From Sporopachydermia quercuum (taxonomy: Eukaryota), in the NCBI GenBank assembly GCA_001599295.1, contig BCGN01000002.1:930001-994000 (forward strand): a DNA stretch of 64,000 bases, in the 5' to 3' direction. The translations under genes and the position numbers were made by a program. The notes below the pieces were generated by a model that saw only the letters and a list, made by a program, of their open reading frames with translations, ran no database searches and was not told where the DNA came from. Each line of letters begins with the position of its first letter. The stretch's first letter is position 1. Positions 1 to 64,000 of the stretch are shown in pieces.

Positions 1-471
1 AACTAAATGTGTTTCAAAACTTTCAAACCAAGTGAAANGAAAAGGATATAATGAAAGANAATATACACAACAAACTTTCTTCAAGGTATCTCTGATGCGA
101 AATATGTGAATCGAGAATTATGTAGAAAATTCAATTTATCTTAAATGGAAACCAAATTCTCGTTAACTCAGAGAGGGCTGCTGATTGAAATTAGATTTGC
201 CTTGGAGCTATTCATTCAAAGCTTAAGTTTGAAACGCAAGTTAAATAATCCGAAGTTTTTTCCGTTATAGGGACGTAATATAGGGGTAAGAGGATGTGAG
301 ATGCTAAAAGAAGTTGAATATTTGAAAAGATAAGGATTTTATATTGGAAAAAGAAAGAGATGCCAGTGTTAGTTGTCAATGTTGGATTGAACTACAAAGA
401 AAGAATGTACACTTTAGGTCATTTGGCTAGAGTTCTATAATATACAAAAGAATATGAATGCATCATAATAC

Positions 472-492
472 ATATATATATATATATATATA
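472..492. repeat. (AT)n microsatellite
   Basis: atatatatatatatatatata read directly. Confidence 0.9.
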
Positions 493-1575
493 GTGCAAGG
501 AGAATAGTGTGAGTTTATTTGCTACCCTACAATAGAACCAAAACAATATTTGGAAGCCATTAAATAATTAGTTAGATACTACATATTGATGAAAGAATAT
601 AATATAAAGAAAACATGGTTACGTGATTTAGCAGAGGAATCTTTGTTTAAGCTGACAATTGAGATATTTTATACCTTCAGAGACCAACAATTAACTATGT
701 AATGAGCAGAAGTCCAACAAAATCATATGCATCAACGNGTCTATTCAATCTAAAAAGCCTTTCATTAGATTAATTACTGAAAGTACACTAAAGCAATGTT
801 TCGTACATGTGAGATCTCAAATCATAAAAGTTGCAGTGTATGACAAACATTAAATTAATTACATACTGATTTCTTTGAGATCGTAGTCATTGTTATCGAC
901 TGTTGAGGAGACGAAACATGAAAGGGGACTTCTTAGTTACAGTTAATTAGGTGACCATTCCATGGTTACATCAATTGAGACAATGCCGCAAACCGGCGCA
1001 AAGATAGATTATCAGTTGAACGGTTCAATTTTGTTCTATTTAACATATTTTCGATACGTACTCCCTTATATAATTAGAATCTATTCTTTTGGTTTTCTTA
1101 GATCCAATGGAAGACTCATCTTATTGCATGAACGAAATGTTACTCCCCAAATAGCCAACAAAAAGAAATCACTAAAATTAGACATTGAAATAAAGTTGGG
1201 TCTACACTTTCCCCACTTTGACTTGTCAGGTGACCGGACATATTTTCTTATTTGCTGGAAGAGATGGATAAATGATGAATGGGCTGAATATGTATAATGG
1301 TCTATTATTTTGATCGTAAATACAAAGAGGGAAAACAGTGAAATCTCGATAATAGTAAGTCCGTAGTAAACATGCCTGGTATCCTAGAACTTTACTATGC
1401 GCTATGATGTCTACTTGATTAGGAGCTGATCGTTGTATAAAGTTAAATTGACACTCAAAGCGCTGAGCACGCTCAATTGACAGATGAGAGAACAGGCCGT
1501 ATATGCATGATGTATCTATTGTTTGCGGACACAGCTTCATTCGTTTATGGTCAATACTCTGTTATTTGAAACAAC

Positions 1576-2346
1576 TCATAGTTGATCAATTTTAGCAAAA
1601 TACTTGCTTGGGATTAGACCATCAGCATTACCGCCACTAAGAATTACACCATTTTCTGATCGGAAGAACTTAATTGAAGGTTCTTCAACTAGTAGTCTTT
1701 CATAATCCAAATATATTATCACATTTGCATTTCTTCTGAGTCCAGTAATGGTTTGATAATCAGGTGGAACCGATGCCGATTGGCTAGTTTTGTTGTTATA
1801 GTATGATGGAACCCCTTGAGCAAAATGTATGTGGTTTCTACCCATTCGACTAAGACCAGTTGCTTTGATTGACGCCAAATTTTTTCTATAAGTACCATGT
1901 ATTACAATTGGTTTGATTTCGTTATATAACAGTAATAACTCGTCTTCAGTCATGTTATCTTTCCTGTTTTTCTGCTTATAGTCTTCTATAACATCAATTG
2001 GAAGGAAATCCACAGGTTGTTTAAGTTCTTTCAATAACAGCTCATCTTCTATAATTTTTATAGAATGACCTTGACGAGCACGAATCTTCGTCCGCCCAGT
2101 ACTTTCATCGGTTCCCAACTCAAATCTTTTCTTATCATTGTTGGCAACAACTCTTTCAATATCTGTCACTGTTGTTTTCAAGCTCTTAAGCCTATTGTGT
2201 GCTAGAATATCATTCAGATCAATAAACCCATCTGGAGATATCTTCAGGTTCTCTTTCACAGCTCCGTGTCTTAATAAATATGATAATGATTTTGAGACTT
2301 TGACATCTCTGTCTTTCTGTATATCTCTATTGTTTGGCTTCGACAT
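1576..2346 (-). CDS. TPT1: tRNA 2'-phosphotransferase (Tpt1/KptA family)
   Basis: Motifs SKSLSYLLRHGA, NDKKRF, IRARQGHS, HGT, GLSRMGRNHIHF, SENGVIL. Start placed at ATG 2346 (MSKPNN); an in-frame upstream ATG at 2424 is possible. Confidence 0.92.
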   Translation of the reverse strand: MSKPNNRDIQKDRDVKVSKSLSYLLRHGAVKENLKISPDGFIDLNDILAHNRLKSLKTTVTDIERVVANNDKKRFELGTDESTGRTKIRARQGHSIKIIEDELLLKELKQPVDFLPIDVIEDYKQKNRKDNMTEDELLLLYNEIKPIVIHGTYRKNLASIKATGLSRMGRNHIHFAQGVPSYYNNKTSQSASVPPDYQTITGLRRNANVIIYLDYERLLVEEPSIKFFRSENGVILSGGNADGLIPSKYFAKIDQL

Positions 2347-3370
2347 TAGAGTCCTCACTATTACCCTCTGAATTGATATAAAAACTCTTGCTTCTCTGTA
2401 AGATCTTGTTAATGAAATAGACATTCATTTATTCCATCTAAAATTCTCTATTGTATCACTTCCTTCTTACCCAATATGCTGTAAAGTCAAACTCAATTGA
2501 ATCCTACGTAACAACTTCCTCTTTCCTTATACAAGTTCCCACTCTTTCTCAACATATTCACCAATCCTCATAATATACTAACTTCATTGGTCTGTTATGA
2601 CTCATACAACTGCCACTGAACTTCTCCTTATTTCTTGCTTAATCTATACTTTGCGATTTCAAAAACCCAATAATCTCTTCATGTTAATAAAAGAGAATAT
2701 GTATGGCGTCTCATTTCAAGGCACCCAAAAAGAAAAGAAAAGTACTAATTTAGAAAAACAAAATCACGTGCCACCCATCCACCTAACAATTTNTCTCATT
2801 GGCACCAACACCACAAGAATAAAAACAACCATAAACGCCAAAAAATCATAGTTGAGTATTTTAACAAGTTGAAGAAGATCAAATGAAAGTATATGTTTCA
2901 TAACGCAAAGGGACGCGTCAGATTTAGTTGTACTGATTATGAAATACGGTTTGAAAAGAACCATAGAAACTTAATAAACAACACTTCTGTTAAGGTAATA
3001 AAATCTGACTAGCTAGCAGTTGGTCCAGATATTATTTTATATTGGAAGTCATTTTGGATTAATTGTTGCGTTACAGGTGTTTAGTCAGAAGGTCATAAGC
3101 TGAATCAAGGTGCGTAAAATAATGCCGGTTATATGAGTTGATTCAATTAAAAAAGCTTGACCAATTTGAAGATATATTGAAAATCTGTCTGTATTCTATA
3201 AAATCACTAGAAACTATTGACAAGAGACACAGGTGATTGGGAAGAATTTGAGTTGATTTTGAGCTATTTGTTCTTGTTGCGGATACCATCGACTTTAAGC
3301 AAAGAACTGGAAAAGGATCTTCGTCAGATTCTATTGTATCGTATAAAGAGTACCAATATTATTACTCATC

Positions 3371-6300
3371 ATGTCAAGTAATGGACATTTAACACCAAGG
3401 CTACCGCTTGCAGCTCCTGTTGCAAGATCTAATGTTGGAACTACATCAGTGATAGCCCCTTCTGATACGAGTATTGATCCATCAGTAGTACCTCAACCTC
3501 CACCAATTATTTTCAATATACCATATCCCAAGACTGCTGAAGATACCAGGCTGTTGCTTCTGAGATATAGAACATTAGGGGAAGTCCGATCTCCTCCAAT
3601 AAAAGTTGTTAGCGAAATGGAAGCAATCTATAAAGTTCTACAACAAATCAGTCAACAACAAAGAGCTTACAAGAAAAGACTAGCACGACTTAAAGCAAAA
3701 GTGCAAGAGAAAAGCAATGATTCACATAAATTAAATACACCGACACTAAAGGCTCAACTTGAAGCATTTAAGCTCATGTCTCATGATATAGATATACCTA
3801 TATCTTTGAAAAAGATTGTGAAAGACACAAGTAAGACCAAAAGCAAATCATCAGGTAACTCTGCCGAGTCTCATCTCCTATCACCTAATATAGAGGAACT
3901 CATAAAATCAAAGATTTCAGCACGTATGGCTGACTTAGAATCGTTACCATCAAACATTGGAACATTCAGTTTCACAGAGGAACCAGTTTTGAAACCAGCT
4001 GATGATGTACTGCCTGAAGCTGACCGTTTGCGTATTCGAGCTCTAATAGAATTGAAGCAATTGAGACTGTTAGGGCAACAGAAGTACCTACGTCAACAGT
4101 TATTACTCGCCTCAGCTAATTCAACAACATTCAACGATGAGTTTTCTTTCAGTAGTCGAAGACTTTTGAACAGATCTCTTAATTATAGAGCCAAATCNCG
4201 TTCAACACAAGTAGCTAAACTTTTAGAGCAGTTAGAACAACAAAGGAAACTTGATAAAGAAAGACGTAAGAGAGAAGCTCAGTTTAAACTCTTGAGACAT
4301 GTTTTGTCTACTAGTGATGAGGTTATTGAATCGGGTCGTCGAAATAGAGATAAAAGAGCTATTTTATTCAAAAGCGTATTGGCGTTCCATGCTCAAACTG
4401 AAAAAGATGAAGCTAAGAAGCTTGAAAAGACCGCAAAACAACGTTTGGCTGCATTGAAATCCAACGACGAAGAAGCTTACCTGAAGCTCTTAGATCAGAC
4501 TAAGGATACGAGACTGACTCACTTATTGAAACAGACGAACTCCTTCTTAGATTCGTTGGCAGAGAAAGTTAAAGTCCAACAAGCTGAGACATTGGAACTT
4601 GCTAAAAACAATAGAAGGATTGATGAAATTGATGGAAACAATGATTTAAGTGATAACGAAGAAGAGAATGCTGGTGACAATGGGAAGATTGATTATTACA
4701 AAGTGGCTCATAAGATTCAAGAAGAAGTCACAGCTCAACCTTCAATTTTGATTGGTGGTCAATTGAAAGAGTATCAAATTAAAGGATTACAGTGGATGGT
4801 TTCTTTGTATAATAACCACTTGAATGGTATTTTAGCTGATGAAATGGGTCTTGGTAAAACAATTCAATCGTTGTCATTAATCACTTATCTCATTGAAAAG
4901 AAACACAATCCTGGTCCTTATTTGGTGATTGTTCCTTTAAGTACTATTACGAATTGGACATTAGAATTTGAGAAATGGGCTCCCACCGTTAAAAAGATTG
5001 TTTATAAAGGAGCACCACCTGCAAGAAAGGTTCTTCAACAACAAATAAGATCAGGTAATTTCAATGTTGTATTAACAACTTATGAGTATATTATCAAAGA
5101 TAGACCAATTTTAGCAAGAATCAAATGGGAACACATGATTATGGATGAAGGTCATAGATTAAAGAACACCCAATCTAAGTTATCAGCAACGTTGACTCAA
5201 TACTATACTACTAAGTATAGACTCATTTTAACAGGTACTCCTTTACAGAATAACCTGCCAGAATTATGGGCTTTGCTTAATTTTGTTTTACCAAAGATTT
5301 TCAATTCTGTCAAGACGTTTGACGAATGGTTTAATACTCCTTTTGCTAATACTGGTGGTCAAGATAAAATGGAGTTAACAGAAGAAGAGACTTTATTGAT
5401 TATTCGTCGTTTGCACAAGGTGTTAAGACCATTTTTGCTGCGTCGTTTGAAACGAGATGTGGAGAAGGATTTACCTGACAAAGTTGAAAAAGTTATAAAA
5501 TGTAAAATGTCTGCATTACAATCAAAGCTTTACTCACAAATGTTGTTATATAATGCTTTATTTGTTGGATCTCAAACCGATGAAAATGGAGTTGTGACCT
5601 CGTCAGGAATCAAAGGTGTTAATAATAAGATTATGCAGCTTCGAAAGATTTGTAATCATCCTTATTGTTATGATGAAGTTGAAGGCGCCTTAGTGAAAGA
5701 TCCAAAGAAACCATACAATATTGATAACATCTGGAGAACATCTGGAAAGTTTGAGTTATTAGATCGTGTTTTACCCAAATTTGAAAGAAGTGGACATAGA
5801 GTATTGATGTTCTTCCAAATGACTCAAGTAATGGATATAATGGAAGATTATTTAACTTATAGAGGAGTCCAATATTTGAGACTTGATGGACAAACGAAAG
5901 CAGAAGACAGAACTTCTATGCTGAAGGAATTCAATGCTCCTGATTCTCCTTATTTCTGTTTCCTTCTATCCACACGTGCTGGTGGGTTGGGATTAAATCT
6001 TCAAACAGCTGATACTGTTATTATTTATGACTCTGATTGGAATCCACATCAAGATCTTCAAGCTCAAGACAGAGCTCATCGTATCGGTCAAAAGAATGAA
6101 GTTCGTATTTTACGGTTAATTGTTGAAGACTCAGTCGAAGAAGTTATCTTGGAACGTGCTATGCAAAAACTTGATATTGATGGGAAAGTTATTCAAGCCG
6201 GTAAGTTTGATAACAAGAGTACAGCTGAGGAACAAGAAGCTTTCTTGAGAAAGTTGATCGAAGCGGAAGAATCAAAGCGTGAGAATAATCAACAAGATCC

Positions 6301-7234
6301 CGATGAGTTTGATGATGATGAGTTGAATGAAATTCTAGCTAGAAGTGATTATGAGCAAGATCTTTTCAAACAAATTGACTTAGAACGTGAAAACGAATCA
6401 AAATATGTTAAGCCCGGTGCCACCGCATTAGGCAAGAATCCTGAAAATCTACCTGAAAGACTTATGGTGTATGATGAGATGCCAGATGTATTCAAGGAAG
6501 ATATTAGGGAGCATTTACAACCAACATCCAATGAACCGTTAGGTAGAGGTGCTAGAGAAAGAAAACGTGTTTTCTATGATGATGGGCTAACAGAAGATCA
6601 ATGGCTTGATGCTATTGATGCTGCTGTTGAAGCTGAAAAGCAAGAAGAAGAGCCTGAAAATGGAGCCTATGATTCAGATTCCAATGCTAAAATTGATGAT
6701 GCTGTTAAAAAGAAAAGATCAAGATTGGATTTTCTTCGGAGAAGAAGGATGGCCAAAAAAAATGGGGAAGATTTACCTGATGAAGAAGATTTTGGTGACG
6801 ATGATGATACTGAAGGTGAGGTATCAAATCCACCGTCCACGAAGCGTCAAAAGGTTGCTAATGGTGAAGATAAATCTGCCGACAATACAATTGCTGTTGT
6901 CAATGATCCATTGAAAAAGGAGTTAAGAGGTATTATGGAGAAGCTATCAGAATTGAAGGACGAAAATGGAAGATCAAGAACAGAGATATTCTTAAAGCTT
7001 CCATCAAGAAGATTTTACAGAGATTATTATAAAATAATTAAGAAACCAGTGTCGATCAATCAGATTGTACAAAGAATTGATGACGGCGTTTATACTACGA
7101 TAGATGATTTTGCTAGCGATGTTGAATTAATGGTAAAAAATGCTCAAACGTATAATGAGCCTGAGTCGTTTGTATATACCGATTCTCAGATTATTCAGCA
7201 AACGTTGCATGAACTGCTTTCTTCTGTACAATAG
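3371..7234 (+). CDS. STH1: Snf2-family chromatin remodelling ATPase with HSA domain and C-terminal bromodomain (RSC catalytic subunit type)
   Basis: LKSNDEEAYLKLLDQTKDTR, GILADEMGLGKT, DEGH, QAQDRAHRIGQ, bromodomain LPSRRFYRDYYKIIKKP...NAQTYN. Short N-terminus and 1287 aa fit Sth1 better than Snf2. Confidence 0.88.
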   Translation: MSSNGHLTPRLPLAAPVARSNVGTTSVIAPSDTSIDPSVVPQPPPIIFNIPYPKTAEDTRLLLLRYRTLGEVRSPPIKVVSEMEAIYKVLQQISQQQRAYKKRLARLKAKVQEKSNDSHKLNTPTLKAQLEAFKLMSHDIDIPISLKKIVKDTSKTKSKSSGNSAESHLLSPNIEELIKSKISARMADLESLPSNIGTFSFTEEPVLKPADDVLPEADRLRIRALIELKQLRLLGQQKYLRQQLLLASANSTTFNDEFSFSSRRLLNRSLNYRAKXRSTQVAKLLEQLEQQRKLDKERRKREAQFKLLRHVLSTSDEVIESGRRNRDKRAILFKSVLAFHAQTEKDEAKKLEKTAKQRLAALKSNDEEAYLKLLDQTKDTRLTHLLKQTNSFLDSLAEKVKVQQAETLELAKNNRRIDEIDGNNDLSDNEEENAGDNGKIDYYKVAHKIQEEVTAQPSILIGGQLKEYQIKGLQWMVSLYNNHLNGILADEMGLGKTIQSLSLITYLIEKKHNPGPYLVIVPLSTITNWTLEFEKWAPTVKKIVYKGAPPARKVLQQQIRSGNFNVVLTTYEYIIKDRPILARIKWEHMIMDEGHRLKNTQSKLSATLTQYYTTKYRLILTGTPLQNNLPELWALLNFVLPKIFNSVKTFDEWFNTPFANTGGQDKMELTEEETLLIIRRLHKVLRPFLLRRLKRDVEKDLPDKVEKVIKCKMSALQSKLYSQMLLYNALFVGSQTDENGVVTSSGIKGVNNKIMQLRKICNHPYCYDEVEGALVKDPKKPYNIDNIWRTSGKFELLDRVLPKFERSGHRVLMFFQMTQVMDIMEDYLTYRGVQYLRLDGQTKAEDRTSMLKEFNAPDSPYFCFLLSTRAGGLGLNLQTADTVIIYDSDWNPHQDLQAQDRAHRIGQKNEVRILRLIVEDSVEEVILERAMQKLDIDGKVIQAGKFDNKSTAEEQEAFLRKLIEAEESKRENNQQDPDEFDDDELNEILARSDYEQDLFKQIDLERENESKYVKPGATALGKNPENLPERLMVYDEMPDVFKEDIREHLQPTSNEPLGRGARERKRVFYDDGLTEDQWLDAIDAAVEAEKQEEEPENGAYDSDSNAKIDDAVKKKRSRLDFLRRRRMAKKNGEDLPDEEDFGDDDDTEGEVSNPPSTKRQKVANGEDKSADNTIAVVNDPLKKELRGIMEKLSELKDENGRSRTEIFLKLPSRRFYRDYYKIIKKPVSINQIVQRIDDGVYTTIDDFASDVELMVKNAQTYNEPESFVYTDSQIIQQTLHELLSSVQ

Positions 7235-7370
7235 GCAATTAATATAGTATATGTAATGTAGTATCGGAATACACAGGATACTTAGTTCACATACTTAAAT
7301 AGAATAAATATATGTAGTGAAATTAGGATGAAATTAATGCTGATATCAGTAATTGTCCTTCCATTTTCTA

Positions 7371-8675
7371 TCAGTCGTACGATTCTAATGAAACTGATGT
7401 GTTCATTTTGGTAGCTGCATCATTAGACGAGGCATATGGTGAATCGTCACTTGGATGAGATGTTGAGAAACTGCCACTGTTCAGAGGTTTCCAGTTCTTG
7501 AGTCTATTCTGGTAAAAGCTGTCGGTTTGATTGTCTTGACTGATATGGGTTGTACAACTCTCATACTCATCTTGGGAACTATCCACATATCTGACCTTTC
7601 CATCAGAGATATTCTTGTGCACCATAGGAGGGTAAATATGCTGTTTGCTAGCCTTTGATTTTAAGATATATGCCGTATCTGACAATGATGGTTTCATCTT
7701 TACATTTTCCTTTCCATGCTCATACTTCGTTTTTGAACTTGAGTGATGCTTCTGTTGTTTATCACTATCACTTCTCTTCACAAGCTTCCTTTCCAGAAGC
7801 TTCAAAAGTTTAGCTTCTTTAGTATCCAGTATCTCCCTGAACAAAGAAGTATGTTCATTTGACTTCTTATATGTATCATCAAAGTCGTCTGCGTGATCTT
7901 GCGAATGCGGTTCTCTTGCTGTCAAATGGTGGATCTCTGACGTTCTATGTTTTTTGTTATAGATCTGATGTTGATCCACCAATTTTGATGGCAAATACTT
8001 CAGTTTTTCTTCATGTTTCAGCCAAACCATTATTTGAGAGAACGCTGTAGCAAGAATCAATACTGGATCAGTTTTCCCTTCATCAATCAGCACAGTAATT
8101 TCAGTTTGTTTCTTGTCATTTGCTCCAACTCTTGCTAATCTTTCACATATCACATCATGATCAGGAAGGTGCACTTTTGTTATCCTTTCTAAATATCCAG
8201 TTTGAAAACTCCACCGATAAGAAGTTTGAGCATTCCCTCTTGAAGTTTTGAATTCTGATATTCTACCCGAATCTTTAGGCACCAGCCTTATGGATTGTCT
8301 ATTGTGTTCTTCCTCGCATAAATCAACTGAGCATGATGAACCTACATGGGCAACAGATATAATAGCAACATCAGATTTAGAATGGCGTGCGTGCGAATCA
8401 ACCATTGAATAACGTTTTGCCCCAACAGATATCACATCAGGGTTCTTACATGGAAGGATATTATAAATTAATTTCCCCAACGAATCGAAAATTTGAAATG
8501 TATCCAATGAACACCTGCGGATTGTGTACACGCAAGGGTTCTTTGATAACGGAATCGTGTATCCAGATTCACTGACATTGGATATTTTGCGTGCCTTATG
8601 AATTCCAATTGCTCCTGTAACTAGGGATATAGTACCAACTCCTGAGAACACTAGAATGGGAACAACTATATCCAT
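7371..8675 (-). CDS. Hypothetical protein: N-terminal hydrophobic anchor, ~200-aa beta-rich domain, low-complexity His/Lys/Ser tail
   Basis: 434-aa ATG-initiated ORF filling the STH1-PAC1 gap; no family confidently recognised. Confidence 0.75.
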   Translation of the reverse strand: MDIVVPILVFSGVGTISLVTGAIGIHKARKISNVSESGYTIPLSKNPCVYTIRRCSLDTFQIFDSLGKLIYNILPCKNPDVISVGAKRYSMVDSHARHSKSDVAIISVAHVGSSCSVDLCEEEHNRQSIRLVPKDSGRISEFKTSRGNAQTSYRWSFQTGYLERITKVHLPDHDVICERLARVGANDKKQTEITVLIDEGKTDPVLILATAFSQIMVWLKHEEKLKYLPSKLVDQHQIYNKKHRTSEIHHLTAREPHSQDHADDFDDTYKKSNEHTSLFREILDTKEAKLLKLLERKLVKRSDSDKQQKHHSSSKTKYEHGKENVKMKPSLSDTAYILKSKASKQHIYPPMVHKNISDGKVRYVDSSQDEYESCTTHISQDNQTDSFYQNRLKNWKPLNSGSFSTSHPSDDSPYASSNDAATKMNTSVSLESYD

Positions 8676-9104
8676 GATAGCAAGTAAATGTTATAACTCT
8701 TAGGTAGTGTGGCTATTTGTTGAAGCAGTAAAACCAGCCAGTAATACAATATATTAACCTTTCTGTTTAGTATTATTCTTTCATTGATTTCTAACGTACA
8801 TATATAATACAACCTGAGAGGCAGAAAGTGAGAATATGAATGAATGAATAGCGGCAAATAAAGCCAGGAAATGCACAATTCACACAGATATAAAAGGAAA
8901 TGCGATGACATGGGGTATCAAGTTTTGAATTGTTTGGCTCACAAAACAGAATATTTATTTTGTGGAGCAAGACAAAACTGATACAGAAGCACGACACGTT
9001 GCAACATGATTACAAACAGAACTGTTGTTTTGTGGACTATGATGACAATCACAACGACGATGATTTCATAACTCAATATTACATATTGTAGTAATACAGG
9101 TAGC

Positions 9105-10496
9105 TTATTTCCAGACTCTTATAGTTGTATCAACACTCCCACTGACAATGAATCTTCTTATTTGGTGAGATAGCGTATCAGTAGATTGAAGCGGGTTCGC
9201 TATGGGAGGAGCTACAACTGTTGAAACAAATTTATCATGACCTTTCAGTGTCTTTGTTTTACGAATTTGACAATCAGTTATACTCCAGACAATGATAGTG
9301 TGATCATCAGAACAGGAAAAAAAGAATTTACCGCCAGGATGAAATGTCAGACTTCGTACCCAAGATGTATGAGCAGTCAGCTGAGCAAGAACAACAGGAC
9401 CACCGGCCGTAAGTTCTTTGTGCTGTTGTGAAACTTGTCCATCTGATCCAGGAGGAGGTGGTAGCAGCCATACTATTATTGTTGTATCTCTTGAACCAGT
9501 CAGCGCATATTTGTATGAAAGTTTAATTGAAGAGTAGTCAGACTCTTCTGTTGTATCAGTAATCCCTGCGATAGCATCTAGATAGCTCCAAGACTGTGGG
9601 GGAGCAAATATACCGGTTTCTATCACATGCGTGTGCCCTATCAGATTACAGACTCCTTTTCCAGTAACTAAAGATGATACACGGCCTGACTGATCAGATG
9701 ATACAGATAATACATATTCCGGTGTTACGGCCGGCAATGGCGAAGGATCGATGCTACGAACCCAATCAGAATGACCAACGATTGTTTTCAAGCAAAATCC
9801 GGACTCTGTATCCCATAGTTTTAGGGACCTATCTCTGGAACATGATAACAATAGGGATGGGGTTGTATTAGTGAATCTCACGCATGATATTGTATGATCG
9901 TGGCCTGTCAGGGTTTTATTATGAGTTAGGTTTTGAGTGGTATAGAGATTAATGTGTAGATCAGATGATGCAGATGCAAGAAGTATTGAGGAGTTATTAG
10001 AGAATGCAAAAGATAAAGATGTAATGGCTTTGCTATGAGCCCGTTTCGTTTGTAGTGGTTGATCAGGTAAATCAAGATCCCAAAGTTTGAGTATTCCATC
10101 GTCTGATCCAGACGCCAGAATGTTCAAGTAAGGATGAATTGCTAGCGATGTAATCGGCGTCCTGTGAGAAGAGAGCGTTATTGATGTGGATGGTACCCAA
10201 TTTAATGATGATATAGTAACATTATTTCCTGGATGTCTAAATGGATCGTTAAGCTGTTCTATTAAATCTTTGTTCGCCTCTTCTAAATCCAGTATTTTTT
10301 TCTGTAGTCTGATTATTGATGCCCATTTCTTCTCTAATAACTGCGACGATCGCGTCAAAGAAGATGAGTCTTCAATAGGATCAACTTCTAATATTGAAGC
10401 CAAAGACTTCCATTGGTCTTCAGGAACCTTTTCCTGTAAATATGACAGAATTGCCGCGTGCAGATCATGTTGCTGGTTTGGAGTAAGTAGAGACAT
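9105..10496 (-). CDS. PAC1: LIS1/NudF dynein regulator (LisH, coiled coil, WD40)
   Basis: LTPNQQHDLHAAILSYL, LLEKKWASIIRLQKKILDLE, WD repeats (GHDHTIS, GHSDWVR); divergent from HRK1 as in S. cerevisiae. Confidence 0.95.
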   Translation of the reverse strand: MSLLTPNQQHDLHAAILSYLQEKVPEDQWKSLASILEVDPIEDSSSLTRSSQLLEKKWASIIRLQKKILDLEEANKDLIEQLNDPFRHPGNNVTISSLNWVPSTSITLSSHRTPITSLAIHPYLNILASGSDDGILKLWDLDLPDQPLQTKRAHSKAITSLSFAFSNNSSILLASASSDLHINLYTTQNLTHNKTLTGHDHTISCVRFTNTTPSLLLSCSRDRSLKLWDTESGFCLKTIVGHSDWVRSIDPSPLPAVTPEYVLSVSSDQSGRVSSLVTGKGVCNLIGHTHVIETGIFAPPQSWSYLDAIAGITDTTEESDYSSIKLSYKYALTGSRDTTIIVWLLPPPPGSDGQVSQQHKELTAGGPVVLAQLTAHTSWVRSLTFHPGGKFFFSCSDDHTIIVWSITDCQIRKTKTLKGHDKFVSTVVAPPIANPLQSTDTLSHQIRRFIVSGSVDTTIRVWK

Positions 10497-13034
10497 AAGC
10501 TACTATATTTAGATCAACAATTGCTCTTAAGCATGAAAACACCTTAGTATTTCATATTATATAAATAACTTTGGTATTTATACTTCTAATATAATCGGAA
10601 TGAAAATGGAACCGCGTTCAGACCATTGCTCATCTATTCAAACAGATTTTTGATACATTGGCGATTTCCAACTGTCATTCTTCAAATGCTTTTCGTTCTC
10701 TTTGTTGTTTACTAACAAAACCCAAATGAAGCTCATCTGTGAATTCCGGAATCGATGTAAAAGCGGAAATGTTATGTATACACAATAAATTCCGCTATTT
10801 TACCAGCGAAAAGGGAAAGGATAATTTCGGAGATGAGTTGCTGATCAATGGGAAGACCTAATCAGACAAGTAAGGGGAAAAGGGATGGTAAATACTAAAT
10901 CTAAGGCAATGCAAACACCAACAAAATATTTGGTAAATAAATGGAAGTTCATGTTTTGGTTTATAAATTTCTATGAAATGTAACTTGCAATTGCAAATAT
11001 TGCGTGTACTAGGCAATCATTATCATTGAAAGGAACGAGTATTTAAGGTCTACAGGTCGAATTAAGGCTTTCTTCGTGCTCAAGCATAGGACTCCATGTT
11101 ATCCAGTAATTATGGGGAAATACCATACCATCATCATGTGAACATGGTATACTTATTGTGATATAGAAGTCGATAAGTATTAAGTCCATTAAAAAACTGT
11201 TTTGGTTTCACTACAAATTGCACGAGAATTCAAGTATCCCAGTCTCACTTTGCTCACNAGCTCATCGCATCTTTTTTCGTTCTCGGCAAAGTTAGGAGTT
11301 GCATTTGCCGGAAGTCGACTTAGAAATAACCAAAAGGGGATTACTCTCAGGAGACGAAAGGATAACCAAAATCACTAAATTCTTGACTGTTTGGTATAAA
11401 ATGTATTGAATCAAGCTTAATGGCTATTNCCTGAGCGAATTGTTGCTACATCATTCTACCTCATCTCCATTCAAAACATCTATCTAACTTATAAATTTCC
11501 ATCAAGCAAATCCTTCTTATGAACAAAACGATATACATTCCTTATATACTACCCTTAAATTTATCAATGAGATAAGATTTCATGTTTTAAACAAACGGCT
11601 TATCAGTCGTCAAGGAATCCATCAGAATGGTAGTAGAAGATATACCAAACTTCCGCTTCTTCCATTGGAAATAGCTACTCCTTTTCAAAAATCACAGGGT
11701 CAATTGAACATGCTCTACTATGTCACCGTTTCAACAAATAATCCAAACGAAGTCTTCGTTATACTTCCTACTTTTCATAGCTGCAGTCAAAATACCTACC
11801 TAATCATGTATATTGTGCATATTACCGCGTTGTTCCGCTAATAATGGCCCCATTTCTTTGCTTATAATTGATCCGAGATAACCGTTAGGCGACGGTGTCA
11901 TGAATGTCATAAGTCTTGAATTTACTACCGTCATGAGCTGGTTGTAGGATGATCTGAATATAAGATGAAGTAATCAATTATTTTTGGAAGAAGATATTGC
12001 TTAGATGGCTGTTGAATGGATAATTCAGGGCAAGTGAGTTAGTTTTAATTGTCACTAGATGGCTTTANTGTCGAGATAATGTTCTTTAAAAGAAAAAATT
12101 GAAGTAATCCAAAGAGTTGTTGATTGTTAATCATTGATGAACAAAAAGACAGCCAAGTCCAGTACGAGCAAATGATTATCTAATCATTTATTATACTACG
12201 TTACAAGTCTCTTTCAAACCAATGAAATCCCTCACATTCTAAATTTACTATACACCTATTAAACAAAACACTATTTAAATTGTTGAGCTTTAGCGCGTTA
12301 ATTTTACACCATATAATGCCGGTTTATATTCCCCAGCTGTTTAGCCCATTTATGATACCGGAAAACTTACGTTTCGTCATATAAATTACTCAAGCCCTCG
12401 GTACCTTATACAACAGATAGACATAAACTCCTAACCCCATTGGACATATTGCCTGACAAATATTTGTCTTCATCATTTAATGCCCTCTTAAGACTCATTA
12501 TATGGTGAGATTTTAAAGCTCCAATTCAAGTTCCCTCTTAGTTTCTTTCAAATAGCTTTTATCAACTTTTCTCTGTGATTGATTATTCAATTAACCATAC
12601 AATTGTTTTCAAGGCTAAAGTGAATGACTTATTGGATCATTCAATATCTTAACTGGTTGTTAGATTGTGATAGCTTTAAGGTGTAAGTATTAGAAATTAC
12701 ATTGATACGGGCTGTCAGCCAAGGTAAGCTTTTTGCACCGTTAACAGGAAGCTGTTCGTAATAACTACTGTTTCATTTGCTGATCATTAAAAGCCTTTCA
12801 GATATATTGATTATTATTTTGGTAATGAACTGAATTGACTCTCAATAATTTCTTTGTTCCTATAAATTATTCGCTACATTTTAGTACTGGTTTTGAGGTC
12901 TGTTATTTCCTTAGAACACCAAATCTAGCAGAACAAGCAGAGACGAAGAAGTAACAACAAAACGTATCTATACAATAATTCATTCTTCTTGCAATACATC
13001 AATAGAAGCTATAAACAAATACTCTTTGTCCACA

Positions 13035-14909
13035 ATGCCAGGATTCCTTTCATCACATAGAAGTGAATCTCACGATTCAAGTATACCAAACAATTCAGCT
13101 TCAAACTCTGGCAAACCTGACAGGAAATTCTTTTCCTTAGGATTTTCTAAAGACAAGCGCGACAAACAAGCTCAAGCATTGACTCATACGAACAACCCTG
13201 CACCAGTTAGAGATCCTTTCCAATCATCTCACAGCCAATCTATGTTATCAACTCATGATGTTAATCAATCTCAAGTTTCATTACAATCTACAGCTCTAGA
13301 TACGAATACCACCAATGATGCACCAGGCTCCTCTAGTCCTAATACATCTTCTGTCAATATCACTGGAACTATTATAGCAGGTACTCATGAATCAGCTTCT
13401 GCATCTCTTGGAAAATTAAGATCGTCTCATCATTCCAGTTCCATGATGGAGCTGAAACGGTTTTTCCGCCCTAGTAAACGATCGAATTCCAACCATCATC
13501 AAACGTCTCGCATGAAAAGCAGTACTACTGCTTCAACACCACCGTCGCCAACAATCTCGTCATCTGGAGCTGGTTCTAGTATGTTAGCTACTCCTCCTCC
13601 TTCACATACTGGCTCATCGAGTATGATTGCTTCGTTAACTGACACATCTCTAATGCCTTTTAATGAAGATGCAGGTGGATTATTCCGTAAATATGGTAAT
13701 TTAGGTAAAGTATTGGGCTCAGGAGCTGGTGGCTCAGTTAGACTGATTACTAGATCATCTGATAATACTACATTTGCAGTAAAAGAATTTAGACCTCGTC
13801 ATAGCAACGAATCGGAGAAAGATTATGCAAGAAAAGTCACCACTGAATTTTGTATTGGTTCAACTCTTCATCATGTAAATATTATTGAAACTCTTGATAT
13901 TATTCATGAAGGTTCCAAATTCTTTGAAGTGATGGAGTATTGTCCTTATGATTTTTTTTCAATTGTTATGTCAGGACAAATGTCACGGAATGAAATCAAC
14001 TGCTGTTTCAAACAGATCATTTCTGGAGTGAAATATTTACATTCTATGGGATTAGCTCATCGAGATTTAAAATTGGATAATTGTGTTGTTACTGCTGATG
14101 GAATTGTTAAATTAATTGATTTTGGTTCAGCTGTAGTGTTTCAGTATCCTTTTGAGGATAATGTTGTGCTTGCTCATGGTGTAGTTGGCTCAGATCCTTA
14201 TCTTGCTCCTGAAGTTTTAAAGAATACTAAATATGATCCTCAACCAACAGATGTATGGTCATTAGCAATTATTTATTGCTGTATGGTCCTAAGGAGATTC
14301 CCATGGAAAGCTCCAAAGTTAACAGATGGTAGTTTCAAGTTATTTGCAGCTAACAAAGATGAGGAAGGTTATATTAGAGCTGATGGCAAGTCTAGATGGA
14401 GAGATGCTCAAACTAAAGCAGCTGCAACACCTGCATCTACGGAGGATCCGAACAATGGATCATCGCCTTCACAACAGCAACAGCAACAGCAGCCACCGCA
14501 TAAACCTCAAATTAAAGGACCATATCGACTAATGAGACTTCTACCACATGCTGCTAGGCCTATAGTTGCTCGTATGTTGGAGCTAGATCCTGTATCAAGA
14601 GCTACTATGGACGAAATCTTGGAAGATGCTTGGGTTCGAGACATAAATATGTGTACTGCAGTTCCAGTAGATCAATTGCCTGATCCTGACGATTTAACTG
14701 GTGCTATTACAATTTCTGGTGTTAAGGAATCTCCATTACATCCTTCCATACATTCGTTCCCAATGGGTACCAAACCTGATACTTCTGTTCCTATAGATGA
14801 AAGATGCGCTAAACCAACTGTGAAATTAGGTACTGGTGGATTGAATAAAAAGTATGTAGTGGTGACAGCTCCTGTTTATGACCATCGTCATACATTTGTA
14901 AAGGAATAA
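13035..14909 (+). CDS. HRK1: Npr1/Hal5-family Ser/Thr kinase
   Basis: [56 protein letters not shown]; first ATG at 13035 (the track starts at TTG); polyQ insert in the C-lobe. Confidence 0.9.
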
Positions 14910-15254
14910 GCCTCATAACATTGGCTGGTTTGTTATTTGGTAGTTATTGACAATTACAAGTTGAAGATAGAGTTTTTAGTTATGATCATAGACTCTTTGG
15001 TGAGTCGTAGCTATATAGTAGTTACTGTTATAATTAGTAATTATACTTATAAATACAATTGGTACTGTTACTATTTATATTCTCACCTTGGAAGTCATTC
15101 CTATATGATGAACATTATAGCTATAACTAGGTTTAATCATAGTATACTGAGTTCTATCCTATCTGCTCCATGAGTTTTGAATAGGTGTATACGTCTTTAT
15201 TCGTTTATATTTAGTTTAATGGTTATATTTGCATGTTTAAATATGTACGTACAT

Positions 15255-17081
15255 TCACTGTATTTCTTTCTCTCTCATATTAACAAGTCTTTCAACATCA
15301 CTTTGACCCAAGCCAGCGCCATAGTTTCTAGCTTCTTTAACAAATCTAGTAAATGGTGGCCATGAGACATCAACTTTCACTCTTCCTTCATCGTCCAGGG
15401 GTAATTCTATAGTGCTGTAAGCTTCCACAACATCTTTCATCAATTCCCATAAGTCAGATTGAGTAAGATTAGAAATTCCAATCAAGCCTTCATTGGCAAC
15501 AGAGAAGTTTGAACCAAATAGTAAGAGTTTTATTCTCATCGCATCATCTTTCATGACGCCAGAGTCACGATCGTATTGTATGACATATTCCTGTTTAGCT
15601 TCCCGTGTTACCAATTTTTCTGCTTTACTATCATTCTGAAAAACATCAATTCCTCTTGTTAAACAACCTTCTACTAATTCATTATGACTGAGTCCCCAGA
15701 CACCTCCGAACTTACTAATTAAAAAGTCATCAGCACGAGTACTTTCAGTCCAACGAGTAATCAATTGTCCTGCTCTAGAAGCAGGATACAACACGCCAGG
15801 AACATATTCCCACTTCAATCTCAATGATGACAACAAACATTGACGTAAAGANTCAGCTTCTGCAGACGTCGATAATGCTGATTCCATTGCAGTTGAACGC
15901 ATAGCTTGCGTTAATACAGGAACGAGATTATTAGTAGTTAAAGAAGACGTGGAGGAATATACCAGTTTTTTCACATGATCTTTTATACTTTCAACTCTGT
16001 TTTTGGTAATATCGTCAAGAAGAGCTGATCTCGTCCTCAACATAATCTTTTCAATGAATTCTGGCCGAGCAGTTGATGGGACCCATTTGGGAAACAGGAT
16101 AGGGACTAAAGGAGCAGCAGGAACAACAAATAAAGACAACGGCAATGCAAAAAACAGAGCCTTATTGAAATTCGACGCTGTTCTACAAGCAATTTGATAT
16201 TGAGATCTGGTGATAGATTCGGGAGCCGGTAACGTGATTAACACATTATTTTTCTTATTGGACCTATCACTACCTCGTTTAGAAACTGTGGTAGATGTGA
16301 AAAAAGCAGTAGGAGCTAGTTTCTTCTCCAAAATCTCAGATCGAGCAGCAGCAAGAATTTCTTGTGTCATAGCATCTAATATTGCTTGCCTAGTTTTGAA
16401 TACAGTTGATTGTGATGATGAAGATGCTTTGAAATGATGACTAAAAGTACGGAGAAACCTTTTAGTTTTCATCCAAGTGAATACATGATAAAGTAGTGAT
16501 TCAAAATGTAGGGTATATGCATCCAAGACCAATTTAATTGTTTTGGCAATTGGATTGAAATGTTTATCTTTCCATGTGTGTTTCAGTGTACTATGATCAG
16601 GAAAAGTTCTATCAGCATTTAACATATCATGCATATCTTCCTTTGATGATATGTTGGATCTTAGTTTGCTGGGTGCTTTGCCAGATAAAACGTCTGCCTG
16701 ATCATTAATTGTGAACATAGGAAGGTAGCCGAACCAATTATGGGCAAAAATCGAGTTCTGCTTGATAGTGAAGTTATAGTTGTATATATCGATTAGAGGA
16801 GCACTTGGTGAATTCGGGTTTGTTGATTGTGCGTTATCACTGGATTGGATGAAGTTTGCGGAAAATGCTGATCTAGTATTCGTTATTTCTCCATGTTGGC
16901 TCTTCTGCATGGACTTTGAGGTTTTGAGACCTTTGATTTTCTCATCCGGAAATAGGATATCAACAGCCTTTTTAGAATCTTTTTGAATTTGGCTTTGACT
17001 GCTTTGAAATCTTACTGCCATCGTTTGAGCAAAAACTCTATGAACATGTTGATAAGGTGATAATCTATACCTTGACAACAT
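15255..17081 (-). CDS. PNT1: Mitochondrial LETM1-domain inner membrane protein, Pnt1-like
   Basis: Arg/Ser-rich presequence; Pro-rich TM segment (ALPLSLFVVPAAPLVPILFPKWVPST); ADDFLI..GGVWGLSHNELVEGCLTRG LETM1 motif; convergent with HRK1 like PNT1 in S. cerevisiae. Confidence 0.7.
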   Translation of the reverse strand: MLSRYRLSPYQHVHRVFAQTMAVRFQSSQSQIQKDSKKAVDILFPDEKIKGLKTSKSMQKSQHGEITNTRSAFSANFIQSSDNAQSTNPNSPSAPLIDIYNYNFTIKQNSIFAHNWFGYLPMFTINDQADVLSGKAPSKLRSNISSKEDMHDMLNADRTFPDHSTLKHTWKDKHFNPIAKTIKLVLDAYTLHFESLLYHVFTWMKTKRFLRTFSHHFKASSSSQSTVFKTRQAILDAMTQEILAAARSEILEKKLAPTAFFTSTTVSKRGSDRSNKKNNVLITLPAPESITRSQYQIACRTASNFNKALFFALPLSLFVVPAAPLVPILFPKWVPSTARPEFIEKIMLRTRSALLDDITKNRVESIKDHVKKLVYSSTSSLTTNNLVPVLTQAMRSTAMESALSTSAEAXSLRQCLLSSLRLKWEYVPGVLYPASRAGQLITRWTESTRADDFLISKFGGVWGLSHNELVEGCLTRGIDVFQNDSKAEKLVTREAKQEYVIQYDRDSGVMKDDAMRIKLLLFGSNFSVANEGLIGISNLTQSDLWELMKDVVEAYSTIELPLDDEGRVKVDVSWPPFTRFVKEARNYGAGLGQSDVERLVNMREKEIQ

Positions 17082-17667
17082 GTTACCGTATTATAGAATT
17101 TACCTTAAGGATTGGGGCTAGGTATGACGTTTGATATTAGCATGGCAAAAGGAGTAGCTATTTATATCACTTCATTAAAATTCCTAGTATACTACTGTAG
17201 AAATTGAGAGTAATGATTATTGAAATTAGTAGAGATATTGTTAAACATCTGAATCTTATTATGTATATCTGAATATTTCATTACTTTTTTTGTTAATGGA
17301 CGAATAAAATGTGTGAGAAAGAAATTTCGGAAATGATAAGCGGAAGGGAAGTATGCTGTACGTGGGGTGAGACTCGATAGTGAATCACGTGATGTGTATA
17401 TCATGCCTTTCTAGTTGAATTGAATTAATAAATGGCTGAAGGAAACGGAAACAGGGTATTTTTGTTCAATAATGAGCTGGTAATGAGCTCATAGTAAGAT
17501 TAAATATCAGATTAAAGATTAATTGGTTCACCAACAAATAATACAAGGTGCCGGGTTAGTGATATAGTTCATCGTCAATTGTATACACGCCACAGAAGTA
17601 ATAGTTGATTGATGTGATGTGATGTTTGGTATCCAACAACCCACAGCGAAGTCAGTATTTCAAACGC

Positions 17668-19305
17668 TCATTTCAATAAACAGCTGTAGAGTTGCCTATC
17701 GGAGGTGTCTTGTCCATATCGTAGACTCCATGAATATTTGAGGAATTGAAAGGACGAGAACTGATGGATCACAAATAGACTATTAGTATGATTGAAAACA
17801 GGAGTTTAAGGTATCAAATCTCTGAATAAGAGATTCAGATTGAAATTAAACAAAAATCAGGTAAATGTTACCTCTGGTATTTCTGAATCAGAGTGGAACA
17901 CATTATAAGCTCGTATGGCAGATCTGGTATCAAAATATTGGATAGAATATGATAAATATACATCATAAACTGGTACGATTTGAGCAATAGGGCCAAACTG
18001 TTCGAATTCGAGTTCAATCTGCAGAGAGGTTCTAGTTAGTAATAATAAAATGAACTGATAACAAACGCTAACGAACGATTTCTCAAGACTTCAAAATAAG
18101 GGTATACAGACTTCTTTAACATTTATCTCGTAGTAACCAAACTTAGATACTCTATTATATTGAGACAGACTAAAGCAGGTGGTGTCAATATGAGATAGTC
18201 TATCAGTACGAGATAGTACCAAACATCTTCTGGCACCACTTCCAAGCATTTCCGATCTAACGCTGTCATAATCGGTGTGCTTTGCATTGGTATAAATAGA
18301 ATTCTTCCTTGGTAATGTATGAATGGTATCAAATGTATACGGTAGTAATCTATGACCGTTAACAACAAAGAAACCTTTATCACAGTAGTAATAGAATTCT
18401 GCGGCACTTTCTTCGTTTAAGAAGCATATTTCTATCACACCATTGTGTCTTTCAGATATCGATTTGAGTGATCTTTGAGTACTTTCAGTATTATTGCTTC
18501 TATCAAATAGACTTATAGCTTGGATTGGACCTCCACCGATTTGAGCAATTAAAGAGTTGATACTTATGTTTGCTGGTAAGTTTTTCAACAGTACTGACCG
18601 TTTTGATTGGGTATTCATAAAGTACTTATCTTCCGGTGAATCATATCGAACTATTGAACCATAATTCGGATCAAATGTGGTATTATTCCCTTTCATTTTA
18701 CCTATCGGTTCACAGTCAACGTAAATATCATGATTTTGATGACCATCAAAATCGTAAACTGAGTTTTGGTTCATTGATTCAATTTGATCACAAGATAACT
18801 CTAAAGTGATTCGATCAAATGTACTGTCGTTACTATTGTTGAAATCACACAATAATTTGGTGTTCCTTTTATTATCTGCTTTTAGTAAATTATTTAAAGT
18901 ATCGTTTCCGTTAAAATCACTAGAGATATTGTTCCTAACAGAGTCTGATAAAAGCTCGGTTTTAATCATTTGCGTTGGTTCCTCAAGTAATCCGTTGACA
19001 TCTAGATAGCTTATAGCTTGCGAACAAGCCCATTGGCTAACGGACTTTGAATAGCTCTTTAACAAGTTTCTTAGCCTCCAACGGTCTTTGAGGTTCTTTG
19101 GCCAAATTGTACTGGCCATGTTACCGTTCAAAGCTTCTACTGAGTTTTTGTTGATATCATGATACCCCATGGAATTCTTATCTCTATTTGAGTTTTTCTT
19201 CTCTAGATCTAGCCGCTGGAAATATGAAGTCTGTTGCTGCAGTTTTTCAATTGAGTCTAAAGCAATTTCGTTAGTTTTGTTTGTAGTTATGACGGTTTTC
19301 AACAT
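17668..19305 (-). CDS. SSP2: Sporulation-specific RRM-like protein Ssp2; spliced join 19305-18112, 18018-17872, 17760-17668 (~477 aa)
   Basis: SVLLKNLP..SLIAQIGGGP in exon 1. Hand-spliced exon 2 IELEFEQFGPIAQIVPVYDVYLSYSIQYFDTRSAIRAYNVFHSDSEIPE and exon 3 FSSFQFLKYSWSLRYGQDTSDRQLYSCLLK* resemble the Ssp2 C-terminus (F..FG.I..I.P...DI.SA.RA; W..WYGKD.TD). Lies next to PUS7 as in S. cerevisiae. Confidence 0.82.
17761..17871 (-). other. SSP2 intron 2 (111 nt, phase 0)
   Basis: Donor GAG|GTAACA, branch TACTAAT 17788-17782, acceptor CAG 17763-17761; removal restores the conserved C-terminal motif. Confidence 0.75.
18019..18111 (-). other. SSP2 intron 1 (93 nt, phase 0)
   Basis: Donor GAA|GTCTGT, perfect branch TACTAAC 18041-18035, acceptor CAG 18021-18019; in-frame TGA if retained. 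Confidence 0.8.
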
Positions 19306-19906
19306 CTTGATGTCTGCGTTTCTATAAACAATGACGTCTATAGTCAACCGATGATCGTTGCTCGATAGGTGGATAGCAAATACTATGATAGGACGGGTAC
19401 ACTACGAGAACAAGACCTACTTCTTAGTAGCAAGCAATATTTTGAAAATGAAGCAATCCAAAGCTATTTTGATCAAGATAATAATAATATATTATATTTT
19501 AATACTGAAGGTTGATGGAAACACTATATTTCCAGCCCTAAAGACGACATACTTTGACGATTGGCAAAAGTAACAAAGAAGAGAATGATAGCAAATTATT
19601 TAGGTACTGAGTAACAAAGTCGAGCAAGCATTCTACATAGATTCCGCAATTTATTGCCAACTCCGGAAATGCCAATTTTCGGAAACTATATTAATATAGG
19701 ATATTATATTCCACAGATCTGAGGTATGTTTTCCGAAATATATAACCCATATCTATTTCCTAACCACCAGATTAATGCAACTTGTTAACTACTTATTGAT
19801 TACTTATACCTATATTGCTATATATACAAGAAATAATGGTTAGCAGAAGGTTGGATAAATTACAAATGAATATTGTTGTTTTGTTGCTAGTTCTATTAAT
19901 AGTAAC

Positions 19907-22147
19907 TCATACTGTAGATGTGGCATCAATCTTGACATTTTGGGCATCTCCTCTTCTTGATGTTTCTGTCTTCATAACTTCTCTCAAAGCCATTGTGGCA
20001 TAAGCCGATGTTCCAAGTTTCATTTTCAGAACAATTGCAGTTCTAGAACCTTCATTTCTAGTCTCTATTATCTGGCTGACATCCGTCTTTACTGGCTCAT
20101 CTGAATTCTCTCTATTCTGTTTCTCAATATCACGTTTCTCCTCCAAAACTTGTAAATCAGTCAAAACCATTTGCTCAACTTGATTTTCATACCTCTTAAG
20201 CCACCATTCAACATCAGAAGGCTTGGAAATCAAAGGTCTGTACGTTCCTGACAAGGAAAATTCCCTTATGTTTCTAGACATATTGAAAGGATCTAAACCA
20301 TCCTCTTTCATCTTATCGACATAGACTTGCCTCAACTTTTCATTTGTTGGATAAATAACGTCGAATCCAGGAGTGGGAAGAACTACATCATAAATAGTGA
20401 ACCTTCCTTGTTCGATTTCTTNCTCTGTAACAGGTCGAGCTCTAGTAAAAGGGTCTTCTTTCAAATCTTCTTTGAACGTCTCATCATCGTCAGTTTTTGT
20501 AGTAGCATTATTAGCTTCAACCGATGTATCGTTTGATTGATCAACAATTAGATCACCAGGTACAACAGATAATCCAAACAGCTCTATTCTTTTACTAGCA
20601 GCTGCGTTCCACACATGACTTTGATAAGCGTGACCATACATAACTCTAAGATTACGAGGAATTTGCATAACAGCAGCCAAGTATGAGTTCTTTTTTACAG
20701 ATTTACTAGCTTTCTCTTCTGCGGAATACCTACTGATTTCTTTCTCCAAGACGCGTAAAATGGCATGCTCAGCTGCACATTTCCTAGGCATTCTAGCCAA
20801 AGCATTTGTAGCATGTCTAGTTTCGTGCCAGATGTTCCGTGCTTCAACACTGTCGGGAGCAACAATCTCTTGCTTTGATAGTAATAATTCGCATGCTTTT
20901 CCCCATTCACCAGCAAGCAAATATTTACCCACAACGTGTGTGGAAATTGAAAATGTGCCAAACCTTTGCATACCAAAGTAATTGATAAATCCAACATCTC
21001 TTAGAGATTCCAGAGCTTTGACTATGTCATCTTTAGAAGAGCTTTCAACCTCGCGAATCGTAATGAGAAATTCATTACCAGTAAGATCACCCAATCGTAA
21101 TCCCGCATCACGATATTTCAAACCACCAATCTTCATTCCTCTTAATGTTCTGTTCAAACCATTCACTCTATCAGCTTTCATTTTATGGATAGACATATTC
21201 TGTACAGTAACACCTCTTCTATCCTTAGTTCCAGCATATCTCATGGATTTTGGGGCAATACGTAGGAATTTGGCAATCAATCCAGCTGCTTCCATAGTTT
21301 CTTTGTTTTCTTTGTACAATACAAAATGAAGATAATCTTTGGGAGCTCCTAAACTATCAATCCCTTCCGCAATACCACCAGGGGAAGAAATGCTTGTAGT
21401 ACTGCCATCTTGTTGAGGGCGTCTTTTAGGAAAAGATTGAGCAGATGATAATGCTATTTTGAATTTATTTTCTGCTGTTGTAAAAGAGTCAAGACGGCCA
21501 TGGAAAGCTTCTCTGAGTAATTGATGAAGACGGGTTCTTTCTTCCTTTGAAGTAAAACTTTTGCTGGTTTCTACATTTTTCCCAGTATGAAATAGCTCAA
21601 TGATAGCCTTTAAATCATCTTCTCCAATGAGATCAATTAATTGTGCTTTCTTTGATTCATCAATAGATTCAAAACTGAACTCTTCTTTAGTACTAGAACT
21701 AGTCTCAGATGTTTCTTGAGTAACACTGTCAATAGCTCTATCTTGTTCTCTTCGTTCTCTACGACGAGCCTTTTTATCCATAAATCCTGTATCATTCAGA
21801 TGAACTACATTTCCATTCAAATCAATTTCATTAACTAGGAAATCAGTGTATCTCTGCTTTAATATCCCTTTGAAGCCTGAGAGTTGAGGTGTGATGAATT
21901 GTGTGATACCGACATCTTCTTCTTGAATTCCTTTTTTTTTTGTGTATTTCCTCAGCTCTTCTTCTACGGATTTGAGAGTTGCTGCTAAATTTCCTTTGAG
22001 ATCTTCTTTCAGCTTCTTCGTTTCTGTTGATGATTCTTGTACATCAGCATTATTGGGCTCACTTTCCACAGCATCAAAGGACCGTTTTTTATCTTCTAGC
22101 GGTGCGACTGACGTGTGACCGTTTTCTGCAATATTTGAGTCTGTCAT
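19907..22147 (-). CDS. PUS7: TruD-family pseudouridine synthase
   Basis: GILKQRYTDFLVNEI, LYKENKET, catalytic AGTKDRRGVTVQ, GFINYFGMQRFG, YATMALRE. Confidence 0.97.
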   Translation of the reverse strand: MTDSNIAENGHTSVAPLEDKKRSFDAVESEPNNADVQESSTETKKLKEDLKGNLAATLKSVEEELRKYTKKKGIQEEDVGITQFITPQLSGFKGILKQRYTDFLVNEIDLNGNVVHLNDTGFMDKKARRRERREQDRAIDSVTQETSETSSSTKEEFSFESIDESKKAQLIDLIGEDDLKAIIELFHTGKNVETSKSFTSKEERTRLHQLLREAFHGRLDSFTTAENKFKIALSSAQSFPKRRPQQDGSTTSISSPGGIAEGIDSLGAPKDYLHFVLYKENKETMEAAGLIAKFLRIAPKSMRYAGTKDRRGVTVQNMSIHKMKADRVNGLNRTLRGMKIGGLKYRDAGLRLGDLTGNEFLITIREVESSSKDDIVKALESLRDVGFINYFGMQRFGTFSISTHVVGKYLLAGEWGKACELLLSKQEIVAPDSVEARNIWHETRHATNALARMPRKCAAEHAILRVLEKEISRYSAEEKASKSVKKNSYLAAVMQIPRNLRVMYGHAYQSHVWNAAASKRIELFGLSVVPGDLIVDQSNDTSVEANNATTKTDDDETFKEDLKEDPFTRARPVTEXEIEQGRFTIYDVVLPTPGFDVIYPTNEKLRQVYVDKMKEDGLDPFNMSRNIREFSLSGTYRPLISKPSDVEWWLKRYENQVEQMVLTDLQVLEEKRDIEKQNRENSDEPVKTDVSQIIETRNEGSRTAIVLKMKLGTSAYATMALREVMKTETSRRGDAQNVKIDATSTV

Positions 22148-22754
22148 TATAAAGATAGGTCTTGAATTGTATACGATATAATCAAATTAGCAAGTAGAAA
22201 AGATCAAACAATTGATTTCTTAAACGTGGGCTTTGATGCTCAACGAGATGAACTGCCTGATGATTGTTTTGATCTGCTATAAATTTGAGTCCAAACGGAA
22301 CCGTTGCTTTCTAAATAATGCAATAATCAACAATAATTCAGCAAAATCAATATTACGTTATTGAATATGCGTATCCTCTACTATTTAATTCAAATACTTT
22401 GAAAGAAATAGCAATATTGTTCATGGCACCAAATAGAATAGACTCCCATAATAAATATTTTTTCCATATTGCAAACAAATCTTTTCCGAATAATTTAGCT
22501 TTTTATTATCTCCGAAGTTACAATTTCCAGTTTTGAGGTTTATTTCCATATAATTTCCGGTTTAGTTACTTTATCTACTGTACCTATTTCTAGTAATCCG
22601 TGAAGAAGTTTGGTTGTTTTTTATTGGTAACTGACAACTGATTCTATATGAATTGATTAAGTGTTATGTGTTTTTCAAGAAGATACTTTTTTCAGCAAAA
22701 GAAATCAATATATGGTGCTTGAAAAGTGTACATCTCCTGAAAGGTTGAATCACA

Positions 22755-24314
22755 ATGCCTGAATCAATCAAGCAAGTAGAATCTGTAGATTCTATCAACA
22801 TAGATCCAATAGTAAGTGTAATAGCAGAAACTGAAGAACAAACTGTGAGGGTAGCCCTACGGACTACTAACAATAAACAGAAAGCATATGAAAGTATTGA
22901 TAAAAAAAGGAAATTTTTGTTCGGAGATAATGAAGGAGATGTGTTGCCTCAAGATGATGTCAGTATACAAGCTTACAAAGAGGTGAAGAAACAAGAAGAA
23001 TATGCAAATTTGAAGCTCCCACAATATCTACAGGAAAGGATTGTCGCAGTAGCGACAAAAAATACTGTTTTTGCTAATAAGCCGAAAGTTTTGACAGCTG
23101 ACGCGGAGGAAAGCTCTCAACAACAACCGCAATTATTGCTTGAGAACGGCATGGATAGTAATAATAGCAGCAATACAACAAATATCCGTAACAATACATC
23201 TCAGTCATTAACAGTCAGAAGTAAATCTCCAGAACAGGCTAATAGGATAAACGAGGCAAATCAGAAACCTTTTGCTTCAGAAGGTACAACTTCTTTGATC
23301 AAACGACAGCAACAATATTATATGCAAGAGAAGCCAACATGGCATGCACCCTGGAAACTAATGAGAGTGATTGCCGGACACACTGGATGGGTTAGAAGTG
23401 TATGTGTAGAACCAGATAATCAATGGTTTGCAACAGGGGCAGGTGATCGTACGATCAAAATTTGGGATTTAGCGTCAGGACGTTTGAAGTTAACGTTGAC
23501 GGGTCATATTATGACTGTGAGAGGTATAGCTATATCCGATAGACATCCATATATGTTTAGCTGTAGTGAAGATAAAACTGTGAAATGTTGGGATCTAGAA
23601 AGGAATACAGCTATAAGAGATTATCACGGACATCTAAGTTCTGTATATTCGATTGACATTCATCCTACCTTAGATTTGATTATGACAGCTGGTAGAGATG
23701 CAGTAGTAAGAGTATGGGATATCAGAACAAGAGTACCTGTTTATGTCCTATCAGGACACAAATCAACTATCAGCCAAGTGAAATGTCAAGAAGCCGATCC
23801 TCAAGTGATAACAACGTCTATGGACTCTACAGTAAGATTATGGGATTTAACTGCAGGAAAAACTCAAACCGTTCTAACTCATCATAAAAAGTCAGTGAGA
23901 GGACTAGCAGTTCATCCAGAAGAGTTTACATTTGCCACAGCTAGTCCAGATAATATCAAACAGTGGAAATGTCCAGAGGGATCCTTTATGCTCAATTTTG
24001 AGCCTCGACATGAGGCCATTGTTAACACTTTGAGTGTAAACTCTGATAATATTCTTTTTAGCGGTGGTGATGATGGAAGTCTTGCATTTTTTGATTGGAA
24101 GTCTGGGCATAAATTCCAAGAGCTGACAACAACAGAGATGCCAGGGTCATTAGAATCTGAACGTGGTGTCTTTGCTAGTACATTTGATAGATCCGGATTA
24201 CGTCTTATCACCACCGAAGCTGATAAAACAATAAAAGTATGGCGGGAAGATCCAGAAGCAACTCCTGAGACTCATCCTGGTATTGAGTGGAAACCAAAAC
24301 CAGTAATGTTCTAG
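22755..24314 (+). CDS. PRP46: NTC splicing factor Prp46/PLRG1 (WD40)
   Basis: [49 protein letters not shown]. Confidence 0.97.
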
Positions 24315-24482
24315 GTAAACATGAAATCTGAAATATGAAAAGCTGGCAGTGTTGTATATAAATGTTTTCGTGTATTATATATGGTTTAATATGATTTAAT
24401 AACTCATTCATTCGATATAAGCTGTAATTGTTCAGTAAACGGAACTCATCAAGGAGTACCAGTGAATATCGGACAAGATGTT

Positions 24483-24504
24483 ATCACGTGAACCATCACG
24501 TGAA
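24483..24504. promoter_or_regulatory. Tandem ATCACGTGA bHLH (Cbf1-type) sites upstream of ESA1
   Basis: atcacgtga at 24483-24491 and 24496-24504. Confidence 0.6.
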
Positions 24505-24871
24505 AGAATTTTCTTTTGGATGTTTGGGTTTCCCCAGCTTGCCTCAACATGAAAATGAAAAGTTGTTTATTATGAGAGCAGAGCCTAATCTATTTAATGA
24601 TTATTATTTTAATAAAAATGAAAATATACCAAAGGGCCAGCTGTGTTTCAATATTTACGACGAGTATTTCAGAGGGATCTCCTTAGACTGTGGACATACC
24701 TATATAGTCTCTTGCCACTTAGTGATAGGTGGCATATGTGTGCATAAGTAAGTCCGTAGTGTACCAGAGGGAGAATAATAACTCATCAACTGATTGCTGG
24801 CAATTAGTATTTTATATTTACGAAAGATAAGAATTCGTGAATAAAAGGCAGAGTTTGATATAATAGGAACA

Positions 24872-26266
24872 ATGAGTGGTGGTGATGCAGAAAAGGATAC
24901 CTCTCCAGGGCCAATGAGAGAGAACGTGAAACCTGAAGAAGTGATTGTGGGATGTAAATGTCTAGCGGAGAAAGACGGAGAAAAACGTAAAGCAGAAATC
25001 ATTGCCGTCCATACAAGGAAAGGTAAACTGATATTTTATGTTCATTATCAGGATTTCAACAAGCGTTTAGATGAATGGATCTCTGGGGATCGAATTGACT
25101 TTAGCCAACCCATAGAATGGCCAAAATCTGCTACGCAGAAGAAAACTATTCCAGGTAGAGGCAAAGTACAGGGAAAAGACACGAAAAAGAAGAAAAAAGG
25201 AACGGATACAGGCGTTTCGACACCCAACACAGCCGAGGGAACTCCAGGTGGCTCAAGCAAAGAAGGAACTAGTGATGTTATGGATTTGGATAATTTGGAT
25301 GTTCAAGGATTGAAAAAACAAGCAGGTGATGATTATTCTAGAGAAGATGAAATCAAAAAATTGAGGACGTCTGGCTCAATGACGCAAAATAACTCAGAAG
25401 TTGCCAGAGTACGAAATCTTTCTAAAATCATTATTGGCAATCATATAATTGAACCGTGGTATTTCTCACCGTATCCCATTGAACTAACTGAAGAGGATGT
25501 ATTATACATATGCGATCTTTCTATGAGCTATTTTGGATCCAAGAAACAATTTGAAAGATTCAGAAAGAAGTGTACCTTGAGACATCCTCCTGGTAATGAA
25601 ATTTACAGAGATGATTATGTATCGTTCTGGGAGATTGATGGTAGAAAACAAAGAACTTGGTGTCGAAATCTATGTCTGTTCTCTAAGTTATTTCTTGATC
25701 ATAAGACGTTGTATTACGATGTTGATCCTTTTCTTTTTTACTGTATGACGAGAAAAGACGAACTAGGTCATCATTTAGTAGGGTATTTTTCAAAAGAGAA
25801 AGAATCTGCAGATGGGTATAATGTGGCATGTATTCTTACGTTACCACAGTATCAGCGACATGGATATGGACGTTTATTGATCCAGTTTTCATATGAATTA
25901 TCTAAAAAAGAGGGAAAAGTTGGATCGCCCGAAAAACCGTTGTCTGATTTAGGTCTAATGAGTTACCGAGCGTATTGGTCTGATAGTTTAACGATATTAT
26001 TATGTGAACTAGTAGAAGAAAAGAAAGAAGTAACCATTGATGAGATATCAGGTTTAACGGCCATGACTACAACTGATATTCTTCATACTTTACAAGCTTT
26101 GAACAGTCTAAAGTATTATAAAGGTTCACATATTATATGCATAACTGATGCTTTAAAGGAAAAGTATGACAAGCTGATGAAGAAGAATAGAAGAGTACTG
26201 GACCCAGCAAAACTGATATGGACACCTCCGATTTTCACGGCCTCACAGTTAAGATTTGGATGGTAA
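24872..26266 (+). CDS. ESA1: NuA4 MYST histone acetyltransferase
   Basis: Chromo-barrel FYVHYQDFNKRLDEW, EIKKLRTSGSMTQ, KLFLDHKTLYYDVDPF, GSPEKPLSDLG, C-terminal QLRFGW. Confidence 0.98.
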   Translation: MSGGDAEKDTSPGPMRENVKPEEVIVGCKCLAEKDGEKRKAEIIAVHTRKGKLIFYVHYQDFNKRLDEWISGDRIDFSQPIEWPKSATQKKTIPGRGKVQGKDTKKKKKGTDTGVSTPNTAEGTPGGSSKEGTSDVMDLDNLDVQGLKKQAGDDYSREDEIKKLRTSGSMTQNNSEVARVRNLSKIIIGNHIIEPWYFSPYPIELTEEDVLYICDLSMSYFGSKKQFERFRKKCTLRHPPGNEIYRDDYVSFWEIDGRKQRTWCRNLCLFSKLFLDHKTLYYDVDPFLFYCMTRKDELGHHLVGYFSKEKESADGYNVACILTLPQYQRHGYGRLLIQFSYELSKKEGKVGSPEKPLSDLGLMSYRAYWSDSLTILLCELVEEKKEVTIDEISGLTAMTTTDILHTLQALNSLKYYKGSHIICITDALKEKYDKLMKKNRRVLDPAKLIWTPPIFTASQLRFGW

Positions 26267-26406
26267 TTAATACTTAGGGTGTTCGTTATTTGTGACTACA
26301 AACAGATTGGTTATAAATAATATGCTTCTCTTCTCAGAGTATATAAGTAATTCGTGTTTTCATGAATACAGTTAATGTAATGTATTTTTAGTGTTATCAA
26401 TGAGTT

Positions 26407-27800
26407 TTAATCAAAAGGAATTGGTCTAGATCTTGACTTATGTACATTTTCTGCCTGCTTGACTGCTATAGCACTAGGAACCTTTATACCACAACAATCC
26501 CCATAGGTACTATGCACAACTTCGCCCTCATCATCAGTTGTACTCACATTTAAGTCATCAGCATTGTTTAGGTGAATTTTAGTATAGTTATACACTTTGT
26601 TGTTCTCTATCACAATAGGCAAATTGGTGGAGACATGGTGATGATGGCCGCAACCATCAGGATCTGGTGAAACATTCTCAATATCACCAGTTTCAATTCC
26701 CGTCCCTGGCGGTGCTGGTAACAAATTACCGAAGAAAAAATGCTGTATAATAGGCAATTTACCTAACACTTCTGCTTTATACATTTTAATCATACCTTCA
26801 TTAACTTTCGCCCATGTTTTAACACCAGAAATGTCATCCAACATAGGAGAATGCCATCTTAATGTTGCTTCTGTTTTTATTGAATTGATGAAATAGATAC
26901 AATCAAGATAAACGTATTTATCGCGAAATTCTTCCAATATATCGCAGTTGTGAATAGATTTAGGTTTCAAGTGTTTATGAAGTGCCAATTGAGAAGAACC
27001 AAATAAAAATGGTAAGAAATGGTAATCATCAAGACCCCATACCCCATGAGAACCAGCAGGTTCCAACCAGTAAGTCATTTGTATCTTACGCATGGCAGGC
27101 AGATATGTTTTGATGAACAGCCTAATGACGATAGCAGTATAATCCTCATTATGAATTATCCCTAATCGTTTAAGACATAGTAAGAAGCATATGAAGTTTA
27201 GCTCATGCCCAGACCCATAATCTATTCTGTTTTTATTACCCCAACTTTCACCCAAATAGAATTTTAATTCTATGAAAGGACTTTCTGACTCCTCGTCAGA
27301 ATTATATTTTTCTAAACCAGGAATTGTTCTTAACAGTCCTGGTAGTGTTTCCTGTACATAGTCATAAAAAGATCTAAACTCTAGTTTACCAAATCTTGAA
27401 GCTACTTGATCTGCCACTGGGAATTGGTCTACATCGGAGTGCACAGTTGATACTATATTGATTAACGATTTTGTAGTCTAGAAGATGAGAATTATGTTAG
27501 TAATTGTACAATCAGGATACCGAATTTATGGCTTGAAGTAACAAATAATTCTGAGATTACCAGAATCTCCGTGGAATAAAACTATCAAGTACAACATACC
27601 TCTGATTCAATACACTCAGTATTGTTATCTTTGCCTTTGACACTTTCATTCAAATTCACTAGAAAATCTACAATCTCATTGTATGTCGCACTGTTTTTGA
27701 ATAATTCTAGATCGTTTTGACTCAAAATTTGCCTTGTTGGTTTAACAAATGTTTCTGGAGCTTTATTTGGTAACCTTTCAGCGCTTGATTCTTCAGTCAT
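26407..27800 (-). CDS. RRD2: PP2A activator (PTPA); spliced join 27800-27600, 27477-26407 (~423 aa)
   Basis: RIDYGSGHELNF, YWLEPAGSHGVWGLDDYHFLPF, GDCCGIKVPSA, PIPFD end; two track ORFs joined in frame by one intron. Confidence 0.95.
27478..27599 (-). other. RRD2 intron (122 nt, phase 0)
   Basis: Donor GTATGT, branch TACTAAC 27502-27496, acceptor TAG; joins ..IESE|TTKSLINIVSTVHSD. Confidence 0.93.
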
Positions 27801-28585
27801 GATGAACCTGCTAACCGCCGATGTGAAAATGTTTGAACGAGAAAGACAGAGATTTTTAGTTTGAGAACAAATTTATCGTATTTCTTCAAAATTGGAAGAT
27901 GGTAGAAATCTAATGGAATAAGAATTACTTTCAAATGATTCAAATAATGTAGGAGTGTAGCGAATAATTAATAAATTCACTGTTTTTTTGCCGCTCAATG
28001 ATAATAATATGTTTCACTCTGATTAACCTGAAGATCTCATCAGATTAAGTAAGAATACGGAGATGATAAAACTGATAATCTCCGAATTCTGTGTGACAAT
28101 TTGCTTGTGACATGAATGACATTGCAAGTGATATTAATCTCACTCAATGACAGATGAGTATGACAATTTAGATTATCTAAGAGCGGCTTGGAGCAGGACA
28201 TGAATAGGGAAGATGATATATCTGTTATCCTTGTTACGAGAGCCTTGTTGCTTAGTTCAACCTTTGAAAAACGAGAGGTATATTAATACTAGATTTAAGT
28301 AGAAATACATGATGTATAAGAGCGGAGCATAATTGAAGATCTGTCTCCATAATTAATGCTGTAACCATCTTACTACTGTTTNTATCACTGCTTACTCAAT
28401 ACATATATATACAACTGGTAGAGTAGTATCGATATACTAAAATCATTATTAGAAATTAAATATTTATTTACAAGAGTTCTATTAGACACCAATAGATATG
28501 TAGTTCAAGGTAACATGGATAACGAACGTATCTCAAAGCATAGATAAGATGATTAGAAAAAGAAAGATGTGATCATCATTCTCAT

Positions 28586-29641
28586 TTACTTTTCCTCGAC
28601 GTCTTTCTTCGGTTCTGGGGATTCAGATGCATCCTCTTCTTTATCAGTATCCTTTTCAGCATCTGCATTAGCCTTAGCACGTTTCACATCACTCATCATT
28701 CTGTTAGGATATTGCCACATCCTTTTACCTGAACTGTCTTTCCTATAAACCGGTCTAAATCTTCCACTTGTCCTCAGAAATATAGACTCTTGAGCAACAG
28801 GTTCTGCTTTCTTTTCCTCTATTGTCTCAGTATGTTTTGTTGGTTCTTTAGGAGATTTGGATTTTATTTTCAACTCGTTACGAAGTCTTTCAAGTTCTTG
28901 TGGAGAAGGAGGACCTTGAAAAGGCCTTAATTTCTCCCTAATTGATCTGGGGATGGTTGTCCATTCGGGATACGATTCTAATCCCATTGCGCTTGACACC
29001 CATCTGTCAGCAGAATATTTTGGTGATGATCTCGAAGACTGGGTATTTGAATTGTCATTGATACTCGCTTTAGGACTATCGAACGAGTCTGCATTATCCT
29101 GGTAAATGTGAATCTCTAACTCGATGTGATCGTTTTCTGATGGCACTTCGTCGTCTTTTGGTAGTCTAGATACTAAACTATAAATATCTTTTGAATTGAA
29201 TTCTCTGAGGGTTGGTGTTTTGGTTGTAGCATCTTCATCTACAGTGTGTAATCTGCTTAACTGATGATGAGGCATGACAGGGAACGGTCTATGCCCGGTG
29301 AATAAGGATTTGGCAAAAAACTCCTTTGCTAATATATTATTAGTTGCTGGCACCTTTGGCACCCATTCAAAACTTCTTGATTTATAATTCTTGTCATCTT
29401 GTTTTTTTTCCGTCTTCGCTGCTTCTTTTGCTTCTCTAGTCTTAACATCACGTTTATTTGACTTCACCTTGTTATGATGAGCAACTTTGGTAGTTCGGCT
29501 GATTGGGAAAACAGTTTTCCCATTTGACGAAGAATGGTTAAATCTTACTCCTATTGGAGATGAATATCTCAATGTCGTCCTTGATTGTCCTACCAATGAA
29601 CAAATCATTTTTTGTTGACTAGATGGTATACGGGTAGTCAT
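28586..29641 (-). CDS. PET20: Mitochondrial Pet20/Sue1/Mrx6-family protein
   Basis: Presequence-like N-terminus; WVPKVPATNNI...LFTGHRP and WVSSAMG..YPEWTTIP..IREKLRPF blocks; same strand as and near KIP2, like PET20 in S. cerevisiae. Confidence 0.65.
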   Translation of the reverse strand: MTTRIPSSQQKMICSLVGQSRTTLRYSSPIGVRFNHSSSNGKTVFPISRTTKVAHHNKVKSNKRDVKTREAKEAAKTEKKQDDKNYKSRSFEWVPKVPATNNILAKEFFAKSLFTGHRPFPVMPHHQLSRLHTVDEDATTKTPTLREFNSKDIYSLVSRLPKDDEVPSENDHIELEIHIYQDNADSFDSPKASINDNSNTQSSRSSPKYSADRWVSSAMGLESYPEWTTIPRSIREKLRPFQGPPSPQELERLRNELKIKSKSPKEPTKHTETIEEKKAEPVAQESIFLRTSGRFRPVYRKDSSGKRMWQYPNRMMSDVKRAKANADAEKDTDKEEDASESPEPKKDVEEK

Positions 29642-30575
29642 TCTGTGTATCTTGTGTGCTATATTATGATATGATTGATGATGGCAACCTTTAAGAATGC
29701 AGATGTATTATGGAACAAAACTCCAACTGGAAAAGGTCAATGCTGTAAACAAAACAACAAGTTAGCAATTCTCGAAGATTTTGGTTTCTGATACTGCAAA
29801 TATAGAAAAACTAGAACAGAGGCTGCTGCTCTTATCTTGATAAGTGGTAAGCATAATTGAGCTATGCATAAACCTGAGATGATGCTGGAACAATTTGGAT
29901 AGTTTGGCCGCCACCCAATCACCTTCACAGAAATTTAGCGTAATCAAAAAATGGATCTGGTTTATTTTGACCACCCAAAATGGGACAAGTGTTGTGTGAA
30001 TCTTTCTATGATCAATGAATTCTAGGATTAGGATAAATAAATCGTGTGATCTCTCTCTTTTAAAGAGTTTCACTTAACGGTTTCTCATTCTGAAATTAAA
30101 GCAGTGACATTAACTGATAAGACAGTTTGTCAATCTAATTGTTAATTATTAATTATCAGCATTAGTTCTCTCTACTGTTCTTCCATTGAACATATATTAC
30201 ATGACGTAATCATTCCGAAATTCTCTGAAAGCCGAGATGCCGCCGTGTTAGGCGGTTATATCGTGAAAGTATTCACTCTCTCATTTCATTCATGCCTATA
30301 ACATACAATAATGATCTTTTTACGAGGATGGGTATATTTATAGCATTGATTCTTTTCCCATTTTCTAACTATGTATTTGGGAGTGTCTTACATATGAATT
30401 GGTGAAAGGATAATATCTTTTAGCTCCACTAGAAGACTCAGATTATTAGGTGTCTTTGATCTTTCGTTATCGCAACATTAAACTAGTTTTATCTACGCTT
30501 ACTTTGAATTGATCAAGTTTGCTATCAGTTTTCATCTTATCACTTCATTAAAGTAGTATCACAATCAAATATAAA

Positions 30576-31907
30576 ATGGTTGGTGTTAGATCAGTTGTTG
30601 AAAACTATTATTCAAGTACTCCCCTCACATTATCTCTTCGTGATGGATCAACTAGTACATTCTCTAAATTCATCGATAACATACCTGGTTTCAAATCTGG
30701 TTCATCCACATTTTTAAGCCCATTATTATTTTCAGGTCATCTTCAAACATCTTTCACACAATCGCCAAGCATTGAGCATATAGACGAAGTTTATTACGGT
30801 CGTGAAGTCTACATAGTGTCTGATTCAAGCAGCTTTACAGTTGATCATGCTATTGATAAAGACTTGTATGAATCAAACGAAAAATATGTACCTGATATTG
30901 GTCCAGATTTATTAGGCACGTTACCTCAGAGGACTAGATATTTAACATCGGATGAAAGATCTTTATTGTTGCAGAAAAATAAGCCAATGGTTGTCATCCT
31001 TCATGGTTTAGCTGGTGGATCAAATGAAGCTTATGTTAGGTCTCTAGTACGACAAATTGAAGTAATTGGCGAGAAAGATAAATCAAAGGAGCTTCACGCA
31101 TGTGTAGTGAATTCTCGTGGCTGTGCAGGTAGTAAAATCGGTACATCTAGATTGTTCTGTGCGTTATGGACAGACGACATTCGTTATTTTCTCAACAATG
31201 TAAGAAAATACGATACAACGACAAACCAACATAGAGTTATGATGGGCGTTGGTTTTTCATTAGGAGGTGCGATCTTAGGTAATTATATGGGACAAGAAGG
31301 TGATTCAAGTGAGTTGGATGCGGCTGTAATTGTTTCAGCACCATGGGATTTATCTTATAGTGACTATTATCTAAGGTCGAGTGTTATTGGTCGCTATGTT
31401 TATTCCAAAGCTATGGCAAAATCATTGAAACGGTTATTAAATCAGCATATGTATAAATTACAAGAAAATGAAATTGTCAGGGAAGGTGTGAAAAGTTTAG
31501 ATGGCATCAGGACAATTCATGATTTTGATAATACATTCACTTCACGAATGTTTGGTTTTAATACTGCCGGAGAGTATTACAGATATGCATCACCAATTCT
31601 GCGATGTAGCCGAATTCGAAAGCCTACAATTATTATAAATTCTTTGGATGATCCTATTGTTGGAGGAGTTTCATTACCGTTTGATGAAACTGAAAGAAAT
31701 CCGTATTTATTGATGGTAACTACGTCTTTGGGTGGTCATATCGGCTGGTTTAGAGCATTCAATGATAAAAATGGATGTAATCGATGGTATTCTTCACCAA
31801 TAGCGACATTTTTCAATAATTTTGCAAGTTCTGTTGATACCTCAGTGGAACAGAAAGTTGAAAGTTTACCATTCAAATATGAGATTGATCGTTTAGTGTT
31901 CAATTGA
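30576..31907 (+). CDS. Alpha/beta hydrolase, Eht1/Eeb1/Mgl2 family (acyl-CoA:ethanol acyltransferase/esterase)
   Basis: LFSGHLQT, LHGLAGGSNEAYVR, nucleophile GFSLGG, DDP Asp, GGHIGW His. Confidence 0.9.
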   Translation: MVGVRSVVENYYSSTPLTLSLRDGSTSTFSKFIDNIPGFKSGSSTFLSPLLFSGHLQTSFTQSPSIEHIDEVYYGREVYIVSDSSSFTVDHAIDKDLYESNEKYVPDIGPDLLGTLPQRTRYLTSDERSLLLQKNKPMVVILHGLAGGSNEAYVRSLVRQIEVIGEKDKSKELHACVVNSRGCAGSKIGTSRLFCALWTDDIRYFLNNVRKYDTTTNQHRVMMGVGFSLGGAILGNYMGQEGDSSELDAAVIVSAPWDLSYSDYYLRSSVIGRYVYSKAMAKSLKRLLNQHMYKLQENEIVREGVKSLDGIRTIHDFDNTFTSRMFGFNTAGEYYRYASPILRCSRIRKPTIIINSLDDPIVGGVSLPFDETERNPYLLMVTTSLGGHIGWFRAFNDKNGCNRWYSSPIATFFNNFASSVDTSVEQKVESLPFKYEIDRLVFN

Positions 31908-32159
31908 GTAATCCAATATGATAGACAATGTACACAGAATATAAAGAGTACGACAATAGAATAATAGATATAATTAAGGGAAACCATCAATAAAGACTAC
32001 TACAATAAAAGGGATTATAATGTAGAATTAACTCTCCGAGCTACAATGCAGCAATTTAGAAATACATAAAATACACTTTTTTCATACTACTATAGTACTA
32101 ATCTTTTTAGCCACCTCATTCTAAGATCATGGTTCGTGTCGTTACTATTCTAATGACTG

Positions 32160-32837
32160 CTAATTGAATATATCANCAGGTTTATCCGCTATGTTTTGAT
32201 TATTTGCTTCCATTACCTGCTGCCTGGTTATAACATAGGAAGATGATGGAGGTTGTCTTGGAAGATAATACTTCAAAGAAAGCTGTTTTATTGGAGATTT
32301 CCCTGCCTCTGTCAATATATAGGAAGATGATTTCTTTAATGTTGACGCTTTTGAATCTGCTACAATCGAAGTTGTACCAGGCATAACAAAAGATGGAGCT
32401 GGTAACGGTTCTTTGGTATTGCTAACGAGATTGTGAATTGAAGGTTTTGATGGTTTGTCAGAAGGAACAGAAGGTAGGTCTATCTTTGGAACAGACTTTT
32501 CATGAGTATAGAGCTCGTTTGATGATGCAGATCTTCTAGCAATGTACTGCGATTGAAATGAGTAGAGCTTTTTCGATTTTGGTGTCAGTGTTGAAGATGA
32601 AGGAACTGAAAATCGTTGATGCTGTATGAGTTGAGATATGTTATCAATAAAAGGATCTGACGATTTATTTTGTGATGGGGCTGATATTCTCTTACTCATT
32701 GATTTATTCCTCCTTTGTACTTGCTGTTGTGATTCTAGTGATGATGAATGTATTGATGACAGAGAATTACTGATCCAGAAAGAAGGAGACGACGGTGGAA
32801 ATAATGGACTACCCAAATATTCTGGTTCGTAAGTCAT
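32160..32837 (-). CDS. Hypothetical Ser/Pro-rich protein, probably disordered
   Basis: 225-aa ATG ORF with A at -3, not overlapping another gene; no domain recognised. Confidence 0.55.
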   Translation of the reverse strand: MTYEPEYLGSPLFPPSSPSFWISNSLSSIHSSSLESQQQVQRRNKSMSKRISAPSQNKSSDPFIDNISQLIQHQRFSVPSSSTLTPKSKKLYSFQSQYIARRSASSNELYTHEKSVPKIDLPSVPSDKPSKPSIHNLVSNTKEPLPAPSFVMPGTTSIVADSKASTLKKSSSYILTEAGKSPIKQLSLKYYLPRQPPSSSYVITRQQVMEANNQNIADKPXDIFN

Positions 32838-35548
32838 TCTTAGTCTGATATATCAGGTTTGAATCTGAATTATAACAGAACAATACGGGATAAGTAGAGA
32901 CAAAATGTCTAGACCATCAAGACAATCCGATAAGATCTGAAATTTTTATTCTTGTAATGAATAGATTGTTGCTCTAGACCGATCGCACTACCTGCAAATG
33001 ACTTTCGTATTAAAATGCCTAGAAGAGCATTTTTAGCTGGCACAGAATNCTCAGATTCTGCTGTATAATTTTGATAACAACTGTATGTAGATCAGTCCTG
33101 AATGGTGAAAAAAGTCAAACGTTACTTGGATGTCAACTATCTGTAATGTTGAAATTCTACTAGGATGGTTCAGGAAGAAATCATCAGAAGCCACTATTTC
33201 AATACCCTTTACCCATTATACTACCTGTAGTGTAAAGATTTATCTATATCATCAATTCTGAGCATGTAAGAGAAGGCCATTTAAATACCGAATCTATCTT
33301 CACTTCCTTGACACCAAACTTAAGGTTTCGGGAATATCAATTAGGGATCTAGCTAGTAAATGCTAAGTTTAATTCTCTCCACTAAAACAATTAGGTAAAA
33401 AGTTTAAAGTTGGCGTTGGTCTTCTTCTTTCTCTAAACTTAGACTATCGACCTTCTTCTTTGGGAAATCAATAAGAGTTTCAAATGCCATTTCCCAAAAT
33501 CGGGCTTTACACGTATCATTCCAAGGTCTCAGGCTGGAAAAGAAAAAAAAAAACAGCTAGAAGCAATGCTCAAATGAGAAAAACCATACCAGATTGGAAG
33601 AAAAAACTTTGAAAATATACCATGAATTAGAGACTTAGCGGTATAAAATGTGCAGTAGTGGGCTCCTAATTCAATAAGAGGATAGGCAATTCGTTCGCTA
33701 GCTATCTAGATAGATAAATAAATTGTTTGATTGAGCAGGTTAACTCACAGATTAACAGTCTTGAAATTAAGATTCTGTGAATACTCAAGTTGATTATGAA
33801 AAGAAAAAAATTGTTGTTCAACCTTTATTTATTGCTGATGTACCACTTTCAGCACAGGGACCAAGATGCTGGATTCATGACTCAGACATTTCCATAAGAG
33901 GAAAACAAGTGCCTNAGAATTTCAGGTAAATGATTACTAGATTTCTAGTGAAAGATCTCAGCATTCAAAGAGTCAACCAAGCATCCCTTTCTGGGTATAT
34001 ATGTTGATACTTGAGTTCTTAAGCGATTTGCCCCCCCCTAGAATCATCAATAATTTTCACCAGATTAAATTAAGCTTTACCGCGTGCTTAATGCAGATTA
34101 ATGCTTCTATTCAGCTAGTAAATTGGCTCTTCCTATTCATTAATATTGATGTTTTTAATGTGCACTGCATTGCTCCTACTTGTAATAGAAACACATTATA
34201 GTAATTTACATTAAAAGGATGATGGGATGGTTCTCTTACTGTTTTGTTGAAATTATAGGCTCTGAAAATCAGTCTGACTAAGCTGTGTCATTGTTGTTTT
34301 TTCATAATTGGTACTCAAAGACGCGATCTATTGTCAAGTCGAGATTGTGTCCCAGAAGTTCTAAATCTGAGATTAAAGTTAATGATACTTAGAAGCGTGT
34401 AAGTCCTTCATAATATACAATCAATGTAACTTACAAATATAGCTGAAAGTTGAAGCAGTCAAACAGAAGGTAACAAAAGCTGGCTAAATCTATTCAATGA
34501 AGGTTACCATTGTTACTAAAGAATTAAGATAGCCAACTCCAGTAAATTGATTTAACCACTACTTTTCTCTTCAAATTAATACTACAAAGGAGAGAGATAT
34601 TGTTCTTCGTTTGGCAACTGCCATTGGTCTACTATGTCTTTCCTCCATCTAAAGTTCATAGAAAGCTATGGCTAGAACTTNATTGACAAACTAATTTAAA
34701 TTCTTAATCTGGCCCCTAAAGTGAAAATTTCCATTTGTATTCGTTCAGACTCCAGCTTGAAACAGAGTTTAACCTTAAGCTTCCTATTCTTCTTTTCTGA
34801 AGTGGTTTTACATTGTAGTGAATAAGACTAAAATTATCTCTTTTTATATAGAACATCCAGAAAGCACATTTAGCTAATCTTTCCTACGAATAGGTAATGT
34901 CGCTTGGAGTTAATACAATATTGCTCTTGCATCTAATTATTAACTAAAGGGGTAATATTTCATATTGTTTAGTGAGACAGGGAATATCTGTTTATGGCTT
35001 GGTATAATCTGATGAGAATTCTTATAGAACAGGTAAAATTACTTCTATTAGCCATCTCTTTTATGATGAAAAAACACTTTAAATCCTACTTCAAAGACTA
35101 GTGGTATCTAAATATANCCTGAAAGTTCTAGGATTTGTTTCTGGAGGCTAGGAGCTCGTCTTAGTTGTTCAATACTTTGAGAAGCACAGTAGNGTTGTAG
35201 CAGACGCAACCCAAGATGATAAGTTGTTATTCAGTCATTTGCTTGATCATNTCCTTCTGATCCGGTTTTTGAGACATTAAATTGGAAGAACCCGTCTCCC
35301 GTTAGCAAATTGAACGGACAGCTATATCCATTTATAATAAAAAAGTTGTTTGTTGCTTCGTAATTTCCAGTCCAATATATATACATGTATATATCTTAAA
35401 AAGTTATATTTCGTAATATTATAGTAATACATGAGACAATGAGCTTCTGCTAATTAATTGCCTTTATTTTCAATTTATCCTATTCGGAGCTCAAATGACT
35501 ACGATAGTAGTAACTTAGAATTGCCACTAACATAGAAACCATCACTAG

Positions 35549-37756
35549 TCATATATCAACTTCTCTTATTTTCATCTTTACTATCTCCTTCTTCTTGACT
35601 CTGAAATCAGGAACATTAATCATTTCGTCAATGACTTTCAATTTCCCATCCTCGTTGTTTTCAGAAGACAAATTTGGAATATCAGACGTTGAAAGATGAA
35701 TATTATGCCTTCCGTAGGTTCTAGAATGGGACATTCTATCTCTCATATTGCTACCCACCTTCAACACATCTATCATTCGTTCTTTATCCTTAATAGTTTC
35801 ATCTTTTTCTTTCAATTCATCCTTCTGCTGTTCAATGATTGACTTTAATCTCTTTAGTTGAAGTTGTAAAATAGAACTGCTTTCTTCATTTTCATCATTA
35901 TCAACAGGACTTGCATTTAATTGAGTATTCTTTGCTAATTCCATCTTATGTATCAATTTGTTGCTTGCCATCAATTGATTTTCTAAATGGAAAATATAGC
36001 TACTCATTTCATTAATTTCATGTTCTTTAGTTTTAAGAAGTTCTGATAAAGTAGTAAGATCATGTCTTGCGTCAGTAGATTCATCAGAATCAAGTAAGTC
36101 CAATATCTCATACAGCTTTGCTAAACTTTCATCACCTATATCTTTCATCATTTTCCGTTCTTCGTCATATAGTCTGTTCATTTGTTCCAATTTTTCATTA
36201 AGGATTTTATTTTCGGACTCAACCTGGGCTATTCTCTCAATCATATCTGGGGATAAGTCACCTGGTTTCGCTGTGAATATTGAGGATGAATCACCGTAAT
36301 CCTTGCTGGCCTGAGTGCCATTAGATGAGCCCATGCCTTTCAGCAGAGTCAATTCTTTCTTCAAAGACTCAATCTCAATCTGCTGTTCTTCACATTTGGT
36401 GTTCAACTTGCTGATGATCAATTTGTTTTCATTTGAATCGGTGTTGAGCTCATTTCGTTTAGCATGTACACTAATATTCTTCGCCCGGGATGCAAACCGT
36501 AAAGTATTTATCGACTCCACGTTAGAGCTATGTTTCGTTTCAATTGTACATAGAACAGAAACCAATGCAGACCCAGACAATGCAGGTTGCAGTAAACGAG
36601 TCAACTTTGAGTCTCTGTAAGGAATATGATGCGTATAAGAATTTGGGTTGCTGGAAGAACTTATACTTGATCCTGGGGAACCAGGGGCATTTGAATTGCT
36701 ATTGGCACTTAGTTTTGAAATAACTGTTCCCAACGCTAAAAGACTCTTATTGATAAAACTACCTTCTTTTCTCCTTTCTTGTTGCCCTGTAGCCCTTTCA
36801 CTACCAGCTAAATCGCATAGATTAAGCAAGCTTTTTCTAACTCTTCCTGTCTGGGTATTGACGGCGNTAATTCTCAGTTGAACTACCGCATGACTACGTG
36901 AACTCCTCTCATTGAAATCAGTTGTGGAGGTTCTTCTTAATTGATCTCCTTTTAGTATAAGATTCAGTAAACGTTGTTCATCTTCAATTCTCTCTTCATG
37001 AAGTCCTGATACAACTACCCCAGTCATTGGATCATCTCTAATCTTTAAATCTTCGTTAGACCCACCGGGAACCAATAAGTCATTCAATCGTTCGTTGTAT
37101 ATCTCTAGATATGAAAGATACACATCGTAATCCCATTCAGAGTCTCTAGCTGCTTCCTCTCGTATTTCAGAGAAAATCCTGTTCACACATCTAGGAATCA
37201 AACCGATATCTGTTGCGGTGCCTTGCATGCTGTAAGTTTTACCTGATCCTGTCATTCCATAAGCAAATATGACAGCGTTATATCCATTTAAAACACCTTT
37301 AATGATATCCTCGGCTACTTTCACATAAACATCTTCATTGTTGCTTACTTCACCAAAAACATTATCAAATGTAAATGTACCAACATCAGGAACACTTATT
37401 ACTCCGATTAGAGGATCTATGTCCCAAGAATTGGCATTGTTCAGTAAACCTACTGTACCTGGGTTCGGTTTCACTCTAACTGATACATTGATACTTCCTG
37501 TGTAAGGTATATTTGAAGATCCTGAAAGAACGGGTGTAATAGCAAACAAGTTTCGTTCTGGGGACTGAACTCTTTTTGGAGTAGCTGGTCTTGATAGTCG
37601 CGAAGGGCTCATATTCAGGGACAATGATGATCCTGGTTTTCGCAATTTGGGCGTTGACGATGTAACAGACTCTGAAGTGCTCGGTCTTCTACCTGATTCA
37701 GAGGCTGTGCTCCCTCCCATAGCTCGTCTTACAGGAGAGGCTTGTCTTCCAAACAT
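35549..37756 (-). CDS. KIP2: Kinesin-7 family motor
   Basis: AYGMTGSGKTYSM, NERSSRSH, LCDLAGSE, RRKEGSFINKSLLALG, HIPYRDSKLTRLLQPALSG; Ser/Pro/Arg-rich N-terminus, C-terminal coiled coil. Confidence 0.93.
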   Translation of the reverse strand: MFGRQASPVRRAMGGSTASESGRRPSTSESVTSSTPKLRKPGSSLSLNMSPSRLSRPATPKRVQSPERNLFAITPVLSGSSNIPYTGSINVSVRVKPNPGTVGLLNNANSWDIDPLIGVISVPDVGTFTFDNVFGEVSNNEDVYVKVAEDIIKGVLNGYNAVIFAYGMTGSGKTYSMQGTATDIGLIPRCVNRIFSEIREEAARDSEWDYDVYLSYLEIYNERLNDLLVPGGSNEDLKIRDDPMTGVVVSGLHEERIEDEQRLLNLILKGDQLRRTSTTDFNERSSRSHAVVQLRIXAVNTQTGRVRKSLLNLCDLAGSERATGQQERRKEGSFINKSLLALGTVISKLSANSNSNAPGSPGSSISSSSNPNSYTHHIPYRDSKLTRLLQPALSGSALVSVLCTIETKHSSNVESINTLRFASRAKNISVHAKRNELNTDSNENKLIISKLNTKCEEQQIEIESLKKELTLLKGMGSSNGTQASKDYGDSSSIFTAKPGDLSPDMIERIAQVESENKILNEKLEQMNRLYDEERKMMKDIGDESLAKLYEILDLLDSDESTDARHDLTTLSELLKTKEHEINEMSSYIFHLENQLMASNKLIHKMELAKNTQLNASPVDNDENEESSSILQLQLKRLKSIIEQQKDELKEKDETIKDKERMIDVLKVGSNMRDRMSHSRTYGRHNIHLSTSDIPNLSSENNEDGKLKVIDEMINVPDFRVKKKEIVKMKIREVDI

Positions 37757-38223
37757 TGTTTTCAGTTAAATTCTTCAGCCAACTATTTCGTGATTAATAT
37801 TAACGTTGATACATCTAGTTGTAAAACTAGAAAGGCAGCATTTACTCTAATCTCTCAAAAAGTGACAACCTGCTGTTATCACTGTTATCAGTTTGCGACT
37901 TCTATACTGAAAATTTATTCCTTGTTTAAGTCCTTTTTCAAAGANAAGTTTGCAAACTACTCAAACAAACAGCAACAATGCATTAACTGTAGAACTCTCC
38001 AAACTGTCTGCTTTTGTCCAGTATCAATATTTAGTTCGTAAACTTTGTTGTAAGAAAATAACCAATACTAATTAGATCTTATATTTTTGTTTTTGTTTTT
38101 GGACAACAAAATCCCAATCAAATGAAAGAAATCCTTACCAATAAACTGCTACAAGGATACAATTCACAACCGATATCAATAAAAATGTTAATAGATGGTA
38201 TTGCAACTGTTTGCCTTTGAAAA

Positions 38224-38444
38224 NNCNNNTNANNTTNNNNNNNNTTNNNNNTNNTNNNNNANNNNNAANNNNNNNGNNNNTNNNNNNNNNCNNTNNTTTN
38301 NNTNNCCNNNNANNNNNNNNNNTTTNGNNNNNNNNNNNNANNNNANNNAAANTNNAANNAANNAANNNNTNNNNNAANNNNNNNNANTNANNNTTNANGN
38401 TNNNNNNTNNNNTNNNNTNNNNTTNNNAANCNTNANNGNAANNN
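38224..38444. other. Block of mostly ambiguous bases (unresolved consensus)
   Basis: ~220 nt dominated by N with isolated called bases. Confidence 0.95.
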
Positions 38445-38977
38445 ATCTAAATGTAAGAAAGGGGTAGGAACTAAGACTTAATGAAAGGATTTGNTATTTT
38501 AAATAATCTGTTTTGCAGAATTTGCTCCAATCATTTAATCATTAGCTAGTCATTGAATTTCGTTTTCACTCTGCAGAAATGATATCGAACCGATAGTGAA
38601 CAAAACGTTCTTTCATTTACTTGGACTTATGATAGCAATACACGCGACAACAAAAAGGTCTACCTTTGGGGAAAACAGATCAATTATTTTACACTGCCAT
38701 TACAAGTATGTATAAAGTATGCATATATGGGCAATCAACAGACAACNGTTAAACTATAAGNTTGTAGAGAGAGAGAGCTCTCGACGCTGGTCAAGCGATC
38801 AGAAGATTAAACACAGCAGACATCAAATAAAAACGCAATTCCTGTTTTATTTTTTTTCTTATCATTCACCTTTGTTTTTGCTTTGTTTTCATTATCGTTA
38901 ATTCATTATTCTATAATAAAATCTTCTTTCCCTCTCTTTTTTGCTTTTATTCACNGTCAAACTAAATTCTGTTGATG

Positions 38978-40624
38978 CTACTCAACAATCAACTCATCTG
39001 TTATCTGCCTGGTTAATGGCTTCCAGTTTTTTGACCTCCATGCTTTTAATGACTTCTCATTATACATTTCATCAACTTCTTCTAAACTTAAGCCTTTAGT
39101 TTCATAGATACAAAACATTACAAAGAGGAGTCCAGTTAAAGTACCAGCAGCAAAACAATAACCAAGGTAAAATCCTATCTTCTCAATAATATATGGAGTT
39201 GCCAAAGCAATCCAAATATTCATTGACCAATTTCCTGCAATAGCTAAAGCAATTCCTTTAGATTTAATTCTCAAAGGATACGTTTCACTAACAATAACAA
39301 AAGGAATTGGTGCCCAAGTTGAAGCAAAAGCTGAAATATAAAGGCAAGTTGCAGTAATCAAGATGTTTCCGACAACCTTGTTAGTTTGACCATTTTCTTG
39401 CTCCAAGGCAAAAGCACCCAAAGAAGCATAAGTAATTAAACAACAAAACATAACGACTGAGCCAACCATTAATGGTAATCTCCTTCCAAACCGATCTATA
39501 ACATAGAGACCAATAAAGGTGCTAACAAAATTAACTGCACCCAAAATGATCGAGGTAAGAAAAGGGTCGACCATACCAACGGAAGCAAAAATTTTGGTTC
39601 CATAATAAAAGAAATAATTGTTACCAGTCAGTTGCTGGAGCATTTGAACAGCAACTCCAACAAACACTCTGTATCCAAGTCTTGGTTTACCAGCAAATAA
39701 TTCTTTCCAAGAGGCATTCCCAAGTTCCTTTTCATTGTCAATGGCATTGTAGATCTCATTAAAAACAGCAATTGATTCTTGACTATCAGGATCCCAATTG
39801 TTAACTTTTCCAATAGATTTTCTGGCCTCATCAAATCTATTCTTCTGAATTAAATATCTTGAAGATTCTGGGATGAAATAAACACCAACTGCGAGAATTA
39901 TACCCCAGAGGAACATCAAGATGGAAAGGATTTTCCACTGAGAATTACTTTCTAAATGTTTGATACCGAAAGCACAACAATAACCAATAAGGATTCCAAT
40001 AGTAATCATTAATTGGTAACAAGATACAAGGGTACCTCTTATTTGTCTTGGGGCAGTTTCAGAAATGTACAAAGGAGATACAACAGCAGTAGCACCAACA
40101 GCAACACCACAGAAAAATCTTCCAATTGCATAATTATACCAGTGAGAAGTTGAAGTAAATTGAACAATGGCACCAGCTAAATAAATTGAAATATTAATCA
40201 GCAAACTTTTTTTTCTACCATATTTTTCAGCAATCTTGCTAAGGAAAATACCACCAAACAAAGCACCAATATTGAATACTGCAACTATGACTCCCAGTAT
40301 TATCTGTGGTATTTCATACAAACCAGTATCTTCAATTAAATCTCCAAAGTACATATTGAAATGGATCATGTTGATGATACCTGAGATAGTGCCTATATCC
40401 CATCCAAAGAGGAAACCACCAAAGGCAGCAATAAAGCAGAAGAAGACAGCAGGAAAAAATTTAATGATCAGTGAGAACATCTTAGCTGAGTCGTTATCAG
40501 AAGGTTTCTCCGTGGAAGTGTTAGATGAAGAAGAAGAAATGCCATTGTTTAGGCTGCTGAATATCATAGAGGGTTTAGGCCTAGCCGTAAAGAAGGAAGA
40601 TGTATTGCGGTCGAAAAGACTCAT
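38978..40624 (-). CDS. Sugar porter MFS hexose transporter (HXT family)
   Basis: AFGGFLFGWD.GTISG, ISETAPRQIRG.LVSCYQLMIT, PES, QQLTGNNYFFYYG, FGRR, ETKGLSLEEVDEMY. Confidence 0.93.
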   Translation of the reverse strand: MSLFDRNTSSFFTARPKPSMIFSSLNNGISSSSSNTSTEKPSDNDSAKMFSLIIKFFPAVFFCFIAAFGGFLFGWDIGTISGIINMIHFNMYFGDLIEDTGLYEIPQIILGVIVAVFNIGALFGGIFLSKIAEKYGRKKSLLINISIYLAGAIVQFTSTSHWYNYAIGRFFCGVAVGATAVVSPLYISETAPRQIRGTLVSCYQLMITIGILIGYCCAFGIKHLESNSQWKILSILMFLWGIILAVGVYFIPESSRYLIQKNRFDEARKSIGKVNNWDPDSQESIAVFNEIYNAIDNEKELGNASWKELFAGKPRLGYRVFVGVAVQMLQQLTGNNYFFYYGTKIFASVGMVDPFLTSIILGAVNFVSTFIGLYVIDRFGRRLPLMVGSVVMFCCLITYASLGAFALEQENGQTNKVVGNILITATCLYISAFASTWAPIPFVIVSETYPLRIKSKGIALAIAGNWSMNIWIALATPYIIEKIGFYLGYCFAAGTLTGLLFVMFCIYETKGLSLEEVDEMYNEKSLKAWRSKNWKPLTRQITDELIVE

Positions 40625-41632
40625 TTTTGAGGCTTGATTCTTTTATGAGGACTAATTTGTTTGCTTCAGATAGATGTAAATCTTAAGTACTAATTAACTG
40701 TAAATAATTTATTGAAATTATGTTCCATGAAATCAGATGAAGTGTTGAAAATATAATATTGGGAATTATCTTATGAAGAGCTGGTAAAGAAAGGCTCAAA
40801 CAAATTACAGATAGATAAGATCGGAAAAAGGATAAGGGATCAATTCAACGGGAATTTATATATAATCATTCAGACTCCTGTTTTATTCTGTAATCAGGCA
40901 AAGCCTTTGAACATATAGTGGTAATTTTAGATATAATTGTAATTGAATAGAAAGAACTATGGTTAGTTTCCGGAACAGAACTTAATACCAGAATTTAGAG
41001 AAGCTGGACTCGTTAAAGTTTCTGTTTTGATATTAAGGTTTATTTTGATTTCCCTTTGAGGTAACACAAGTAATTTTTAGTGTGAGAGGAAAAGTATTCT
41101 AAACCTTATGGATAATTATCAATTCTTCTTTTCTGCCAGATTTCCAACAAAGGTTGCTATCTTCTAAAAACAAAAAAACTTATTTGATAAACTTCAGACG
41201 CTGAGTTCAATTTCTTGCTCTATAATTGTTGTATTTTTAAAAGGCTCCAGCTCGACTCTGAAGCTAGAACACTTCTGAGTTCAAGAAATTGGAATAAACT
41301 TTATTTAATCCGTCAACTTAAATTTCACCTGATCTTCTTCGATGAGATTAGTTTCTTACATTTACTGAAAATCCCACATTGTATTGACGAGAAAAAATTA
41401 GACAGACATAAAAGAACTGTTAAAACATTACAGATACTCATTCTAGAGTCCAGAGACATTCGGGTGCAATAAAAGCAACTTATATTTCGGAAGAACAATT
41501 TTATACGCCACTCATTTTACAAACAGAATACTTTTAGTGATACTCTATCTTATTCATAGAGAACGAGAAATTATAGAAATAAGACTGAACAAACATAATT
41601 TAAAAGTTAAATATTTTAAACGAGCAAATCGA

Positions 41633-43150
<1,518 letters not shown>

Positions 43151-44228
43151 CGTGATAACCAACTAACCAATTAGCGATAGTCTTTGGATTCTTGACGCAA
43201 TCCAAACTATATAATTTATTTAAATAGAACAATAAAACAAAAACTTGAACTAATAATTCAATAAATCTTCAAATTATTAGAACTGTTTACTTTATCGTGT
43301 TCTATATCGTTTTTTTTACTTTCATTCTTTTTGCCCCCTTTGCCAATGGTGAGAAGAAGGCAAGGAGGGAGTAGTCCTGATAAGGCTAAAGGAATCCCTT
43401 TGTGAGTATGAGAAACGGCACGTGACTTGTTTTTAAAATGAAAAAGTAATGAAATCACATGGATATTGTGCAGAACAACTGCATGAGTATACTCCTAATA
43501 GGAAAGGTTAAGGAATTATCGATATGGAAACTTACGAGTCGTCGGACAATTCGATTACAATATTTCCAGTATTACCTCATAAAACAATATACATTTGGAG
43601 TATTCACAAAGTATTGGTGATTTACTGTATCTACTTGAATTGTTATTAGTAACTTCTTTTAAGTCTTCCCAGGTCCTTATAGAATATGATATTTCGTTAT
43701 ATGCATGTAACTTGCATGTACCTCGCATAATATCCCAGCACTCTCATGAACTTAAAACCTCAAATGGGTGGCTTTCTTGCCACTTTCAGAAATATGACAT
43801 CAATGGCCATTATTAGATAAGCCATATTTGATCAGTGGATGTTTAAAGTAAAGATATTCTAAGCTTATTCCACGTCATAAATCGGTATTAATAGAACGAC
43901 TTTATCGTCCATATTTATGACAGATCCTCGTTAACATAGTGGTCCGTAGTGAGCTCGATTATTCAATGTAGATGATAAAGCTAATCAACAGAATACAAGT
44001 TTATTAGTGATAAACCAAGAAAAACAATCAGACCATCCAACCCTTGATGAGATTTGAGCATTTAGGTGGTTGATAACCAACTCCGACATTGAACTCCGAA
44101 CTGCAGAAACCTTGCATTCCACTATTCATATCATCATATGAATTTTCTTATAAACATTATGGGTATCAGCATAATCTGAATAGAAGACCATAGTTACATA
44201 GCTTCATTCTAGTCCGAATTTTTATACG

Positions 44229-45000
44229 TTAACGGATTTTCTTTCTGCGTTTCCACATACTCGTTTCCAGAAGTCGGTCTTCATTGTTAAGGACAATAAC
44301 TTCAACTGATTCACGGCGAAAACCCATATTTAAATGCGTGGTTTCAGAACTGAATTCATCATTTAGTTTAATCTCGAATGTCATTTCACTTCGAATTCCA
44401 CCATTTGCTTTGTCTTGGAAAAAGCTGATCTTATCACCTTTATAAATTCGACACTTATGACCTTTTCCAACGTGCTGGTTATTGACATAGCAGCCATTGC
44501 GAGAGACATCAATCAACCAAACATCGTCATGGTCATTACTCCTGAAATGAACTTCTTCCGAGCGAGATCTATACAAAATACAATGAATATTGCTGATACG
44601 TAAATCTTTAATACAAGTATCACATACCAAATGGTTTCTTCCTATTGACCAGACATCATTTTTTGCTACTATATTAGAGCATCTCACATTTACTTTAGAT
44701 TCTATTAATTCAAGCAACAGCCATCCGTCAAATTCTTCATTCTGTTCTCTCGGTTGACTCACTGTACTGTGTTTCATCTCCGGAGATGATTGTAGAGCTA
44801 TACTTTTCGAGTTTGATATTTGAGACGTCCTGGTATCATTTCCGTCCAGTATTCTCTCCTCGGAGCCCGTCATCTCATTATCCCTAGTTTGCCGGACTGA
44901 TTGTTTCAGTTGATCCTCGTTTATTCTTTGTTCCGGTTGCAGTTCACGATTTCCAGATTGCTCTTTTTCTGGACTTTTTCTCCTATCAATTCTTGCCCTA

Positions 45001-45031
<31 letters not shown>

Positions 45032-47585
45032 CTTCTACTTCTTTTTCATACTGTCTTTTCAAAAAGCGTCTTCTTTCACCAAACTCCAAAACTTCTCTTT
45101 TCCGCCGTTGAGAACAAATCTTCTGTGATAATAACAATTCATCATCATTGTCTGGTTCTGATGAGCCTTCATCGCGTTCAGCTTCTTCGTTTTCGCTTTC
45201 ACTTGAGACACCCCCTAGTTGTGACAGTAAATCGGTCCTATGGGGGGTTGGCCTTGCTGCTGTTTGGGTAAGATTCTCCTTCTTCGAACTTTCTTTACGC
45301 TTAACATCGCCATTTTTATTGCCATTTCCATTGCTATTCTTAACACTTCTGTTTCTGTTAACTGATGTCAATTCTGAGTTCATTTTCTCTCTTATTTGAT
45401 CCAGTTCGTACTCCGAGTACTTCGACTCCAATGATATTCTCTTTCTGATCTGTGGGCCTAGCTTTCTCATCTTGCTGAAAGACTGTTGATCACTATCTAT
45501 TCGGTTGATTACCAGAGGTTCAAATGCAAACGATCTTTTCTCCACGCGCTTTGGCGATTTGATTGATTTCACAGCTGCTTGTCGGCCCTTTTGACTTAAT
45601 TCAGTACCACTTGAATCATTAGTGAATACCCGAACCAGTTCCGGCGGTATGGAATTGTCTTCAGAAAACTGGCTTTCTGATACGTATGAGTTTTCTGAGT
45701 TTTCTCCGTTTTCCTCATTAGAATCACCTTTATTCTCTTTACTTTTATCGTTAGTACTAATATCTGTAGCGTGATTTGTAATGTCGTTGTTGATATTCTT
45801 ATTGGTAATGTTGGTGTTGGCGTTATCTTCTTTTGAAGATGGAATAACAGATTGCTGTGGCTGTGAAGATAGGCCAACATTAAGAACATTCACTGGTTTG
45901 ATTCTTGATCCTACAGGTATTTTGAATACATCATAAGCTTTCTGTTCATGCCCTTCTGTTTCCTGTTGAGCTGATTTGCCTATTGTTAACACAGAGTCGT
46001 TTTCCAATTTAACTGGCTGTTCTTGATTATTATTATCAATGGTTGATTCCTCTTTCTCATTGTCCTTAGAAGGTTCATCAACTAAGCCTATAGTAACCCA
46101 TGGAAGCTTCAATGCTTGTTTAGCTGTAGCACGTTTATTAGGATCGATCACCAGAAGCTTTTGCAGAAACTCCACACCTTCTTCGCTCACGTCATTTTCG
46201 TCTAAGTACGTATAATTGAATTTCACTTCACTCTGGAAAGCATACCATAATTCTTCCTGAGTCTCGCATGGAAAGGGATACATGACAGTAAGCATAACGT
46301 AGGCAACACAGCCAATTGACCACATGTCTATTTGCGAGGAGTACGCGCTAACCTGTTTAAGAGCCAAAGAAGGGTTAACTGTGGGCACGCCAGGCGTAAA
46401 TTTTGCTTTTGCTGATGTAGCTCTTGCTGCCATTACTTCTGGGGCCAGAAAAGCAAGTGTCCCACAAAACGTTGTCATAAGAGAAAACTCGTCGGCGACT
46501 TTAGCTAACCCGAAATCTGTTATTTTTACTTTTATAGGGTTTGTTGATGCAATTAATATGTTGTCAGGTTTAAGGTCTCTATGAGAAATTCCTAAACTAT
46601 GAACATAGCTAATAGCATGGAGAATCTGCCTAGTTATCTCTCTCGCAGGATCTTCGGCAATTGGACCTTTGCTAGTTAAATAATCCATTAAATCCCCGCC
46701 AGACACGTATTCCATTATTAGGTAATGAGCATTGAGATCTGAATAGTACGCCTTCAGTTCTACAGTGTTTTCATGCTTCAGTTTCTTCAGAATCTCCAAT
46801 TCTCTAGAAATGGCATTGGAATTGAAGAACTTCTTTTTGGAAATAATCTTGGCAGCATAGGTTTTGCCCGTTGTTCTCTCAATTGCCTTTCTGACTGTTG
46901 CAAATCCACCTTGTCCAATGATATCATCTTGGATGTCGAAATCACCATAGACACCTGTTCTCTTCTCAATTCTAGAAACCTTTCTGCTAGGATTACTTGC
47001 CCATTTATTTAACTGGTTCTCGGTAGTATTATCTTTGACCACATGGCGCTTTTGTTCAACGATTTTTGAGCCTTGCTTCAATGCCATAATCAGTCGTGTT
47101 TCGTATTCTATGCCTACGCCTACTGCAATTTCGTCTCCTTGACGTAGTAAAGTACCTTGCCCTTTCGCCAACTTTGCACTGTTAATATACGTCCCATTGG
47201 TAGAGGTGTCAGTTATCATCACGTTCTCAAAATCGTCTGTTGACAGCCATATTTTGAAATGTCTACTACTTATGTGCTTGTTATTTCCTATGATAACATC
47301 ACATATATCTTTATTCCTACCAAAGTTCCAATGGACTTTCCTAGTTTTCTTCACTGGATCGATGTAAGGTTCTATCTCTGAAGGAATATTTCCTTCTAAA
47401 ATTTCCTGTTTATGCTGTTCGTAGAACTGCTTTGATACAGTTTTCAATTCAATCGCCCTAGGATTGGTTGTATCGTATAGAGTACATATTAGTTCAACTA
47501 TGCCAGTTGATTCTGGTGTTTCCTCATCTTCATCTTCGGGACTTGAGTATGGCTGTGTGTAGGGTTGAGTAGGAACCTCATCCAT
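44229..47585 (-). CDS. RAD53: DNA damage checkpoint kinase (FHA1-kinase-FHA2), ~1118 aa
   Basis: N-terminal TQ motifs (PTQPYTQP), FHA1 FGRN..ISSRHF..DTSTNGTY, kinase GQGGFATV/SHRDLKPDN/TFCGTLAFLAPE, FHA2 IGR..ISNIHC..DVSRNG; first ATG at 47585. Confidence 0.93.
45002..45044 (-). repeat. (GAA)n trinucleotide tract encoding poly-Glu in RAD53
   Basis: cttcttctt... on + strand; translates EVEEEEEEEEEEEV. Confidence 0.9.
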
Positions 47586-47917
47586 AGTGAAGTTGGAGTA
47601 CGAGTTTCTCTTTGTCAAAAAAAATTGTAGATCTCGATATTTGCTATATATATTGATACCAGAACATTACTAGGAGTGATGTGTGCGGTTTGAGTGTGAC
47701 ATAGATCAATTGATACAGATCACAAGTCTAAGTGCTTGTAACGCTATACAAAGCTATAAAAGTTGTAGATAGACCAACGGTTTGCTTAAAGAGAGACTGG
47801 GCCCTTCTGAGAGGTGAAGATGATTAAAAGGTGGTAAAGTATGATAGACAATAATAGTATTACTGCTCAGTGATTATAAGGATAATAGCTTTTGAATAAC
47901 TCCATTCTTGTAATGAT

Positions 47918-47923
47918 ACGCGT
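47918..47923. promoter_or_regulatory. MCB element (ACGCGT) ~330 bp upstream of RAD53
   Basis: Exact ACGCGT; RAD53 is a G1/S MBF target in S. cerevisiae; single 6-mer only. Confidence 0.5.
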
Positions 47924-48133
47924 ACTCGGATCGGAATCTATGTCAGATGATTTTTTCCTAAATACTCCAAAATAATCCAAACCGGAGAAGATATTTAAGC
48001 CTATTGCAAGGTATGAAGTAGAACGTTGTCTGATAGTTTAGACCTCCATAATGACATAACGATATAATGATATAATGGTATTCTTTAATGACACAGGAAT
48101 TATGTGGATAAATCTAGAGTAGTTTGAGTTTGC

Positions 48134-48158
48134 AGAAGGTAGAAGGTAGAAGGTAGAA
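48134..48158. repeat. Tandem repeat (AGAAGGT)x3.5
   Basis: agaaggt agaaggt agaaggt agaa. Confidence 0.85.
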
Positions 48159-48813
48159 AAACAAGTAGAACAAGAAGCAATGATATATGGCAATAGGTAA
48201 CATATAGTTTTCTATGTAGAGGAAAAAATCTCACTAATCCAGAACGACATCAGTCGGTCTCACCCCATGCGAACGTAAATTCATTTGGGGGCTAGAAAAC
48301 CTTTCTGTTTGTTGCTTCATTTAGTTCCACTCAAACCAAATATACAATAACGTTTTCCATACTAAATTGATAACGTCACGTGAATTCTTATGTGAGTATC
48401 TAACTAGATCTTTAGAAACCCCTTCAGCAACTTCAGTTCTTCAAATTACCCCCTACTGTAGTTTTCAGCACTATATATTCCTCTCAACCCAATTTTGTCC
48501 CAATACTTATAAATGTAAACAAAAGCAAAACCCTCATACTTGTATTTTGACATCATCTCTCACCTATCTAACAGCACTTCTTCTCGTAACTTATGTCCTG
48601 TGAATATCTGGGTTATATCCATTGATTACTGATGTTAATTTGAGTCATTGAGTTTAATATACTGAACAGGAATTGGCCTTCTGATAGCTTGACATCTTCA
48701 AGTTAGGGTACTAATTCGAGTTTCCATTAACAACAGCACGACACAGGACCGTAGTGTTCATCTAATTCTTGCATGCTTATATTGTTCAATTTCTTTGGTT
48801 AAAATCTTCCAGA

Positions 48814-50406
48814 ATGACTGAAGAAGATACAACGAACTCCTTCAACGAGATATATTCTTTCTGCAACACTTCGTCCGACGTGGAAAGGTCCAGGAATGAA
48901 AACGAAGAAACCCCAAGAATCAACAATAAAACACAACTGGACTTAACTGGGATACCTGGTCTGAACAGATTGCCCTTTTCAGAACTGTCAAACAACCAAT
49001 TAAGCGGTCAAGATTTGATGGACAGTGTTAAAAGAGCGAAAGCAATTTTTCTTCCCATGAGAGAGGTACGAGTGAATTCAGGAAGAAAATCCGGAACTGG
49101 ATCATCACCTACACCTAATGATTCATACACATCCAAAATACTTGATTCGGACTCATCAACCTTTGAATCATCTTTTAACTCTCCCACAGCTTCAAATACT
49201 CTGTACAATAGAACTCCTACAAGACGTGGAAAAGATGTCTCTTCCATACTGAAGAAAAGCCCAAGCAAAGCACTGGTCAATTCTCCTAGTAAAAAGGTTG
49301 TTATATCGCCAGTCAAATCATATCATGTCTATTCTCCAAAGGCATCGTCTCCTCTGAGAAGATCTGCTCACAAAAACTCGTATTCCATTATGAACTTGTC
49401 TCAGTTAGATACCAGAAGCTCCGGGTCACGAAGTTACCATGGCCATAGTGGACATAAAGTGAAACAACTGATTGATAAGTCGTACGACAACAGTTTCAGC
49501 TCAGAATCTGATACAACTGAGCCTTCATTTGATAGAGGTGGTGTTTATATAGCTCCAGAGGATGAATGGGAAGACCAAGAAGATGTTTCCTTCAATTCTG
49601 AGATATCTGATGAAACTACAACGTATCCAAGCTCTAGAGAGTCTTCAAATTCGAACTCGAATACAAACAATCAACAGTCAGGACCTCATTGGAGCTCTAA
49701 ATTGTTCACCGATCCAAGAGTACCTATTCAAATGTCTTTATACCTACAATTAACGTTTGATGCTGTTATTACGTACACATTGACATACTTACTTTACTTA
49801 TTCTATGCAACTATCTCTTCAGACATCAACTCAAAGATCGAATTGAAATCCTCCGAAATAGCTACAGAAATCGCCCAGTGTGCAAACCAATACATCCGAA
49901 ACAACTGTCAACCAGAATTACGAGTACCAGCGATAGAAGAAACATGTCAAGCTTGGGAATTATGTATGAAACGAGATCCATTGAAAATTGGAAGAGCAAG
50001 TGTTGGGGCAGCCACATTAGCGGAAGTAGTCAATGGATTTGTTGGTGAGATCACCTACAAAACTATGATATTCTGTGTCCTACTTGTTTGCGGAAGTTTA
50101 GGAATAGCAAATCTATCGTTTTCTGCTTATAGAGATTCTCGCACGGAGAGTTTCAATAAAAAAGCATATGAGAGTTCAGAATATTCTCGTAAAAACGGCA
50201 GTCCATCTCGTTCTGAAGCAAGCGCAACACCCAAGCGACGACCTGTAACTCCATCAAAATTGATCTACGTTCCATCAGCACAATCTTCAACTCAAAGATC
50301 TCACCGCAGTAACTCTAGAAGAGAATACTCCGTGATTCCTTTAGATCTAGTTGGAGAAAGTGGCAGAAGATCTTCGAGGAAGCCAAGAATGAAGCTCAGG
50401 TATTAG
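48814..50406 (+). CDS. BRR6: Nuclear envelope protein, Brr6/Brl1 family
   Basis: P..MSLYLQL, two TMs flanking four Cys (C..QY..NNC.P..RVPA....C..WE.CM.RDP), LAEVVNGF; convergent with RAI1 like BRR6; the length is more Brl1-like; first ATG at 48814. Confidence 0.85.
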   Translation: MTEEDTTNSFNEIYSFCNTSSDVERSRNENEETPRINNKTQLDLTGIPGLNRLPFSELSNNQLSGQDLMDSVKRAKAIFLPMREVRVNSGRKSGTGSSPTPNDSYTSKILDSDSSTFESSFNSPTASNTLYNRTPTRRGKDVSSILKKSPSKALVNSPSKKVVISPVKSYHVYSPKASSPLRRSAHKNSYSIMNLSQLDTRSSGSRSYHGHSGHKVKQLIDKSYDNSFSSESDTTEPSFDRGGVYIAPEDEWEDQEDVSFNSEISDETTTYPSSRESSNSNSNTNNQQSGPHWSSKLFTDPRVPIQMSLYLQLTFDAVITYTLTYLLYLFYATISSDINSKIELKSSEIATEIAQCANQYIRNNCQPELRVPAIEETCQAWELCMKRDPLKIGRASVGAATLAEVVNGFVGEITYKTMIFCVLLVCGSLGIANLSFSAYRDSRTESFNKKAYESSEYSRKNGSPSRSEASATPKRRPVTPSKLIYVPSAQSSTQRSHRSNSRREYSVIPLDLVGESGRRSSRKPRMKLRY

Positions 50407-50740
50407 AATGGAAGGTACACATTCTTCTATTTCAACGTAACAGAGAGAAAATGAGAATACAATCATGACTAGGACTAGGAATACGAATAATATTAATCAA
50501 TACCAGTACTAATACTAATACAAAGGTTAAGATTAAGGGAACTATATGAAATGTACAACGGGAAATGGGGCTACATTCGGGACTATTTGACGGAATAACT
50601 AGGTAAATTATACTACTAAGATATAAATAAAATACAAACGAGAAAAAATTCTAAGGGAAATTGAATTTTAGTATAAATATACAATGAAGTTCTTATCTTA
50701 TAATACCCTGCCTTCCTCCTCTCTTCTAATCGCTTTTTTC

Positions 50741-51934
50741 TTATCGTAACGACTCTCTCCATTGCCTGAACTCTGGATAAATCATACCATTTCTCAGTGC
50801 TTGAACATCTGCCTCATTTGCAACCTCAGCAAGAACAATCTTATTCGTTCCTGGTGCATATCTTAAGGTGAAAGCCTTCGATTCGTCCTGGGGAATACTT
50901 TCTTTCAACCACTCGCAAAATGCACCATAAAACCTGATTGCTGCTACTCCACTCCATTTCTGTCCTCTATTCGGAGTGCTACTTTTAGTCACCAAAGCAG
51001 GAATCTCTTCCACATCGAATTTATCACTACCGCATAATTCTAAATCTTGTGATCTGTACCCATATACAAGTTTTCTAATACCCAGTAAGAAGCATTGAGC
51101 CCAAGCTTTCATCAGCTTCCGTTCAAAAGTAACAGCATGATTGACAGTATGAATTTCTTTTGTAGTTTTTAGTTCCACATAATGTGGCAAAGGGTCATAT
51201 TTGGTACCATCAGGGTAAACTTCCGTGATTATTTCATTTTCTGTTTCTATTATTTTTGGCTTCTCTGGTTTGTAATCCCATACGCAATCCACTTCCCCAC
51301 CTATAATTGCTTTAATATTACCTATACCGGACCTTACTAATATACAATACTGAGAAGTAGTATCAACTGTTTTATGGAGACGAGCATCGAATTCTTCCCT
51401 TGAGCACAATGCTACAGGTTTTGGTATTGTAGCAATAGCTTCAAATTTGTATCCGGAGTAAACAAGGTTCTCCTGAAGTTCATCTTTTGATTCTTGCGCT
51501 CGAGCGGCCTGTGCTGCTTTAGCATCAGTTTCTATAAGAATGTGTCCGTCAAAAAAGCAAACATTAAATAGGAACGGCTCTGCATTGTCAAAAGGAAGCG
51601 TGAGTATTGTTCGAAGAATACCTCTGTATGTTATCATGTCTGCTGACACTTTTTTCCCTTTGTTGTCATTCTGTTCATAGTTTTTCAGAGCAAACAATAA
51701 GCCATCAAGATGATTGGGACTAGATACTTCGTCGTACTGGTGAAAATCCTTAAATCCTTTCCTCAGACTATGTTTTCTTTCCAGTTCACTATCTGGAAGG
51801 TAATAATAGGACAGCTCTTTATCACTATAATCATACAACTTCTCACCGGGGGTTCGAGAATAGCAACAGATTTCTTTCGGCTGTCTGATAGCTGATTTGA
51901 CTCTAGCCGTTAACGGCAGCTCAAATCTACTCAT
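50741..51934 (-). CDS. RAI1: Rai1/DXO decapping nuclease
   Basis: RQPKEICCYSR, ITYRG, YSGYKFE, GGEVD, YVELKT, KAWAQCFLLG; first ATG at 51934. Confidence 0.95.
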   Translation of the reverse strand: MSRFELPLTARVKSAIRQPKEICCYSRTPGEKLYDYSDKELSYYYLPDSELERKHSLRKGFKDFHQYDEVSSPNHLDGLLFALKNYEQNDNKGKKVSADMITYRGILRTILTLPFDNAEPFLFNVCFFDGHILIETDAKAAQAARAQESKDELQENLVYSGYKFEAIATIPKPVALCSREEFDARLHKTVDTTSQYCILVRSGIGNIKAIIGGEVDCVWDYKPEKPKIIETENEIITEVYPDGTKYDPLPHYVELKTTKEIHTVNHAVTFERKLMKAWAQCFLLGIRKLVYGYRSQDLELCGSDKFDVEEIPALVTKSSTPNRGQKWSGVAAIRFYGAFCEWLKESIPQDESKAFTLRYAPGTNKIVLAEVANEADVQALRNGMIYPEFRQWRESLR

Positions 51935-52080
51935 TCTCAAGGGATAAGCGTTGCTTCTGTAATCTTGTAATGACCAACTGGCTGGTTTATATTGAAATCA
52001 TGAGAGGAGTGCAAAAACAGTCAATGAATGGATAGAAATAACTATACAATCATGTGGTTGGAACTATTTTATGTTGAGGA

Positions 52081-52107
52081 TGAACTTTTCACTTCATTTG
52101 AGATGAG
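52081..52107. promoter_or_regulatory. RRPE-like plus PAC module upstream of RAI1
   Basis: TGAAAAGTTCA (minus, 52091-52081) beside GAGATGAG (52100-52107), ~150 bp upstream of a gene involved in rRNA processing. Confidence 0.55.
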
Positions 52108-55100
52108 ATGTTAGAGACTTGTTTAGGTGATATAAGACGGAAGTTATAATGAGTGTGCGAAAATATGATTTCCAGAATCCGTCAATGAAGTCTGAGTATG
52201 GATGATGAAGAGTAGGTGCCCTTTATTGTAGTTCTGCTATTTTATGTCAATAGGAAATATCTTGGGAGTAAATAACGATTGATATTTAAGTTGACTTACG
52301 TATAATATTCACATTAAATATAATATTAAGCGTGATCTATATAAGCATATATATATGTACCTACCAAAACTGGGGATTAAAACTGTTTCCTGCAATGGTT
52401 GGACCACGTGATCTGGTACAGAAGAATCTGAACTTGGGAACAGATAGCAATTATACTTGCTTATCAGTCTTCCTTCAGGTATTGAAACATGCTCTTTTCC
52501 TTCAACGATTAGTTCTGATTGTCAGTTATTGTCAAAAAATGGGGAAAGCGGTAGTCAAAACACTGCATTTACCAGCGGCACCGGCAATTGATCAAATTAT
52601 ACTTTGCTCACCATTCATCTACTACTCGTAATATCCTATGACGCAAATAAGACCGTTGGATTTCTATATATAAGCAGTATGTTACCAACATCTATGCTAA
52701 AAGATCTCGAATTCATCAATAATTCTTCCGAGTATTTTCTTCATTGAGATATTTTAGTTCCCTCGGATAGCACTAATCAGGAAGTTTCATAACTGATAAG
52801 CCGTTCCTCTTTAATTGAGTTTCTAACGGCGTAAAAATAGTGCACAGTAACTTGTTCAATTGGATATTGGTTTGTCTAAACAAAGGTATAAAGAAATAGG
52901 TTGATGTACTCATATCATAACTCGTTTAAGAAATACATTGAAAGATAGAAACGTCTTGGAGCTGTTTGTGTCCAGAATAAGGCAAGTCTTATAATAGTTG
53001 CTCTGTGATTGCGGGTTATGTGTTCATGATTAAGACGGTATTACAATATCACTGTCGAAGCATTTCCCGGAAACAATCACTTGGTTTCGATAATAGTTAT
53101 GAATTATAAATATTTTGTGCGTTTCAAAAGATGATATAACAACTAAGTATTAGTTTAATGCTCACTTCATTATATGAGATTCGACTACATCACCCAACTA
53201 TATCTCAGTCCGCGCGAATTAGCTGCCTAATTAATACCCTACAATTAATGTAGAGAACCGTTAATTTGTCACAACACGTCATTCTCCACATAATTTGCAT
53301 CTTTACCACGCGTGAAAATACATTATTGCAGTAGAATGGTTATTTTCATTTTTTTTCTTATACGATACACGTTCAGCTATGGAACTTGTCGATTTCTTAT
53401 ATTAAAAGTATAGATCAATACAATTAGTGATCAATAAGGAAGCGGATAGAGAAAAGGTTTAACAGAAGACTTATGAGGCGAGAACCGATGTGACAAGACA
53501 AGACAATTTGGGACTTTTTGCGATATTGCATTTATGTCATGAAATAACCAAGAAGTAAGACATATGGCTAAACGGACAGAAAATTCATGACTATGTACGG
53601 AAAGAATGATAAGAGGATGAGCTACAAATGGAAGAGTAAAAACGAGCGGTTAAGTATCTTCTAAAAGAAGATCGGCAACTTACAAACTTACGGAAAATAA
53701 CAGTGCCAACAGAAACGTTAAGCAATAATACTTTATCTGAGCTGCAAATCCAAATTTAGGGGAAAGGTCAAAAAGTTAGCTAGCAATACTATCGAAGTTG
53801 AACAGTTTTGGTACCCTCTAGTCATTGTTAACATGTCTTCAGAACTAGTTTGTTACAATAATATCAATTCCATTACTTGCCAGCAACCGCAAATTCGTGT
53901 AGAAAGATAATATAGAAGCAACAAACATTGTATCAACTATTGATTGAATAGTTTATCAAATCAAATCTCCAGTATGATAAGTTTGTTGTCTATGAAGACC
54001 GATTCAAAACCCATTATAATATAAAGTTCAANAATATAAATATAAGGTTTGACAATAAATGAAGTTTAATGCAGTATATAATAACAAGCATCAAAGTTTA
54101 ACAACCTTTTTCGCAATCCTCTTTCTCAAGATGTCGATTGAAAGATACTTCTTGTCAACTGGTACAGGATATAAATATCTTTGAAGATATGGAGCAGATT
54201 TGATATAAAAATCAAGCAAAAAGCTCTTGAAAAGCAAATTTTCAACTTTTCTAAGTTGAGAGAAAATTTGGTTGTGAAGATAGTTTGTTTGTATAAAAAT
54301 TACTAGTAAGCAGTATCCACAATCGTAAGATAATTATGATTCTCGTTCATCATTTGCACCCTCCATCAAACGATGAAAGTAAAACAAGCTAAATCAACAA
54401 TCTTAGGTAATCAAGTCCAGATTTCAGCTTGCTTTAGTGGTGTTTGCCATAATTGTGTTAGGCATTGCTCTTAGCCATAAGAATTGACCCTTTCCCTTTT
54501 TGTAATTATGGTCTATTGGTTGTTTATGGGTCAATGTTCTGTTGATTTTGAAGAAGCCACTGCAACTTTGATCAAACAAAAAAAATAACAGATGGTAGTT
54601 TAATGGTTGTTACTTGTACTCAAAAGAATATTTAGATTAATGGTTTTGATATTTATATCAGATTATCGTGAAATCATACATCATTCTGAGTTGACTCTAG
54701 TTGAAATAATTATTTGAGTTTGATCTTTGATCAATTCTCTCTTTTATGGCAAGTCATTATAGCTTTTGAAGCTTTTTTTTAAATAAACCAATATTTGATT
54801 TAAGTATTTCAAAGTNNNNACTACCTTAGCTAACAGCTGATGACCAAAAAGAAACTGTAGTTTCACTAGATTTTATATATTCACAACACAGTGTGGAGAA
54901 GATCTTTGAGGTGTTAGGCAACGGGATTCGAAACAACAACATAACTTGTATTTACATCAAAAGAAAGCGAAATTAGATTGAATGTTTTCAATATACTTAA
55001 ATAGTGCCAAAATCTTCTTTATGAGATATTTCAAATTCTTTGGCAAAAGGGAGTAAAAAGACAAAAAGTAAACAGGCGGCTGTTGTAAGTAAAACGTACC

Positions 55101-55318
55101 ACTGTCAAATATCTGAGCCTTACACATTTTCAGTAAGCTTTAAATGTTAAATTCAGCTTAATATTACCAAAATATTCACTATGTAATTTTCTCCATTGTT
55201 GGTAATCCTCACCTATGAGTGCGGTATTCAATTCCTTTTTGTCTGGTATCTTACATTCTGGCGAAAGCGGCCTAAATAGGACCCATATTGATTACAAGTG
55301 GCAATATAGTCGACACAT

Positions 55319-55333
55319 ACACACACACACACA
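55319..55333. repeat. (AC)n microsatellite
   Basis: acacacacacacaca. Confidence 0.85.
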
Positions 55334-57923
55334 TAGTAACTTATACAACGTTTAAAGGTAAACTAGCCAGATTGAAAAATCTGTGTGCAATTTATACGAG
55401 GTATTGTCACACCGAATGATCGCAAGCTCATTAGATCGTTTAAGCCAAACTATTCAAACGCCAAGCTGGTTGATACTTATTGCTTACTTTCAACTCATTG
55501 TGCTACTCAACAGCAAAAGTACGCTAAATCTTGGTAATGCTCTTACTGAAAACACTCAGGTGCTCAGTCGTTTCTTTCAATTATTCATAAGTATATTATT
55601 ATGACAGAATTCATTATAATTTTCTCGTAATATCTTCTTGATATCTTTTCTTGATAACTCCCTACTGGATCCCAGAAAGATTTCGATAGTAATATTTCTC
55701 AAATATTTGTATAATTGTTACTGAATATCTATTGAATTGTTAATTTGGTTCTTCTGCAACTTACCAAGGGTATCCTTATTACGTTGCTATCATTTTCACT
55801 AAGAACTGTTGTTATTAAATGAATTACAGTTGATTTCCTAATGGAACTACACAAGATATTTTCACATTCCTCTTAAGGAACTTTTAGAGACTTGGTGCTA
55901 ACTTAATCCTAAACCAGAAACTAATGTCTCTTATCTCCAGTTTTATTTATATTTTCGGTATGTAACTAAAAATCGGCATTCGGTTGTTAAATCACATCGG
56001 CAAAACGGGTCATAAATAAAATCCGCATTTCTTGTTTGTCATTATAGTTGACAATTGACCTATCGCTATTAACTAATAATTTTTTAATCTAGTAATACAC
56101 AAATCTCCACTGGTTTTAATTTTGTCCGTCCTGAAAACTTGTACATTACATAAAGATAGTTATTGATTCAACTGCTTGAAAGAGAGAAACTTGTTGAGTA
56201 ACCACTGGTACCCTGGCTGATCTGTTACAAACCACATCATAACATTTATCAAATTATATATGTAGAACAAAGGTGATTAGAGTAACCGATGGAATACCTC
56301 GATTATTAAATATTGAGATGAATGAAGGGTTCAAATATTTATAATTATTGATCTTCAAGTTAATTATTTCAATAATGGAGTTTTATACTCTTCTCAGCAT
56401 TGGAACCCTTCAGTTTTATTGTGAATATTAAAAGAGGCATCTCTATCATTATATATAAACTTTACCTTCAGTTCAATAACTTTCCTTCAAAAAATAAGTA
56501 GTTTGACATTAACGCTAGGCTTATCATACCCATCAAGCAATATCGTATAAGAGACCGCTATTGGTAACATGGTTAGCTACCGAGAGGCTGTTAGGTTAGT
56601 TCAACATTCCCATATTGACCCTCCACATTTGATCAAAGTTGAGCAAAGTAATGCTGAAAGTAAAAGTCTCATTTGGTTCTTTCACCATTTGCAAATAAGT
56701 TCGATAAAGTTTCGTGTTTCTTCAACCGGAAAGCTTGGCATGAAATCTTACGAAGTACGGTTGGTTCAACGGGAAATATAGAAAGAAACTGCTCAAATCT
56801 AAATCTGAGAAAATACTTGATTTTTTGAAACTGAGTACTTTGTAGAAGTCATTACATATAAAATCCTTATAAGGGTAACTAACGGTGATAGCTTTTGAAG
56901 CAATATATGAGTTGTATTCAAGTGTCATTAACTCCTGCAATGTAGTGTTTCCATGTCAATAACCAATAGTTGGAGTGTACTTGAAAACTGCTCACTAGTT
57001 TACTAGTACTTAAAACAATTCCAATTGACTAACTACAAGACATTGATTACTTCCAATGTCAATTATACAACCATAAGTGATCTTTCACTTTTCTATATTC
57101 ACGTTTGGCGATGGTTATTCAAAGTAACAGAAGAGCTTTCTTGCATCAATAAGCAAACAAGTCTTCGAAGACCACTAGTTTGGAAGGTAGCATAGATCCC
57201 TTCTAGCTCTGGCTAATTTAGTAGCTGATTATATTGTCAGTTTCCTTTTCTAGTACTAATTATCCATATTGTCATGTTTTCATTGACTCATAATTTGTCA
57301 CTTATTGTCTAATATATGAAAACATACATCTATTAAGGATCTCTCATTCAGCATCCACAGTTTGCGTACACATTTTGTCAGGAATTTTATACTTTACTTC
57401 GATAATCTGGATTCATCTTATTATAACTAAACCTTAACCTTACATTTGATTTGCATATTAAAACATAGAAATAAGCTCATGCGGGATAAAAACGAAAGAA
57501 AAGAAAAGTTAAAACTTTATTTTATGTAACCCGATACTAAACCTTATTTTCTTCGCCTGATCAACAATACTTAATGTTTAGCAACTAATTGGAATTCGGC
57601 TCTTAAATTATCAGTTATTACCTCAGGTTTATCCAATTCCAATAAACAATAAAAAGATCGTTGTTCCCTTCTCTCATCTTTTTCATTCTGCACTATCAAT
57701 TCTACTTTTCATTCAATAGTTTTCTGTTTTTACAGAGTTATCATAGTTCATTAATCATTACTACAAACAACTATTACATCTTCTATTGTTGATACACTAA
57801 TTATAGCAAAAGCCCTTCTTAATAATTAATATCACTCGTATACATTTTTGTATTCAACATCAACCAAACCATTTAATGGTATATTTGGTACCCTACTGTA
57901 CAGTTCATTATTTCTAATTCAAA

Positions 57924-60900
57924 ATGGCTACAGCAGTATCACCAACCACAACAAGATCGTCGTATGACAGTTCTAACGATCACGACGTTCAAGGTTACTT
58001 CCCTGATAATGGAGCTGCAGAAGAAGAAAACCCTCAACAATACACTGAACAAGTCAAAAGAATCCTTTCAACTCCCCAATCAGTTGAAAGAATTGCATCA
58101 TTGGCAAGAACTCTTTCACGAAGAGTTGCTGCTGATGGTAAATTCGAAGTAAATCCTGATGATTTCGATCTGAAAGTCTTACTTGATTATCTTCAAAATA
58201 AATCCGGAGATCAAGGTATTGAAAGTGCAGCTGCCGGTATTGCTTTCAAAAATTTGACTGCAACTGGTTATGATGTTTCTGCTGCTTATGCACCAACATG
58301 TGCTGAAATGATCAGATCAATGATAAAATGGCCCATTACTTTGTTCAAGAAAAATTCCTTACCTCTAAGAAAAATCGTCAGAGACTGTATTGGTGTTGTT
58401 AATGCAGGTGAAATGCTTTTCGTTGTAGGAAGACCTGGTGCTGGTTGTTCAACGTTATTGAAATGTTGTTCCGGCGAATTGGAATCATTTGTTGAAGTAA
58501 CTGGTGATTTCTCTTATGATGGTTTAGAACAACACGAAATGATGAAAGATTTCAAAGGTTACGTTATCTACAACCCTGAATTAGATAATCATTTCCCATT
58601 AATTTCTGTCAAGCAAACTATCGATTTTGCTTTGAAATGTAAAACTCCAACCATAAGAGTTGACGGTATCTCCAGAACAGATTATATTGACACCATGAGA
58701 GATCTTTGGTGTACAGTGTTTGGTTTAAGACACACTTACAATACTAATGTAGGTAATGATTACGTTAGAGGTGTTTCTGGTGGTGAAAGAAAGAGAGTTT
58801 CAATTGTTGAAGCTTTGGCTTGTAATGCGTCAATTTATGCTTGGGATAACGCAACAAGAGGTCTTGATGCCTCCACAGCTTTGGAATTCTCACAAGCTAT
58901 TCGAACTGCCACCAATTTGCTTAACAATTCTGCTATGGTTGCTATTTATCAAGCAGGTGAGAATATTTATGAATTGTTCGATAAGGTATTAGTGCTTTAT
59001 CTCGGTAGACAGATTTATTATGGTCCTGCCAGTAAAGGTAAAGAATATTTTGAAAGAATGGGATGGTACAAACCTCCAAGAATGACAACTCCAGAATTTC
59101 TTACATCAGTAACTGATCCCAACGGTAGAATTCCTAAGGAAGGATATGAGGACAAACTTCCTCAAACTGCTGATGAATTTGAACAAGCTTGGTTGAACTC
59201 TCCAGAGTATCAAGCTGCTTTGGATGAATATGATGAATACTGCCAATTGCATCCAACTACTGAAACAAGAGATAGATTGCATAATGCTAAAATTCAAAGA
59301 AAACATAAATTACAACGTTCAAAGTCTCAATTTGTTGCTACCTTCTGGGCTCAATTGGGTTATGTTACAACCAGAGGTTTCCAAAGAGCAAGGGGTGAAT
59401 TCTCTTACCAATGTATTTATTTGTCTTCTTTCTTAACTAAAGGTTTTGTTGTCGGTTCCATGTTTTGGCATATTCCTCACAATACGTCTGGTGCTTATTC
59501 AGTTGGTGGTATTTTGTTTTATGTTGAATTATTCTGTGCTTTGACTTCTTTGGCAGAAATTGCTCACTCTTTCGCTCATAGACCCATTATTCTGAAACAA
59601 AAATCTTATTCCATGTATCATCAATCTGCTGAGGCATTGCAAGAGATTATCACTGAATTGCCAATTAAATTGGTGGCTGTCATTATTCTTGGCTTGACTA
59701 CATATTGGATGCCTGCATTGAAGCATAATGCCGGTGCTTTCTTTGCTTATATGTTATTCTTGCTGATGATTCAACAGTGCATGTCATTTACTTTCAAATT
59801 GGTTGCAACTCTTACTTATGACGGTTGTACCGCTCACGCTATTGCTGGTCTTTGGTGTCTTCTCTTATGTATTTATTCAGGTTTTATCTTGCCATTACCC
59901 CAAATGCATCATTGGTTCAAATGGTTCAATTGGCTGAATCCTATGAGATATACCTTTGAACAACTACTGGCTTTCCAGTTCCATGGTGTTGATCTCCCTT
60001 GTTCTTCTTTGGTTCCAAGAGGTGGACTATATGATAGTCTTCCTATTACCTATAAAACTTGTGCTGCAGATGGTGCTGTTCCAGGGGAATTCTATGTTTC
60101 GGGTGCTAATTATATGCTTGTTAAGTTTAACTTCAGATTTTCTCATGTTTGGAGAAATTTCGGTATTATGATTGCTTGGACTGCTGGTTTCATTATCTTA
60201 TATACTGCCGCATCAGAATTTGTTAAGAATGTCGAATCTGCTGGAGATATGTTGTTATATAAGAGAGGATTTTTGCCAAAGGGTAAATTAGAAACTGTTG
60301 ATGGTAAAGTTGCATCCAGAGAAGAAATGATGCTTGCACTGAATGGTCCCGATGTCGATTTAGAAAAAGTCATAGCTGAAAAGGATGTGTTNTCATGGAA
60401 GCATTTGGATTACATTATTCCCTATGAAGGAGGAAAGAGACAATTATTGTGTGATATTCAAGGTTATGTTAAGCCTGGTACTATGACTGCTCTTATGGGT
60501 GAATCTGGTGCTGGTAAGACAACTTTATTGAACGTTTTGTCCCAAAGAATTCATTTCGGTACCATCACTGGTGATATGCTAGTGAATGGTAGACCAGTTG
60601 ATGCCTCTTTTCAAAGAAGAACTGGTTATGTTCAACAACAAGATCTTCATTTAGCTGAATATACTGTTAGAGAATCATTGCAATTTGCTGCTGAGTTAAG
60701 ACAACCTTATGAAATTCCTAAGAAAGAAAAATACGAATACGTTGAGAAAATTATCTCATTATTAGGAATGAATAATTACGCTAATTCAATTGTTGGTAAG
60801 ATCGGTAGAGGTTTGAATGTTGAACAAAGAAAGAAGTTATCTATTGGTGTCGAATTGGTTGCCAAGCCATCATTGTTGTTATTCCTTGATGAACCAACAT

Positions 60901-62408
60901 CTGGTCTAGATTCTCAATCATCATGGTCAATTATTCAATTCTTGAGAGCTTTAGCTGATTCTGGTCAAGCTATTTTATGTACAATCCATCAACCTTCCGC
61001 AACATTGTTTGAAGTATTTGATAGATTGTTATTGTTAAAGAAAGGTGGGAAGACTGTTTACTTCGGTGATATTGGACCAAATTCTTCTGAATTATTGAAG
61101 TACTTTGAAAGACAATCAGGTGTCAAGTGTGGTATTTCTGAGAATCCTGCTGAGTACATTCTGAATTGTATTGGTGCTGGTGCTACTGCTTCAGCTGCTG
61201 CTGATTGGCATGATCTATGGCTCCAATCCCCTGAGTACGAAAAGATTTCCTCTGAAATTGATAGATTACATGAAGAATTACCAAAGAGGCCAATTAAAGA
61301 AGAATCCAAGAAACTAACCTCCAAATTCGCAACTCCTTACTATAATCAATTAAACGTTGTTTTCAAAAGAACTGCATTACAATTCTGGAGATCTCCTGTT
61401 TATATTAGAGCAAAGTTGCTTGAATGTGTCACTTGTTCGTTATTTGTTGGTTTCTCATTTGTTCACGTCAATCATTCTTTAGCTGATGCATCTAAGGGTA
61501 TTCTGTCAACTTTCATGATGTTGATTATCTCTTTAGCTATGATCAATCAAATGCACGTCTATGCCTATGACTCAAGAGAATTATTCGAAGTCAGAGAATC
61601 TGAATCAAACACTTTTCACTGGTCGACATTGTTGTTATCTCAGACATTCTGCGAAATCATCTCCTCTAGTTTCTGTCAATTCTTGTGTTTTGTCACATAC
61701 TATTTCCCTGCTAGATTCCCTGCCACTCCTCAACAAGCTGGTTATTATTTTTTAGCATGGGTTGTTATGTTCCCTATGTACTACTGCTCATACGGTTTAT
61801 GGATCTTATACTTATCACCAAACGTTCCATCAGCTTCAATGATCAATTCAAACTTGTTTGCCATGTTATTGCTTTTCTGTGGTATTTTACAACCAAGACA
61901 GTACATGCCAGGATTTTGGACATTTATGTACAAAGTCTCACCTTTCACATATTTTGTCCAATCATTTGTTGCACCTTTAGTTCACAACAGAGCACTAGTT
62001 TGTTCAGAAGCAGAATTCACTCAAATCAATCCTATTCCTGGTTCAACTTGTGGTGAATATTTGAATGATTTCATTAATGAATATGGTGGTTATCTCCAGG
62101 ATGAAAATGTTACTGCTCCCGACTTGTGTATGTACTGCGCGTACACTAATCAAGCAGCCCCAATGCAAGAATTCAACATCCACTGGACCTATAGATGGAG
62201 AAATTTCGGTTTCTTCTGGGTTTACATTGGCTTCAATTTTGCTGCAATGTTGGGATGTTACTACTTATTCAGAGTTAAGGTATGGAATGTCAAGGCAATT
62301 TTGGATATTAAGAATTGGTTCAATGGACCTAAGAAAGATCGTCATGAAAAGGATACCACTATTTTCCAAGCTAAGCCTGGTGATGACAAGGTAGTTAAGA
62401 CTGCTTGA
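57924..62408 (+). CDS. PDR12: Full-size PDR/ABCG transporter, weak-acid efflux Pdr12 clade
   Basis: GRPGAGCSTLLK, VSGGERKRVS, GESGAGKTTLL, LNVEQRKKLSIGVEL; Pdr12-like TIDFALKCKTP..R..RD.WCTVFGLRHTY and EKVIAEKDV. Confidence 0.9.
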   Translation: MATAVSPTTTRSSYDSSNDHDVQGYFPDNGAAEEENPQQYTEQVKRILSTPQSVERIASLARTLSRRVAADGKFEVNPDDFDLKVLLDYLQNKSGDQGIESAAAGIAFKNLTATGYDVSAAYAPTCAEMIRSMIKWPITLFKKNSLPLRKIVRDCIGVVNAGEMLFVVGRPGAGCSTLLKCCSGELESFVEVTGDFSYDGLEQHEMMKDFKGYVIYNPELDNHFPLISVKQTIDFALKCKTPTIRVDGISRTDYIDTMRDLWCTVFGLRHTYNTNVGNDYVRGVSGGERKRVSIVEALACNASIYAWDNATRGLDASTALEFSQAIRTATNLLNNSAMVAIYQAGENIYELFDKVLVLYLGRQIYYGPASKGKEYFERMGWYKPPRMTTPEFLTSVTDPNGRIPKEGYEDKLPQTADEFEQAWLNSPEYQAALDEYDEYCQLHPTTETRDRLHNAKIQRKHKLQRSKSQFVATFWAQLGYVTTRGFQRARGEFSYQCIYLSSFLTKGFVVGSMFWHIPHNTSGAYSVGGILFYVELFCALTSLAEIAHSFAHRPIILKQKSYSMYHQSAEALQEIITELPIKLVAVIILGLTTYWMPALKHNAGAFFAYMLFLLMIQQCMSFTFKLVATLTYDGCTAHAIAGLWCLLLCIYSGFILPLPQMHHWFKWFNWLNPMRYTFEQLLAFQFHGVDLPCSSLVPRGGLYDSLPITYKTCAADGAVPGEFYVSGANYMLVKFNFRFSHVWRNFGIMIAWTAGFIILYTAASEFVKNVESAGDMLLYKRGFLPKGKLETVDGKVASREEMMLALNGPDVDLEKVIAEKDVXSWKHLDYIIPYEGGKRQLLCDIQGYVKPGTMTALMGESGAGKTTLLNVLSQRIHFGTITGDMLVNGRPVDASFQRRTGYVQQQDLHLAEYTVRESLQFAAELRQPYEIPKKEKYEYVEKIISLLGMNNYANSIVGKIGRGLNVEQRKKLSIGVELVAKPSLLLFLDEPTSGLDSQSSWSIIQFLRALADSGQAILCTIHQPSATLFEVFDRLLLLKKGGKTVYFGDIGPNSSELLKYFERQSGVKCGISENPAEYILNCIGAGATASAAADWHDLWLQSPEYEKISSEIDRLHEELPKRPIKEESKKLTSKFATPYYNQLNVVFKRTALQFWRSPVYIRAKLLECVTCSLFVGFSFVHVNHSLADASKGILSTFMMLIISLAMINQMHVYAYDSRELFEVRESESNTFHWSTLLLSQTFCEIISSSFCQFLCFVTYYFPARFPATPQQAGYYFLAWVVMFPMYYCSYGLWILYLSPNVPSASMINSNLFAMLLLFCGILQPRQYMPGFWTFMYKVSPFTYFVQSFVAPLVHNRALVCSEAEFTQINPIPGSTCGEYLNDFINEYGGYLQDENVTAPDLCMYCAYTNQAAPMQEFNIHWTYRWRNFGFFWVYIGFNFAAMLGCYYLFRVKVWNVKAILDIKNWFNGPKKDRHEKDTTIFQAKPGDDKVVKTA

Positions 62409-63192
62409 ACTGACTTGTTGATTTGATCAACCAGTTTTATATTCCTTTCATTATACAAAATTCAATATTTTAGAATCAAGCAAGCATGAATNTAATTCTG
62501 CTTATACCACTATACCTTTCAGTTCATGGTTATCTTGATTATTTGGTTAAATTTCGATTGAGTACCAATCGGTAAGTTCAACTAGCATCTATTTAACTAC
62601 ATCTTCATAATATTTATTTGTTCCCTCATTTCCTTTACTTTANTTTACTAATAATTGATTACTATTGATCTTATTAATTGTTTGGGCTTGGTTTTTGTTT
62701 TTAGACATTATATATTTTCAATTAATACCAACCATGGTGTTTATTATAAACTAAGATATCGTAATGGTAGGAACCTTCAGAAAAAATGGANATGAAATGA
62801 ATACCTTCAAAAAGATACGAGAAAAATATTCAAATAAAGTTCAAACAGGGTATTACTATGTAAGTTAAGGTTCAAGAGTTTGAATAGTGCGAAGTGAAAG
62901 GATCAATTGAATAGAATGAAATTTTGATATCATATTGAATAAAGGAAAACGAGCCGGAAAGTATCGTAACATCTTTAATTTGGCCGCTGGATATAGTATA
63001 TGCTTAAAGCAATAAATGCAACCTACATTCATTTTCTTGTACATTAACGAGTATGTTTTTCCTTGTTCTCTTATAACTCAACTTCAAATAATAAACCAAA
63101 AAATATCGAGAAAGTAATAGAACCCAATAAAAATTGGCCAGGTTTCCTTCAGCCTTATATTCAGGAACATTTTTGAAGCAATCATGTAATCC

Positions 63193-63957
63193 TTATTTTG
63201 CAGTAAAGCCACCAGAGCAGAAAATGGTTTGCCCAGTAATCCATCCACCTTCAGATACTAAAAATCTGATAATTGGGACAATATCGTTGATCTCTGTTAA
63301 CCGACCTCCTAAACCTATACTCTTGTAAAATTGAATATCAGAATCTTCTTCTTGACCATAAAGAAATGGAGTATCCATTGGGCCAGGTGCCACGCAGTTG
63401 CAAGAAATAAGCTTTGATTTCAATTCGTGGGAAGCTGCCTTCGAGAAATATTCAACTGGGGCCTTGGATCCCTGATAGATGCCATAGAAAGGAGTATAAG
63501 CAGCCAGTAAAGATGTAACTAGAGAGACAATACGACCTCCTTCATTCAATGTTTTACCTGCCTCTTGGATGAAGAAGAAGGCAACCTTAGTGTTGACAGT
63601 GGTCATAGTATCATACTCTTCTTCTGAGACTTCAGTAACAGGTTTCTTCAAAACCATACCAATATTATTGATTGCAATATCTAAAGAGCCCAACTCGGAA
63701 ACTGCTTTCTCAAAAAGGGTCTTGACATCTTTAGCAGAAACTAATGATGCTTGATACAGTTTAACTGTAACGTTACTGGCAGAAGCTAATTCTTCGGCAA
63801 ACTTCTCGGCANCTGAAGTATCTTTCGATGAGTGATAATGAAGAAAAAGATTGGCACCTTTGGATGCTAACTCCTGTGCTGTAGCAGCACCAAGGTTCTT
63901 GGTACCACCAGTAATAATAACATTCTTTCCAGTTAATGGTAAGTTAGAGTCGTACAT
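63193..63957 (-). CDS. Short-chain dehydrogenase/reductase, PRK12744-like
   Basis: ITGGTKNLG, DIAINNIGMVLKKP, VTSLLAAYTPFY..YQGSK (YxxxK), PGPMDTPF, WITGQTI..SGG. Confidence 0.9.
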   Translation of the reverse strand: MYDSNLPLTGKNVIITGGTKNLGAATAQELASKGANLFLHYHSSKDTSXAEKFAEELASASNVTVKLYQASLVSAKDVKTLFEKAVSELGSLDIAINNIGMVLKKPVTEVSEEEYDTMTTVNTKVAFFFIQEAGKTLNEGGRIVSLVTSLLAAYTPFYGIYQGSKAPVEYFSKAASHELKSKLISCNCVAPGPMDTPFLYGQEEDSDIQFYKSIGLGGRLTEINDIVPIIRFLVSEGGWITGQTIFCSGGFTAK

Positions 63958-64000
63958 TTTGTTTTAGTGTTCTGTTGTAAGGAGAAGTATTAGATTATTC

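What the first reader, a model, noticed from the sequence alone, without database searches (positions are those of the whole stretch)
18098..18111. Exact Mer1-type splicing enhancer next to a non-consensus donor in meiotic SSP2: candidate meiosis-regulated splicing system
Seen: intron 1 begins GTCTGT-ATACCCTT (enhancer at +7 to +14, 18105-18098) and has a perfect TACTAAC branch. The two housekeeping introns in this window use consensus GTATGT and GTAAGT. Known: in S. cerevisiae the KH protein Mer1, with Nam8, activates splicing of REC107/MER2, HFM1/MER3, SPO22 and AMA1 through an AYACCCUY enhancer close to weak 5' splice sites; SSP2 is not a target there. Inference: a Mer1-like regulon with a different target in a probably distant yeast. 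By rough composition estimate a match within 25 nt of a given donor has odds near 1 in 1000. The same 8-mer also occurs in intergenic DNA at 33202, and +7 is very close to the U1-pairing region.
Basis: partly seen in the sequence, partly recalled or inferred. Interest (0 to 1): 0.8.

Follow-up and report, generated by a model that had tools for sequence, protein, structure and literature searches.

The report
Candidate Mer1-type enhancer in SSP2 intron
A sporulation gene of an isolated budding-yeast lineage carries, right after a weak splice site, the exact 8-letter signal that baker's yeast uses to switch on splicing only in meiosis; the signal and the intron are real, but whether it works as such a switch could not be tested here.

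Summary
On the minus strand a 93-nt intron (18111-18019) starts GTCTGT, is followed at once by ATACCCTT (+7 to +14, 18105-18098) and has TACTAAC. The host gene is a true SSP2 orthologue. It has weak but specific hits to proteins that sources name Ssp2, it sits next to PUS7 and ESA1, and the conserved C-terminus appears only when this intron and a second one (GTAACA donor) are removed.

The motif is not enriched in the window: 4 copies against 5.08 expected. A copy within 25 nt of one given donor has odds of about 6-8 in 10,000.

The Mer1 reading could not be tested. No genome, no RNA run and no close relative were available. Points against it:
- The site lies nearer the donor than the 18-25 nt reported for known targets.
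- Intron 2 has a poorer donor and no motif.
- Two gene trees place the organism just outside the clade where Mer1-type KH proteins are reported.

I put a working Mer1-type enhancer at about even odds and a chance match slightly lower. The scan had flagged only the known S. cerevisiae MER2 and MER3 cases before.

The parts
18112..19305 (-). SSP2-like gene, exon 1 (398 codons: N-terminal region and the first RRM-like part)
   Evidence: The ORF is. phmmer against 1.84 billion proteins gave 21 hits at E<=1e-3, best 2.7e-11. Sources name some of them 'Sporulation-specific protein 2' or 'Ssp2p'.
18019..18111 (-). Intron 1, 93 nt, phase 0
   Evidence: Removing it joins ...EINVKE|IELEFEQFGPI... without a gap against 20 homologues. 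The region is unstructured: z = +1.68, and 193 of 200 shuffles fold at least as well.
18106..18111 (-). Donor GTCTGT (C at +3)
   Evidence: It matches 7 of 10 positions of the ideal U1-complementary string when +7 and +8 are counted (the U1 sequence is recalled).
18098..18105 (-). ATACCCTT, an exact match to the Mer1 enhancer consensus AYACCCUY, at +7 to +14
   Evidence: It is the same 8-mer as the S. cerevisiae SPO22 enhancer AUACCCUU (Qiu 2011, passages read).
18035..18041 (-). Branch site TACTAAC, branch A 17 nt before the AG
17872..18018 (-). Exon 2 (49 codons, core of the second RRM-like fold)
   Evidence: It aligns colinearly with the homologues.
17761..17871 (-). Intron 2, 111 nt, donor GTAACA, branch TACTAAT (17788-17782), 3' CAG; no AYACCCUY
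   Evidence: If it is retained, the frame stops after VTFT*.
17859..17873 (-). Small hairpin AGGUAA/CAU/UUACCU covering the intron-2 donor
   Evidence: dG -4.6 kcal/mol. The whole region folds no better than shuffles (z = -1.04).
17668..17760 (-). Exon 3 (30 codons plus stop), conserved C-terminal W-x-x-x-YG-x-D block
   Evidence: blastp alignments of the spliced product reach query residues 468-475 of 477 in the 20 homologues aligned end to end. The best E-value improves from 2.7e-11 (phmmer, exon 1 alone) to 1.5e-32 (blastp in the script, spliced product, small local database, so the two values are not strictly comparable).
19907..22147 (-). PUS7-type pseudouridine synthase, synteny anchor
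   Evidence: Pfam TruD, 6.7e-71.
24872..26266 (+). ESA1 histone acetyltransferase, synteny anchor
   Evidence: Pfam MOZ_SAS, Tudor-knot and zf-MYST. Homologues are named ESA1.

Best explanation
The 8-mer is a working intronic splicing enhancer of the Mer1 type in the SSP2 orthologue of a deep-branching budding yeast.

What is shown: SSP2 here is split by two obligatory introns inside the region that corresponds to the Smk1-activating C-terminal domain. Intron 1 has a donor with C at +3, followed directly by AUACCCUU.

What is inferred: in vegetative or early meiotic cells the intron is removed poorly, and the unspliced RNA gives a protein cut off 6 codons into the intron. In meiosis a KH-domain protein of the Mer1 kind binds the ACCCU core (+9 to +13) next to the U1:5' splice-site helix. 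Together with the U1 snRNP protein Nam8, it stabilises U1 on the weak donor. Full-length Ssp2 is then made only during sporulation. In this yeast, splicing would add, or replace, the post-transcriptional delay that S. cerevisiae imposes on Ssp2 by translational repression.
For: - The match to AYACCCUY is exact, the CCC is intact, and the sequence is identical to the SPO22 enhancer.
- It lies within 25 nt of the donor, as Qiu 2011 states for AMA1, MER2 and MER3.
- The chance of such a placement at one donor is 5.7e-4 to 8.1e-4.
- The donor is non-consensus relative to the 3 other introns in the window. [quoted passage not shown]
- The region is unstructured, so the site would be accessible.
- The host is the orthologue of a meiosis-specific gene whose product is held back after transcription in S. 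cerevisiae. It acts in the same pathway as the Mer1 target AMA1 (abstract listing).
- Of 14 meiotically spliced S. cerevisiae transcripts surveyed, 4 are Mer1 targets. The prior for a meiotic weak-donor intron is therefore not small wherever Mer1 exists.
- Mer1 is older than Saccharomycetaceae. Syntenic homologues are reported in Phaffomycetaceae, Ascoideaceae and Saccharomycopsidaceae. KH domains with the Mer1-type Gln are aligned from Debaryomyces hansenii and Pichia pastoris.
Against: - No Mer1, Nam8 or expression data for this organism could be examined.
- The organism falls just outside the clade that holds all lineages with reported Mer1-type proteins. The sister clade has support 0.983 (ESA1) and 1.0 (STH1).
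- The site starts at +7, whereas a 2024 review gives 18-25 nt for the known enhancers. Its first two letters can pair with U1 nucleotides 2 and 1 (U1 sequence recalled).
- Intron 2 of the same gene has a poorer donor (GTAACA) and no enhancer. It must be spliced some other way, which weakens the step from 'weak donor' to 'needs Mer1'.
- Total U1 complementarity of the intron-1 donor equals that of the other donors, 7 of 10.
- The motif is at chance frequency in the window.
- No conservation test was possible.
- No MSE or URS1 core lies in the 601 bp upstream. Only about 0.3 MSE cores are expected there by chance, so this says little.
Confidence: 0.45

Rival explanations
1. The 8-mer is a chance match. 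Intron 1 is an ordinary, obligatory intron, and the 8-mer has no sequence-specific reader. Ssp2 production is limited to sporulation by transcription. It may also be limited by the general inefficiency of both deviant introns, which would be spliced better when ribosomal-protein transcripts stop competing for the spliceosome in meiosis.
For: - The motif count in the window is at expectation: 4 against 5.08, and 77 of 100 shuffles have at least 4. Three other copies lie in places with no plausible role.
- The evidence is one 8-mer in one intron, with no conservation or enrichment data.
- The position is atypical.
- Intron 2 has the poorer donor and no motif.
- The lineage lies outside the reported Mer1 range.
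- Meiotic introns of S. cerevisiae in general have weaker splice signals and respond to spliceosome availability (passages read).
Against: - A match within 25 nt of a given donor is expected only 6-8 times in 10,000.
- Here it falls in one of the two introns of the only sporulation gene identified in the window, next to a deviant donor.
- It is the commonest published form of the enhancer.
Confidence: 0.4
2. The sequence is functional but not as a Mer1 site. The A and U at +7 and +8 lengthen the U1:5' splice-site helix to make up for the C at +3. The pyrimidine-rich CCCUUAUUUU that follows is a binding site for Nam8 (TIA-1 type) or another poly(C)-binding KH protein. Either would help constitutive recognition of the donor.
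For: - +7 A and +8 U complete 4 contiguous pairs (+5 to +8) with the U1 5' end. This brings the donor to 7 of 10 matches, like the other donors (U1 sequence recalled).
- U1 nucleotides 3-10 pair with the splice site, and the first 10 nucleotides are identical in yeast and human (passage read).
- Nam8 and TIA-1 act on U-rich or pyrimidine tracts next to 5' splice sites.
- A PCBP2 KH domain recognises ACCCT.
Against: - The 30 nt after the donor are not richer in U or pyrimidine than those of 3 of the 4 other introns (11 U and 16 Y, against 13-17 U and 17-21 Y; the WD40 candidate has 5 U and 9 Y).
- This does not explain why the letters give the full 8-of-8 consensus.
Confidence: 0.1
3. The gene model is wrong or the gene is decaying. 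The two 'introns' would be disruptions of a pseudogene, or the real product would be the 404-residue exon-1 protein.
For: Yeast introns near the 3' end of a gene are unusual (general knowledge). Pfam finds no domain in exon 1 or exon 2 alone.
Against: - Both intervals have a donor, a TACTAAC or TACTAAT branch and a YAG at proper spacing, and both are in phase 0.
- After removal, exons 2 and 3 align without gaps to the most conserved part of 20 homologues, up to residues 468-475 of 477.
Confidence: 0.03

Closest known systems
S. cerevisiae SPO22/ZIP4 intron (Mer1/Nam8 regulon; Qiu, Schwer and Shuman 2011, PMC3082912, passages and section 18 read)
   Same: It has the identical enhancer 8-mer AUACCCUU between donor and branch point. 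It is a short intron (about 90 nt, recalled) with a non-consensus donor, in a meiosis-specific gene.
   Different: The SPO22 donor is GUAUAU, with a deviant branch (AACUAAC) and a deviant 3' site (AAG). Here the branch is a perfect TACTAAC and the 3' site is CAG. Mer1 dependence is shown for SPO22 and untested here. The enhancer here abuts the donor hexamer.
S. cerevisiae AMA1 intron (Mer1/Nam8 target)
   Same: It is a Mer1-dependent intron in a gene needed for the late meiotic and spore-formation programme. Ama1 promotes binding of Ssp2 to Smk1 (abstract listing), so the pathway is the same.
   Different: It is a different gene. Its enhancer is reported within 18-25 nt of the donor, not at +7.
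S. cerevisiae PCH2 intron (Nam8-dependent, Mer1-independent)
   Same: It shows that a meiotic intron can depend on U1 auxiliary factors without a Mer1 site. This is a model for SSP2 intron 2 and for the rival readings.
   Different: PCH2 has a consensus donor. Its dependence comes from a long 5' exon and a deviant branch point.
S. cerevisiae SSP2 (activator of the Smk1 MAPK; Tio et al. 2015, PMC4591697, passages read)
   Same: It is orthologous by sequence and by gene neighbourhood. The C-terminal kinase-activating domain is the conserved part. Production is gated after transcription.
   Different: The S. cerevisiae gene has no intron (recalled; it is absent from the 14 spliced meiotic transcripts), and its gate is translational repression until anaphase II. 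The gene here is split twice inside the C-terminal domain.

Membership tests
Mer1/Nam8-dependent meiotic introns | Intronic AYACCCUY with an intact CCC triplet | tested here: met
   ATACCCTT at 18105-18098. The CCC requirement is from Qiu 2011.
Mer1/Nam8-dependent meiotic introns | Enhancer near the 5' splice site (within 25 nt; 18-25 nt in a 2024 review) | tested here: inconclusive
   The site spans +7 to +14. This is inside 'within 25 nt' but nearer than '18-25 nucleotides', and it overlaps possible U1 pairing at +7 and +8.
Mer1/Nam8-dependent meiotic introns | Non-consensus 5' splice site | tested here: met
   GTCTGT against GTAAGT, GTAAGT and GTATGT in the 3 other introns of the window. 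Caveats: only 3 introns are available for comparison, and U1 complementarity is equal at 7 of 10.
Mer1/Nam8-dependent meiotic introns | Mer1 orthologue (KH domain with the equivalents of Arg214 and Gln243) encoded in the genome | not testable with these tools
   No genome is held. None of the ORFs I scanned against Pfam has a KH domain.
Mer1/Nam8-dependent meiotic introns | Nam8 and Snu56 present | not testable with these tools
   No genome is held.
Mer1/Nam8-dependent meiotic introns | Poor splicing in vegetative cells, activated in meiosis or by Mer1 | not testable with these tools
   No RNA run was listed.
Mer1/Nam8-dependent meiotic introns | Motif kept in orthologous introns of related species | not testable with these tools
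   No close relative was found. The best exon-1 hit is 2.7e-11 with identities of at most 38%. The word search gave none of 2386 candidates. The metagenome scan gave 44 pattern matches and 0 relatives.
Ssp2 (Smk1-activator) family | Sequence homology to proteins named Ssp2 | tested here: met
   There are 21 hits at E<=1e-3. Named members are Cyberlindnera fabianii 'Sporulation-specific protein 2' and C. jadinii 'Ssp2p'. The spliced product reaches E 1.5e-32 in a local blastp.
Ssp2 (Smk1-activator) family | Conserved C-terminal domain up to the W-x-x-x-YGKD block | tested here: met
   It is present only after both introns are removed. It aligns colinearly in 20 of the 21 hits; the 21st, P0139, aligns only locally and looks spurious.
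Ssp2 (Smk1-activator) family | Gene neighbourhood SSP2-PUS7-ESA1 | tested here: met
   TruD/PUS7 is at 19907-22147 and ESA1 at 24872-26266, with a WD40 gene between them. In Wickerhamomyces mucosus the locus tags 001409 (ESA1) and 001412 (SSP2 homologue) have the same spacing. The S. cerevisiae order YOR242C, 243C, 244W is recalled.
Ssp2 (Smk1-activator) family | Meiosis-specific expression and activation of Smk1 | not testable with these tools
   Inferred from S. cerevisiae.

The most novel reading that the evidence does not exclude
A Mer1-type, enhancer-driven meiotic splicing switch is older than the common ancestor of Saccharomycetaceae and Pichiaceae, and its target set has been rewired. 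In this deep-branching yeast it gates SSP2, the activator of the sporulation MAP kinase Smk1, by splicing inside the kinase-activating domain. S. cerevisiae gates the same protein by translational repression and uses Mer1 on AMA1 one step upstream. The enhancer would also work directly beside the U1:5' splice-site helix (+7), a geometry not described for Mer1.
Probability: 0.35. Interest if true: 0.65.

Novelty: new member of a known kind. Interest (0 to 1): 0.45.

Why it matters
Mer1 is the textbook case of a cell-type-specific splicing activator in budding yeast, but its regulon has been defined only in S. cerevisiae. In the papers I could search, conservation is described only for the sensu stricto species, together with presence or absence of the MER1 gene elsewhere.

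A working enhancer in SSP2 of a lineage outside all families with reported Mer1-type proteins would show three things. The switch would be ancient. Its targets would turn over within one pathway (AMA1, then Ssp2, then Smk1). Post-transcriptional gating of Ssp2 would be a conserved need met by different means.

It would also give a natural test of how close to the U1 helix a KH-type activator can act. The mechanism of Mer1 is still called unknown.

If the match is chance, the locus is simply an SSP2 orthologue with two 3'-located introns. That is worth correct annotation but is otherwise ordinary.

Tried and rejected
- Whole genome: none is held. A search for Mer1 or Nam8, a genome-wide intron census and a motif-enrichment test were therefore impossible.
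- RNA evidence: no RNA holder was listed for 15853-20421.
- Rfam on the whole window: no hit, so no U1 or other snRNA to check pairing against.
- Word-based homologue search with exon 1: none of 2386 candidates at E<=0.001.
- Exact look-up of six window proteins: none is in the collection.
- Metagenome scan for SSP2 loci. The single-protein query gave 44 pattern matches and 0 relatives.
- Earlier scan notes: nothing for this genome, by place or by sequence. A word search returned only the known S. cerevisiae MER3 and MER2 cases. Nothing relevant came up for SSP2.
- Papers not held: Munding 2010, Spingola 2004 and Balzer & Henry 2008. Spingola & Ares 2000 was not sought. The exact enhancer-to-donor distances in the four known targets therefore rest on two secondary statements.
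- Supplements of PMC8567612: only the review history is held, so the species table for MER1 could not be seen. It may bear on how far down the tree MER1 was sought.
- Alternative donor GTATAC, 4 nt downstream: rejected. It would shift the frame, while the homology-supported junction is gap-free at GTCTGT.
- CUG reassignment: rejected. CTG codons sit at invariant Leu columns of ESA1 (120 of 120 and 118 of 120).
- Promoter motifs: no CRCAAA or GGCGGC in the 601 bp upstream. This is uninformative, since about 0.3 are expected.
- Secondary structure hiding the intron-1 donor or enhancer: none.
- Literature on a Mer1 regulon outside Saccharomyces, or on SSP2 introns: searches found none beyond PMC8567612, PMC5570110 and the Fig. 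5 legend of PMC3082912.
Full report
**What is in the sequence**

On the minus strand an ORF of 398 codons (19305-18112) runs into GTCTGT (18111-18106). This is followed without a gap by ATACCCTT (18105-18098, intron positions +7 to +14). TACTAAC lies at 18041-18035 and an AG at 20-19 of 180xx, giving a 93-nt, phase-0 intron. Read through, the frame stops after six codons.

A 49-codon exon (18018-17872) follows. Then comes a second interval of 111 nt (17871-17761) with donor GTAACA, TACTAAT and CAG, and a last exon of 30 codons (17760-17668).

**Is the gene SSP2, and are the introns real?**

- Pfam sees nothing in exon 1 or exon 2 alone, and a word-based search found no homologue.
- A full phmmer pass of exon 1 over 1.84 billion representative proteins gave 21 hits at E<=1e-3, the best at 2.7e-11.
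- I looked up ten of them. The named ones include 'Sporulation-specific protein 2' of Cyberlindnera fabianii and 'Ssp2p' of C. jadinii. There are also unnamed-function proteins of Wickerhamomyces mucosus, Ogataea and Candida arabinofermentans.
- In a script I joined the three exons by coordinates and compared the 477-residue product with the 21 hits. Twenty of them align end to end, up to query residues 468-475, with no gap at either junction. The best E-value is 1.5e-32. This comes from blastp against a small local database, so it is not strictly comparable with the phmmer value. The 21st hit, P0139, aligns only locally and looks spurious.
- Exon 2 supplies the F-G-x-I ... S-A-I-x-A-K core, and exon 3 the W-x-x-x-Y-G-K-D end, of the most conserved part of the family.
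- The neighbours are a TruD/PUS7 gene, a WD40 gene and ESA1. In W. mucosus the ESA1 and SSP2-homologue locus tags are three apart. In S. cerevisiae SSP2, PUS7 and ESA1 are adjacent (recalled).

The gene is therefore an SSP2 orthologue, and both introns must be removed to make the conserved C-terminal domain. Whether the homologues' genes have introns cannot be seen, because I had no DNA for them.

**Is the placement more than chance?**

AYACCCTY occurs four times in the window, always as ATACCCTT. Shuffles give 5.08 +/- 2.15, so the motif itself is not enriched. The other copies are as follows:
- one is intergenic (33202);
- one lies in an ORF-poor stretch, directly before a GGTAAGT (55766);
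- one is antisense to an ABC-transporter gene (61494).

From composition the motif has probability 4.75e-5 per position. That is 5.7e-4 to 8.1e-4 for a start within 12-17 positions after a given donor. I found five introns in the window, one of them only a candidate. The window-wide chance is therefore about 0.3-0.4%, and about 0.1-0.2% for the two SSP2 introns.

**The donors**

- The three other introns start GTATGT (PTPA gene, confirmed by Pfam across the two exons) and GTAAGT (PEP4-like protease). The third also starts GTAAGT (WD40 gene). That candidate is in frame and free of stops, so it is not proven.
- GTCTGT and GTAACA both depart from these.
- Counted over -2 to +8 against the U1 5' end (sequence recalled), all five donors match 7 or 8 of 10 positions. 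Intron 1 makes up for C at +3 with A at +7 and U at +8, which are the first two letters of the 8-mer. Intron 2 makes up for +5 and +6 with AG in the exon.
- Intron 2 keeps neither G5 nor U6, lacks any AYACCCUY, and has its donor in a small hairpin of -4.6 kcal/mol.
- The intron-1 region is, if anything, less structured than shuffles.

**What is known**

- In S. cerevisiae, Mer1 binds AYACCCUY in AMA1, MER2, MER3 and SPO22. The enhancer is said to lie within 25 nt of the donor.
- The CCC triplet, and Arg214 and Gln243 of the KH domain, are essential. The weak donor is what makes these introns Mer1/Nam8-dependent. The SPO22 enhancer is exactly AUACCCUU (Qiu 2011: passages and section 18).
- A 2024 review places the enhancers '18-25 nucleotides' from the donor and calls the mechanism unknown (passages).
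- Four of 14 meiotically spliced transcripts are Mer1 targets, and SSP2 is not on the list.
- Regulon conservation has been described for the sensu stricto species (passages).
- MER1 has syntenic homologues in Phaffomycetaceae, Ascoideaceae and Saccharomycopsidaceae, and was lost in Saccharomycodaceae (Papaioannou 2021: passages and section 6).
- Qiu 2011 aligns Mer1-type KH domains from Debaryomyces hansenii and Pichia pastoris as well (figure legend).
- Ssp2 of S. cerevisiae is the meiosis-specific activator of the Smk1 MAP kinase. It is transcribed from an Ndt80 middle promoter but translated only at anaphase II, and its C-terminal part is the kinase-activating domain (Tio 2015: passages).
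- Ama1, itself a Mer1 target, promotes Ssp2-Smk1 binding (abstract in a search listing).

**Which organism?**

- No close relative is in the collections. The best ESA1 identity is 70% and the best STH1 identity 76%, and the window's own proteins are not on record.
- CTG is read as Leu: two ESA1 CTG codons fall in columns with 120 of 120 and 118 of 120 Leu.
- I built FastTree trees of ESA1 (45 sequences) and STH1 (45 sequences). For these I chose the named hits plus 13 (ESA1) and 19 (STH1) of the best unnamed ones out of the 120 listed.
- Both trees place the organism outside a well-supported clade of Saccharomycetaceae, Phaffomycetaceae, Pichiaceae and the CUG clades (support 0.983 and 1.0). 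Both place it inside the clade that excludes Dipodascaceae/Trichomonascaceae and Lipomycetaceae.
- These are single-gene trees with a long query branch, so the placement is provisional.
- If it holds, the organism branches just below every lineage for which a Mer1-type protein has been reported.

**Weighing**

The chance rate is low, below 1 in 1000 per donor. Even a modest prior for 'Mer1-type protein present, same specificity, this intron a target' therefore competes with it.

- With a prior of roughly 0.15-0.3 for the protein, 0.05-0.1 for the intron and a penalty of 0.1-0.3 for the odd position, the posterior runs from about one half to nine tenths.
- If +7 is sterically impossible for Mer1, it falls to about one quarter.
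- These priors are my judgement, not measurements.

I discount the upper range for four reasons: intron 2 has the poorer donor and no motif, the comparison rests on only 3 other introns, the lineage lies just outside the range of reported Mer1-type proteins, and the priors themselves are guesses. I settle on 0.45 for a working Mer1-type enhancer and 0.40 for a chance match in an ordinary obligatory intron. In the chance reading, any meiotic bias would come from weak signals and spliceosome availability. I give 0.10 to a different function of the same letters, namely extended U1 pairing plus a pyrimidine-tract reader. I give 0.03 to a wrong gene model.

**What could not be done**

No genome, no RNA run, no relatives' DNA and no U1 gene in the window were available. 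The primary papers with the enhancer positions were not held. The supplementary species table for MER1 was not readable. The decisive tests are a genome search for the Mer1-type KH protein, a genome-wide count of the motif near donors, and RT-PCR in vegetative against sporulating cells.

**Verdict**

The gene identity, the need for splicing and the 'distant yeast' part of the interpretation are supported. The regulatory claim remains an untested candidate at about even odds. If true, it is a new member of a known kind of switch, one that widens the switch's phylogenetic range and changes its target. If false, the locus is an ordinary intron.

Noticed in passing
window 17859-17873 (-): The GTAACA donor of SSP2 intron 2 lies in a 6-bp hairpin AGGUAA/CAU/UUACCU (dG -4.6 kcal/mol). 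The 3' arm has the same letters as the U1 5' end (recalled), so it could compete with U1 for the donor. The region as a whole folds no better than shuffles (z = -1.04).
   Followed up: partly
window 41633-43150 (-): This is a PEP4-like aspartyl protease (Pfam Asp, 1.4e-98). Its signal-peptide exon is separated from the main exon by a roughly 330-nt intron with donor GTAAGT at 43042. The only branch-like sequence near the 3' end is TATTAAC.
   Followed up: partly
window 22812-22880 (+): A candidate 69-nt intron (GTAAGT ... TACTAAC ... CAG) lies near the start of the WD40 gene between PUS7 and ESA1. It is in frame and has no stop, so it could be coding, retained or spliced. It was not checked against homologues.
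   Followed up: no
window 52000-57900: About 6 kb upstream of a PDR-type ABC transporter has no ORF of 120 codons or more. One ATACCCTT copy (55766, minus strand) sits directly before GGTAAGT there.
   Followed up: partly
window 38224-38444: There is a dense run of N letters (a masked stretch) just beyond the 3' end of the minus-strand sugar-transporter gene (38978-40624). Single Ns are scattered elsewhere, 192 in all.
   Followed up: no
window 7371-8675 (-) and 32160-32837 (-): Two ORFs of 434 and 225 codons have no Pfam match at E<=0.01.
   Followed up: no
whole window: The organism uses CTG as Leu. By ESA1 and STH1 trees it branches outside Saccharomycetaceae, Phaffomycetaceae, Pichiaceae and the CUG clades, but inside the clade that excludes Dipodascaceae and Lipomycetaceae. 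No protein closer than 70% (ESA1) or 76% (STH1) is in the collections.
   Followed up: yes
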